This document shows, piece after piece, positions 1 through 64,000 of a DNA stretch of 64,000 bases. The notes below the pieces were generated by a model. The model was not told the origin of the DNA. It did not search any database and worked only from the letters and a program-made list of their open reading frames with translations. This stretch comes from Cyanophora paradoxa CCMP329 (lineage: Eukaryota > Plantae > Glaucophyta), in NCBI GenBank assembly GCA_004431415.1, contig QPMI01000477.1, forward strand, positions 124,001-188,000, in the 5' to 3' direction. The stretch's first letter is position 1; each line of letters starts with the position of its first letter. The translations under genes and the position numbers were made by a program.

Positions 1-234
1 AAATGCTTGTGATGTCGGCATTGGCCTGCAGCTGGACAAATACAGCTGCAAGGTGCAGTCTAGATCTCATGGTCAGCCCCCCCGTTCAAACATCGCTGCG
101 CGATTTCTCGGGGCCATGCTTCCGATTTCGAAGAAACTCAACTTTGAACAGTACGAGGTGATCATGAATCTGAGTTGCAATTGACGCTCCTCTCTCTTAT
201 CTATTAGTATTTGACTCGTAACCATCGCGATCAG

Positions 235-831
235 ACTTTCCACACCTGCTTGCAACGCTGCATGTGGAAACAGGGACCGGATGATCCTTTTTGGGACTAC
301 CGAGACGCCTTGCAGCTCGCCCGGGTGAGGACTTGCACTATCTACGTATACGCGATGCCGTGGCTGCGGTGGTCATCTAGATCTTTGAGCTTCAGAGCAG
401 ATCAACTGGAAGATCGACAGCGGCAAGTTCGGTGTAATGAGCCGCGAGGCGTTCGAGCGATCGATGTCGACTCTGACCGACGCGTACGTCGAAGTCACCG
501 GAGAGCAGCCGATCGCCGTCCCGATCCGCCTCCTCCTCATCGGGGCAGGCCTTCCCGACGACCTCGGTGTCGCCTTTCTTATCGTCATCGCCGAGGTGTG
601 CAGAAATACAAGAAATCTAATCTATAGATGCAATCGTGCGAATTCGAAGTACTGAAACAAGAAACGGCTGATTTTTCTTTTGTAAACGTATATTTCCGCA
701 GGTAGTCACCACGACAAGCGCGCCCTGGCCATCGCATTTCAGCCGCCATTCGCATGCATATGGTCTGAATCGAACCCATGGCCAGCTGCAGCATGCGCAT
801 CCCCTCGAGCTCGCACTCCGTCAGTGGACTG
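235..831 (+). CDS. Putative exons of an unknown gene, probably partial and starting upstream
   Basis: Exon-like segments bounded by AG/GT join in frame: TFHTCLQRCMWKQGPDDPFWDYRDALQLAR |gtgag...cag| INWKIDSGKFGVMSREAFERSMSTLTDAYVEVTGEQPIAVPIRLLLIGAGLPDDLGVAFLIVIAE |gtgtgc. No family recognised. Confidence 0.35.
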
Positions 832-2452
832 GTGAGCTCGCAACTCCAATCGCATAGGTTATAATTATTCGGATAACATCGATCGCGATCGAATATCTAA
901 TGAGATGTATCTTTTCAGACGTACCTCTTTCCTCTGCCACTCCCAAGGCAATTCTTCGCACCCTCAGCAGGCACCAGCTGCCCCCCAAGTCTCAGCTGCC
1001 GCAATCCCCTCTAAATCTGGCGACGAATGTGCGCATGCGGCCTAGTCCTGGCGTGGGCGGGGAAAAGAGCTCGCCGAAAAGCTCGGTCCCTCGAGGCGGG
1101 CGCATGCCAGCTGCGCATGCGGCTAGCGCTATAGCTAGCGCTGTCGCGGCACCGACGGAGCTTCAGAAGGCCGCCCTCCACCGCCGCCTCTCCATCCTCC
1201 TCGATCAGCAATGCCCGTAAGTAGCTATATAGGCCTAGGCGCTAATTTATAACCAGTTAGTAAATATACACGCATTAAAAGTATAATCGATCCATCCAAC
1301 AAAGATATGCAGTGATCATGACGCAGTCATTTGATCGATGAATCAGTACTTGTGCCGCAGTGTACAGACTTAGGGTATTTATATATAAGATTTAGACCTT
1401 TTCATCCTGATGGCAACCAGTCGCGCTATTTTTTTAATTATATTTAATGTTCAGTTGTTTTTTGTCTCTGATATCGATGCATTAGACAATAATGATCGAT
1501 ATCATGATACAGTCTCCAGTTTTGCAAATGAACTTCGGAACAAGTGCTGGCTCGCTGGCTTACCGTACCCACGAATTCGAATTTTCGAATTCGAAGTGAC
1601 CTATGATCAGTGAAGACATGTGCACCGTGCGGCGGCCGCGGGCAGCTGCAGGGGCGCGCACGCGTTGGCGGGCCTATTAATATCGCCACTGTACATGTTT
1701 TGCCGGGGGTCCTACGTATATACGGTTAAGACCGTCAGACCTCCTATTGGTTTTTGATCCTAGAGCATAACAAGGGTGCCACGGTGAGATGTAGATAGGC
1801 ACTATATAGCTAATTAATTATAACAGCTCAGAGACCGTTGGAGGTGGAAATTCTAATTTAGCGGGGCGAGCGGGGACAAGAATCCGATGATCATTGAATT
1901 GGTCGAAATTGCATCCGATGCATATGCATATGATCCAAGTATATCCGGAAAATGAAGAAACTCCGGATCCCCCGCCCGGCGCCCCCGCGAGTCCAGCTCC
2001 CTCTCCCGCCTCGGCGCATAGTTACCCCAGTATTTGTTGCACATTTTGTCGGCGCCTAGCGCCAGATCCTATCAGGCCCGGGCCCTGACAGTCCCTCGTG
2101 TGCGGCTGGGGGGCCCATGTCCTACCAATAGAGTACCGTGGGGCTGAGAGGCCTCACCCCTCCTGGAAATGTCCTGAAATTATATACGACATCAGCGCCG
2201 TGTAGCTACGCCCGCCCCGGCCTGCCCTGGCCTGCCCCCGGCCCGGGCCCTGGAAGAGAGCCTCGCCTTGGCCTCGCCTAGCCGCCCCAGCGTCGCCCAC
2301 CCCTAGGCCTAGGCCTCCCCGCGATCGAGCTCCCACACTGGGGCCACGCAAGAAGCACGTGCACGTGCGCATGCACGCACACCGCGAGCTAGATCTGGAG
2401 CAACACGAGCTCGAGAACGGAGAATCCAAGGGGAAGGGCGCGCTATAAATAG

Positions 2453-5349
2453 CTACGGAGAGAAGATCTCGCGGATGACGACGAAGGCGCCGCGCTCGGG
2501 CGGCAGGTTCTTCCCCCCGCCCGCGTCGAAGATCGGGCTCTGCCGCCGCCTCAAGGATAAGAAGAAGAAGGGAGGGGGCGGGGGCGGGGCGGGGCGGGGC
2601 GCACGGAGAGGGACCACCAGACGTCCTGGAGCAGCGTGAGGAAGCAGAAGAGCAGCGCCAGCGTCAGCACCCCGTTCCCTGAGACGCGGGTCGGGCGCGG
2701 CGGGGCGGGCGGCCGGGGCGGGGGGGCGGGCGGGGGCGGGAAGCGGGCCGCCGCACCCTGGATCATGGCGAGGCCCTTGGCGAAGACGTGGATGCGCTTC
2801 ATCCGCCGCACCGCCAGGAACACCAGCCTGGGGGGTATGAGGGTTGGGGGGCGGGGGTAGAGTACGAGGCCGCGCGCGCTCACCACGCGGTGACTGCAAG
2901 GAGTGCCCGGAAAGAGGAGAGAGGGTGCGAGGAGGAAGTGAGCAGAGGACTATGGGCCACCGGAGGGTACGCGCGCACTGATCTTGAACGCCATGCACAT
3001 GAGCGTGACCTGGAGGCAAGAAAGGGCACGTCGTCGGACACGGGTACGGGGGTCTGGAAGGACTCAGGTCACGGGGGTACCTGCACGAGCATCCTGAAGT
3101 CGGTGTGCAGGTCGGGGTGCGCCATGCCGATGAACTGCGTACCCAGCCCGGAATCAATCAGTAAAACGATCGGGACGGGTACGGGGTCGGCGCACGTGGG
3201 GGTAGAAGACGATGTTGTCTCCGACGGTGCGAAGGAGGAAGACGTACAGGATGAAGATTCCCTGGCAGAAGGGGCTGCGCGGGGTACGGCCGGAAGAAAG
3301 TCGGCCGGCGCGGCGCTCGACGAGGGGTACGGCATCGCAGCGCACTCCATCCAGGCCCGGACGAAGTACTGGATCGTGAACTCCTGCGGGGGAGAATCGT
3401 ACGCGGGACGGGGGAGAAAAGCGCCGGGGGTACGCGTCGAACCTCGAGGTACATGAGGTACTGATGGGGGGAGAACCCAGCGGTCAGGACGAGGGGAGGG
3501 GAGGCGGGGGTACGGGCACCTCGTCGGCCTCGAGCTGCCAGCGCTCCTGGACGGCCTCCGACCCCATCGTGCTCAGCTTGCGGATCCGCTGCGGCGAAAG
3601 TGAGGGGGTACGGGCGCCAAGGCGGGGGCCGGGGCGGGCCCTGCGGTCCTGCTCCTCGACGTCGCGCTGCGTCAGGCCGAGGAGCCGCCGACGGTCCACG
3701 TCCGTCCAGATCGACTGCCCCGAAAATCAGGGGGGGGGGAGGAAAGCAGCCGGGGTTACGGCGCGCGGGCGCGCCTGGCGGCGGATGGACGCGGCGCGGC
3801 CCACGGGGGCGGTGGTCGCCCGCTGCCCCGGGGTTTAACCCCCCCGGGGCCGGGGCGGGACGGGGCGGGGCGGGGCGGGGGTACGGCGCGCCTGGATGTC
3901 GTTCCAGAGGCGGGGGCGCGGGCCTCGCCGGCGGCGGCGGCGCGGGGCCCCTCGCCGTCCGAGTGGCCCCCGGCCGGCCGCAGCGCCTCGCGGCTCCGCC
4001 TGCGGCCCCGGCCTGCCCGACCGCCTCAGCAGCTCGCGCCCGTCCGTCGGGCTCGCGGGGGCGCGCACGAGGCCGCCGGCGCCGGCTGAGGAGAAGAGGT
4101 CCCCCGCCGAGCTCCCCGCCCCCCCTCCTCCTCGTCGGCCATGTCCACCTGCCGCCCGCCCCGCCGCCGCGCCTCAGGCCGCCGCGCCGCAGAAGGGGAA
4201 TGAGGGGCAGGGGCGGGCCTTGAGGGCGGGGCACGAGGCGACGGTGCGGAGGAGCGGGGCCCGCCCCGACGTGCGCTTCCCCGCCTCCTCCCCTTCCTCC
4301 TCGCCCTCCTCCGCGTCGAGGGCGGCCGGCGCGGCCGCCGGCGCGAAGACCACCGCGCGCCGCTGCGGCCGCCGCCGCTCCTTGCCGCTCGCCGGCGCCG
4401 GGCCCCGCCCCGCCTCCGGCCCCGCCTCCGGCCCCTCGGCCGTCCCCGCCGCCGCCTCCTCAGCCTTCGCCTCGGCGCCCGCCAGCGCGGGATCCGCCCC
4501 CGCATCATCAGCCTCCTCCTTCGCGTGCGCCGCAGCCTCCGCCTCCGCCTCGGCCGGCGCGGCCCCCGCCGCCGCCTCCGCGGCCGGCTTCGCCCCCGCC
4601 GCCTCCCCGCCCCGCCCTCCTCGCCGTCCACCGTCGCAACCGCCATGCGGATGGCGGAAGGGGCGGCGGCGGGGACTGCCCGGTCCGCCGCGAGGCTCGC
4701 GGGGGCCGCGCCGCCGCGGCAGCGGTCTTCGCAGGCTCGTCCGAGCGCGGGCGGCCGCTGGCAGCAGCGGCTCGCCCCGGCCGCGCCCCGCCTCCGCCGC
4801 CTCCGCCGCCTCCGCCGCCGAGCGCGCCTCGGCCTCGGCCGCAGCCACCGCCGCGTCGGCCGCCGCTGCGCCGGCCGCCGCGTCGGCGGCGCGGCCGCTG
4901 GGGCGGGGGCGGGGTACGGCACCGTCGAGGTCGGTGCGGGAATTGGAGGAGGAGCCGGCGTCGGAGGCGTCGTCGGGACGGCCAGGCCCGGGCCCTCTCC
5001 CTGCGCCGGCGCTCGCGCCCGGCGGGGGGGGGGGGGGGGGGGGGGGGGAGGGGGGGGTACGGTGGAGCACCCTTGGAAGACGCTTAGAGGCCGGTCGTCC
5101 TTGAGGGGCCCGACGCGGCCCCCGAGGGAGAAGACGAGCCAGATCACGTAGCTGGGCCGGGGGCGGGCGAAGCTAAGGCGAAGCTAAGGAGGGCGGGGCG
5201 GGGGGCGGGGGCGGACTTCTGGGCGCGCCAGGCGGTCTTCTTGACGCGGACGGCGAGGAGGAGGTTCGAGAGGGCGATCGAGGCGAAGGCCGTGAGGAGC
5301 ACCCGCCAGCTCTCCACCCGCGTGAACAGGCTCACGTAGTAGAAGTTCT

Positions 5350-5380
<31 letters not shown>

Positions 5381-7647
5381 TCATGGGGCAGGGCGGGGAG
5401 AGGGGAGAGGAGAGGGGGTTAGGACACCTCCAGGATCGTGATGAAGAACTCGTTGATGATGTACACGTCGGCGAACATCCTGCGTACCCGGGATGCGTGA
5501 GGGGCGGGGAGGGGAGAGAGACCGGGCGGGGAGAGAGGCGGGCGAAAACAAAGGCCGGCCGCACCAGTCCTCTGGGCGTGGGGCGAGGGCGGGCGCCGGA
5601 GATGGTCAGCGCGAAAGGCGGGGCACGCAAGCGGGTGCGGGCCGCGCCGCACCGCTCTGCGGGGCGGCCAACTTGGCGAACTGGCGGGTCACCTGAGCCA
5701 GGACGCCCCCGACCACGACCTGCGTGGGCGACGCCGTAAGGGGTGCGCCGTTGATTGCGGAAGGGGGGGGGTAGGGGTGCCTGGAAGCCGAGGAGGACGG
5801 CGAGCGAGGTGGTCTGCGGGGGCGGCGCGCGCTTCACGTAGTACCTGGGGGTACGCGGTTACCGGGGAGGGCGCGGGCGGGGCGGGCGCGCGGGCCAGCG
5901 GACCAGCCGGGCTCCACCACCGCAGCCGCCGCCGCCGCCGCGGCCGCCGCTGCCGCCGGGTCCTCGCCGGTGGAGAGGCCGGCCGCCGCCGCCGCCGCCG
6001 CCGCAGCGGTGGCCGCCGCCTCCCTCGGGCGCTGCTTCGCGTCCTCGACCTGCGAGCGAGGGCCGGCTCGGATCCGCGGGGGCCCCCTGCGTCCACCGGG
6101 ACCGGGCGAGGGGGCGGCGGGGCGGGGGCGGGCCTGGTAGCGGGAGCGGAGCTGCGGGGAGCGGGCGGCCTCGAGGACGGCCCGGAGCTCGGCGACCTCG
6201 GCGGGGTCCGAGCCGGAGCCCACGAGGAACATCCGGTCTGAGGCGGGCGGGCGCCGGCGCTCGGAGGGGGCCCGCCCCGCGCCCCGGGGGGGAGAGGGGG
6301 GGGGTACCCTGGGGGACGAGGCGGGGGAAGATCTCGTGCGTGAAGAGCAGCATGGACGCCCAGAAGAGCGCGAGGGAGAAGCCCCTGCACGCCGGCCCGG
6401 GTCGGCTCGCGCGGGGGCAGCGGGGCGGGGGCGGGGGCGGGGCGGACCAGGCGCCGAGGAGGAGGACCTTCTTGAAAATGCCGTGCGGGAAGCGCGACCC
6501 CGAGGGGCTGGAGGCCCCGCGCCCGCCCCGCCCCGTCAGAGGAAGCGGCGGGGGGCCGGCCCCGGCAGCGGACCTGTTGCGGATGAAGCGGAGCCAGAAG
6601 CCGACGAGGAGGACCGTGCACGTCGCCGCGAAGATGGCCGCCACCATGAGCGAGCCGAGCCAGTCGCTGGCAGCGGGGGCGGGGGCGGGAGGCGTGAGGC
6701 CGGCGCTGCGGCGGGGACGCGGCGCAGCTGCGCGGGGCGGACGAGTCGAGGGCGTCGAGGCGCCAGGCGAGGGGCTCGTAGACGAGGAAGACGAGGACGA
6801 GGAGGGCGAGCTCGGCGACGAGCAGGGCGCGCAGGCCCGTGCGGAAGAACCACGCGAAGACCAGCACCGCCGGCACCACCTGCGCGCCGCCCGCCCAGGC
6901 TCGGCGCGCCCGGCGCGGCCGGGCCGAGCCGGCTCGCGCGCTCGCTCGCGCGCGCGCCTTCCAGGGCCAGTAGAGGAGCTCGTGGGCGAGCATGTAGAGC
7001 CAGGGGCGGCGGATGGCCGGCGAGGCGGCCAGGTCGGAGTCCAGCGGGATGATCACCCAGAGCCCGACCAGCAGCGGCCTGCCCGCCGCCCCGCCCGCTC
7101 GCCGCCGCTGCGGAGGGCGAGGCGAGGGGAGGGCGGCGGCAGCTACGGGATCATGAAGAGCAGGATGGTGGGGAGCAGGCGGAGGTTGTCGATGGCGTGC
7201 CCAAGGGTGTTCAGGTCGATCTGCGGACCCGGCGCGAGGCGCGTCAGCCGGCGACCGCGGGCCAACACGCTGTACCGATGCGCTCTGTAGAGCGCCGCTG
7301 AACGGAGCGCGCTCACCCATGCATCATAGAAGCGGAAGTGTCCGAGGAGGGACGAAACTGCGCGCGGGCGGTTGGGGAGCGGCTGGCGTTGGCGCGTGAC
7401 GTTGGAGCGCACGGGTCGAGGCTCTTTTGATCGCTGTGCTCCAGCGCTTCTTCTGTACCGCAGTGCTTGAAGACGGCCGCGTGCGGGCACCGCGCTTGTC
7501 GCGGAAGAGGCTGAACAGCTTCGACCAGAGGTTCGGGGCGGACGAGGACGAACTTGAATCGCTCCCCGTCGGGCTGGGGGCGGGGGCGGGACGCTCAGGC
7601 GGCTCTGCCGGGGCCGGTGCAGTGGCCGAGTCCCCGCGGCCGGCCAT
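2453..7647 (-). CDS. Uncharacterised multi-pass membrane protein, many short introns, long low-complexity internal loop
   Basis: ATG at 7647 (MAGRGDSATAPAP). Spliced exons give many hydrophobic helices: LLPTILLFMIP, VVPAVLVFAWFF, LLVAELALLVLVFLVY, MVAAIFAATCTVLLVGFW, FSLALFWASMLLF, VLLTAFASIALSNLLLAV, GIFILYVFLL, VLTLALLFCFLTLL. Ends ...AFVVIREIFSP* at 2453. Ala/Glu/Pro-rich loop at about 3.9-5.1 kb. Could be two genes. Confidence 0.6.
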
Positions 7648-7686
7648 GGGCCTGTTCACGGCCGGAGTCGTGGCCCGACTCGTGGG

Positions 7687-7740
7687 TCGATTGGCTAAGG
7701 CTCGATTGGCTCGGGGGGGGGGGGGGGGGGGGGGGGGGGG
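7687..7740. promoter_or_regulatory. Two tandem CCAAT boxes plus a poly-G tract in a bidirectional promoter
   Basis: TCGATTGGCT at 7687-7696 and 7702-7711 (CCAAT on the minus strand), then a G run at 7713-7740, between divergent ATGs at 7647(-) and 7840(+). Confidence 0.5.
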
Positions 7741-7839
7741 AAGGGGGGAGGAAGGCGCGAGGGCTTGCTCCCCCCTGCGAAATTTGAGGGTACAGCGTCA
7801 GTGAAGCAAGGCTCCTTGGCGCTCCAGCTAGTACGAAAG

Positions 7840-10800
7840 ATGCCGCCTCCGCCGTCAGCGCAGCCGGTCTCCCTGAATGACGATTTGTGGAAGCATCTGG
7901 AAGTGAAGCCAGACCCGGATGTGCTGGTTCTGGACGAGCCCGATTCTGACCCGCCGGCGGACGAGCCGGTTCGCCCCGGAGGCCGTGCTGGGGCCTGCTT
8001 GCACGTCTAACGTCGCTGCAGGTCATCGAAGAGCCCGCGCCGGCGCCGCAGCCAGAGAAGCCGGTGCAGTCGGACTCCAAGCAGCCGACCGAGGCCGCCC
8101 AGGAGTCCCAGGCGCCTGCACAGAGCGTTAGTGCACCCTCCACCGAGGTCGGCCCCCCTCCGCTTCGCCCCGGCGGCAACGCTGACCGAGGCTCCTAGGC
8201 GACGGGCGAGTCCAAGGTGGGGACTCGCTCCTTCAAGGACGACTCGGAGTCGTCCGCGGACCATGGGAACGACGACAAGGGTGCCGGCAACGCTTCTAGC
8301 GAGGTACGAGTCGCCCTCCGCCACACCGCGTGGCGCGCCGAACGCTTCGCGCACAGGGCGCCAACGGCAACCGCGACGTGGACGATCTGCTCTCGGATCT
8401 GTTCGGCATCCCTCAGGAGAGCCCTGCGGGCGATGCAAATGCCGCCGCGTCGGCGGGAGCCGCCAGCGAGCCGGCGGTCGTGCCTGCGGCCGCAGGCGAG
8501 CCGCCGGCGTCTCCGGCGGCAGATGCGAGCGCCGGGCCGGCGGGCGAGCGGTCCGCCGCACCGGTTCGCCCCGCGCAGCGCTCGCGGGTCGCCGCGGCGG
8601 TCGCTGAGGGACGGGGCCGCGCAGGTTGCGCCGGTGAGCCCCGACGTGCAGGGGCTCCTCGCCTCCATCTTCGGGTCGGGCGCCGCCCCCGGCGAGCAGG
8701 CCCCGACCCCCGCCCCGGCCGACGAGCCGACCCCGGAGGAGCCGACCCCGGAGGAGCAGACTCAGGCCCCGGCGGAGCCTCCGGTGCGCGCTGCAGGATT
8801 GCTGTTTTCTTCTGCCGCCGCTCTGATCGCTGGTTTGTTGTCGTGCTGCAGGCACCGGCCGACGCGCAGCCTCCGACCGATGGCTTCCCGCCCCCGACCG
8901 ACGGCTTCCCGCCCGCCCAGCTGCCGGAGCAGTCTCAGGGCCAGCCGCCGGCCGACGCCCCGGCTCCGTTCGACGGCCAGCCGCCGGCCGAGCCCGCGGC
9001 GCCGGCAGCTGAACAGACGCAGCAGCCATCAACCTCTGAAGAGATTGCGAACATCGCGGCTTCGCTCTTCGGGACGGGCGCCGGCGCCGGCGCCGGCTCG
9101 CAGGCGCAGCCTCCCGCCGAGTCGCAGCCGCCGGCCGACGCCCCGGCTCCGTTCGACTCCCAGCCGCCGGCCGAGCCCGCGGCGCCGGCAGCTGAGCAGT
9201 CGCAGCAGCCGCCGACTCCCAGCAAGGTGTCGGACATCATGGCTTCCCTCTTCGGGACGGGCGCCGGCGCCGGCTCGCAGGCGCAGCCCCCGCCGAGTCG
9301 CAGCCGCCGGCCGACGCCCCGGCTCCGTTCGGCTCCCAGCCGCCGGCCGAGCCCGCGGCGCCGGCAGCTGAGCAGTCGCAGCAGCCGCCGATTCCCAGCG
9401 AGGTGTCGGACATCATGGCTTCCCTCTTCGGGACGGGCGCCGGCGCCGGCTCGCAGGCGCAGCCCCCCGCCGAGTCGCAGCCGCCGGCCGACGCCCCGGC
9501 TCCGTTCGGCTCCCAGCCGCCGGCCGAGCCCGCGGCGCCGGCAGCTGAGCAGTCGCAGCAGCCGCCGACTCCCAGCGAGGTGTCGGACATCATGGCTTCC
9601 CTCTTCGGGACGGGCGCCGGCGCCGGCTCGCAGGCGCAGCCCCCCGCCGAGTCGCAGCCGCCGGCCGACGCCCCGGCTCCGTTCGACTCCCAGCCGCCGG
9701 CCGAGCCCGCGGCGCCGGCAGCTGAGCAGTCGCAGCAGCCGCCGACTCCCAGCGAGGTGTCGGACATCATGGCTTCCCTCTTCGGGACGGGCGCCGGCGC
9801 CGGCTCGCAGGCGCAGCCCCCCGCCGAGTCGCAGCCGCCGGCCGACGCCCCGGCTCCGTTCGACTCCCAGCCGCCGGCCGAGCCCGCGGCGCCGGCAGCT
9901 GAGCAGTCGCAGCAGCCGCCGACTCCCAGCAAGGTGTCGGACATCATGGCTTCCCTCTTCGGGACGGGCGCCGGCGCCGGCTCGCAGGGGCAGCCTCCCG
10001 CCGAGTCGCAGCCGCCGGCCGACGCCCCGGCTCCGTTTGGCTCCCAGCCGCCGGCCGAGCCCGCGGCGCCGGCAGCTGAGCAGTCGCAGCAGCCGACGAG
10101 CTCTGAAGAGATTGAGAACATCGCGGCTTCCCTCTTCGGGAGGGGCGCCGGCGCCGGCTCGCAGGCGCAGCCCCCCGCCGAGTCGCAGCCGCCGGCCGAC
10201 GCCCCGGCTCCGTTTGGCTCCCAGCCGCCGGCCGAGCCCGCGGCGCCGGCAGCTGAGCAGTCGCAGCAGCCGACGAGCTCTGAAGAGATTGAGAACATCG
10301 CGGCTTCCCTCTTCGGGACGGGCGCCGGCGCCGGCTCGCAGGGGCAGCCCCCCGCCGAGTCGCAGGCGGCGCCGGGCGTGGAGGAGACGGCGGCACCGGT
10401 GGAGGAGAGCAGCAGCGCGGCGGCGGCCCTCAGCGACCTCCTCGCTGACCTGGCGGCCGGCACGAGCAGCGATGCCGAGCCCGTGCGCCCGGCCCCCGCC
10501 CTCACCCCGCTTTCCTCACTCGCGCCCCGCAGGCCGCGCCGACCCAGAGCGCCGGCCATGAGGGCGGGTACGGGCAGGGCACCGGCTACGGGCAGGCCGA
10601 GGGCGAGGGCAGCGGGGAAGGCGCGGGGTCGGGCAGCGGCGGCGCCCCGGCCGGCCAGTCGTACCTCGACATGCTCATGTACGGCGCCGGCGGCCAGCCC
10701 CCCGCGGACGGCGCCGGCAACGGCAGCGGCAGCACCTCGGAGCCGGCACCGTCGTACGACTCCGGCTACGGCTACGGCAACGCCGGCGGCGACAGCGGCG

Positions 10801-11084
10801 CCGGCGCGGGCGCAGGCCAGGCCCAGGGGCAGCAGTACTACGAGGGCGGCCAGGAGTACCAGGCCGACGGCTCCGCCGAGGTCGAGGTGCGCCCTGTACC
10901 CCCGCCCCCCGCTGCGCCGGCGCTGAGGGCGGGGGCGCAGGAGTGGGCCTACGCGGAGGGGCCGGCGGCGTCGGAGGCGGAGGCGGAGGAGGGGTACGTC
11001 GAGGCGGACGCGGACGCGGAGGCGCTGGCGGAGGCGGCGGCGGCGGAGGGCGCCCTCGAGGCCGCCGACGAGGCCGCCTTCTGA
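7840..11084 (+). CDS. Acidic Pro/Ala/Gln-rich disordered protein with eight ~59-aa tandem repeats
   Basis: ATG 7840 (MPPPPSAQPVSLNDDLWKHLE). Several short introns and a long repeat exon SEVSDIMASLFGTGAGAGSQAQPPAESQPPADAPAPFDSQPPAEPAAPAAEQSQQPPTP. Ends ...LEAADEAAF* at 11084. One apparent -1 frameshift in a C run near 9287-9291. Confidence 0.75.
8937..10365 (+). repeat. Coding tandem repeat, 177-bp unit, about 8 copies
   Basis: GTGTCGGACATCATGGCT recurs at 9227, 9403, 9580, 9757 and 9934 (spacing 176, 177, 177, 177). Variant AACATCGCGGCT units occur at about 9050, 10117 and 10294. Confidence 0.95.
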
Positions 11085-11326
11085 GCGCCGGCCCGCCCGC
11101 CCCTTATCCCGCTGTACATTGCCCGGGCCGGGGCGCCCCGGCCGCCCTCCACAGGCGCCGGGGATCGCGTAGCATCGTAGGGTTCGACGGCTTGTTCTAA
11201 TTACGCATAAATATTTACAGATTTGTGAGCGCCGAAACGTGGCCACGCTAGAGTCAAGCGCGATCTAGAATCACGAGCTGTATAAATCTCCGTCGTCTGG
11301 CCTGCCCTGTTCGTAATCGATATCGA

Positions 11327-11821
11327 TCAGTCGTCGTCGTCGTAGTCGTACGCGTCCTCCTCGTCGTCGGAACTGTCGTGGAGGAGGTACTCCTCGAAGC
11401 GCAGCTCCTCCACCTCGTCCCGCAGGCGCTCGACCTCCGCCTCCAGATCGTCCACCCGCTCCCGCAGCTCCTCATCCTCGGCGTGCTGCCGGCCGGCGCC
11501 GTGGCAGCAACCGTAGAACCGGGCCCGGGCCCGCTCCTCCTCCCGCCTCTGCCGCGCCTCCTCCTCCTTCTTCTTCTTGTGAACGAACTTGCCTAACTCC
11601 CAGAGGCCCAGGACGGCAAGACCGACCGTGACGCCGACGACGACGAGGGCGCCCTTCGCGACGGGCACGACGACGTCGTCTACGATCGATAACTCGCGCT
11701 CCGGGGGGCCCTTCGGCCGAGTCTGCGGCTCCGCTTTCTGGGGCTTCCGCTCAGCCGCGGGTTCCGCTTTCGCATCCGGACGCCGCTTTCTTCCGGACGC
11801 CCGCTTTCCTTGAGCTTGCAT
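11327..11821 (-). CDS. Intronless 164-aa protein: basic N-terminus, one TM helix, coiled coil, acidic tail
   Basis: ATG-to-stop ORF with a hydrophobic stretch VVVPVAKGALVVVGVTVGLAVLGLW followed by KKKKEEEARQRREEER, a heptad ELRERVDDLEAEVERLRDEVEELR, and a DDEEDAYDYDDDD tail. Confidence 0.65.
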   Translation of the reverse strand: MQAQGKRASGRKRRPDAKAEPAAERKPQKAEPQTRPKGPPERELSIVDDVVVPVAKGALVVVGVTVGLAVLGLWELGKFVHKKKKEEEARQRREEERARARFYGCCHGAGRQHAEDEELRERVDDLEAEVERLRDEVEELRFEEYLLHDSSDDEEDAYDYDDDD

Positions 11822-12023
11822 GATAAGGCGTAGCCACGCGGCCGCCCCGGGGCCCGCTCGCTACAGCTGGCTGCCCAAGATCGGGTCGGCTCGAGCTCTC
11901 TAGAGTTTCGGTTGAAAACTCGACCGAAAGCCTTGAAGCCAGACATTAGGGGTCCCAGCGCGGGCAGCTGCTTTGGATCGGCCTGACACGCGCTTGCAAA
12001 GCAGGGTGGGCGGGGGCGCCAAG

Positions 12024-15000
12024 CTAGGGGCCGTACGAGCCCGGGGGCGAGCCGTAGGAGCCGGGGCGGGGGTACCCCGAGGGCCGCAGGGAGGCGGAGG
12101 CGACGCGGGAGAAGCCCAGCGACGCCCGGTCGTCCGCGTACCTCCGGGGGGGTGAGAGGCCGGCAAGGGGGAGGCTGGGGTGCCGCACTTGATACGGACG
12201 GCGTCGCCGGAGACGCAGATGAGCGTGTAGGCCTGGAGGGGGTTGTGGGAAACGAGGCGAGGGAAGGAGAGGGCGCGGGCGACCGGGTACCTGATTCCTC
12301 GATTCGTTGTCCATGATGGACCACTGGGGAGGGGGGGTGAGCGACAGGAACGGGAAGCGGGTAAGGGCGGGGGGGTACCTGGGAGATGTGGTAGGCGAGG
12401 ATGCAGTTCCCTCCCAGCGCCGCCACGCGCGCCCGCGCGATCGCGTTCGCCTCTGGAGCAGCGCTCGTTCGCGGGGACCGGCGGGGTACGGCGATGCGGG
12501 AAGGGGGTACCGGTGAGGAAGTCGTGGCTGAACTGAGAGAGGCCGCCCTCGTCCCGGACCTCGTTCGACTCCCGGATGAGGTGCCTTTCCGCGCGTCGGC
12601 GGGGGGTACGGCGCAGGTAAGGGCGGCGGGGGGTACGCTCACACGTCGACGCGACCGAGCCAGCGCTCGACCTTACCCCCCGGGATCCACGAGAGGCTCG
12701 TCAGCTCGATGTACTCCTGCGCCGGTTCGGATCCGGGCGGGGCGGGGCGGGGACGGGGGGCGGGGCGCGCCGTGCTGTCCTGGCCGCCCTTGGAGCCCCG
12801 CGAGAACCAGCGGCGGCTCACTGCAAGCGAAGGTCAGCGGTTGCTAGCCAGGCGGGCCCTCGGGCCAGCGCCGGGGCGCACCGGAGAGGTCGGGGCGCGG
12901 GCTCTCCTCGTCGCTGGAGGAGGACGAGGCCGAGTTGGAGGCGGAGGAGGCCCGGCGCGCCCCCGATAGGCTCGAGAGCAGCGACCTGCGGCGCGTTGGG
13001 ATAGGAAAAGAAGGGAGGGAGGGAGGGCGGGGCGCACTGGCCGCGGCGGGCGAGGGCGAGGGCGGCGGTGGTGACGGAGGAAGTGCGGCGCGCGGCGGCG
13101 GCGGCGGCGCCGGCCGCCAGGCTGCGCGAGCTCCCGCTTCCCCCGCTCCGCTGGCTGTCCGTCCGCTGCAGCGGCGCCAGCGGCGAGGCCGACGAGGGCG
13201 GCGCCTGCGCCGGCGGCGGCGGCGGGCTGCCCCGCGGGGCGGAGCCGCCGGGGGCCGGGGCGGAGGGGGCGGGGCTGAGGGAGGTCGGGGGGGTCCCCGC
13301 GGGGCCCGAGGGGGAGGCGGAGGGCGCCGGGTCCAGCGTCGGAGCCTCCGGCGCAGGGAGGACCTGTGCAGGAGTCAGGGGGTACGGTCTTGAAGAAGAA
13401 AGCGGGGGTACGGACCTGCTCCTGGATGGGGGTCTCGAGCAGCGCCATGCACGTGATCACGATCTGCGCGTTGATCGCGGTCCGCTCGGGAGGGGTACGC
13501 GATTTGCGCGGGGAAAGAGGGGGGTACCTGAACGACGTCCTCATCCGGAAGTTCCACGCGGCTCCGGAGGCCCGTCACGCGGCACGGCCGCAACTGCCGC
13601 AGCTGCGGGGGGAGGGGGAGAAGATCGGCGAGGGGTACCGGGGTACGGGGGGTACGGCGTGCCTTGAAGGCGAGGGAGAGGTACAGGTCGTCGAAGAGGG
13701 AGGAGAAGAGCGGGTTGCAGTGGCCCTCCGACTGCGGCGTGCCCCGATCAGGGGGTACAGCGGAGGTCTACAGGCCTGGTCCGTACCCCGGAGGCCCAGG
13801 TGATGCGCCGGGCGACCACGATGAGCTGCTCAGATGACTTTTCAGGCGGAGGGGAAACGACAGGCGAGGGGTACGGGCCTGGAGGGTGGAGGGGGCGGTC
13901 CAGTCCCACGCTGAGAGGGGCTCCTGCTCCGACGACAGGAACCGTACCCCGGGCGGCGTCTGCGGGGGTACGATGATTTAGATCAAGGGCCGGGGACTGG
14001 AGGGGGTTGGAAAGACGGGGGTACCGCGCGGTCCATGAGGACGGAAAGCGCTTCGGCGTCTGACGGGGGTACAGGTTCGGGGAGAAGCGGAAAAGAGGGA
14101 GGGGGAACGTTGAGGGCTTGGGTACCGTTCTCGTCGTCGACCTCGACGACGAAGGCGGCCCGGGGGTCCTGCGGCGGTACGCTTGAATCTTAGGTGTGCA
14201 CTCCCCTTCAATCGGGTTTGCGCACCTGCCCCGCGGCGGCTGACTGCGCCCGGTCGATCGCGGCGCCTGCGGGGGAGGGGGTTAGGGGGGATGAAGCGAG
14301 AAGGGGTAGGGCGGGGCGGGAACCCGGCTGGGAGAAGTCCTCGTCGCCGGAGGAGGAAGAGGAGGAGGAGGGGGAGGAGTCGGAGGCGGTGCCGGCGCGG
14401 GGCCGCGACTGCGGGTGCGCCCGCTCGCGCTCGCGCGGCGAGGGCCCCGCCGGCGCCGAGTCGCCCTCCCGACGCCCGCCCCCTCGGTGCCGGCCGCCGC
14501 CCCGTCGGCCGGCGAGAAGGAGAGCTGCCGCGTCGACCCGTTGCCGCCGCCCTCGCGGTCGCCGGCGGCGGAGGGCGTGCCGTGGGCGGCGCGGAGGGGG
14601 TGGCGGCGGGGCTCGAAGCCGGCGGGCTCCGCTCGGGCCGCCGCGGCGGCTGCACGTGGGCCCCGTGAGCGCCGCCTCCATCTCGTCCCGGGCCACCAGC
14701 GCCGCCGACGGGTTCCACGCCGCGGCGGCCGCCGCGAGGGCCGGGAAGCCGCGGGAGACGAGGGGCCGCTGGCGCTCGCGGGCGGCCGCGAGCGCCTCGC
14801 CCTCGCGCTTCACGCTGCGGCGGTTCGCCTCCGAGCGCTCCAGGATGCCCGCCATCAGCTCCTGCAGCCTCACCTGAGCGCCCCGCGCGTGAGAAGAGGA
14901 AAGGGAAGGAGGGGAGGGGAGGGGAGGGTGCGGGCCTCGGAGGCGGAGGAGCCCTGGAAGTTGCGGGAGAGGCGGAGGAGGGGCGGCGTGGGGAGCGCCG

Positions 15001-15241
15001 GGCTGTAGAAGGCCGTGCACGTCGCCATCGACGCGATCTGCGGCCGGCCGGCCCGTGAGCGGCCGGCGGGGCGGGGCGGCGCGGGGAGGGTCGCGGGAGG
15101 ATCTGATGGGCGCCTGGGTCTGCCCCACGACGAGCTGGAGGGTGATCCCGAACGCCATGTTCATCCCCTGGATCTGAGGGGGGGGGGGGGGGGGGGGGGA
15201 GCGGGGGCCGTCTGGCGAGGCCCGTGGGGCGGCGGGGCGGC

Positions 15242-15277
<36 letters not shown>

Positions 15278-18200
15278 ACATGGGGGCGCGCCATGAGCTT
15301 GTTCATGAGCTGGGAGTAGAGGTCGTACTCGAGGAAGGGGATCGTCTCGGAGACCTGCGCGCGCTCGTCTCCGGGGAGCGAGCGGAGGAGAGGGGAGGGG
15401 GGGGGCGGACGGCGATGGCGTTGGACTCGCCGCCGGCCTTTTTCTTCTCGCGGCACACCCGCGCCTCCACGAACCGCCCTGAGCGGCGGAGGCCTCGCGC
15501 GTCAGCCCTCGAGGAGGAAGGCGGGCGGGCGGGGGGGGGGAGGGGGGCAGCCGACGGACCTCGGGAGGCGACGGGGAGGAGGGCCGGCGGCTCCACCGTC
15601 GCCAGCAGCACCTGAGGGGGGGTGAGAGGGGCCGGGGCCGGGGGCGGGGGCGGGGCCGGGGGCGCCTCGGGGACGATCTTGCGGCCGCAGATGCCGCAGG
15701 GGAGGAGCTTCATGGGGAAGGGCGCGCCCCGCCGCTGGTACGGCACGTGGCACATCGCGCACGGCGCTGCCGGAGCGAGCTCACGGCGCTGCCGGAGCAA
15801 GGGCGTGGGGAGGAGGGCGCACGCTCGCGGCGGCGGAAGCCGACGCGGCGGCGGCGGCGGCGGCGCTGGGGCGGGTCCCCCTCGGCGCGCTCGTCGCGGT
15901 CGCGGTCCCTCTCGGGGGCCCCCGGGGCGGCCTCCCGGTCGGCCCCCGCGCGGGAGGCCCAGTCCAACACCGCCGCCGTCCCGTACGCCGAGAGCACGAT
16001 CAAATCTGGGGAGGGGCGAGCTCGGGCGGGGTACGGGGGCCCCGCGTTCGCTTCGGGGGGCGCCGCGCACCGTCCTCGATGGTGACGAGCTCGCGGTAGC
16101 CGACGATGTGCGTGCAGCGGAGGGAGCGGGCGTGGCCCCGCACCTCCTCCCGCACCTGGCCGCACAGGATCTGAGCGGCTCGAAGCGAGGGTAGGGGGGT
16201 ACGGGGAGCTCGCCTCGGCCCACCACGCGTCCCGCGTCTCCTCGCGGTCCCGGGAGCTGCGGGGGGGATCAGACCCGAAAGGGGCCCCACGCAGAGCCGA
16301 ACCTGAGCAGCTTGACGGCGCGGGCGGTGACCATTCCCCCGATGCGGGAGAGGACTCCGGGGGGGAACGCTGCGGGGCGGCGCCTCAGGGATGGAAAGGG
16401 ACGGGGCACAGGGGGAGGGGCGGGCCCTCGAGGGTGACGAAGGGGACGGAGTCGGGGGCCAGGGGCCCGACGCCGCCGGCCGCCCCCGGCACCATGCTGC
16501 CCTCGGCCTCAGAAGAAGGGGGCGGGCGGGGGGGGTACGTGCGGGGAGCGGGGCGGCGGGCCTCCTGGCGCGGTGCCCGAGGATGCGCCCCCCGTGGTCG
16601 TCCCCGGCCGTGCCCCGCCGCGCCCCCTTCCCCCGGCTCACCGTGCTCACTGCGCCGGCCCCGCTCAGATCGGGGAGGGGGCGCGAGGGCGGGCGGGGCG
16701 GGCCGGTGCGGAGGGCGGTGGCGGAGGGGAGGAGGTCGCCCGACTCGGGCCCGTCGGCGGCGGTCCCCGGCCCGTCCTCGGAGGAGGCCGGCGGGCGCGG
16801 GGCGGCCGGGGGCGTGGAGGCGGGGCCCCCGCCCAGGCCCGCCAGGCCCGCCAGGCCCCCCGCCGAGTCCGCGTGCTCGCTCGCACCCCCCTCCTCCCGC
16901 CCCCGCGCCAGCACGCACGCCGTCCCGTACCCTGCGCCCCCCTCCGAGCTCGCCCGGCGCCCCCGGCCCCGAGGCAGAGCAACGCGTACCCCTGACCACG
17001 ACGCCGTACTGCCCCTCCAGGTCCACGTGCTGCGGGTGGATGGAGAGGGGGGGGGGGAAGACGCGTCGGCGCGTACCCCGCGGTGAATCGGGGGGTACGT
17101 GGGCACCTGGCGATACCCGATGACGGCGTTGCCCCCCAGGTCGAGCACCTTGCGCCCCAGCAGCCGCCTTACCTTCCTGCGGGGGTACTGAGCGGAGGCG
17201 GGGAAGGGGGGGTAGAAGACTAGGGAATCAATTAGGGGGGGGTACCCGGCCATGTTGTACAGGAGCATCTGGCGGGCGTCGTTCGAGACGCGCGTCGTTC
17301 GGAAGTTGTCCGCCCAATGGTACTCCGGATCCTCCTGGGAGGGTGTGAGGCGGGGTAGGAGACGGAGCTCGAGGGGGTGCGGGCGCGGGCCTCGGCGACG
17401 AGCTCCTCCACGAAGCCGCAGACCGCCTCGATCCGGTAGTTCGCGGGGGTACAGGACACTGCGTTGCGGCGAGGGTACGGTACGCGTCGGCGCCGGATCT
17501 GGAACGCTGTACCCCCGCGGAGCGCACCGGAGAAGAATGCGACGCCGGCGGAGCTTTCACGAAACGGGTTCAGGTCCCCTGCGGGGCGCTTAAGGGCCTA
17601 AAGGCGGAAAGAGGGGCGGGGGGGGGGGGAAGCAGGGGGAGGGGTACGGCACCGAAGACGGAGAGCTTGACGACGAGGTAGAGCTCCCCGCGGATGCCCC
17701 GCAGCGTGTCGTGGATCGGGAACCTGGGCGAGAGGGGGTACGGGATTCAATCAGCGGAGGGGGTCGAGGCCGAGAGGGGGGGGTACCAGCCGGCGATCGA
17801 TTGGCTGCCCTCGCTTTCCTCTAGAAGGAGGCTGTTCAGGTCCTGGGGGGTACGCCCTCAGGTCGGGAGGGGAGGCAACCGGGGAGGGTAAGGGGGCGTA
17901 CGAGGTACACGGAGCCGATGATGTCATCGGACGACAGAATGTCGTGGTCGTAGACCCTTGCGGGGGACATGCGGTTACAGGCGAGGGGCACGACGGGCCG
18001 GGCGGGGTACGAGCGCACTTGATCTCCAGCGGGGCGTCCTGGAGGTGGGAGTCATCCTGCACCTGCGGGGTACACGATTCAGGAAGTCGGGAGGCGAAGG
18101 GGCGGGGCGGCGCAGGGGTACCTCGAAGCGGAAGTCTTCGTTCCAGACGGGGTTCAGCGATTTCCGCTTGACTTCCGTCTTCTGCGTCTCCTGGTCCGCA

Positions 18201-18423
18201 AATTTGATCTGCGGCGGGGCTCGGGCCCTGCCGAGACGCTCGCGATTTGATCCGCGGGCGCGGACCTCAACGTATGCATCAGCGAGCTCGGAAGAGCGGT
18301 CCATGACCGGCAGGTTCCTGCGCCGTGCTCCCGTCGGCGCGGGGCGGGGGCGGGGAGGGCGGGGCGGGCATGGACGCCCGCGCACCTCGCGGAGCCGATG
18401 CGAATTTTGAGGAGCGACGGCAT
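12024..18423 (-). CDS. C2CD5: C2 domain-containing protein 5 (C2CD5/KIAA0528) homologue
   Basis: N-terminal C2 domain MPSLLKIRIGSAR/NLPVMDRSSELADAYVE/IKFADQETQKTEVKRKSLNPVWNEDFRFE/..DAPLEIK/VYDHDILSSDDIIGSV. Family motifs GFVEELV, KVLDLGGNAVIGYRQ, YGTACVL, CAMCHVPY, ISETIPFLEYDLYSQLMNKL-type (VSETIPF..), and C-terminal ARARVAALGGNCILAYHI..AYTLICVSGDAV. Confidence 0.9.
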
Positions 18424-19129
18424 CCAGGGGCTCGGATGTCACGCGGCTAGGCGCGATACGGTCTTGTAGCTGCGCGCGGATCGGATGGCGAAGCGCAAGC
18501 ACGCGAAAAGCGGCGGCACCTGTGGAGTCCAGGAATGCGAGGCGCGTTAGCTAGAGCGCTGTGCGCAACGCCCGCTCCTTGTCCGTGCGTGCGCTACTGA
18601 TGCTCGTGCCTATTGAGCCGCAAACGCGTCGCCCGCCGCATTGAGGGCTGCGCATGCGGGAGCGCTGTGTCAGCGGAGCGTCCGTGAGCACGCCCGAGGA
18701 GCGGAACCGGTGCACAGGAGCGGATGTTGTGCGGTGCACTCACGAGAGCGACCTCGAGGCTGCAGGAGACGAGCGCGTTCTCGACGGGCCGACGTCCCAC
18801 CGCGAAAGCTGGCGCGTCCCCGGAGCTGCCTCTACGGGTCACGAAACGCGTTTGGAGCTCACGCTTAAGCTCCGATCTGCTCCAGCAGACGCGAAGTTCT
18901 GGTCTGGGGGTACAGCGGTCGAGCACTGCAAAACCGCAAGCGGTTTGCAGCTCACTGCGGCTGTTTTCACTAGCCGGCTGTGCGCTTGCAAGCTGGGGCG
19001 AGAAGACAGCTGCTTGCTCGCGCCCAGCGAGCGCTCAGCGTTCAAACTGGGCGCCGCTGCACCGCCAGCCCCGACCGCGTACGCCGCTCAGCATAGGCCG
19101 AGGACGCATGCTTTCGCTTCCTGCTGCAG

Positions 19130-22100
19130 CAACGTCGGCGGCTCTGCAGACCGGGGGGAGCGCTAGCGATGCTTCGAACGGCGTCACAATCAACCGCGGC
19201 GCCGGCGCCGCTGGAGCCGGCGTGTACACGGGAGACGTGCAGGGTGCCGGCCTGCACTTCCTCTACGGGCCTCGATGAAGCGGCGGCCATCGCGCGGCTC
19301 CGGGCCCGCGCCGGCGCCTCCGCTCCGGGAAGCAACGCTAAGCGGTCGCTGTACGAGGATCCGACCTTTCCCGCGTCGCTAAAGTCGCTGTTCCGGGATC
19401 CCGAGAAGCCGTGGGAAGGTGCTGCCCGCGCCGCGGGCCGTCCCGCCCCCTCCCGACCGCCGGCGCGCCCGGCGCCGCGCAGGGCACGCGGATGTGTCGC
19501 TGGTGGAGTGGCTGCGCCCGGGGGAGCTCTGCCCCGGCCAGCCGCGTCTCTTCGTCGACGGCGCGCAGCCCGGCGACGTCATTCAGGGCAACCTCGGTGC
19601 GCCGGCGCCCGCCCCGGGCCCTCCGCGCCACGCCGAATTCGAATCCGATCGCCGCCCCGCAGCCGACTGCTGGCTCCTAGGCGCCTTCAGCGGTGAGCTC
19701 CGAGGCGGGGCCGCGGCCGCCCCCCGCTGTCGGCATTCATCTCGCTGACCTCGCGGCGAGCCAGTGCTGGCGTCGCGGCCGCAGCTGCTCGAGCGCGTCT
19801 TCGCGTCGCCGCGCCACGCCGCGCGCGGCCTCTACGCCGTTGCGATCTACAAGGACCACCATTGGCACGTGCGCTCCTCCCCGGACACGCCCCGGCCCCG
19901 GCCCTCTCCCCCAGTCCCTCGCCGACCTCTGGGGCCCCGCCCGGCCGGGGTACAGCGCATCCTGATCGACGACCGGATCCCGTGCCTGCCGGGGCCCCGG
20001 CCGCTCTACGCCTCCTGCCGCGACCGTGCGCCCTTTTAGCTCGAGCTTCCACGCGCCCCCGCGCCCTGATCCCTCCCGCAGCCAACGAGATTTGGGTACC
20101 CCTCCTCGAGAAGGCCTTCGCGAAGGTACGATGCCAGTACCCCCGGCCCCGCCGGGGTGGCTTGCGAATGCTATCATACCCACCTTTCCCCGCCCAGGCG
20201 CACGGTTGCTACGAGAATCTCGTGGCGGGGTACGTCGACCACGGGCTCAAGGACCTCACAGTGCGCGCGTCGTACCCCCTTGCGCCTCGCGAGTCCTCTG
20301 AACGCCGCACGCTTCCTCTTTAGGGCGGACTCCCTCAAACGGTACCCCTGGCGGGGGCGGGGGACAAGCTCTGGCGCATCCTGCAGCGGGTCCTCGCAGA
20401 GGGGTACGGCCCTCGCGCCCTTTCCTTGCTGTACCCCTCATGCGCCTCGCCGACCCCTCCTCGCAGGTCGCTCGCAGGCTGCGCCTGCGCCCTGTCCAAG
20501 GGCGCCCGCCCCGAGGAGGCCAACGAGAAGGGCATCCTCAAGGCGCGCGATCGAGCCCCGCCGCGTCCACTTCCGCTCTGACCGCCCCCCCCCCCCCCCC
20601 CCCCCTCCCCTCTTTCCCCAGGGCCACGCCTATGGCGTTCTGGAGGCCCGCGTGGTGACGGCGGGGGGTACACCCCACCGCCTCCTCCGCGTCCGGAACC
20701 CATGGCGCGCCCCGCCCCCGCCGACCTGCACCGGTACCCCTGACGCACTGCAGGGGCCGCGCGGAGTGGAAGGGCCCCTGGAGCGACGGTGCCCCCGAGT
20801 GGAGCGAAGAGATCCTGGTTCGATCCCGCCCGGGAGCCCTTTCTTGCAAGGAGCCTCGACGCCCGCCCGCCCCTCATGCAGGCCGAGCTGGGGTACGAGT
20901 TCGGGGACGACGGCACCTTCTGGATTGGCTGGGAGGACTTCACGAAGGTGCGGGGGTACAGTGCGCGACGGGTGAGGGGGCAGAGCCCTCATCCCCCGGG
21001 TACAGGAGTTCACGACACTGTACCTGTGCCGCATCTTCGGGGAGGGCTGGGCCGGCCAGCGCATCCTGGTACCCCTGATTTTCGGAATTGTACCCCAACC
21101 TCTGCTGACGTCCATGCAGGGGGAGTGGAAGGCTGGGTGGAGCGCCTGGGGCTGCCCCAACGCGGGGAACCGCAACTGGCACAGGAACCGCCAGTTCCAC
21201 CTCCAGGCGAGTGGCGTACCCGCTTCGTTGTTTCTTCCGTTCAATCGTGTACCCCCCAGATCGAGGGGAGGGCGCTCCTCCACGCGGTCCTCTCGCAAGG
21301 GGACGTACGCCTCCTCGGCAGGAGCCAGGTACCCCCGATCCGTTCCTCCCGTACCCCTCCCGACCGTCCGGATCCCATCTTGCAGCGCGAGTACCCCGCC
21401 GCCATCGGCTTCTTTGTCTTCCGCGCGGGGGGTACGCTCCCTGCTTTCCCCCCCTCCTCCCCGCCATTCCTTTTCAGAAACTCTTTCCGCCGGGCAGGTG
21501 CGGGGCGCGGGGAGCCTGTGGCGGCGGTGGCGGGCAACGACGACGTGGCGGCCACTAGTGGCGCCTTCAAGCCCTCACGCGACGGTACCCCCCGTCCCAG
21601 AGGGGCTACGCGCGCTTGTCTCAGGTCCGCTGATCGCTTTCTCCCTTCCTGCAGTCTCCGCCTCGTTCACGCTGTCCGAGGGCAACTACAAGGCATCTGC
21701 CCCGCTCATTCAACCCGCCTGAGTCCCGATCCTGAGCCGGTACCCCTCCAGGTCGTGCCTATGACGTACGAGCCGGGCCAGGAGGCGGGGTACAGCCTCG
21801 CGATCTGGTCCCAGGGCGACGTCGACCTCGAGGCGAGGAGGCCGTACCCCCCGCCTCCAAGCCCCCGAACTAAGCCCCCGCAGGACGCGACGGGCCTTCC
21901 GAAGTTCGTACGGGCGGACCCGCCCGGCGAGGCCCGCGCCGGTGCCCGCCCCGGCCCCCTCCGGCCTGACTTGGCCTTGGCTGACGGGGCGGCGACGGGC
22001 CGGGGGCAGGCGGGTGGGCGGGGGAGCACGCCGGCAGGCCCCGCGACGCCGTGCGCTCCCCTCCCGCCCGGCCCGTCGCCTCCGCCGCCCCCGAGCGCCG

Positions 22101-23982
22101 CGCAGGCGCGCGAGGGGCTCTTCGGGGCCAGCCCCGCCCTCATCCGCCTCGCCCCGCCCGACGGTACGCCCCCTCCGCCGCTCCCGACGCCCTCGCGCCC
22201 CCGCCGGCCCTCTCATCCTCGCCCGCCCCGCCCTGCCAGAGCCCGAAGTCGAGCCGAATCCCGTCTTCGATCCGTGCCCTCTCCCCGCCCAGCCGCCCTC
22301 GCCCGCCCCTTGCGACCCCCTGCTCACGGGGCGCAGGCGGCTGCTCCCGCCGCCGTCGCGGAGTCCCGGGTGGCCCAAGGCCCTCCCCGGGCACCCCGAG
22401 GCCTTCACGAGGCGCGTACCCTCCCCCGGCTCACCTGAGCGGCGCCTGAGCGGCGCGCAGGTGGCTCGCGGAGGCCCGCCCGCCCGAGGCTCCCCCATCC
22501 AGAGCGGCCGCGCCCGACTGGGATCCTCCACCCGCGCGCCCCGGAGCCCGCGGCCACGCGCCCGCCAGCCGCCCGCCTCTGCCCTCCTGCGGGGCCCGCC
22601 CCTTCGGGTGCGCTTGAGCTCTCTACCCCCGCCTCTCCATTGCGGCATCGAGGTTCCCGGGGGTGCAGGTCAGAGGCGGGAGAGGACAGCGACGACCAGG
22701 GCGAGGCGGGCTGGGAGGGGGTCTACGAGAGGCGCGCCGTCCCTTCCCACTGGCGCCTCTCGGGCTCTCAGGAGTCGCGCAGGGGCCGGCCGCGCCTGGG
22801 CGGCCGCGTGCTGGTCTCCGAGCTGCGGCTCCGCGGGGCCGTGCCGCTGCCGGCCGGGGCCGACCCCGGGCCCGGCTGGGCGAACTTTGTCTGGCTCGAG
22901 GTGCCTCCACCCTCCCGCCCGTACCCTTCGTCCTCCTTCCATCGCTCACGGCCCCGCAGGCGTCGGTGGGCGAGCGGAGCCGGGCGGCGCGGGCGGCGCT
23001 CGCCCCCGGGGACCCCGGCACCGCCGCCGCCTTCGCCGACTCGTTCTACTTGTGCGCCCCCGCTCGCCCGAGCCGCCTCCGCCTTCGGTTCGACGTCGAC
23101 CACCGCGCGGCGCAGCGGGCGCCTGGAGCACGGGGCGGCCCTCCGCCTGCTCGCCTTCCGCGGGCGCGGCCGCTGGCGCCAGGGCCGGGCGGCGGCGCCC
23201 GCGCCCCGCCCGGGCCGAGCTCCTGGGCGAGCTCCGCCTCCCGCTCGCCGACCTCGCCGGCTGGCGCGACGGCGCCGAGCGCAGCGCCGCTTCCCGCTGG
23301 TTCCCGTGCGCGCCCCGTTTCTGCCCTCCCGATCGCCCGCCCCGCCGGCGCCGACCGGCCCCGCAGGCTCGCAGTGCGGGGCGACGCTCCCACGGCTTTT
23401 ACCACCGCCGCCCCCGCCCCCGAGGCGCCCCACCCTCCAAACTTTCGAAAACCCAGCCCGGCCTGAGGCGCCGCACGCAGGTTCAGATGGCGCTGCGCTA
23501 CAGCGGGCCGCCCCCGCGCCGGCGGCCCCCCGGGTCCTTCCCCGAGCCCGAGCCCGAGCCCGAGGCGGGGGCGGAGCGGGTGCCCCGCGCGACGTTCGGG
23601 CGCGACGGCGCCGACTGGCTCGAGTACACCGACAAGGTACGCAGCTCGAATCTCCGGGGGGCCTTTTCCGTTGGTGAAACTGAGGGCGCGGCAGTGGGGC
23701 GAGAGCCGCGAGGACTGCCCCCCGCCGCCCCCACCCCCGCCTCGAGGGACGGCGCGCGGTCGCGGGCTGCGGCCCGACCTTTCCGCCCCTCCCCCCGCAA
23801 CATATCCTGTCCCTTACCCCGCACCGTACCCGCCTCCCATGCACCCGCACCCCTATAGCTACAGCTACGCTTACCCCGGCCCCCCCGTGCCTTACCTCCT
23901 GGCGGCTCCTGTCCCTTGGATCTCAGCTCTACCCCCGCCTGCACCCCCGCCCCCTTCGTGGCCGTATGCGTATCCCCGATAG
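19130..23982 (+). CDS. Calpain-family cysteine protease: CysPc + calpain domain III + Pro-rich linker + degenerate C2-like domain; 5' end unresolved (may extend to about 18.65 kb)
   Basis: LYEDPTFPAS, WLRPGEL, DVIQGNLG/DCWLL (catalytic Cys, about 19667), IDDRIP, EIWVPLLEKAFAK, GHAYG (His, about 20625), RVRNPW (Asn, about 20697), EWKGPWSD, DDGTFWIGWEDF, GEWKAGWSAWGCPN, VVPMTYEPGQE. Later LLGELRLPLADL..SRWFP..VQMALRY and a Pro/Tyr-rich tail ending at 23982. Confidence 0.88.
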
Positions 23983-24098
23983 TGCTAACTTTGCTCGAGC
24001 TCACCATCAGAAATGTACCGCATCCAACATGAGCGACTTCGAAGCTTGAATTTGATCCTAAAAGCGACTCGGCGGGCCGGGCGGGGCGGCGGGGCGGC

Positions 24099-27004
24099 TC
24101 AGAGGCGGAGGAGCTGGCGCTCGACGGCGGCGCGGAGGGCCTCGCGCGCCGCCGGCCCCGCCGCCTCCACCGCCGTCCCCGTCGGCGCACCACGACCCGC
24201 GCCCCCAGCTCCCCACCCACAGCACCCGCGCCCCGCCCCGTCCCCGCCACCGCCTCAACCTCCTCCAGCTCCTCGTACCCCTCCTGCGCCCCGGCGTCGG
24301 CCAGGGCCAGGGGGGGGGAGGGGGTACGCGGACCTCGCGGAGGGCGGCGGCGAGGCGGGGAAGGAGACGGCGCCGCAGAAGAGGGCGGCGGGGCGGGCGG
24401 GGCGGCCTCGCCGTAGGGCCGCCTGGCCGTCTGGAGGGGCCCCGCAGGCTCGAGAAGGGCGCCACAACGCGGCCCGCCTCCGCCCCGCCCGCCGCCCGCA
24501 CCGCCACCGTCCGCACCGCCCCGCCGCCTGCCCGCCCCGCGCGAGCGCGTCGGGCCCTCCCGGGGCGCGGCGGGGGGCGCGCCCCTCCCGGGGTACAGGC
24601 GCGCACCTTAGCGTCCAGGCGGGCCTCTCGGAACTTGGGCTGCGCCGCCGCGTCGGCCGCGGGCGGCGGGGCGGGGGCGGGGCGGGCGGGGTTGCGCGGG
24701 GGCACCCTGAGGGGGACGTGGCGGCGGGCGAGGTGGGCGAGGGTGGCGAGGGCGCATCCGTCGGGCGCCTGCACCGAGGCCGCCACCCCCGCCGGCACCA
24801 GCGCCTGCGAGCGCCGCGTGAGGGCGGGCAGAGGGAGGGAGGAGGAGGGGCGGAGGCGCTCGCCTGCCGGGGCCGCGCCTCGTACAGGATGTGGCTCACC
24901 TCCTGCGGGCGTGCGGTTCAGGGGCGGAGATCTAGATTCAAGGGGCGGGCGGGCGGGGGGCGCCTGGGGCGAGAGGCGGAGGTCGAGGGGCGTCCAGTAG
25001 GCGCGCAGGGCGAGCCGCGAGAAGGGCGCCCGGCACGCTTGCGCCTCCCACGCGGGGTCTGCGGTGCGTCAGGGGGGGCGCCGGATCGGCCGCGCGGGGG
25101 GCACCGATGAGGGCGACGGAGCAGTTGGGGCGGTGCGCCCACGAGCGCACGAACTGCAGCGCGGCGCCCCCGCGCAGCGAGGGCGGCCCTGCTCGTGCGC
25201 GCGCTTCAGCCGGGCGCTCGGAGAGGGCGGCGGCGGGAGGGGGCGCACCGGCGAAGACGACGCAGGGCTCGCGGTAGATGCGCCCCAGCGGCGGGCCGTC
25301 CCCGGCCCCGCACGTCTGCCCGCCCCGCCCTCTTCAGGACGACAGGCTGGGTTGGGACCCGGGAGAGCGCACGCCGGGCTTGATGGTGGGGTGCGGCCGC
25401 GTGGCGGGGTCCGAGGTGTAGTGGAGGGCCCCGCCCCGGGCCAGGTCCCCGTGCACAAAGGGGTCCTCGGCCAGAAGCACCCGGTCCTGCCTCGCCTTCC
25501 CCAGCCTGGCCCCCGGGGGGTCGGCCGGGGGGCGGCGCGCCTCGAGGGGTACGGCGGCGGACCACTCGGAGGAGATGTTGGCGTAGGCGAGCGCGAGGTC
25601 CGCGGCGGGGGAGACCACGTAGAGGGGTACGTCCCACAGCCCGATCTGCTTCAGGTAGTTGTGGAACTGCCGGGGGGGGGGGAATTGCAGTCGGGGTACG
25701 GCGTTTCCGGGCGGGGGGGCGGGCGGACCGTCTCGATGAGGTCGAGGATGAGGCCGGAGGGGTGGCAGGGCACGAGGAGGCTGCCCCCCTCCCGGATCGT
25801 CGTACCCAGGACCGAGGCGAGCTCCGCCAGCATCGGGTCGGGCCGGGGTATGCTGTCCGAGCTCACCTCCGGCGCGATCAGCTGCGCGGGGAGGGGCGTG
25901 AGGGGGGTACGCGGGTCGCGGGGAGACGGAGCGGGGGCGCGCCACGTCGGCGCCGCGGAGGCTCTCGATGTCGAGGGGCTCGGGGTGCCGCGAGGTCGCC
26001 GACGAGCTGTGCGACACGTACACGATCTGCGATGCCGCGCCCCCGCCCCGCCCCGCGCTCGAGCTCGCCCGCGCGCGGAGCGGCGCGGCGGCGGGCGCCT
26101 CGGGCCCGTACCTTGTCGGAGGCGGTGCTGAGGACCCAGTTGGCGCCGCCGATGCAGAAGCCCGAGCTGACGGGCGTCGCGCGCAGCGCCGGCGAGAGCT
26201 CCTGCGCGACGCCGGACCGTGAGCGGCGGCGGCGGCGGCGGCCGGGGTGCGACGCCCGCACCACGTCCTCCTTGAAGGAGAGGGGGCGGATGCGGGCCAG
26301 GCAGCGCTCCACGTCGGCCATCGTGTACGGCGCCCGCCGCGTCGACGGCACCGCCGCAGGCTCCGCCGGCTCCTCGGCGGTCCGCTGCCGCCTGCGATCG
26401 GGGCGTGAGCGCCGGCGGGGCGGATGGCCGGGGCGGGGGCGGGGGCGGGGGCGCACTTCGCAGCGGGGGGCCCGGGCCGGCCCGTGGCGTTCACGCTCTG
26501 CGGCTCCTCGCACGCCTTTACGAGCTCCTCCATCAGCTGCCTGCACGGCGAGCAGTCGGCAAAAGCCCGCGCCGCCGCCCGCGCCGCGGGCGCCTCACCG
26601 GCCGATCTGGATCGTGGGGTCCGTCGCGTAGACCTTGCCGCGGAACGTCGTGTACTCGGTCACGTACGGCAGGGCGAGCAGGTTGTGGTAGTTCGAGATG
26701 AGGACACAGTCGACAGCCGCCCAGTCCGCCACGGCGTGAAACTGCGGCGTGTCGAGCGTGTAGTCTGGCCCGCGCGACGCGCTCGAGGCATCGTCTCCGG
26801 GCTTCGGGAGCTCGGGGGAGACTCCAAGCTGCACGGCATCCGCAGGGAATGGCCCTGGCTCGAGGGCGCAGTCGAGGAGGACGCGCGTGCCCTCGAGCTT
26901 CAGGAGGAAGCAAGAGGCCGACGGCGAGAGGCCCAGGGTGAGCTGCGCGAACGGTTAGCACCGCTCGCGGGCGTCCTGCGCGCGAGCGACCGCACCAGCT
27001 TCAT
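24099..27004 (-). CDS. INTS9: Integrator complex subunit 9 (catalytically inactive MBL/beta-CASP protein)
   Basis: MKL/LTLGLSPSASCFLLKLEGTRVLLDCAL..VDCVLISNYHNLLALPYVTEYTTFRGKVYATDPTIQIGR/QLMEELV; SSGFCIGGANWVL; YVSHSSS..RHPEPLD; GGSLLVPCHPSGLILDLIE; SPAADLALAYANISSEW. Ends ..VERQLLRL* at 24099. Confidence 0.92.
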
Positions 27005-27358
27005 CGGCGGGGGGAAGAGGCCGAGACCCCGTACACGAATTGGAAGTCGAACAAGTAACAACGCTTTGGCGGGCAAGACAGAGTTAAGATGTTCACGGGA
27101 AAAGTGCAGTGCGTGTCTCCGCTACATCCTGAGACCCCGACCTGCGCGCCGCGAAAATGACAACGTTGCGGTCCGCGGTTCTGAGCGAGTGCCCGCAGGG
27201 GGCCGACGCTGCCCGCCGGCATGAAGACGGATAGGTGAGCTCGGCCTGCCTAGCGCACGTGGCGGCTAGCACTGGCGCCACCGCCGATCGGCTTGCCCGG
27301 CCTCGGGCTGGCGTCCTGTCTGCCATACGCCGCTTCTAGACGACCAGAGAGCTTAGCT

Positions 27359-29567
27359 ATGACGCAAGACCGGCCCGATCGTGCATCCAGCCGAAGCCGC
27401 GGCCCAGCAGCGCAACCGGCGAACCCGCGCCCTCGTCGTCACTCGCCGCGCGCGGCATATGCCTCAGCAGCTGCACTCTTTAGCTAAGCCGCTTCCACAC
27501 GGCAGCCGCAGCCCGCCGCCCTAGTGCCGCTCCCGGCTTACGCGCGGGCCGTTTCTGAGGCGGGGCGGGGGCGGGGGCAGGCAGCTGAGGATAGCGCCGC
27601 TGAACACGGCGGTGGAGCCGACGGGGGAGCTCCTGTGCGTGAAGTACAGCCAGGACGGGCACGTCATCGCCGCCTCGGGGGACGACGGGTGCGCGGCGCG
27701 CCCTCCGCACGGGCGCCGCGCCGCGCCGCGCCGAGGGCCGGCCGCAGGTACATCCGCGTGTACGAGACGGAGGCGAAGATCCAGCTCCACAAGATGAGCG
27801 GCGACGTGCGCGGCGCCCCGCCCCGCCCCCCCCCTCGCCCTTCGCCTCCCCGCCTCCCCCGACGCGCCGCCCCCCCAGGTCCTGGAGAAGGCGCCGATCA
27901 CGGCCATCCGCTTCAAGCGTGCGCCCCGCCCTTTCCCCCTAGCCTAGCTTTCGGAACCGGGCGCAAGCAAGCAAGCACTCAGCTAGAGACAGACAGGGCG
28001 CAGCGCCCTGCTCCTCCCGAAGTACTCCTCCCCCCACCTCTGACGTCAGCCCGGCCCGCCGGCAGCGTTCGACTCGAAGCCGGAATCGCGGTCGATCCTC
28101 GCCGCCGTCTCCTCCGACGGCGTCGTCCGCCAGGCCCGCCCCGCCCCGGCCCCCGCCCCCCGCCCCCGCCGGCCTGACCCCGCCCTCCCGTGCAGTTCCA
28201 CGCGATCCAGGGCAAGAGCCTCTGGCACGTCCGCGAGGTGCCCGCACCCTCTTTCTTCCCCACCCTGGAGATATCCAAGAGCGAGCCCCGCTCGCAGCCC
28301 GGGAACAGCATCTACGCCATCGACTACTGCCACGACAGCACAAAGTTCGCAACCGCCGGCAGCGACAAGCACGTGCGGCCCCCGTACCCCGCCACGATGG
28401 AAATGCCGCACCCCCTCCCTGCCGCCGACCGCCGTACCCCCGCCGCCGCAGATCCGCGTGTACGACGACGCGACGAAGAAAGTTCTGCTCGACATGGTGC
28501 GCGCGTACCCCCCTCGCTCCCTCCTCGTACCCCCTCCCGACCGCCGGGCGCGCAGCACGAGGGCGGGCTGAAGCACCAGTCGGCGCACGCGAACCGCATC
28601 TACAGGTACCCCCGCCTGCAGGACGGTCTGGGGCGCTTCGGGCTCTGACGGGCGGCGCGTAGTGTGAAGTTTCTGCCGGAGGCTGACAACGTGGTCCTCT
28701 CCGCCGGCTGGGTCCGCCCCGCCGCCCGCGCGCCTCGCCCCGCCTCCTCCCTCCGCCCTAGGCCTGTCTGAGGGGGCCGGCAGGACAACACGGTGCAAAT
28801 ATGGGACCTGCGCTCGGGCAACTCCATACGCTCCATCTACGGGCCCTACGTCTCCGGCGGTGCGCCCGCCATCTGTTCCAGAGGGTCCCCTCCCGGATCC
28901 GAACCGGAGGCCGGAGCAGACGCGATGGACGTGAGCAAGGAGCACTACGTGGTGACGGGCTCCTACCGCCCCAAGGACCAGCTCCAAGTGCTTCGAGAGA
29001 GCCGCAGGGCACGCGCCGGCGCGGCCCCTCACCCGCGCGGCAGATATGGGACCTGCGGTCGACGAAGCTGAGCGTGGGGATCGTGTGGAACAAGAAGCAC
29101 CCGCCGGGTACGTACAGCGCCTCGCCGCACCGAGCGCGACGAACGCCGGCGCCTGCTCCTCTGATGCCGCGTGCGTGCAGGGAACCTCGAGGACGCGCAC
29201 CTCTACGCCGCCATGGTGCCTTTCCCCCTCCCGCCCGCCGCCCCGCTCCCGCCCCGGCCGCGCCGACGCGCCCCCGGCAGTTCTCGCCCCGCAACCCCCA
29301 GGTCGTCATCGCCGCCGGCGCCGTCACAAACGACTGCAGGGTGCGCTCCGCTCGCGCCTCCACCTCCGGACCCCTCCCCGGCGCCCCTCACGCCCGCCCC
29401 CGCGGCCGCCCCCGCCCCGCGCTCAGGTCTTCTACGCACCGACGGGGGACTGCCTGGGGTTCACGCCCCGCCTGGGGGCCTGCATCTACAGCGTGGACGT
29501 GCACCCCAACGGCAAGAACGTCGCCCTCTCCGGCAAGGACGGCCGCGTCTACATCGTCGACCTCTAG
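27359..29567 (+). CDS. WD40-repeat (about 7-bladed beta-propeller) protein
   Basis: LLCVKYSQDGHVIAASGDDG/YIRVYE; IYAIDYCHDSTKFATAGSDKH/IRVYD; AHANRIY/SVKF..VLSAGW/DNTVQIWDLR; IYSVDVHPNGKNVALSGKDGRVYIVDL* (29567). The start codon at 27359 is tentative; the first secure exon is at about 27581. Confidence 0.85.
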
Positions 29568-29613
29568 CCTCCAGCTGAGTTCTGATCCGCTGAGCGTCTC
29601 AGTATCTGTCTCT

Positions 29614-31558
29614 CTAAAGCAAGTACGAGACGCGTATGCCGCGGGCGGCGGCCGCCGCCGCGTCCTCCTCGGTCAGGCGGGCGCCCCGGGGCAGGCAGAG
29701 GCGCTGGAGGGCGGGGAGGGCCCCCGGCAGGCCCGCAGGAGCGGCGGCCAGCGGGTTCCCTTCCAGGAAGAGCAGCGCGAGGCTCGGCAGGCCGCAGAGG
29801 GCCCCGGGGGGTACGCTGTCAATCCGGTTCCGCGAGAGGCGGAGCGTCTGCCCGGCGGCCCCGGTCAGAGAAACAAGGGCCTGACCGAGCTTCTCCGGGG
29901 TGGGCGTGCAAACCGTGAGGTGGGGCAACCCGGCGATCGAGGTCGGGACGGAGGGTACGCGGTTTCCCTCCATAAGGAGGTGCCGGAGGGACGCCGGCAG
30001 GCGCCGCGGGATCGACTCCAGCGCGTTGTCCGGCGCATTCAGAGTGGCCTGGGGGGTACGGAGTTGAGCGGGAGATACCGAATGGGGTAGAGAGGGGGGT
30101 ACCAGGGCGGGCAGGTCGCCCAGCTCCTCGGGGAGCTCCCTCAGCTTGTTCCCGTACAGCTGCAGGACCTGAGGGTACGGTATAAAGGCGGAGAAAGGGG
30201 TACGGCGGGCTTTGGTATGGCGGGCCTCCAGGGAAGAGAGACGGGAGACAGAGGGTGGCAAATGTTCGATGACGTTCTGCAGAGGCGGGGGCTGATCAGA
30301 GTATGGCGGGGTACACGGGTGCAGGGGGCGCGCCTGGCTCAGGTTGAGGTATGTGAGCGAAGGGAGGGCGAGGACGGGCGGGGGTACGGCGTCGAGGCCG
30401 CACTCGCAGAGGCTGAGCCAGCGGAGGGACGGGGGAAGCGGGGGTACGGCGAGCGCCTTCGAGGGGCGGGGCGGCACTGGGCGAGGTCGAGGCGGGTGAG
30501 GGGTACGGCGGCGAGGGAGGCCGGGAGGGAGCGGATGGGGTTGTCGGGAACGCAGAGCGATTCCAGGCGGGGCAGGAGCTTCGGCAGATCGTCGGGGAGG
30601 GTCTTGAGGCCGCAGGAGGGGAGGTTCAGGAAGCGGAGGGAGGGCGGGAGGGGGGGTAGAGCGCCCCCCGGGAGGCGGAAGCGGGAGCCGCCGAGGCCCA
30701 GCTCCTCGAGGAGGGGTAGGGCGTTGAGGCCCGAGGGGGGTACCCTCATGCTGGAGCTCAGGAGGCGGAGGACGCGGAGGGAAGGGAGGCGGGGGAGGTC
30801 GGGCGGCGGGTCCGAGCCGCCGCTCCCGCACAGGTCCAGCGACTCCAGCGCCGCGAGGGGCGCCCGCAGCAGCGCCTCCAGCGGGGACCGCGCCTGCAGG
30901 CCGCGCGCGGCGGCGCCGCCGGTCGGCGCCCGGATAGCGTGGCCGGGCGCGGCGGGGCTCTATGATCGGGGGACGGGGGTCGCACGGCGGTGCAGTGCAC
31001 GGCCGCAAGGGACCGCAGGCGGCCGCGCGCGGCCGCAGCGATGGCCGAGAGCGCCTCGTCGTCGACAGCGGTTCCGGACACGTCGACCTGGCGGGGAGAG
31101 TCAGCGAGGCCCGGTACGCGAGCCCGCGCCGCGCGCGCGCTCGCCTCAGTCGCGCCGGGGGCGAGCGCGACGAGTTCCGCGATCTCCGTCGCGTCGAGCT
31201 GGCACGACTGCAGCTGAAGGACCTTCGCCTGGGCGTACGCTCGATCAGAAGGATGCGGCGCGCTTGGCGGGGCGCGCGTACGGATGAGAATCTGTGGTGC
31301 AAGAGGCGCTGTAGCGCCTCGAACGTCCTAAACTCGCTGCGTACGAGGGCCAGGCTGAACTGATCGAGGCCGACCGCGAGAACCGCCTGCCGCCATCCTG
31401 GGGAGCGCACCGCGACGTCAAGAACTGACCGCGCGAAAGTAAGCTCGAACCGCCAAGAACCTACCGCGCGAGACAAGCTCGATCTGGCATCGGTCGCGCA
31501 GGCTCAACCGCGCCAAGATCTGTGCCAGGAGCTCGGTTGGCAAATCATCGATGCTCAT
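29614..31558 (-). CDS. F-box/leucine-rich-repeat protein
   Basis: A short first exon missed by the ORF track reads MSIDDLPTELLAQILARLSLRDRCQIELVSR (F-box consensus LPxELLxxILxxL). It is followed by LRRs such as LRFLNLPSCGLKTLPDDL, LESLCVPDNPIRSLPASL, LQLYGNKLRELPEELGDL, LRHLLMEGNRVPSVPTSI and LALLFLEGNPL. Confidence 0.85.
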
Positions 31559-31639
31559 TGTTCACTGCATGCGCGTTGGTTATCGAGGATCTGGGCCGTC
31601 GATGCTAGCGCTCATCAATATTGCAGGCCGCTGCAACAC

Positions 31640-31697
31640 ATTCGACTTTGCGCCTGTACCCATCCCGACCGCAAGCATATTCGACTTTTGCGCCTGT
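31640..31697. promoter_or_regulatory. Direct-repeat motif ATTCGACTTT(T)GCGCCTGT x2 in a 155-bp bidirectional promoter
   Basis: Copies at 31640-31657 and 31679-31697, between ATG 31558(-) and ATG 31714(+). Confidence 0.45.
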
Positions 31698-31713
31698 CCT
31701 TGAGGAAACCGGC

Positions 31714-32253
31714 ATGGGAGGCTGCTGCAGCGCCGACGGCGGAGCCGTCAGCGACGCCCGGGGCGGCTACGGGAGCGCCGCGTACGGCGGGGGCCAGCGT
31801 CTCGGCGGCGGCTCAGCAGGGAGCAGCCCGGCCAAAGCGAAGGCCTCTAAGCCGGCGGGAAGGTCTTCTTCGCAATCCCGAGTCGCCGGCCCTTCCGCTT
31901 CGCAGTCGACGCCCGAGCCGAACCTCGAGGATATCCGAGCAAAGGCGGCAGCAGCAGCGGAGGCAAGGCTCAGGTCGCAGGAGATGCGCGGCGTCACAGG
32001 GCCGAAGTGCGTCCGAATGCATTCCCGCCGCCTTGAACGCCGGCCATTTCGAACTGCACCCGCGCCTTCTGACCGCCGCCACGTTCTGACACTTCTCTCC
32101 TCGTGCCGCCGCGCAGGCCGAAGATAAAACCGCGACCGGAAGAGCCCACAAACTTGCGAGACCAGCCCGTCCTTCAGGTCCGCTCCTCGGTTCGGGCTCT
32201 CCTCATTGCAAGATTAGCTAACCGTGCGCCCCGCGCAGTGGCGGATGGGCTGA
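31714..32253 (+). CDS. SVIP: Small VCP/p97-interacting protein-like; exons 31714-32006, 32117-32177, 32239-32253
   Basis: N-terminal MGGCCS (myristoylation/palmitoylation signal), an exact VIM motif R-x5-AA-x2-R (RAKAAAAAEAR) followed by QEMRG, and C-terminal LQWRMG* resembling the LRWTVS end of SVIP. Two GT-AG introns keep the frame. Confidence 0.8.
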
Positions 32254-32340
32254 GCAGCAGAGACGATACGGATAAGGTTACAGTACATCATTTGACGCCA
32301 AGCAGCTGCGCCGACCCTATGTACAGCGGAGGGTTCCAGC

Positions 32341-33091
32341 CTAAGCGGCGAAGGGATTCTCAGCGACCGCCTCCATCGAATTCGGCTCCTCTTCCCGCGG
32401 CGCAGCTGCGGTCGCCTTTGGAGGCTGCTTCGGCGCCGGCGGCCGCGGCTGATGGGCCGCCGCCAGTCCTGCTCCGACGGCCTTCACCACCAAGTTCTCG
32501 ACGACGTCCTCGGCGAAGTGCAGCATCGCTCCCGGCTGCGCGCGCGCAGGCGTCGTCCTGTTCTTCTTTGAATGTGTAAGTAAACATCGAGCACCGTCGG
32601 AAGCGAGGGCGGTTTGACGTGGTGGATGTGCAGCCGAGATTGCGGGCTTGGGGTCCGCACAGTGCGCTCTTGGACGTGAACCGGGTGGTCCACCTTGGAG
32701 AGTGTTTAGGAGCTAGCCAAAAAGCTTGGCGCGTGTACGCGCACCGGTTCCATCCTCGCAGCTCCAGTCGCGGCCGCAACCTCGGTTAGACCGTGCGCAG
32801 CTGCTGCTATCGGTGTCGGAGCCGGCGGGGTCGAGACGTCGCCGGCGGAGTGCCGCTGATCATGACGCATCGGATCGGGAGTCAGCGAGCTCGAGTCGCA
32901 CGCGCGCCGACGTGCGCTGCCGCTTCTCGCGCTTGGCGCCCCGCGCATGAAGCGGGCGCGCGCGCTCACCCTCTGCTCTGTGACGCTGTGCTCGTGCACG
33001 CCCTCCAGCGGCACGAGCCGGTGCGCGATGTTGTGGAGTGGCGAGTCCGGATCGATGCGGTTAGCCCTGTGAGGTTCCAGAAGGTCGGCAT
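32341..33091 (-). CDS. Possible small unknown gene
   Basis: Terminal exon-like segment HFAEDVVENLVVKAVGAGLAA..EAVAENPFAA* preceded by an AG acceptor, and an upstream segment ending in a GTGAG donor near 32969. Exon chain not resolved. Confidence 0.3.
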
Positions 33092-33459
33092 CGGCTTCTA
33101 GATGCCGCGCTCGAGCGTACGTGGGGCGGGAGCGCGTACATGACGCGGGATGGTCGGTTCAAGTGTGCTCACCTGGGTACGAGACATTCGTCCGCTTCGA
33201 ACTGCGAGCGTTGTCGTGTCTGTTGGCCAGCCTGTCCAGCCAGCATCGTAGTAGATCAGGCAGACAGCTCAGCAGCGACTCGTCAGGCCAACTCCCGCCT
33301 GATCTGTGTCGCGCGCGCCACCGACACCTGGAAGCGGCCAGCGACGCCAGGAGACGTGCGCATGAGCTTCACGATGCATTAGCATCCGCGATCAGCGATA
33401 ATCAACCTTCCGGTCATATTGCCGATCAGCTAAGCGCGACCGTCGGACACGACCGCACA

Positions 33460-36400
33460 ATGGCGCCAGCTGGTGTGACCGAGACGCTCGCGCCGCTGCC
33501 GGTGGGCGAGGTCTACGTACCCGACGTGGAGGCTGGCTTCGTCCTCGCTCGGGTGCTGGGGCCTTCATCGGACCGCTTCGGTCCACTTGTGCGCGTCGCC
33601 CTCCCCAACGGGCGGGAAGTCGGCGTGCGCGAGGCGGACGTGCACACGCCGAACCCCCGGGAGACGGACAGAGTCCCGGACATGACCCAGGTCCGCCGCC
33701 TCGGGCCGGTCGTGGCGGCCCTATCCGAAAGCTCCCGCAGCTCACCCACCTCAACGCCGCCGCCCTCCTCCACAACGCGCGCTGCCGCTACGAGGACGAC
33801 CTCATTTACAGTCCGCGCCGGCCCGCATCCCTCCCAGGGCCGCGCCCCGCTGACAGGTCGCGCCCCCCCAGCGTACACGGCGTACATCCTCCTCGCGCTG
33901 AACCCGTACCGGTGCGCGCCGAGCGCCTTGCGGTAGGCGCCGCCAGCGCTCACGCCGAGCAGGTCGCTCTCGATCTACGGCCGCGACGCGATGGAGAGGT
34001 GCGGCCCCACGCGGCCCCGCCCGCCCCGCCCCGCCGCGGGCGCCGCCCGAGGCCGGGCCGTGCGCGCAGGTACCGTGGGCGGCCGATGGGCGCGCTGCCG
34101 CCGCACGTGTACGCGCTGGCGGACCGCGCGTACCGCGCGATGAAGTCCGAGAAGCAGAGCCAGAGCATCCTTATCAGGTCCCGCCCCGCCCGCCCGCCCG
34201 CCGCCGGCCGCGCCGCTGACCCCGGGAGCAGCGGCGACTCTGGCGCGGGCAAGACAGAGACCAGCAAGGCGCGCGCGCCGCGCGCCGACCCGTTCGCGCC
34301 GGTCTGACGGGGGCCGGGCGCCCGTCGCGCAGTTCGTGATGCAGTACCTCGCCTACGTGGGGAGGGCCCCCGGCGAGACCGAGGAGCTGGGCCGGCGGGT
34401 CCTGGACAGGTCCCGCCCCGCGCCTTCCCGCCGCCGCCCCCGCCGCGCCGGCCCGCGCAGACCGGCTCGCCCGCAGCAACCCCGTGCTGGAGGCGTTCGG
34501 CAACGCGAAGACGCTGCGCAACAACAACTCTTCCCGCTTCGTGCGCCCCGCCCCCGCCCCCGCCCCAGCCCCGCCCCGCCGCGCGGCTCGGCCGCCCGTG
34601 GCCGGTCCGAGCGGGGGCGGCGGGCGGGGCACAGGGCAAGTTCATGAAGATCTTCTTCAGCGCGGACGGCGTCATCGTCGGCGCCGGCATCGACACCTGC
34701 GCGCCCCCTTCCCTCACGCACGCTCGCACCGCACGCTCACGGGCGCACCGCAGACCTCCTCGAGCGCTCCCGCGTGACGCAGCAGGACCGCGGCGAGCGC
34801 AACTACCACGTGTTCTACCAGGCACGCGTACCCCCCTCGCCCTGCCGCCCCGCCTGACCCGCCCTCTTCGGCAGTTCTGCGCGGGGGCCACCGAAGCGGA
34901 GCGCCGTGCGCGGCTCCTCTTCGACGTTGTACCCCCCTCCCGCTGATTCCCCGCCCCCGCAGAGCTCTATCGGATCGGGCGCGCCGAGGACTTCGCCGTC
35001 CTGACGCAGGTACCCCCCGTTCAATCCCCCCCCCCTCCGCCTTGTCTCGCGCGGTGCGAGGGCCGCACCCCTCCGCAGGGCGGCTCGACGGCGATCAGCG
35101 GCGTCGACGACGCGGCGGACTTCCGCCGCATGCGGGCGCGGCCGTACCCCCCGGGGCGCCCCGTACCCCCCTGACGCGGCCCCGCAGGAGGCGATGGCGC
35201 GCGTGGGCGTCGGCGAGGAGGACCAGTCGCGCGTCCTCCGGTTCGCCGTACCCCCGCGAAAGCCCCCCCCCCCCCCCCCTGACCCTCTCTCCGGCCAGGA
35301 CGCTGGCGTCGGTGCTGCACCTGGGGAACCTGCGCTTCGGGCCGGCGCCGGGCAGCGGCGGCGAGTCCTCGGTCGTCGAAAACCGCGCGGACGGTGCGCA
35401 GCCCGCCCCGCCCGGCCCCGATCCCCGCCCCAATCGAGCCGGGGCGGCGTGCAGCGCTGAGCGCGGCGGCGGAGCTGCTGGAGGTGCCGGCGGAGGCGCT
35501 GGAGGCGGGGCTCTGCTTCCGCACCGTCGAGGCCGGCGGCTCCGCCATCCGCATCGCCCTCAAGCCCCACGAGGCCCGCCCCGCTCGGGGGAGGCTGGAG
35601 GGGAAGGGGAGCCCGCCTGACCTCTCCTCCTCCGCAGGCGGCGGGGAGCCGGAACGCCCTGGCGCGCGCGATCTACCAGCGCCTCTTCGACTGGCTCGTC
35701 GCCCGCATCAACTCCAGGCGGGCCCTCTTTCTTCGGATCCTGCGGCTCCCCCGCCCGCTGAGTCGCGCCCGGCCCGCAGCCTTCGGATGCAGTCCATAGT
35801 CCACAACGCCCTCCACGGGGACGCCATGGTACCCCCCCCCCCCCCCCCCCGCCCCTTGTCTCGCCGCCCTCGAGCGGCCTCGCAGCGGGCGGGGGCGGGG
35901 GAGGCCCCGGCGGCGGCCTACATCGGCGTGCTCGACATCTTCGGCTTCGAGTTCTTCGAGGTCCGCCCCCCTCCGCTCTCGCGGGGCCGCAGGGCGCCGG
36001 GCGGGCCCCTGAAGCGCGCCGGCGGGGCGCAGCGGAACAGCTTCGAGCAGCTGTGCATCAACTACGCGAACGAGCGCCTCCAGCAGCACTTCAACGCCCA
36101 GGTCCCCGCCCCGCCCCGCCCCGCCCCGCCCGGGCGCCGGGGCCCGGGGCCCGACGTCCCAGCAGGTCTTCAAGCAGGAGGCCGACGTCTACGCCCGCGA
36201 GGGCCTCGCCGTGCGGCCCGGCCCCGGCCCCCCTCCGCCCCTCTCCCCTCCGAGACCCCGCCGGCAGGTGCGGCGGGCGGAGTTTGCGGACAACGCCGAC
36301 GCCCTCACCCTCGTCGACAAGGTCCCCGGGGCCGCCTCCGAGCCTCGCCTCGCCGCGGCTGCGGCCGCGCCCGGGTGACGCCTCGGCAGCGGCCCGGGGG

Positions 36401-39400
36401 CGTCTTCGCGCTGCTGGACGAGGAGTGCCGCCTCCCCGGCGGGTCCGACCGCGCCCTCGCCGGCAAGATCCACGCCCGCCTCGCCTCGTCCGCTCCCCTC
36501 CCCCCCCCCCCCCCCCCCCTCCTCTCCGCCTTACGACCGCCGCAGGCACGCGCGGCTGCTGGCGCCGCCCCCCGGGGCCCGCGGCGCCCCCTCCCGCACC
36601 AAGGACGAGGCCTTCGTCGTCCGCCACTACGCCGCCGACGTCCGTACCCCCGCCTCCGCCCCCCCCCCGCCCCGGACGATCGTGTACCCCCCAGGTGACG
36701 TACGAGGCGGCGGGCTTCCTGGAGAAGAACAACGACTCGCTCCACTCGGACCTGCTCGCCCTCGCCTCCTCCTCCCCCTGCCCCCTCATGCGCGCCCTCT
36801 TCCCCTCCGCCTCCTCCGCCCCCTCCGCCTCCTCGCACGCCCCCGAGGAGCTCGCCCCCTCCGCCTCGGGCTCCTCCCCCCCTCCCTCCGGCTCCTTCCT
36901 CGACCGCGTCTCCGCCTTCCTCTTCCAGGTACCCCCCGTCCCCGCCCGAATCCGCGTACCCCCCTCGCCGACGGATTGCTTCGCCCCGGCAGCCCTCGCC
37001 GCCCACGTCGCCGCCCTCGTCCCCGAGGGGCGACCCGCCCGCCTCCGCCCGCAGCGGGCCCCTCCCCGCCCGCTTCTCCTCCGTCTGCGGCAAGTTCTCC
37101 GTGCGCCGTACCCCTTCCACTATCCGCCCCCCTCTTCCGTACCCCTCCCCGCTGAATCCCGTACCCCCAGTCCCAGCTGGACGCCCTAATGAAGGAGATC
37201 GGGCAGACCTCCAGCCACTTCATCCGCTGCATCAAGGTGCCATGTACCCCCGCCCATCTCCCCCCTCCCACTCCGCCCGCTGCTGACCAGGCCCCAGCCG
37301 AACAACGCGCAGGCGCCGCAGCGGTTCGAGGGGGGCCCGGTGCTGGGTCAGCTCCGCGCCAGCGGCATGCTCGAGGCCGTCCGCATGCTCCACGCCGGGT
37401 GCCCCTCTCCCCCCTCGCATCCCTCAGCGTACCCCCCCTCACCTTCCTCCCCCCCTCCCTCGGCAGCTACCCCACGCGATGCACGTTCGACACGCTTCAC
37501 CAGCGGTGCCCTGCCCCGCCCCCCGCCCCCCCTTCCCTCCCGTCCGCCGCCCGCCCCCGACCTCCGGCGGGCAGGTACGCGGGGAGCGTGCCGGCGGCGC
37601 TGGGGGCGCTGGGCCCGGCGCGCTTCGCCGAGGCGCTCCTCATCGCCCTCGACGTACCCCGCGCCGACTTCAAGGCCCCCCCCCCCCCCCCCCCCCCTCC
37701 GCCGTCCCGCCCCCCGTCCCGTCAGCTGAGCCCGGCCCCGCCTCGCTGCAGGTGGGCCTCACCCGCGTCTTCTTCCGCTCCGGCAAGCTCGGCATGGTCG
37801 ACCAGCTCACCAACGGCGCCCTCGGGTGCCTCCTTTCCTACCCCTTTTCTTCTTTCTTTTGTCTAAAAGCGAGGCGCAGGGAGCTCTCGGAGGGGGTGGC
37901 GGAGCGCGTGCGGCGCTGGCTCGTCCGCAAGCGCTGGACCGGCGCCCTCTGGGCCGCCCGCACCGCCCTCCGCTGTCCGCCGCCCCCGCCGCCCCCGCCG
38001 GCCCCCGAGCGAGCGCTCACCGCCCCCGCCGCAGTCGCGCTGGTGGCGAGGCGGGCGCGGGCGCTCGCGGCGTTCGTGGCGTGCGCGCGGCTCGCGCGGG
38101 CCGCCGTGCGGGCCTTCCTGCGGCCCCTGCGCCGCCTCCGCCGCCTCCGCTCCGCCCTCCTCCTCCAGAGCGGTCCGCGCCCCGTTCCCTTTGCTTTCCT
38201 CGAGGCGCGCCCGACGGACTGCGCGCAGCGTGGCGGGCGCACGCGGCGAGGGCGCGGCGGGGGCGGGCGGCGGGGGCGGCGCGGCGCTTGCAGGCGGCGT
38301 GGCGGGGCCTGGTGGCGCGGCGCGCGTACGCGGCGCTGCTGCCAAAGCAGGCGCGCGCCCTCGCCGCAACCGCACCACCGTCGAGGCGCTGGACCGCTGG
38401 AGCGGCGCCGGGGCCCCGGGCCCTCCTCCAAGCCCTCCCGCCCCCGCTCCCCGGCCCCTCCGCCTCCTCCCGGGCCGCCCGCCCGCCCCTCCCGCCCAAG
38501 CTCGCCGCCGCCGCCGCCGCCGGCGACCCCGCGGCCGCCGTCATCGCGTCCCTCCCCCCCGAGGTGCCCCGCGCCGCCGCCCCACCTCAAGGGCGCTGCC
38601 GCTCATCCTTCCCCCAGGTCCTGGCGCTGCTCGCCCCGCGCGAGTCTGCCGTCGACGAGCTGCGCCAGGAGATGGAGGAGCAGGCCCGCCCGCGCCCCGC
38701 CCGCGCCCTGCTCCGCCCCGCCCCTCACCCCCGCACAGAAGCGGCGGTACGAGGAGGAGATGCGGCGGCGGGAGGCGGAGGCGGAGGCGCTGCGGGCGCG
38801 GCTGGAGGCGGAGGCGGAGGCGCGGCGGCGGGAGCGGGAGGAGGAGCGGGCGCGCCTCGAGGCAGAGATGTCCCGCCGCCTCGAGGAGGAGATGTCCCGC
38901 CGCTTCGAGGAGGAGCGCCGCCGCCGGTACCCCCACCCTGCCCTCTGCCGGGGCCGGGGTACGCGGTGCGAAGGCTCCCCCGCAGGGACGAGGAGGCGGC
39001 GCAGCTGCGGGCGATGGTCGAGGCGCTGCGCGCGGGAACCGCCTCGGAGCGCGAGAAGGCGCGTACCCCCCTCCCCTCCTCCCCGCCCCCCCTCATCCAG
39101 AGCAGTCGGACGCGGAGCGGCGGGAGAAGGAGGAGGAGGAGCGGCGGGCGAGGGAGGAGGAGGAGGCGCGGCGGCGGCGGGAGGCCGACGAGGCGGCCGA
39201 GATGCGCGCCCGCGTCGAGGAGCAGGCGAGCCCCGAGCGCAACCGCGCCGCCCGGCGGCACCGCCTCGCTCACTCTCTTCCTTGGCCGCAGGAGCGCAAG
39301 ATCCAGGAGATGATGGCGCTCCTGCATCGGAAGAGCAGCGTCGAGTTGGCGCCGGCGCCCGCAGGGCTGCCCCCGGGGCTCCCCAAGCCCGCCTCCTTCC

Positions 39401-40200
39401 GGCGGGTGCCGAGCCGGGAGAGCCTGGCGGAGGAGGCGGCGGCGGCGCGCGAGCAAGTCGAGAGCGTCGGCAAGCGCGCCGGCGACAACCTCGAGGGGCT
39501 GGTGCGCCGGCCGTCGCCGCTCCGCCGCCCCGCGCCCCGCGCGGACTTGAGCTCCTTGCGCGTCGGGCAGCTGGACCGGATCTTCTCGAAGAGCGCGGCG
39601 GCGACCGAACGGCGGCGGGCGACGACGCCGCGCAGCGGCAGCGCCACGCGGCGCGACCCGTCCCCGCCCTCGGCCCGGGCCCGGGCCCGGGCCCGAGCTC
39701 GGGGCGCGAGGCCTTCCTGGATTCGACGCCCTCCAGCGTGGTCCGCCCCGCCCGCCCGCCCCGCCCCGCCCGCCTCGCGCCCGCCCGAGCTGAGCGGCGG
39801 CGGCGGCGGCGGCGGCGGCGCAGCGGGCGGCGTCGTCGCTGCGGACCATCCCGCAGTCGCCGCGGAGCCCCTCCAACCCATCGACGCCCCGCGCAGGTGC
39901 GCGAGCGGCGCGCCGCCCTCGCGCCGCCTGACGCGCGCGCGCAGCCCGCTGAGCCGCAGGGGCGGCCTCACCACCTCCTCGCACCGCGGTGAGCGGGGCG
40001 GGCCCCCGAAGCGCCGGCGCCGCGCCCCTCTGAGCGGCGGTGGCGCAGTGGACGTGTCGATCGCGGGGGGCAGCGGCGGCCACGAGCGCGAGCGCCCGCG
40101 GGCGGCCTCGGCGCGCGTCCTCTTCCCCCAGCCCCGCGACCCTGACTGCGTCTCGCCCCACCTCGAGCCTCTCTGCGGCACCCCGCCCCAGAGCCTGTGA
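33460..40200 (+). CDS. Myosin heavy chain, class VI-like: SH3-like N-terminus, motor, insert-2-like helix, IQ motifs, ER-rich single alpha-helix, low-complexity tail
   Basis: LLALNPY; [13 protein letters not shown]; P-loop [10 protein letters not shown]; [20 protein letters not shown]; [16 protein letters not shown]; [10 protein letters not shown]; [20 protein letters not shown]; LLDEECRLP; [13 protein letters not shown]; HFIRCIK/PN; [11 protein letters not shown]; [15 protein letters not shown]-rich helix at about 38740-39224. Stop at 40200. Confidence 0.93.
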
Positions 40201-40673
40201 CCGGCGGAGAGAGAGATCTAGAGACCTACAGCTGTAGATGGGGCACAGTTTTGAGTACACGCAGCTGAAGAGACTTCAAATTCGAGGACGAAGCTGTAGT
40301 CACGCAGCCTCTCGATGTTTCGAGGGCAGTTTTGATGTATACATGATGAAATCGAAAGGCGTACGCTCTAGTTAGAAGCATAGCTCATGAACAATGAAAT
40401 TGCAATCATCTATCGTATTTACACCTGTACATCACAGTACCGGGGTCCCACCAGTACTAGTACTTCCGCTACACTAGTACTTGCGCATGCCGAAACTGTA
40501 TACGTAGCCATGGCCATGGGTCGTGCACGTGGCCGAGCTCACGCAGGCGGGGTCTTAAGCTTGGCCATGGATCCGGAGGCAGATCGAGCTTCGAGACGTG
40601 TCCTGCCCGAGGGCGCGGAGGCCGGCCTCGAGCTGCATGGCCTACGGCGCTCAGCGGCTTCGGAGCGCATGGC

Positions 40674-41816
40674 CTACGCGTACGGGCCGGGCCGCGGGGC
40701 GTGGCCGAGCTGGCGCGTGCGGGCCTCGAGCTCCGTCTCCAGGCGGGCCTTCTCCGCCTCGAGCCGGTCCCGCTCCTCCCGCATCGCGAAGTACGCCCGC
40801 TTCACGCCCTCGTACTTCGCCAGCGGTACCTGCGCCCCCAGGAGCGTCGACGCCGGCCCCGGCGCGGCAGATCTAGCTATAGAGTTTAAAGCGAGGGCGG
40901 GGGCAGCCGGGGCGGGCGCGGGCGCATGCGCACAGCGCTCGGGTCCTGCTGGGGGACGGCCGGCGCCTGCTGCGCGCCCAGCACGATCGCGAGTGCTCAC
41001 GTGAGTGTTGCCCCCGCGGTCTCTATGGCTTTAGCGCCCCGCGGCGCTCGCCGCACCACACGCATCAAATTAGCAGCGAGCTCGTCCGCCCGCTGGCGCG
41101 CCGCCGCCGCCTCCTGCTCCGCCTGCAGCTGCCGGCAGCGGAACGCGTTATTTTTGCGCCGTTACTCGGCGGCGCGCGTTACTCGCAAGGTGCAGCCGGT
41201 GGAGCGCGAAAATCGCTGCGAAAATTGCTCACCCGGGCGGCCGCAGCGCGGGCCTCCTGCAGCTTCTCCGCGAGCTCGCCCAGCAGAGCCCCCCCCTCGC
41301 CCCGCTCCGCCTCGGCCGCTTCGAGCTGTGCAGGCAGTCATGAACACGATAAGTTTTTTCGAATTCAGAATATCCGCATGAACAGCTCTAGGCCAAATTT
41401 CGTACGAAAAACGCACCGCCTTTTTTAGCGCTCCGGCCGCCGACCTGCGCTCAGTGTAAGGCGCCGGCCGCGAATTCGAAGAGGACGGCTGTATACGTAG
41501 GCACTTTTAGGAGTGGGGTGCGCGCACGCTTCGGCCGCGGCGCCGGCTGCGGGCCTCCCGAGCGCCGCCTTCGCCTTGGCGAGTGCAGCCGCGAAAAGAT
41601 CTTCCGGGCCGGCGGCCGCCCGGAGCGGCCCCGACGCCGACGGTGCACGCGGCTCCGGATCCTGCAGCTGGGCGACCGGGGATCGGAGGGGGCTCACGGA
41701 GGCCTGCAGGGGGCCACGGTCCAGCTGGGGGCCCGGGCCCGAGCTCGAGGGGCCGCCCCCGATCGCGACCGAGCTCGATCTCGATGTCGAGGCGGGGTTC
41801 GAGCCGTTGGGTTCGG

Positions 41817-41878
<62 letters not shown>

Positions 41879-43966
41879 GGCTGCTGCTGCGGACCCGCGG
41901 CCGGAGATGCCGCTCGCACCGATCGCGAGGGCGTGGCGGCCTGCAGCTGGGAGCTCGCGGGGACCTCGGGGCGCGGCGCCGGCGGCGGATGTACATGGGC
42001 GCCTTCGAGCGTGCACGCGGTGCCGCTGGCGGCCGCGGGGCGGAGATCTAGAGGGACGTCGGCGAACAGCCTGCGGCGCCGACCGCCGCTCTTTCGGCTC
42101 CGGTTTCGGCTGCGGCTCCGCCCGGTGCGCCGGGCCCGGTCGCGGCTCCGGCTCCGGCTGCGGTCACGGCCGCGGCCGCGGCTGCGGCTGCGGCTGCGGC
42201 TGTGGCTGCGGCTGCGCCGCGGTCGCTTGCGTCCGGGGCTGCGCTCGCGGCTCCGGCTCCGGCTCCGGCTGAGGTGCTCATGATCGAGGCGGCCGATTTC
42301 GCTGTCGACGTCGTGCGAATGCTTTGATAGAAATCTACAGCTGAGTCAGCGTGTGGACAATGAACGCCCGCAAGCGAAGTTAGAAAGGGCGCACTCGTGA
42401 TCGCCATCGCGGAGCTCGAGCTCGCTGTCGCGGGTTTCGAATTCGAGGCCCTCGTAGTCCTCGGCCTTGAAGCCCTCCGGGCCAACCTGCAGGCGGGAAG
42501 CGGAACGATCATAATTATATGCAACTCGACGTCGACGCTCCGGATCCACATCGGATCGCCGCCCCACATCGAGTGCCCCTCGCGCACTCTCTCAAGATCT
42601 CGGCGGGCGAGCGATGTGCCTCCAAATTCTCCTCCGATTCTCGGGAGATCCACCGCGCGGTCCTGAGGGCGTGTGTCCATATAAATATGCATGACACTCG
42701 AGCCCGATTGAAATAAACGCGCGGCGCGCTTTGAGGGCCCTTTCCGCGTCCTCGCGGCGTCGGAAGAGGACGAGGGCGGCGCGGATGCCGCCGCGGCCTC
42801 CCCGGATCGCCCGCACCGCTTCCACGGCGCCAATTCTGCGGCACAGGAGACCCGTCATGATCAATAATTATAATACTCGCAGGTTGAGCGGATGATATAT
42901 CGCGATATCGATCGACATATAATTCAATTTCGAATTCGCGCGCGCCTGCGGCAGGCGGCGACGACCTCGTGGCGGAGCGGGTCGCGGTTGCCGGGCAGGC
43001 CCTTGAAGCTGCCGACCCACACGACGCGGGCCTGGAACCGGGCGCGCTTGCGGGCATCGGAGTCGGATTCTTCGGGGGGGAGCTGCTGATCGGGGGCGGT
43101 CCGTGGCTGGAATTCGAACTGCGGCCGGCCCATTGCAAGACTGGTCAGGGCGCCGGCGCGAGCGCGAGCTCGAGCTTGAGGAGCAAGAGCATGCGCACCG
43201 TGTCGAAGCCGAAGCCCTGGTTCGCGCTGGCCTCGACCCCCCCGACTCGGACTCGCTTCTCCGCCCTGGCATGGCCGGGGGCCGGAGCGTCATGATCAGG
43301 AGGCAGCGATTGATCTCGAGCTCGATTGCGAATTTTCGAATCCGAATCCAGTAATCATGATTACGAATCGATTGCGAATTTTCGAATCCGCGCTAGCTAT
43401 AGCGCTGCGCACCGGAGCTTCTCGGCGGCCTGGCGGGTCCGCATCTTCACGAAGGCGTAAGTCTTGTTTCTGGCCGTGGCCACGCCCTGGACTTCGCCGA
43501 ATCTGTAAATTGCGCGAATCCGGAGTTAGAGGGTGGCGCGCCGTGCCGGGACGCGATCACGTAAGGCGGGCGCAAATTTTAGAACCCGGACCTGCCGCAC
43601 GCTTCGTGGATCTCCTCCACGCTAACGGCCCTGGAGGTCCACCTTCCGAGCCAAACGACGCGATCGTGCAGCTCCTGCGAGGATTCCTCCAACTCGTTCG
43701 CGAATATTAATGGAGCTTCGGCAGGCCGAGGCGGTCGATCGCGAGGTCGCTGCGCGCGTCAAGATAAGAATAGATCTCGAAGATTAATATTGGAGCGCTA
43801 GCGCAACCGTTGAACGTCGATTCGCGGGAATGCGAACCGCTTCGGCTGCCGGGAGATCGATCCGGAAGCCCTCGCGATCATTCGCGAGCTCGCCTAGGCC
43901 TGCAGCTGCAGCTGGGCCATTGCCGCTGATCATGACGCCGCGGTCCTCTAAATCTTCGCGCTTCAT
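40674..43966 (-). CDS. SR-like paralog A: 2 divergent RRMs, RS domain, polyQ, C-terminal coiled coil
   Basis: ATG 43966 (MKREDLED). RRM1 DRVVWLGRWTSRAVSVEEIHEACGR/FGEVQGVATARNKTYAFVKMRTRQAAEKL. RRM2 RVVWVGSFKG..EVVAACRR/IGAVEAVR..ALVLFRRREDAERALK. RS tract at about 42110-42270. Tail VPLAKYEGVKRAYFAMREERDRLEAEKARLETELE..* at 40674. Confidence 0.7.
41818..41889 (-). repeat. (CAG)20-CCG-(CAG)3 microsatellite encoding polyglutamine in paralog A
   Basis: Uninterrupted CTG run at 41818-41877 on the + strand, then CGG and three more CTG. Confidence 0.95.
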
Positions 43967-45013
43967 AAAGTGCATCGTAATTTATACTCGCAGTCAGGTT
44001 TGCGGGGGCCGTTGCCCTGCGGTTGGCCATGGGCGCGCGAGCGTATACGTAGCACAAGTGAATGCGCACATGCAAAAGCAAATGCGCCTCACCTGGAGAC
44101 TAGTCCCTTAAAGCTTAAAGCTTGCCGTGCGCAGGAGCACTCGCAAATTAAAGCAAAGCTTAAGCTGCGTCTGCGGCGTAGTGCGCTTCAGCACGTGCAC
44201 GCGCGCGCTTGCTTCGAATTGAATTCTGACCGGACCGCGCCTGCACGTGCACGTCGAACCTTGAGAGACTGTGCGCTGGAGCCGCGCGCTTGAAATGAGA
44301 AGTTCTGAAGAATTCGCCGTCGATCTGCGCGGTCGCGCGTGATCATGAGGGCCGTGCGGTCGAGAGGCAGGGGAATATTACTGCTCTTCACATGTACATA
44401 TGCATATGCATGCACGCGAACGGCCGCGCGGTTCAGAGGAACGAGAATGCTCGCCACGCAAGGGGCGGAGCGGCGGCGTTGCTGTTGCAATTGGCAGAAG
44501 GCGGTGAGCGCACTTCCGACCTGCGCCGGCCGCGCTCCAGTTGCGGCGGTGCGCAAATTAAAGAATGCTCGGCTTTAGCTTGAATCGCGACAGTACCCGG
44601 CAGTGCAGCGCAGCTGTACCCTCACACAGCTCGGAAAAAAAGGGTCCTCACAAAGCTAGAGAAATCACAAAATCTCCAGTACTAGCTAGCTAGTATTTCG
44701 AGACCATTTTTGAAATCGGCGGAGCCAATTTTGCGCAATCCTCGATTTTCCCTAGCTCCCCCCCCCCCCTGCCATACAAACCGAGTTGTAGCTTCTCCCT
44801 AGCTTCTCCCCCCCCCCTCCCTGCATACGCATGCGGAAAGCACAAGCTTTCGGCCATCGTATACGTATCGTACCGTAGTGCACGCAGCGTCTCGGCGAAC
44901 ATCTCTGCAACACTAGCCTAGCGTTATCTGATCATATGCATGATATCGATCATGATCATGAGCTTGTAAAATTGAAAGCTTACAAATGAATGCCGTAGTA
45001 TATATTTATATAT

Positions 45014-47907
45014 CTAGCGCTGCAGCTGAGTGCCGTTGCCGAGGGCTTGGAGGCGGGCCTCGAGCTGCTCCTTCTCGGCGACCAAGTCGAAGTAACGTTG
45101 CTTCACGTTGTTGTACTTCTCCAGCGGGACCTGCCCGCGGCGTCGGCCAGAGGGAACTCGAATTCGAATTCGAAGCGCGGGGGCGGGGGCGGAGCGCGGG
45201 CGGGCGCACGACGTTGGCCGAAGCCGAGACCGAGGCCGCCTGCAGCTGCACGTGCGGGTCCGGGTCAGCTGCAGGCGCAGGTGCAGGCGGGGCGGCGCGG
45301 GCGCGCGCCGCACCTTGGAAGCGAGCTCGTCCGCCCGCCGGCGCTCCGCCCCCGCCGCCTCCTCCGCCTGCCGCAGGCCGTGCGCGTTACTTGCAAGGTG
45401 CAGCCGGCGCAGCGCGAAAATCGCTGCGAAAACCGCTCACCCGGGCGGCGGCGGCGCGGGCCTCCTGCAGCTTCTCCGCGAGCTCGCCAAGCAGAGCCGC
45501 CGCCTCGCCCCGATCCGCCTCGACCGTTTCGACCTGCGAAGGCAGCCAATTTTGCAAGTAAAGTTTTGTGAATCTCGGAGTGAGCAGTCTCCAGGCCGGG
45601 TGTGCGAAAATCGCACCGCTTTTCGCAGCGCTAGCGTTCCGAGAGGCTCGGGGAAAGGGGATCCTGAAGGGCCGCCCGCGGCCACCGACGTCGACCTGCG
45701 CGCAAAGTAAGGCCACGAATTCGAAGAGCGCGCGCAGAGCGCACGCTTCGGCCCCGGCGCCGGCTGCGGGCCTCCCGAGCGCCGCCTTCGCCTTGGCGAG
45801 AGCAGCCGCGAAAACGTCTTCCGGGTTGGCGGGCGCCCGGAGCGGCGCCGACGCCGACGGCGGCTCCTGGGGCGCCCGAAGGGGGCTGACGGTGCGCAGC
45901 AGCTCGTCCCGCTGCGGGTCCGAGGAGCCGCCTGCTGCGAGCACCGAGCTCGAGCTCGAGCTGGGGCCGGCGCCGTCCGGTTCGCCACGCCGGGGCTGCA
46001 GCGGGGGCTCCGGAGAGGCCTCCCCCTCCGAGCTCGAGGGCGCGGCGGCCTGCGAGCTCGATCGCGAGGTGCCTTCGAGCTCGGCTCCAGAGCGCGGCGC
46101 AGGCGCCGGCTCCGCCGATGTCGGGCAGCCGGCCGCGGCTGCCCCCGCGGCCGTGGCCGGGGGCTGCCCCGAGGCATCGGGGACACGAGCACCCGCGTCG
46201 GCAGGAGCGGGGCCGGGCGACCTGCCGCGGCTCCGCGGATCCGCAGGCGAGCTCGAGCGCCGCCGGCGCCGGTCGACGCTTTGCGATCGGCTGCGGCTCT
46301 GCCCGGTGCGCCGGGCCCGGTCGCGGCTCCGGCTCCGGCTGCGGTCACGGCCGCGGCCGCGGCTGCGGCTGCGGCTACGGCTGCGGCTGCGGCTGCGCCG
46401 CGGTCGCTTGCGTTCAGGGCTGCGCTCGCGGCTCCGGCTCCGGCTGCGGCTCCGGCTGTGGTGCTTGCGGCGACCGAGTTCCCTGTCGTGCAAATCAGAA
46501 TTATAGTCAGCGTTTAGAATTCGAAGGAGGGCTCTATTGAATGCGGGCAAGAAGCGAGTCTGCAGCCGAAATGACGCACTTGCGATCATGATTGCGCAGG
46601 TCGGTGTCGGGGGCTTCGAATTCGAACTCGAGGCCTTCGTAATTATAAGCCTCGGCCTTGAACCCCTCCGGGCCGACCTGCAGGCGGGAAGCGGGGTACG
46701 TTAGGCTGCCGGCGCTCGCCGCCTTGGGTTGAATGCATCTCGCGCACGTTCTCGCGGTCCCTGCGGACGACGAATGTACCCCCGGACTCCTCATGATCAA
46801 ATTTGACCACGCGGTTCTGAGGGCGAGCATTAAATTAATATTGATACGCCGTCCGAGAGCGCGTGCAAAAAGGGCAGCGCGCCTTGACGGCCCGCTCGGC
46901 GTCCTCGCGGCGCCGGAAGAGGACGAGGGCGGCCATGATGCCCCCGCGGCCGCCCCGGAGCTCCTGCACCGCCTCCAGAGCGCCCATCCTGGGAGGCCGT
47001 GCCCAGGATCGATCAGCATCGCTCCGGCGGACCGAGCGCGCGGTATCGACCGCGGGTAGGCGCGCCTGCGGCAGGCGGCGACGACCTCGTGGCGGAGCGG
47101 GTCGCGGTTGCCGGGCAGGCCCTTGAAGCTGCCGACCCACACGACGCGGGCCTGGAACCGGGCGCGCTCGTCTTCGGGGCGGGGCGGGGCCCGGAAGTTG
47201 TACTGCGCCCCCGCCCCCGGCCGGCCGAGGCTCAGAGGCCCAGGGGCGTGCGCGATATCGAGGGGCGAGGGCACCGCGTTGGGGTTGGAGGGCGTGGCCG
47301 CGTTGACCTCCATCCCCCTCCCCGGGCCGACTCGGAATCGCTTCTCGGCCCTGGCATGGGCGGCGCGGTGGCGGTCAAAGACGCGGCCCGCCGCTGGCTG
47401 GCGCGGTCGCGGTGCAGCGCGCAGCGCACCGGAGCCTCTCGGCGGCCTCGCGGGTCCGCATCAGCACGAAGGCGAACGACCTGTTCTTCGCCTCCTCGAC
47501 GTCCTCGACCTCGCCGAACCTTGCGCGCGCAGCCCGACGTCAGCGCGCCGGCGCCGGCGCCGGCGCCGGGACGGCGGGGGCGCAAGACGGACCTGCCGCA
47601 CGTGTCGCGGATGTCCTCGGGGCACACAGTCCTCGGGGGCCAGGGCCCGAGCCAGACCACGCGCTCGTGCAGCTCCTGCGCGGATTCCTCCGACTCATTT
47701 GCGATCGAATTCGAAGCTTCAGCAGGCGGTCGAGGTCTCTGCGTGCAGAAGATTAAGAATCAATCTTGACGACTAGAGCATAGCCGTTCGACGTCGACCC
47801 ACGGGGCTGCTAACCGCTTCGGCTGCTGGCCATGGCCATGGGCCCGCGAAGCCCTCGAGCTCGCCTGGGCCATCGCCGCTGCCGCCGCGATCCTCTTCGC
47901 GCGTCAT
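45014..47907 (-). CDS. SR-like paralog B: 2 divergent RRMs, RS domain, C-terminal coiled coil
   Basis: ATG 47907 (MTREEDRG). RRM1 ERVVWLGPWPPRTVCPEDIRDTCGR/FGEVEDVEEAKNRSFAFVLMRTREAAERL. RRM2 RVVWVGSFKG../MGALEAVQE..ALVLFRRREDAERAVK. RS tract at about 46260-46465. Tail VPLEKYNNVKQRYFDLVAEKEQLEARLQ..* at 45014. Confidence 0.72.
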
Positions 47908-49007
47908 CTAGTGTATCTTGATCGCGGTCAAGTTTGCGGGGGCCTTTGCCCTGCGGGGCGCGCGAGCTCGAGCTAGTAAGTGAATGCTCGCATGCATACG
48001 ACTAGTAGAACTCAGAACGACGCGAACGCCAGCGCCTCACCCGGAGTCCCTTGCTACAGGAGCACTTGCAGAGCGAAGCTTAAGCTGCGTCTGCGGCGTA
48101 GAGCGCTTTAGCATGCGTGCGCGCGCTCGCTTCAAATTTTGACCGGACCGGTGCCGCGCCGGCGCCAGTGAGCTGGGCCCGCGTGCTTGAGAAGAGAAGT
48201 GCTGAAGGATTCGCCGTCGATCTGCGCGGTCGCGCGTGAGGGCCGTGCGGTCGAGAGCCAGGAGAATGCTCGCCACGCGAACCGGGAAAGGGCGTCGACT
48301 TCGTGGCTAGTTAGAAATACGGTGCGCTAATCTCCGCGCTCTGCCGACCGCGCTGCAGTTGCAGTTCAATTGCAGCGGTGCGCTGGCGCCGAACACTACG
48401 GTTGTACCCGGGCAGAGTGATGCAGCTGTACCCCAACTAGCTGCGATCAAAAAGCAAGCCGCTCACTCGGCACACAAGCTGCGCGCGGCAAGCTGCCGGC
48501 AAAGCATGCAGGTGCGCTCCGGAGCTCAGGCGCGGCCGTGTCGACAGGTACCGAGAGCGCGATTTCAACCTATATATAGCTAGGCCTCTGCAGCGGCCGC
48601 GGCAGCGGCTGCGTACGCGTGCGCACGCGTCGCGCTCGCCCTCGCCGCCGCCTTTCTGTGCAGCTGCGTCTTCGACGGCGCCGAGTGAGCTCGAGGGCCG
48701 GGGGACGACGGCGCCTGCGCCGCCGTGCACGTGGCCATGGGCACCGCCGTCCTCGACAGACCAGCTCGCACCTACGACCGGCTCGGCCCCAGAAGGACTC
48801 AGCCCCGGCTCGAACCCGCACTAAGCGGGGCCGCCGGTCTGCCCGCGCGCGGGCCGGAGCCTCCTCTATAGCTAGCTAGACCTCGAGCGCTAGCCCCGAC
48901 CACGTGCACCCACCCAATTGCAACCTTCGTTTGTGCTTCTGTTAAAAAAGTAGAATCAAAAAGTTCGCTTGCTCAGGAGCTAAATTCGCGGCGCCAGCTC
49001 GCTTCGG

Positions 49008-49725
49008 TCACGGGGCGTGCGCGAGCGCCGGGCCCGGGGGGCGGCCCTCGGCCTCGCGGAGGCGGGCCTCGAGGAGCTCCTTCTCGGCCCGCAAGTCGAA
49101 GTAGGCGCGCTTCACGTTCTCGTACTTCTCCAGCGGCACCTGCGGCCGCCTTGAATCAAGGGGCGCCCGCGATGGCGCGCTCCGCTGCGAGCCGCGGTGT
49201 CGGACGCACGGTCTTGTGGTCCTGCTGGAGCGGGGCCGCCTGAAGCTGCGCGCGCGGGTCCGTGTCCGGGTCAGCTGCAGGCGCAGGCGCAGGCGGGGCG
49301 GCGCGGGGGCACGCGCGCCGCACCTTCGAAGCGAGCTCGTCCGCCCGCCGGCGCTCCGCCGCCGCCGCCTCCTGCGCCTACCGCAGGCCGCACGCGTTAC
49401 TCGCAAGGTGCAGCCGGCGCAGCGCGAAAATCGCTGGGAAAACCGCTCACCCGGGCGGCGGCGGCGCGGGCCTCCTGCAGCTTCTCCGCGAGCTCGGCCA
49501 GCAGAGCCGCAGCCTCGCCCCGATCCGCCGCGATCGCTTCGACCTGCGCAGGCAGCCAAGGTAATTTTTATGAGGAGTAACTAAAAGAGACAGGCCTCGG
49601 GCGTCGCACCGCCCTCCGCAGAGCCTCGGCTCCTGAAGGGCCGCCCGCGGGCCTGCGCGCGATCTCAGGCCGGGGAGGGCGCGCCGTTCTCGGTTCACGC
49701 GGAGCGCGCGCACGCTCCGGCCGAC

Positions 49726-49756
<31 letters not shown>

Positions 49757-52214
49757 GCCGCCCGAGCAGGGCCCGGGCCGCCCGCATCGCCGCCGGGAGG
49801 GCGTCCTCTCGGCCCGGGCCCCGCCAGAGCGACAGCGAGAGCCCCCGCCTCGGCCTGCGGAGCGGGCTCACCCCGCCGCCCTCCGGCTCCTCCCGCTGCG
49901 CCCCGGAGGACCCCGCGCCGCCCTCATGCGGCGACGCCGCCCGCGCCGCGGGCTGGGGCGTGAGGGCCATCGGAGAGGCCGGGGGCCCCTCGGGCGCGCT
50001 GGGGGGGCCGGGCCCGGGGCGCCGTCGCCGGCCCGCTGCTGGAGCTGGCGGGAGGGGGCGAGGGCGGGCGGCCCCGGGGCTCTCCGGCCGGGCCCTCGGG
50101 CTCCCGCTCCCGCCCCCTCGGCCCGCTCGGCCCGGCCCGGCCCCGGCTTCTGCCGGCGCTCCCGCTGCGGCTGCGGCTGCGGCTGCGACGCCGGCCGTCC
50201 CGCGGCCGCTTGCGATCCCGGCTGCGGCTCCGGCTCCGGCTGCGGCTGCGGCTCCGGCTCCGGCGGGTCCGGTCCCGGTCCCGAGTCCGGGGCTCCGGCG
50301 CTTGCGGGCTGTGCTCCGGCGTGGGGCTGCGCTCGCGGCCGCCCTGCTTCTGCCACCTGCGGCGCCTCAGAGGACGACGGGCGCGGGCGCTCGCGGCGGC
50401 GGCGCACTCCTCCTCAATGCCCTCCACGCGCTCGTACGCCTCGTTTCTGAGTCCGGGGTTGCCCTGCGAAAGCCGCCGGGTCACGAGGGCGCGGGCGGGA
50501 AGCGGAGGGTGTGGTGGCACACCCCCTTGCGGTCCTCCCTCGCGATGCCGTGGCGGCGCCCCTCGTCGAACACGACCTTCCACCGCTGCGAACCGAATCG
50601 TTCGGCAAGGGCGCGCGCGGGGGCGGGGGCTCGAGGGGCGGGGGCGGGGGCGGGGGCCGCGGCTCGCCTTGACGAGCCGTGCGGCGTCCTCGGCGCGGCG
50701 GAAGAGGACGAGGAGCGACACGAGATCGGAGGGGGAGCCCTTGGCCCGCATCCCCTCCACCGCCTCGAGGGGCCCGTACCTGGCGAGGCGCGCGTGGGCG
50801 TGCGGCAGGGGCGCGGAGGGGCCTGGAGCGGGGGAGGGGAGAGAGGGAGAGGGGGTACCGCACCGCCTGCAGACGAGAGCGATCTCGCGGAGGCAGCGGG
50901 CCGGCACGTCGACGATCCCGCGCTGCCCCTCCACCACGAAGTTCCCGATCCAGACCAGCCGCCCGCCGAAGCTGCCCCCGGAGCCCGAGTCGCCGGCCGG
51001 CTCCGCGGGCGGCTGCCCGTGGGCGCTCGGGTGCCCGGCGGATCCGCTCGGAAGGGCGGAGGGCTCCCAGGACCCCCGGGGCCGAAAGCCGGCCTGCGGA
51101 GGGGGCGGGTAGTCGGGCCGGGCGGGGGCGGGGTCCTCCGGGGGGCGGGGCGCGCACGAGGGCGCGCTCGTGCGGCGTGCGCGTCATGACCCAGAAGGAC
51201 GAGGATCCGATCCGGAGGGAGATCGACTCCGTCTTCCCCGGCCTGGATCGGTCAGGGGCGGGACCAGGCGCGGCCGGCGCCGGGCGGAGCGGTGCACGTG
51301 CGCACCAGGGGCGGCGCATGAGCATCAGCGCGTGGGAGCCGCTCTTCCCCAGCTGGACGTCCTCCACCTCCCCGATCCTGCCCGAGGCGCGCGTCATGAC
51401 ATCGATGAGCTGGCCCGGGGCGGCGGGGCCCAGGGGCGCGCGCGCACCCCGCGCGGTTCAGCGCGTCGAGGAGCTCCCGCTCCGTGAACGTCCTCGCGGC
51501 CCAGAAGCCGATCCAGACGAGGCGCTCGCGCAGGCTTTCCCGCGGGCGCGCCTCGCCCTCCCGCGCGTCGCCCCCCGGGGCCTCCCGCGGCCACTGGACC
51601 TGCGCATGCGCGCTAGTTTCTACGGGCACCACACGCGCCGCGCGAGCAAGCTGCGGCGAACCTTCCCTTGCGGCTGCGCATCGCCGTCAACCGCCAGGCT
51701 GGCGCGCAGCGCGACGTCGCATCCCTGCACGGCACGGCGCCGGCGCGCGTTATTAAGCGCCGGGCGGTCGCTCCTGGAAAGCGGACGATGCGCACGTTCA
51801 GCTTGCTGCGCTCAATCTGACGCCTGCGCGAGGAACGCGTACGGTTAACCAGGACGAATCTGGACGGAGCGATAGCGCCTGGCGCGCAGCGCAGCGCGGC
51901 GGCGGCTGTTCTTACGGTACCTGGCTTCCGCTGCCGTGTCTGCGTCTTTGAAATGCATCTTGATACAAGTCCAGTCACTGCGCGGTTTCCGTTCACTCGC
52001 CGGTCGGGTTCGCGCGGGAAACCTGAACTCGCACCTGTCATACTCCTCGCTCACGGGCTCAAACTTCTGTCTCAGCTCGCCTCGCAGCGTTGACAGGTCC
52101 ACCTGCGCAGTGTGCAAGCGGTGCGCAGTGCAAGCTTCAGCGGGGGCAGCGAGCGGCCGAGCGGAGCACGCGCACCTGAGCCGATGGAGGCCATTCGACC
52201 ACAACAGAGCTCAT
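49008..52214 (-). CDS. SR-like paralog C: degenerate N-terminal RRM-like segment, 2 divergent RRMs, RS domain, coiled coil
   Basis: In-frame exon chain from ATG 52214: MSSVVVEWPPSAQ/VDLSTLRGELRQKFE../DWTCIKMHFKDADTAAEA... Then ERLVWIGFWAARTFTERELLDALNRAG/..IGEVEDVQLGKSGSHALMLMRRPW and RLVWIGNFVVEG..EIALVCRR/YGPLEAVEG..LVLFRRAEDAARLVK. RS tract at about 50160-50290. Tail VPLEKYENVKRAYFDLRAEKELLEARLRE..* at 49008. Confidence 0.72.
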
Positions 52215-52478
52215 CGCACCGCGCGCCGCTTCAAGTTGACCAGTTCTTATGGTTTTTTTTCAACGAAACACGTACCCAGGCGCATCGCTGCGGATCGCTT
52301 TGCGCACCCGCACCAGCGCGCGCTGCAGAGTTGACATTCTGACGGTAAGCACCTGTGTTCGTGCGAAGCGCCCCGGGCACGTTAGAGCCGCGCACAGCGC
52401 GCGCAGCAGCGCTTGCAATCGCTGGCGCCGCGCCGCGCCTGATCATGACGCCGCGCCTGATCATGATCGATAATAGAC

Positions 52479-55400
52479 ATGTCAAAGAAGAGCTCGAGCA
52501 CGTGCAACAGCGACGACGCGCGACCGCGCCCGGCGCCGGCGCTGCGGAAGCATGCGCAGCAGGTTCGTATTCGCATGCGCAGCTGTAGCAGCGCGTTTTT
52601 TCAACGTTGCAAATTGAACGATCCTCCGCTGCCGCCACACATATACAGTTCGAAAGCGGGCTTGATATCGATCATGAGGAAGAGACACAAGAATTCGAAA
52701 GCCTGCGCGAGCGCCTCGTCTGGATCGGCTTCTGGGCCGCGAGGACGTTCACGGAGCGGGAGCTCCTCGACGCGCTGAGCCGCGCGGGGTGCGCGCGCGC
52801 CCCTTAGCCTCGCCGCCCCACCTTCCGCACCCGTGGCCAGCTGCAGCTGACGCGCGCCTCGGGCAGGATCGGGGAGGTGGAGGACGTCCAGATGTCGAAG
52901 AGCGGCTCCCACGCGCTGATGCTCATGCGCCGCCCCTGGCGCGCACCGCGCCGCCCGGCCCGGTCCGGCGAAGGTTGCGACTCGAAGCGTTTTCGATCAT
53001 TAATTAACGTCGAACCGCGGTATCGATAGCGATCGATATTAATATTCATCTTTACATTCATGATCATACACCCCCGCAGGCCGGAGAAGGTCTGCTCCTT
53101 CAGCTTTCGATTCGGATCCATGACCTTTGAGGTCAAGGCGCGCCCTCCGCGCGAAGACGTCGCCGTGCGCATGCGTCCTGCGATTCCCTCTCGCTCTAGC
53201 TAAATATGGGCCTCTTTATAACCCGACCCCGACGTCGATGTCGGTCTCGCCCGTTTCCAAATCCGCGCAGCTCGAATTCCGTCCTCGGACAAGGTCACCC
53301 GCGGCCGGCTCCAGCAAGCACGGGGACAGGGGCAGCTGCAGCGTGAGCTCCTCTGGCCAGCTGCAGGAAGCAGGCAAGCTCTGCGAATCCAAGAAGGCGA
53401 AGCATGCGCGTCTGGTTTGGATAGGGCACTTCGTCGTAGACGGGAGGCGCGGGCCGGTCGCCGCCGCTTCTCTCCGCGAGATCGCCGTCGTCTGCAGGCG
53501 GTCCGGCCCCGCACACGCAGCCATACGCTCCCCCCCGCGCCTCGCCTCTCTAGATCTGAGCCGGCCCCTGGCGCCCGGATCCTCCTCCCTCCAGATACGG
53601 CCCCCTCGAGGCGGTGCAGGGGATGTGGGTGAGGGGCAATGAGGCGGAGATCACCGCGGCCCTCGTCCTCTTCCGCCGTGCCGAGGACGCCGCGCGGATC
53701 AGACGGGTGCGCTTCTAATATATATAATTTGCGCTCTCTGCGTGCACGAGCGATTTTGCGAGCGATCTTGCGAATTTTTTATTATGATCAAATTAAACGC
53801 GATTGTGTTCGCGTTAAAATATTCACAGGACTCGGAGGTTGCGTTCGGCGGGGGCCGTGGCCACTTCGTCGCGAGGGAGGACCGCAGAGAGGTCCGTAGT
53901 ACTCCGTACGCGCGCCTCGAGCTCCGAATATATGTGTATCAATATCAATTTAATAAAACCGGATCGCGGACTTGAGCTCCGAACCCCGGCCCCGTGGCCG
54001 GCCAAGCGGGCCTCGGCCTACCCCGGCCCCGTGGCCTTGCGCTCCCGCGATTGTTTGAATATTAATTCAGTATTCGCAGGGGGACTTTGTCTTCAGCAAG
54101 ATCGCGTACGAGGGCCTGGACGAGATCGACGAACAGTGCGCGTCTGCATCCCGCAACGCTCGCGACGTCTTGCGCACAGCTGAAGACGTCCGGATCCGCG
54201 CCGTGCCCCGGAAGGTGGCGGAGGGAGCTCGAGCTGGAGGGATCCGCGGCCGGGGGCCGAAATCTGCAGAACGCTGACCTGACGTCGACGTCGACGTCGA
54301 CTTCGACGCCGGCGCCATCGCATGCACAGCTGCAGGCGACGTCGGCCGCTACTAAAACTCCTGATCGCGATCGCGAGCGTGGCGCCGGCGATCCCTCCGG
54401 CCCGAGCGCGAGCGTGAGCTCGAGCTCGCAGACTTCCGGGGGGCAAGGGATCCGGAGCAGCGACATGGGCAAGCGTCTGGTCTGGATCGGGAGCTTCTCT
54501 GTCGACGGGCGATTCCGTCCGGCCCCAGCCTCCTCGATCCGCGATCTCGCCCTCGCCTGCAGGCGGTTTGCAATCTGCGTCGAGTTCTCTGCCGATTAGT
54601 TCAATCCGCGCATCTCACCTCGAGCCCTCCGACGTCGACGCCGCTTACATCAGATTCGGTCCCCTGGAGGCGATCGAGGGGGCGCGATCGCGCGCCAGGG
54701 GCAACCCGTCGGCGTCCAGATCTGAGATGGCAGCCGCCGCCGTTCTCTTCCGAAGGGCGGAGGACGCTGCCCGGCTTCTGCAGGTGTCCATTCAGCGGTT
54801 TCAGTTTTTAAATAAACTATAAATTGATCAAACCCTTATTCTGCAGCACTATCTAGAGAACTGCGGCTGACAGGCGTGCGCCTGCCGCATGCGCAGAATC
54901 CGCATGTTAAATTCGATTTCGAAGAGGGCCGCTGTGAAGGTCTTGCTCGGGGGGATCGCAGGGCGGTCCGCGCCTCTTTTATCTCTGGCCTTCGAAATCG
55001 AATATATATAGGATTTGTCGCCATCTACATTTGGGGTTTTATGGTGATCATGATCGACTGTTCTCCCAGGCGTTTTCGAGTTTCGAATTCAGCGAAAGTG
55101 CCTTCAGATTTGCACAGGAGGTCGAGGACGAACGCGAGTGCGCTGCTTCGTCCCTCGCGCATACGCATTCGAAGCTTATAATAAAAGTTAGACAAATCTC
55201 GATCGCGAATTGATCATGAGCTTGACGACGCACGGTAGGTGGCGAAGGTCGACGTCGAGGGGTAGGAAGCGGAGCCCGCCGGCCCCTGGAATTCGAGACG
55301 TCGACCGGAGAGACGTCGACCGGATCCGGAGTTCTACGAATACTCCTTCCGGTCGCAGCCGCAGCCGCAGCCGCAGCCGCAGCCACAGTCGAAAGACTAA

Positions 55401-56915
55401 ACGTTCGCGGCGCAGCCGCAGCCGCAGCCGCAGCCGCAGCCGCTCCCGCACCCGCCCTGTATCGAGGAGCCGGTCGCGGGTCCAGCGCGCCGAGCCAGCT
55501 AGCGCTGCCAGCGCTGTTAATATTGCAAGCGACGCTGACAGCGCTAGCGGCGCCCAGGGAGATCTAGACGCGCCCTCTCGCGACCATGGCCCCGTCGCGC
55601 CCCAGCGCCTATCGTTCTCCGAGACGCAGGGGCCAGCCTCCCCGCTCGGCTCGCCCGTGGCCCGTGCGATTTCTCCGGATCCGCCTGCACAGCCGGGCGA
55701 CACCGATGCCGCGACCGGCGTCGATATTGATGCCGTGGATGGCGACTTGTACGGCCGCGGCAGCTCGCTCTCGGATCTGCAGCGGGGCTCGAGCCAGCTG
55801 CAGGGGGCATCGGTGCCGATATCGGCGTCGATCTCCACGTCGCTCCAGGCGGCCGCGGGCGCGCAGGAGACTCTGGCGGCGGTCCTCGGCAGGGCACACG
55901 CGCTGCTCGGGACGCCTGCAGCTGCAGCTGCTCCGGTCGCAATCGCTTCCACCTCGAGCTCGTGCGCGGATTCAATTAATATTATAGTTTGATGCCTCTC
56001 TTGGGGAATTCGAAGGCACATTTTGCGGCCAATATCCCTTCCAGGATTTCGACATCGATGGCGGGCGGACCTCACGGACCTGCGCATGCAGCTGCAGCTG
56101 GACTCGCCATCGACGGCGCCGCGGCCTCGCTGCGCCGAGCGGTGCGAGCTGCGCAGCTTTAGATTTTACACGCACAGCGGATCTGGCTGTGGGGCATCGC
56201 GATCGCAGTTTAATTTAATTTGTTGCACTGCCGAATTTGAACCGAGGGCGCTCCGGATCCAGGCGCAGGAGATGGACGCCGTGGAGGAGCGGGGCGGGGC
56301 GGGCTCGGCGGCCCTGCTCGAGGCGGGCGCCCTGGTTGCCGGCCTGCTCGAGCAGCTCGACCACGCCCGCGCCGCCGCCGCCCGAGTGCGCGCCCGCGCT
56401 CGACTTGCTTGCTTTAAATTTAATTTTGCGCGAACGCGGGAATATCTAATCGAACATAGAAGAGCCGCGTCGAATTTGATTGCCTTCAATCTGAATAGTT
56501 CTTGCAGGGGGAGCAGGAGGCCGCGTCCGAGCGGCAGCGGGCCAACGACCTCGACTTGCAGGTGCCCGGGAGCCCGCTTCACCCCCGCCCCCGCCCCGCG
56601 GCCGCCTCCGCCGCGCCCTCGCGACCGCCGGGGCGCGCAGCTGCAGGTGGCGACGGCATCCCTCCAGCGGGACCAGAGCTCGCAGTCGGTGCGGCGCCGG
56701 CGCCGGCGCAGATCCTCGAGGTCTACTAGGCTAGATCTCAACGCGAGCGAGACTCAAGCTTATGTTGACGGCAGGTGCCGCTGGAGAAGTACGAGGGCGT
56801 GAAGAGCGCGTACTTCAAGGTGCGAGAGGAGCGGGACCGGCTCGAGGCGGAGAAGGCCCGCCTGGAGACGGAGCTCGAGACGGAGCTCGGCCACACCCCC
56901 CGGCCGGGCCCGTAG
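52479..56915 (+). CDS. SR-like paralog D (inverted): 3 divergent RRMs, RS domain, coiled coil
   Basis: ATG 52479 MSKKSSST..HAQQ/FESGLD..ERLVWIGFWAARTFTERELLDALSRAG. The second unit RLVWIGHFVVDG (about 53410) and third unit RLVWIGSFSVDG (about 54473) are each followed by [YF]GPLEA..VLFRRAEDAAR. RS tract at about 55350-55480. Tail VPLEKYEGVKSAYFKVREERDRLEAEKARLETELE..* at 56915. Confidence 0.7.
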
Positions 56916-57075
56916 GCCGGCGCCACGCGCTCCGCGGCCGCTGCCTCGTATCGTACTGTACATATGCATGCACGTATACGTATAAGTATTGTAGCCTGCA
57001 GTGATCGGCACATGCCGCAGGCAGCTGCAGCTGCAGCTGCAGCTGCAGCAGCCTGCAGCTGATCCAGATCGAAAC

Positions 57076-57277
57076 GACTTTGTGTAGCGGCCTCAAGTGC
57101 CTTCGCTTCAAAAAGCGTCAAATTCGGAATTTCAAGTTTCTCAGCAAAATATTCGAATTCATTCAGAGGGAGGCTGGCCATGGCAAAGGACTTTGTAGCG
57201 GCTTCAAGTGCCTTCGGATTCGCTTGAAAAAGCTTCAAGTTCCTGAGCAAATAGAATATTCGGATTCATTCAGAGGC
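57076..57277 (+). repeat. Diverged direct repeat, two copies about 110 bp apart
   Basis: TGTAGCGG[C/T]..CAAGTGCCTTCG...TTCAAGTT.CT.AGCAAA...ATATTCG.ATTCATTCAGAGG occurs at about 57083-57169 and 57194-57277. Confidence 0.8.
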
Positions 57278-57462
57278 CACAAAAGGGTACCCCCCGTCCC
57301 CCCCCCCCCCTTCCTTCCGCAGGCGGTCGACGGCGAGGGCGAGTTGGCGGTGGAGGGTGGGGCGGGGGCGGGCGCGGAGGGGTACGGGGCTGAGGCGGCC
57401 TTCGGCGCGGACGGCCTCGCCGCCGCCGCCGCCTTTGCCTCCGAGCACCTGTCAAGCTATGA

Positions 57463-57561
57463 CAAGCTCCTGGCGCGCGCGGGCCCGAGCCCTCGGAGCT
57501 TGACATACATAAGAGCTTGACATATGCCCTCAGAGGAGGGCCCGCGCGCGCCAGGAGCTTG
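57463..57561. repeat. Perfect 24-bp inverted repeat with a 51-bp spacer containing GAGCTTGAC direct repeats
   Basis: CAAGCTCCTGGCGCGCGCGGGCCC (57463-57486) and its exact reverse complement (57538-57561). Confidence 0.9.
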
Positions 57562-57732
57562 ACGTATATAAGCTAGATACACGTCATAGCTACTGGGCTT
57601 CCGCTCCGCTCTGGCGGAACTCGGCCTTATCTACATAACTACTAATACTACGAAATCAATGAACCGATCGATGGCCGTGCACGCCCCGCGCACCTCCGGC
57701 GCACGCCGGCGCCGGCGGGGACGGGGCCGGGG

Positions 57733-60700
57733 TCAGCACTCGGGGAAGGAGGCGGTCCAGCGGGAGCCGGCGACGATGGGCCCGAGGCACGCGAGCAGCC
57801 GCCGCTGCACCTCTGCCGCGCACGGGATGAACAGGAACGCCGGCGGGTGCGTCGCCAGCGTCAGCCGCACCCCTGCGGCCCCGTCAACGTCGGCCCAGAA
57901 AAGGGCGCGGGAGGGATTCGAACCCTCGACGAGGCGCAGCCGCTGCTCGAGCCGCACGACGCTCGCACAGGCGACCCGCTCGAGCTCCGCCTGCGCCCGC
58001 CGCGTTGGGGAACGGGATGCGGGGCCGGGCGGGGTACGGGCCGCACGGTCCAGGAGGCGCCACCGGCGGAGGCCGTCAGGAAGTGGAGGCGGAGGGCCGT
58101 GACCGCCACCAGGTCGTGCTCGCACACCTGTACCCCCGGCCTGAGGGGCGGTGCCCGAGGGGGGCGCGGGGCGGGCGGGGGTACCATGACGCTCTCGAAG
58201 AGGCGGTCGTCTGGGGAGGGGAGGCGGGGTGGTGGTGAGGCCGAGGCGGCGCGGGGGCGGGCGGGGCCGGGGCGGTGCACCGTCCTTGAGCTGCATGAGG
58301 TCCGACCGGACAAGGGCCTCCCGCGCCGCGCTGCCCCCGGCGTCAGACGCGCGAAAGAGAGCTCCATCCGGGCGGGGGCGGGGGGCGGGGGCGGGCCTGA
58401 GGGCGGGGTCGAAGGGGGCGACGTTGAGGAGGTAGCCGCAGGTGCGGGGCACGCGGGCGCGCCCGTCCTCCCGCAGCGCCGCGTCCTCCTCCACCGCGTG
58501 CGCCAGGCCCTCTGCCCAGCGAGCCTCGCTCAGGCCGGGAGGGCGGGTCGGGCGGGGCGGGGCGGGGCGTGCGGACCGGAGAGCTTGGCGAGGGCGGCGA
58601 AGGCGCCGAGGGCCGGCTGCACGGCGAGGCCCAGCGCCGCCCCCGCGAACGCCAGCGCCGCCCCACCTGGCGCGGGCTCGAGCGAGGGAGGGGCGGGAGG
58701 CGAGGCGGGGCGGGGCGGGCTCGGGGTACGCGCACGGGGCCGCGGCGGCGGGCGGACCAGACGGGCTTGGAGACGAGGCCGGCGACGGCCCCCGCGGCGC
58801 GGATCGCGAGGATCTTGGCGCCCTGGCGCGCCCCCTCGCCCGGCGTCAGCGGCACCTGCGCGCCCCGCGCCGCTCAGGCGCAGCCCAGGCGAGCGGGAGC
58901 GGGTGGGGGCTACGCGGGCCTGGAGCTCCTCGCGGGCGATGGCGCGGGCGAACCAGGAGCGGCGCGAGGGGCCGAAGAGCGCCGCCTTCGCAAGCGTCCC
59001 TGCGCCCGCCCCCGCGTCAGATCGGACGAGATCGAATTCGAGGGCCGCCCGCGGGCAGCGGGGCGCACCTGCGATCTTGTGCGTCGTGCGCGCCGTGCCC
59101 GCTAGGATGGATAGCGCCAGCGAGCGGCTCGCCTGCGCGGCGGGGGTACCGTGGGGAACGAGAAGGAGGGGTACGGGGGAAGTGGGACCTCGGAGAGGCC
59201 GGCGGAGGACTCCATTCGCGACGTGAGCAGCTGCCGCGGCGGTTCAGGGGCAATGAAAGACAACGCGGGGTACGGCGTGCCATTTGGGTCGACGAGAGCA
59301 CATCGCGGAGGCCCCCCTGCAGGGGTACGAGAGTCGGTTGGGGAAGAGAGGGCTGCGGGGGTACAAAGACACGCCTTGACACCGTCGAGGAGGGCGAGGG
59401 GGTCGCCCAGGATATCCAGCCGCCCCAGGACCTTGCCGGGGAGCGCGGGTTCGAGTCCCGCACGGGCCGGTTCTCGGGAATGGGGGTACAACAGCGCGCA
59501 CCTGGCCGAGGGCGGCGCGGACCTCCGCGCGGTAGAACATCGCGAACTGTACCCCAGAGCGTCAGGGGGGTACGCACACGGCGCTTGGAGGAAAGGGGGG
59601 TACGGTGCGGGCCTGGAGGAGGACGACCTCGGGGAGGCCGTAGGCGTCGGAGGCCTCCAGCTTTCCCACCGCCAGCGGAACCTGCGCCCGCCGCCGGCTC
59701 GGCTCGGGGGGTACGGGGAGTCGGAGCCATGGGGGGGTACGGGGCACGCCTTCTCGAGGTTGAGGAGCGCGGCGCCGAAGTCGTGCAGCAGGTCCGCCAT
59801 GAAGTGGTACCTAGGGGGAAGTCAGGGGGGTACAGGACGGAGCAGGGGTACGTGTGCGGCGCGCCTGCGGAGCTCGACGGAGGCGGAGGGGGACGCCTTC
59901 ACGGTCACGAAGAGCTCCAGGGGGGCCACCAGGAGGCTCTGGGGTACGGCGATTGGTTCGTGCGGGCGGCGGAGTGGGGGCGGGCAGGAAGGCGGGGGGT
60001 GGGCGCCTCGATGTAGACGCGCTTGGGCGGGGGCACGAGGGGCGAGCCGTGGCCGGGAGCCCCCGGCATCTCGCCCTCTGCCGGCCGCTCAGGTTCTGGG
60101 AAGAGGGGGGGAGGGAGCGGGCGCGGGGTACCCGGGGCGGGGAGGGAGGCGTGGGTGTCGCCGCGGCCGGCGATGGCCGACAGGTCGGCCTGCGGCGGCC
60201 TCAGCCTCAGCCTGCCGGCTTCAAAAAGGGACCGGGGGCGTGGGGCGGGCCTTGAGGCGGCGGAAGAGGAAGAGGCAGAAGCGGATGAGCTCCACGATGA
60301 GCTCCTCGTGCAGCCGCAGGTCCTGCGCCGCACCCGTCGGCGGCAGGGGGAAGGGGGGAAAAAGCATGGGGGTACGAGGGGTGCGATTGTGAGGTAGATC
60401 TCGCGGAGGTGGACCACCTGTGGGGCGGCGGGCGGGCGGGGCCGGCTCAGAGTTGAAGGGAGAGGAGCGGGGGCGGGGCGGGGTGGGGACCTCGCCGCCC
60501 TCGGCGGCCTGCTCGAGACCGAACTCGAGGGCCGCTCCCGCCCCCTCCGCCGTCGGCACAGACCGCGCGATGTCCGCCCACGCGCTCTGCGAGGGAGGCT
60601 CGGATGCGAGGGAGGGGGAGGGCGGGGGAGTGAGTACCCCCGGGTTGAGGGAGCTGTCGCGGTGCAGGCGCCGCGGGGGGCCGAAGAGGACCTGCGGGGG

Positions 60701-63700
60701 CCCTTGAGCGGCCGGGGGCGGAGGCTCCGGGGCGGAGGCGCGCTGGCTCGCCTGGAAGCCCGGGCGCATGAAGCGGCAGTTGTCGCACTGCAGGGACGCC
60801 ACCCGCGCCACCACCTGCACCCCCGCGCCGATCGGGCCGGGCCGCCCCGGGCGTGCAAGCTGAGAGGGCGGAGGGCGGCGCGGACCTGCCGGGAGCCGCC
60901 GTTGAGCTTGACGGCCGCCACGATGCCCTCCGCCGCCAGGTGCAGCACCTGCCGCGGAGTGGGCCCCCCCGCCCCGCCCCGCGCGGCCCGGGCCCCCGCC
61001 GACCTCCGAGGCGTGGTTGGAGAAGACGGAGACGTGCACGCCTGCCGCCCCGCTCGTGAGCCCGGATCGAGGGCTCCCGCAGGGCCGCCCCCTCAGAAGG
61101 CGGGGCCGCACCGGCGATCTCGAGCTCGGCGCTGACGGTGCCGGGGGCATCCTCCTCCTCCTCCCCGGCCCCCTCCGCCTCCACCTGCCCCCCAGGCCCG
61201 TCGATGGGGAGGAAGGGAAGAGAGGGGCGGCGGAGGGAGGACCTGGTGGGTGGAGGCCTTGCGGCGGAAGGGCCCGCGGGGCGGGGCGGCGCCCGGCAGG
61301 GGCGCCGGCGTCGGCCCGTGGTCGCTCGCCTCGCCAGGGCCCAGCACCGCGCCCCGCCGCCGGCTGCCGTTCCGGCCCGCGGGATCAGCCCCAGCCGAAG
61401 CAAAGCGGGAGCCGGCTCGCGGACCTCGGGTCGAAGGCGCCGGCGCGCTGGCTCGCGTCCAGCGGCTCCCCCGGGGCGTACGTCGACGCCGCCGGCTGCG
61501 CGCGCCGGCTCAGAAGGAAGGGGGTACAGGAAAGACGACGGGGCGGGGCGGGGCGGGGGCGGGCCTGGAGGGAGGGGTCCATGCGGATGGCGGGCGACTC
61601 GGGCGCCGGGCTCGAGCCCCCCCGCCTCCCCCCGAAGATCTGCCCCCGGCCCGGGCGTCACTCGGGCCGTTCCGAGGGCGCGCGGCGCGCGGCCCATCCA
61701 AGGCTTCGGGGGGCGGGCGCCGCGCTGCTCGCCTGGGCGGCGGCGCCCTCGAGGTAGGAGAGGCCGGCGGCGACGCCCCCGACGAACGAGCCGAAACGCG
61801 GCAGCGGCCGCGCGCGCGGCGCCGACCCCGCCGGCGACGCCTCGGCCGCCTGCCGGCGCCCGTCAGGGCGCTCGAGGAAGCGGAGGGCGGGAGGGAAGCG
61901 GGCGGGCCTCGCGGGGGGCGGCGGCGCCGAAGACGACGCGGAGGACGCGCTGCGAGCCCTTCGCCTCGATCTGCGCCCGCACGCACGGCCCGCCCCGCTC
62001 CCGCTCCCCGGGGAACGTCACCGCCCCCAGCCGCGTCGGCTGCGCGCGCCGCCCGGCCGGCGTCCCATCAGAAGGGCTGAGTGCGAGGGAGATGGGGCGG
62101 GCACCTTGCGGATGGCGACCTCGGAGGGCTGGCCGCTGCCGAAGAGCGGGGGCACGCGGAGGCAGATGGCGGGCAGCGCGCCGCCCTCGGGGCGCGGGTT
62201 GTCCCAGCAGAAGGGCTGCCACTTGCGCGCCCCCACCACCAGCCGCCCCGCCGCCTCCTCCCCTGGTCGCCCGCGCACGCCGTAAGAGGAATCTTTTCAG
62301 AGCTCGGGGCGGAGCGGATCGCACCCTCCTGCCAGACCTCGATCTCGACGGGGAGGTGGTTGGAGACGCGGAAGGGCGCCGTCTCCTCCCTGTCGAAGAA
62401 GACGTGCAGGCACGGCCTGCGCCGCGCGACGCGGGGTCGAGGTTGAGGGGCGCGGCCGGCGGCGCGCGGGAGGAGAAGACGAAGCTCGAGCGGACCCCTG
62501 GAGCTCGATGTAGATGGCGAGGAGGGCGGCGGGGGCGCCCGCCGCGTCCCGCAGCTGCAGCACGATGAGGTCCGCCTTCGAGACCGGCACCGGCGGCGAC
62601 CAGTGGCTGTGCAAAAGCTACAATGAGCACGCGAGAGGCGCGGGGCGGGGCGGGGCGGGGCGGGCCTGAGGTTGTCGCCGGCGAGGCGGAGCTGGAGGGC
62701 GCGCCTGCCCTCGCCCGGCCAGCGCCACACGTGCGTCTCCCCGGGCTGCAGCGCACGAGGGCGACGCGGTGCGGTGAGACGGACCGAGAACCGAAGCGAG
62801 GGGAAGGGCGGGGCGGGGCGGGGGACCTGGAGGTGGAGGGAGGGGGCGACGTCGGCGTCGTCGTAGAGGACGGAGCGGGCGACCAGCGGCGGGCCGCTCC
62901 GGTTCGTCACCACCCACTTCGGCAGCTGCGGGGCGGGGTCGAGGCGTTGGGCTGGGGTTGGGACTAGGTTGAGGTCTCAGGCACGCACGACGAGGGCGCG
63001 GCGGGTGAGGGCCGAGCCGGTGCCGATCCAGGCGAGGGAGGGCGGGTCCACCCACACGCCCACCTGCATCCAGGTTTCAGCGGGGGGGCCGAGGGCGTGG
63101 GCGTGGGCGGGGCGGGGCGGGGCGGGGCGGGGCGGGCCTCCTCGCCGGAGCGGTACTCGACGCGGGAGACCTCGTCCCGCCTCGCGTGGTCCGCGTCCGC
63201 CCTGCGGGCCACGCAGGCCAGCCGCCCCGCCCGTGCCCGTGAGCGGCGACGCGGGGAGGGGCGGGGCGGGGCGGGGCGGGGCGGACCCCTTCGGGGGCGG
63301 GATGACGAGCGTCGCGTCGTTGCCGTCCAGCGCCAGCGGCCGCGAGAAGCTTCCGGGGCGTTAGAAGCTTCGAAATTAAAGGCGTCAGGGGCGGGCGGAC
63401 CTGACGCGGGACTCGAGGCCCTCCATCTCGGCCGGCCGCGCCAGGCAGAGGCGCGCCGCGTGGATCGCCCCGCCCACGCCCCGCGTCCCCTCCGCCAGGA
63501 TCGGGAAGGGCGCCGACCCGCCCGGCGCGATGCTCAGCGGCGCGACGCCCTGCGGTGGCCCTTAATCAGCTGCCACCTGCAACCCCCCCGCCCCTCTTCG
63601 AAGCTGCGGCGGGCCTTGGAGCGGGCGTCGTAGGCGAGGAGGGGCTCGGCGGTGCGGTTGACGAGGAGGTAGGGGAGGACCAGCGCCGCCTTGCGCGTCG

Positions 63701-64000
63701 TCGAGACCACCGCTGCGCCCCCGCTGCGTGAGGCGCGCGGCGGAGGTGCGGAGGGCAGGAGCGCGGGGCACCGCCGATGGTGCCGCCGACGCGGTCCGGG
63801 AGCGAGGCGCGCCCGAGCTGCAGCCGTCATCGGAAACGCGGAAAGAGCGGAGGGCAGCGGGGGCCAGCGGGGCGCGGGAGCGGACCTGGCCCTCGGAGCG
63901 TGTGACGACGAAGAGGGCGACGCAGGCGCCGCCCCCGATGGGCGCCAGCACGCACCCCGCCCGGCTCGCCTCCCGGTACCGCCCCACCCGCACCTGTCTC
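57733..64000 (-). CDS. VPS13: VPS13-family bridge-like lipid transfer protein, C-terminal part; runs off the window end
   Basis: VAB/SHR-BD repeats (PYLLVNRTAEPL, WVVTNRSG, WSPPVPV, APFRVSNHLPVEIEVWQ, QPFCWDNP). VPS13_C region: LEIAG/VHVSVFS..E/VLHL, VASLQCDN, DLRLHEELIVELIRF, KRVYIE, VLGRLDILGDPLALL. ATG2_C-like Gly/Ala helices (GAVAGLVSKP, GLAVQPALGAFAAL) and a PH-like end with stop at 57733. Subfamily not assigned. Confidence 0.85.

Follow-up and report, generated by a model that had tools for sequence, protein, structure and literature searches.

What kind of protein is encoded by a cluster of intron-rich genes in the glaucophyte Cyanophora paradoxa, and does it belong to any of the described families of RNA-binding proteins? 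Glaucophytes are one of three primary-plastid lineages and, to our knowledge, hardly any work has been devoted to RNA processing in their nuclei. We have analyzed a window of 64,000 nucleotides (positions 124,001 to 188,000 of contig QPMI01000477.1), where positions 40674-56915 contain four paralogous genes: A, B and C are read from the minus strand, D is read from the plus strand, and C and D stand head to head (Table 1). The four are linked by pairwise blastn and by repeat families, and the three tandem copies and the inverted one lie exactly where the initial annotation had placed them. A fifth paralog, g24627 (P0005), is found on another contig of the same organism. With moderate confidence, our analysis favors a multigene family specific to C. 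paradoxa that encodes SR-like RNA-binding proteins and numbers at least five genes, of which this cluster contains four.

Genes A to D form a cluster well beyond chance, given that exons are more conserved than introns (63-90% versus 30-60% identity in the genomic alignment of A and B) and that spliced RNA contigs were found. Transcription and splicing are established for gene C at least, where 2 samples yielded contigs about 1.2 kb long in which the exons are joined via GT-AG introns of 57-97 nt, and weakly for gene D, covered by a single contig at depth 2. The introns had been described as rich in GC-AG borders and the family as possibly suited to them. Both ideas fail here: the ten RNA-confirmed introns are all GT-AG, and a GC donor appears in 2 of the 28 annotated introns with a readable donor.

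Table 1. Coordinates of the genes and their features in the window.
Feature	Gene	Positions	Strand	Basis or remark
Gene	A	40674..43975	-	Exon cores by local alignment to P0001 exons
Gene	B	45014..47907	-	EukProt tig00020816_g14121.t1 (P0001, 565 aa), exon-by-exon mapping
Gene	C	49008..52259	-	5' exons from RNA contigs; downstream exons placed by homology
Gene	D	52479..56915	+	EukProt tig00020816_g14123.t1 (P0002, 721 aa), mapped here
RNA-joined exons	C	52173-52259, 52035-52099, 51920-51977, 51795-51822, 51660-51723, 51447-51597, 51305-51376, 51158-51241	-	RNA contigs
3' introns (GT-AG)	D	56142-56262, 56386-56507, 56562-56640	+	Single low-depth RNA contig
RRM unit 1 (predicted)	B	47275..47669	-	P0001 residues 55-135; most canonical unit, RNP1 aromatics retained
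RRM unit 1 (predicted)	A	43199-43680	-	Homology
RRM unit 1 (predicted)	C	51158-51545	-	Homology
RRM unit 1 (predicted)	D	52700-53164	+	Homology
RRM unit 2 (predicted)	B	46745..47160	-	P0001 residues 150-240; pseudo-RRM-like, RNP2 Trp kept, RNP1 aromatics lost
RRM unit 2 (predicted)	A	42585-43040	-	Homologue
RRM unit 2 (predicted)	C	50526-50970	-	Homologue
RRM unit 2 (predicted)	D	53394-53891 and 54474-54968	+	Homologues
Linker-RS intron	A	42394-42302	-	GTGCG donor; 51-101 nt in the four genes
Linker-RS intron	B	46579-46483	-	GTGCG donor
Linker-RS intron	C	50407-50357	-	GTGCG donor
Linker-RS intron	D	55138-55238	+	GTGCG donor
RS tract	A	42094-42270	-	59 aa, 63% of residues in RS/SR dipeptides
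RS tract	B	46218..46457	-	80 aa, 55% of residues in RS/SR dipeptides
RS tract	C	50143-50331	-	63 aa, 44% of residues in RS/SR dipeptides
RS tract	D	55327-55581	+	85 aa, 45% of residues in RS/SR dipeptides
Helical module (predicted)	B	45314..45530	-	Two exons upstream of tail; alignment of paralogs
Helical module (predicted)	A	41233-41322, 41072-41122	-	Homologous exons
Helical module (predicted)	C	49451-49540, 49324-49377	-	Homologous exons
Helical module (predicted)	D	56263-56385, 56508-56561	+	Homologous exons
Terminal exon	B	45014..45130	-	Invariant V-P-L-x-K-Y-x-x-V-K-x-x-Y-F-x4-E-x3-L-E-A
Terminal exon	A	40674-40829	-	Homologue
Terminal exon	C	49008-49139	-	Homologue
Terminal exon	D	56775-56915	+	Homologue

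The genes share a common order, with RRM-like units followed in all four by an acidic linker, an RS tract, a disordered spacer and a helical part. Gene A, for which no public model was retrieved, has units 1 and 2, the linker, the RS exon, a spacer with a poly-Q run, the helical module and the tail; its putative start codon, at about 43966-43975, was placed from a weak resemblance to how P0001 begins. Gene B also has two units. In gene C both units are preceded by an extra, RNA-supported N-terminal segment that looks like an RRM (start codon at about 52214), and linker, RS, spacer, helices and tail come after them. Gene D has three units because unit 2 was duplicated (unit 1, unit 2 and unit 2', then RS, spacer, helices and tail).

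As had been proposed, the repeated units are RRM folds, a conclusion drawn from structure prediction and fold search together with sequence matches that are marginal. At the sequence level, unit 1 of gene B scored 19.3 bits against Pfam RRM_1 (E 0.001, cut-off 20.7) and retrieved the RBFOX RRM among PDB sequences at E 0.003, while P0002 and P0005 gave no RRM_1 match at E <= 0.01, and single exons gave none. The profile of unit 2 gave weak PDB matches (E 0.2), the best of them RRMs, and the hhalign comparison of unit 2 with unit 1 marked them as homologous (probability 95.9%, E 5.7e-9). The AF2 model, which covered both units of gene B (P0001:45-262), had an overall pLDDT of 79.8 and values of 83-95 within the units (90-95 in unit 1, 85-93 in unit 2), each of them predicted as beta1-alpha1-beta2-beta3-alpha2-beta4. 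Foldseek found 252 PDB matches to this model at E <= 0.001, and the 50 listed were all RRM proteins. The top ones, hnRNP A2/B1, PUF60, CUGBP1, UP1 and NONO/SFPQ, spanned both units with E from 6e-10 to 3e-8.

The motifs read from the exons agree with those reported before, RNP2 being V-W-[LIV]-G and the RNP1-like stretch K-T-Y-A-F-V in A, R-S-F-A-F-V in B and G-S-H-A-L-M in C and D. The RNP2 Trp appears in every unit of the five paralogs except unit 2 of P0005. It had been taken as an oddity, a view that does not survive comparison with the SPOC- or Surp+CID-bearing RRM_1 proteins retrieved here, which read [ILV]-W-[ILV]-G; P0011 and P0007 have the same Trp. Unit 1 of A and B retains the RNP1 aromatics (positions 3 and 5), which unit 1 of C and D and every unit 2 lack; unit 1 of P0005 has one Tyr left. 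These losses make it doubtful that the majority of the domains bind RNA in the canonical way. Unit 1 would bind single-stranded RNA, with the aromatics of both RNP1 and RNP2 kept in A and B, and unit 2 may be a pseudo-RRM that contacts RNA or proteins in a non-canonical manner.

SR proteins, in the structural definition that Manley and Krainer reportedly gave in 2010, have one or two N-terminal RRMs and, further downstream, an RS domain that measures 50 aa or more, shows consecutive RS/SR repeats and has an RS content above 40%. The predicted RRM units here are N-terminal to the RS tract, and the tracts of A-D fall within these values (59-85 aa, 44-63%) only if the RS exon is coding; that of P0005 has 24 aa. 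The order of RRMs followed by an RS tract in open frame, already noticed in the initial annotation, was found in all four genes, and in each of them a conserved short intron precedes the tract and leaves it in frame. The public models tell a different story. P0001 omits the RS tract and in P0002 an intron of 822 nt removes the third exon of unit 2' together with the tract; if these models were right, B and D would not be SR-like. The tracts would then be intronic hexanucleotide microsatellites, and the proteins a succession of RRMs, disordered region and coiled coil with no RS domain. At the DNA level they are indeed imperfect (GCGGCT)n arrays, and no RNA contig could be placed over any RS tract, including that of gene D, where repeats are masked and expression is very low. 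We regard this explanation as unlikely. The introns that skip the tracts would be of about 275 and 822 nt, versus 49-188 nt in the other 27 annotated or confirmed introns with readable length. In all four genes a conserved phase-2 intron of 51-101 nt, its donor reading GTGCG, lies between the acidic-linker exon and the RS exon and keeps the frame across the junction. Besides, A, B and D continue in the RS frame into the conserved spacer that follows, the P0005 model has its RS annotated as coding sequence, the tracts of A and B align over about 200 nt with no indels and 91% identity, and the gene C contigs would, by arithmetic, end inside the tract. From the sequence, the public models of B and D probably splice out the RS tract wrongly through mis-predicted long introns, and we retain the RS tract as a likely part of the proteins.

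Downstream of the spacer, the C-terminal ~110 residues are predicted to form two long helices, the last one with an invariant motif. In the homologous part of P0005, AF2 gave one helix of 77 residues (pLDDT 96-98) and a second of 27 residues that begins at the Pro of the motif, in line with the helical tail proposed after the RS domain. Hydrophobic residues at 3-4 spacing are directly readable in the terminal exon. The motif described before was recovered in the four genes and in the fifth paralog (15 invariant columns over the five), with four residues after the YF instead of the five first reported. No match to the tail was found in Pfam, PDB or the Atlas. The family had been called dimerizing, a property that the helices, predicted with confidence, might allow; a homodimer prediction stayed below the required mark.

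Among known systems, SRSF1-type two-RRM SR proteins and the plant SR subfamily share with this family a canonical-looking RRM, a second RRM without RNP1 aromatics and a downstream RS tract (>=50 aa and >40% in the four genes of the cluster). In contrast to SRSF1, alignment of unit 2 shows another helix alpha1 sequence without the pseudo-RRM heptapeptide, whose absence had been pointed out, the RS tract is preceded by an acidic aromatic linker, and it is internal, with about 250 more residues behind it that include the conserved helical module. No orthology to a named SR subfamily emerged: the 14 matches of the exhaustive HMMER search include no SR protein, and the ten non-family ones whose Pfam domains were scanned show no resemblance to one. 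In DBHS proteins the NOPS domain comes directly after RRM2 and the coiled coil immediately next. These proteins (NONO, SFPQ, PSPC1) are among the best fold matches and also the weak sequence matches, and they resemble the family in having tandem RRMs, the second of them non-canonical, as well as a long coiled coil, which oligomerizes in DBHS. SPEN/FPA-type and U2SURP-type RRMs share the RNP2 reading [ILV]-W-[ILV]-G, where the aromatic position is taken by Trp. The weak HMMER matches included a SPOC-bearing protein (P0011) as well as a NOPS-bearing one (P0004, NOPS at E 2.5e-20). We could be dealing with divergent members of DBHS, of the SPEN/FPA type or of a canonical SR subfamily. This seems to us very improbable, since no NOPS, SPOC, Surp or CID domain was found in P0001, P0002 or P0005, the similarity stays at the generic RRM level (P0004 at E 8e-5; non-family matches at 1e-4 to 1e-6 versus 1e-22 within the family), and the tail has no match in the databases mentioned. 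Moreover, unlike in DBHS, the RS tract and a disordered stretch of over 150 residues stand between the RRMs and the helices, and the C-terminus is predicted to be all helical, in contrast to the C-terminal SPOC of SPEN/FPA proteins. In SAFB-like proteins an RRM is followed by charged, helical, oligomerizing Arg/Glu-rich coiled-coil regions; the likeness is one of general description, and they differ in domain order and in the SAP domain, missing here, with no sequence relation detected.

The distribution agrees with a lineage-specific family of its own, as had been suggested. Exhaustive HMMER over 1.84 billion representative proteins gave 14 matches and no family-level relatives outside C. paradoxa; the ten non-family matches scanned against Pfam were all RRM_1 proteins, and the best non-family E was 1.7e-6. 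A metagenome scan for the family was negative and Pfam has no model for it. The family would have been born by tandem and inverted duplication, with gene conversion among the copies still under way. Paralog identity is 35-45%, and dN/dS is about 0.5 between A and B, while C and D give a per-exon ratio of about 0.9, values that bear out the fast evolution proposed and could indicate relaxed constraint. The ratio near 0.9, the low coverage of gene D and the RNP1 aromatics lost from unit 1 of C and D would all fit decaying, functionless duplicates in a birth-and-death array where only one or two genes are important. There is little probability, in our opinion, that this applies: each of the four genes has 13-16 exons in open frame and its splice sites intact, many positions of the tail and helix exons are invariant, exon conservation exceeds that of introns, and gene C is well expressed.

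From architecture alone we infer that these proteins are RNA-processing regulators, with a likely role in the regulation of splicing or in mRNP formation. By analogy with SR proteins, the RS tract would be phosphorylated, direct the proteins into the nucleus and to speckles, and contact other RS proteins, while the helical tail may support homo- or hetero-oligomers of the paralogs or the docking of a common partner. Genuine RRM/RS proteins could also act outside splicing, for example in transcription-coupled 3' end processing, RNA-granule scaffolding or chromatin-associated RNA binding. Many non-splicing proteins contain RS tracts, and a condensate scaffold would fit the long spacers predicted as disordered, the poly-Q run and the putative oligomerizing helices. 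Nothing specific speaks against such a role, but it is less parsimonious than an SR-like one given the RRM-RRM-RS order, and we judge it improbable. Within the SR-like reading, a more speculative proposal, to which we give a low probability, is that the VPLEKY..VK..YF helix and the long helix preceding it are an undescribed oligomerization or docking module. Fast-diverging paralogs with different RRM specificities would then assemble combinatorially into hetero-oligomeric SR-like regulators, a glaucophyte-specific way of handling splice-site choice amid very short, GC-rich introns.

The family is a lineage-specific variation on the well-known SR-like theme; it is no new kind of system and opens no new category of biology. 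At least two public models apparently lose the RS domain, which is relevant to any comparative census of SR proteins. If true, a private, tandemly amplified and gene-converting RRM-RRM-RS family with its own tail would mean that SR-like regulators are re-invented and expanded per lineage, and it would offer a handle on splicing control in a genome with GC-rich introns of 50-120 nt.

By pairwise blastn and repeat finding we identified four copies of one gene of ~3-4.5 kb between 40674 and 56915. As the initial annotation had described, three of them (A, B and C) form a tandem on the minus strand and the fourth (D) is inverted on the plus strand. C and D stand head to head. With the longest open frame of gene B as query, a word search retrieved a single protein match, P0001, identified by exact look-up as tig00020816_g14121.t1 of the glaucophyte Cyanophora paradoxa (EukProt EP00741). 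The model of gene D is g14123 (P0002), and a fifth paralog, tig00000383_g24627 (P0005), is located on a different contig. Homologous-protein word searches gave only the gene's own model, with low-complexity words crowding the candidate list, and the Pfam scan of single open reading frames found no match because introns split every domain. There was no match either in an Rfam scan of 39000-58500, and none of the papers found by our literature search describes a family of this kind in Cyanophora. The GC content is 70-80% across the window and lower, 63-70%, over the cluster (40000-58000) vs 72-81% in both flanks; the introns and spacers of the cluster contain AT-richer simple sequence.

We mapped four presumed RNA runs from two samples on 6,000 letters covering gene D and the 5' part of gene C. 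RNA contigs of ~1.2 kb connected eight exons from the 5' half of C across seven introns of 57-97 nt, and a single low-depth RNA contig spanned three introns towards the 3' end of D. These ten introns in C and D are all GT-AG, with the donor mostly GTGCG, and the GC-AG introns once proposed as a feature here are thus not borne out. Read from its start codon, the spliced frame of gene C stays open, and between A and B the identity is 63-90% in exons and 30-60% in introns. Pseudogenes giving no spliced transcripts had been considered at the outset; spliced RNA from C and, at low depth, from D, the open frame of C and the higher identity of exons than introns therefore make these real genes, neither chance frames nor dead copies. 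C and D are divergent, and only ~220 nt separate the first RNA-supported exon of C from the start codon annotated for D; so short a gap suggests that they share one bidirectional promoter. In the same RNA runs the coverage was ~10-19x for C vs ~2x for D, despite their adjoining 5' ends.

Coordinates of the genes and of the features discussed in the text (window positions)
Feature	Gene	Position	Strand
Paralog	A	40674-43975	-
Paralog	B	45014-47907	-
Paralog	C	49008-52259	-
Paralog	D	52479-56915	+
Region mapped with RNA runs	C, D	51101-57100	
Start codon (near)	C	52214	-
Extra N-terminal segment	C	51660-52259	-
Gap between divergent genes	C/D	52259-52479	
Perfect (CTG)24 array, spacer	A	41818-41890	+
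Region where public model removes RS tract	B	46222-46579	
Region where public model removes RS tract	D	54784-55605	
Short intron before RS exon	A	42394-42302	-
Short intron before RS exon	B	46579-46483	-
Short intron before RS exon	C	50407-50357	-
Short intron before RS exon	D	55138-55238	+
Match of abundant RNA contigs to helix/tail exons	D	56384-56900	
Identical bases	A vs B	42940-43048 vs 47060-47168	
Inverted repeats, two stretches	C vs D	51298-51539 vs 52697-52946	

For B and D the gene anatomy follows the public models as mapped to the window, and for A and C it follows coordinate-anchored homology. In searches and folds, exon references plus P0001, P0002 and P0005 took the place of our joined models of A and C and of the RS-containing models of B and D. 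Each repeated unit consists of three short exons, the first carrying R-x-V-W-[ILV]-G, the second G-x-[LV]-E-A-[VIM] followed by a beta3 strand and E-D-A, and the third encoding a short strand. There are two units in A and in B, unit 2 is duplicated in D, and C has two units plus an extra N-terminal segment of ~80 aa in five RNA-confirmed exons, which is unique to C within the window and has no homologue upstream of A, B or D. By eye this segment looks RRM-like: a strand with Trp at its end and a helix are followed by an RNP1-like strand and a helix rich in Asp and Ala. Downstream of the units the genes encode a linker that is acidic and aromatic, an arginine/serine-rich (RS) tract and 150-250 disordered residues, and they end in two helix exons followed by the tail exon. 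The spacer of gene A includes a poly-Q run encoded by a perfect (CTG)24 array in plus-strand sense, absent from B, C and D.

At the level of sequence, the evidence that the units are RRMs is marginal. Pfam RRM_1 was approached only by unit 1 of gene B (19.3 bits, cut-off 20.7), which also matches RBFOX RRMs with an E of 0.003. An exhaustive HMMER search of the two-unit region against 1.84 billion representative proteins gave 14 matches at E <= 0.001, three of them Cyanophora family members; all ten non-family matches scanned against Pfam were ordinary RRM_1 proteins, the best E being 1.7e-6. Unit 2 is related to unit 1 (hhalign probability 95.9%, E 5.7e-9), and its profile reached a best E of only ~0.2 against PDB sequences. 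AlphaFold2, run on the two units of gene B with the paralogs as alignment, produced two clean beta-alpha-beta-beta-alpha-beta domains (mean pLDDT 79.8). With both domains aligned, Foldseek matched this model to the tandem-RRM structures of hnRNP A2/B1, PUF60, CUGBP1, UP1 and NONO/SFPQ (E 6e-10 to 3e-8). Within the limits of prediction, the units would fold as the RRMs initially proposed. The RNP1 aromatics are kept in unit 1 of A and B and lost in unit 1 of C and D and in every unit 2 copy, so all the units that lack them would behave as pseudo-RRMs. The Trp in RNP2 had been taken as distinctive of the family. Actually, profile positions 1-4 also read [ILV]-W-[ILV]-G in RRM_1-positive proteins outside the family that the same HMMER search retrieved, among them a SPOC protein (P0011) and a Surp+CID protein (P0007).

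The EukProt models of B and D splice out the RS tract within introns of ~275 nt (B) and 822 nt (D), the D intron also taking out the final exon of the duplicated RRM. We think that this is a prediction error, and the reasons are as follows. The other annotated or confirmed introns with a readable length measured 49-188 nt in 27 out of 27 cases. Each of the four linker exons ends in phase 2, followed by a GTGCG donor, and an acceptor 51-101 nt downstream joins the RS exon in frame. In A, B and D no stop separates the RS frame from the conserved spacer behind it, an RS stretch is present as coding sequence in the P0005 model, and the RS tracts of A and B are 91% identical with no indels over ~200 nt. 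Besides, by arithmetic on their lengths, the RNA contigs of gene C would end within the RS tract, where a repeat could be expected to interrupt the assembly. Read as coding, the predicted tracts are 59-85 aa long, with RS/SR dipeptides covering 44-63% of the residues, and would fit the way in which Manley and Krainer (2010) reportedly defined SR proteins by structure. It is likely that RS domains are systematically mis-annotated in the Cyanophora paradoxa genome.

The tail motif that had been noticed in the last exon is indeed shared by all paralogs, with 15 invariant columns among the five, and the consensus is V-P-L-x-K-Y-x-x-V-K-x-x-Y-F, then E-x3-L-E-A-x-R-L after a spacing of four residues, not the five first read. 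AlphaFold2 of the last 113 residues of P0005 gave a 77-residue helix and a 27-residue helix starting at Pro (mean pLDDT 90); by direct reading, the last helix has hydrophobic residues at 3-4 spacing across ~3.5 heptads. A two-copy complex prediction of P0001:462-565 scored 0.24, under the mark of 0.32. Oligomerisation through the modelled tail is plausible. No relative of the tail was found in Pfam, the look-alikes in the ESM Atlas had a best score of 0.88 with nothing usable, and Foldseek against the PDB gave no match, so the alternative of a described family with the same tail found no candidate in these three resources. A metagenome match to the motif was rejected as chance. Its only confirmed locus, a 692-aa bacterial ORF on metagenome contig MDTB01052099.1 that by eye resembles a RecG-like helicase, shares the nonapeptide P-L-E-K-Y-E-N-V-K (matched region 1436-1507), a caution against motif-only searches for the tail. 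Some RNA contigs are abundant (depth 45-77) but match gene D over only 20-130 nt of its helix and tail exons and then diverge; their source is probably better-expressed paralogs elsewhere, or gene A, with near-identical helix and tail exons.

The copies have diverged as a mosaic. A and B are identical over a 96-nt stretch of exon, with dS values of 0.3-0.7 in the adjacent exons, and the inverted repeats of C and D are 96-97% identical, introns included. This mosaic identity in both pairs points to gene conversion that is still ongoing among the copies. At the nucleotide level A and B share 109 identical bases within genes otherwise 65-80% identical. The dN/dS was ~0.5 between A and B (201 codons) and ~0.9 per exon between C and D, where the per-exon values are valid and the concatenated one is unusable, one exon pair being mis-framed. 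These values agree with the fast evolution first suggested. The lineage-specific character proposed with it also held, as the HMMER search of the 1.84 billion proteins, among which the presence of other glaucophytes is uncertain, found no family member beyond Cyanophora paradoxa.

Like the two-RRM SR proteins, this family would work as RRMs plus an RS tract, although it shows no orthology to the SR subfamilies, and behind its internal RS tract there is a conserved helical module. Tandem RRMs and a coiled coil are common to DBHS proteins, which require a NOPS domain, whereas the cluster family is without it. In the same way, the Trp in RNP2 is common to SPEN/FPA proteins, but these require a SPOC domain that is missing here. 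We have therefore filed the family outside every named one, as a lineage-specific variant of SR-like proteins whose SR-like function we infer from architecture alone.
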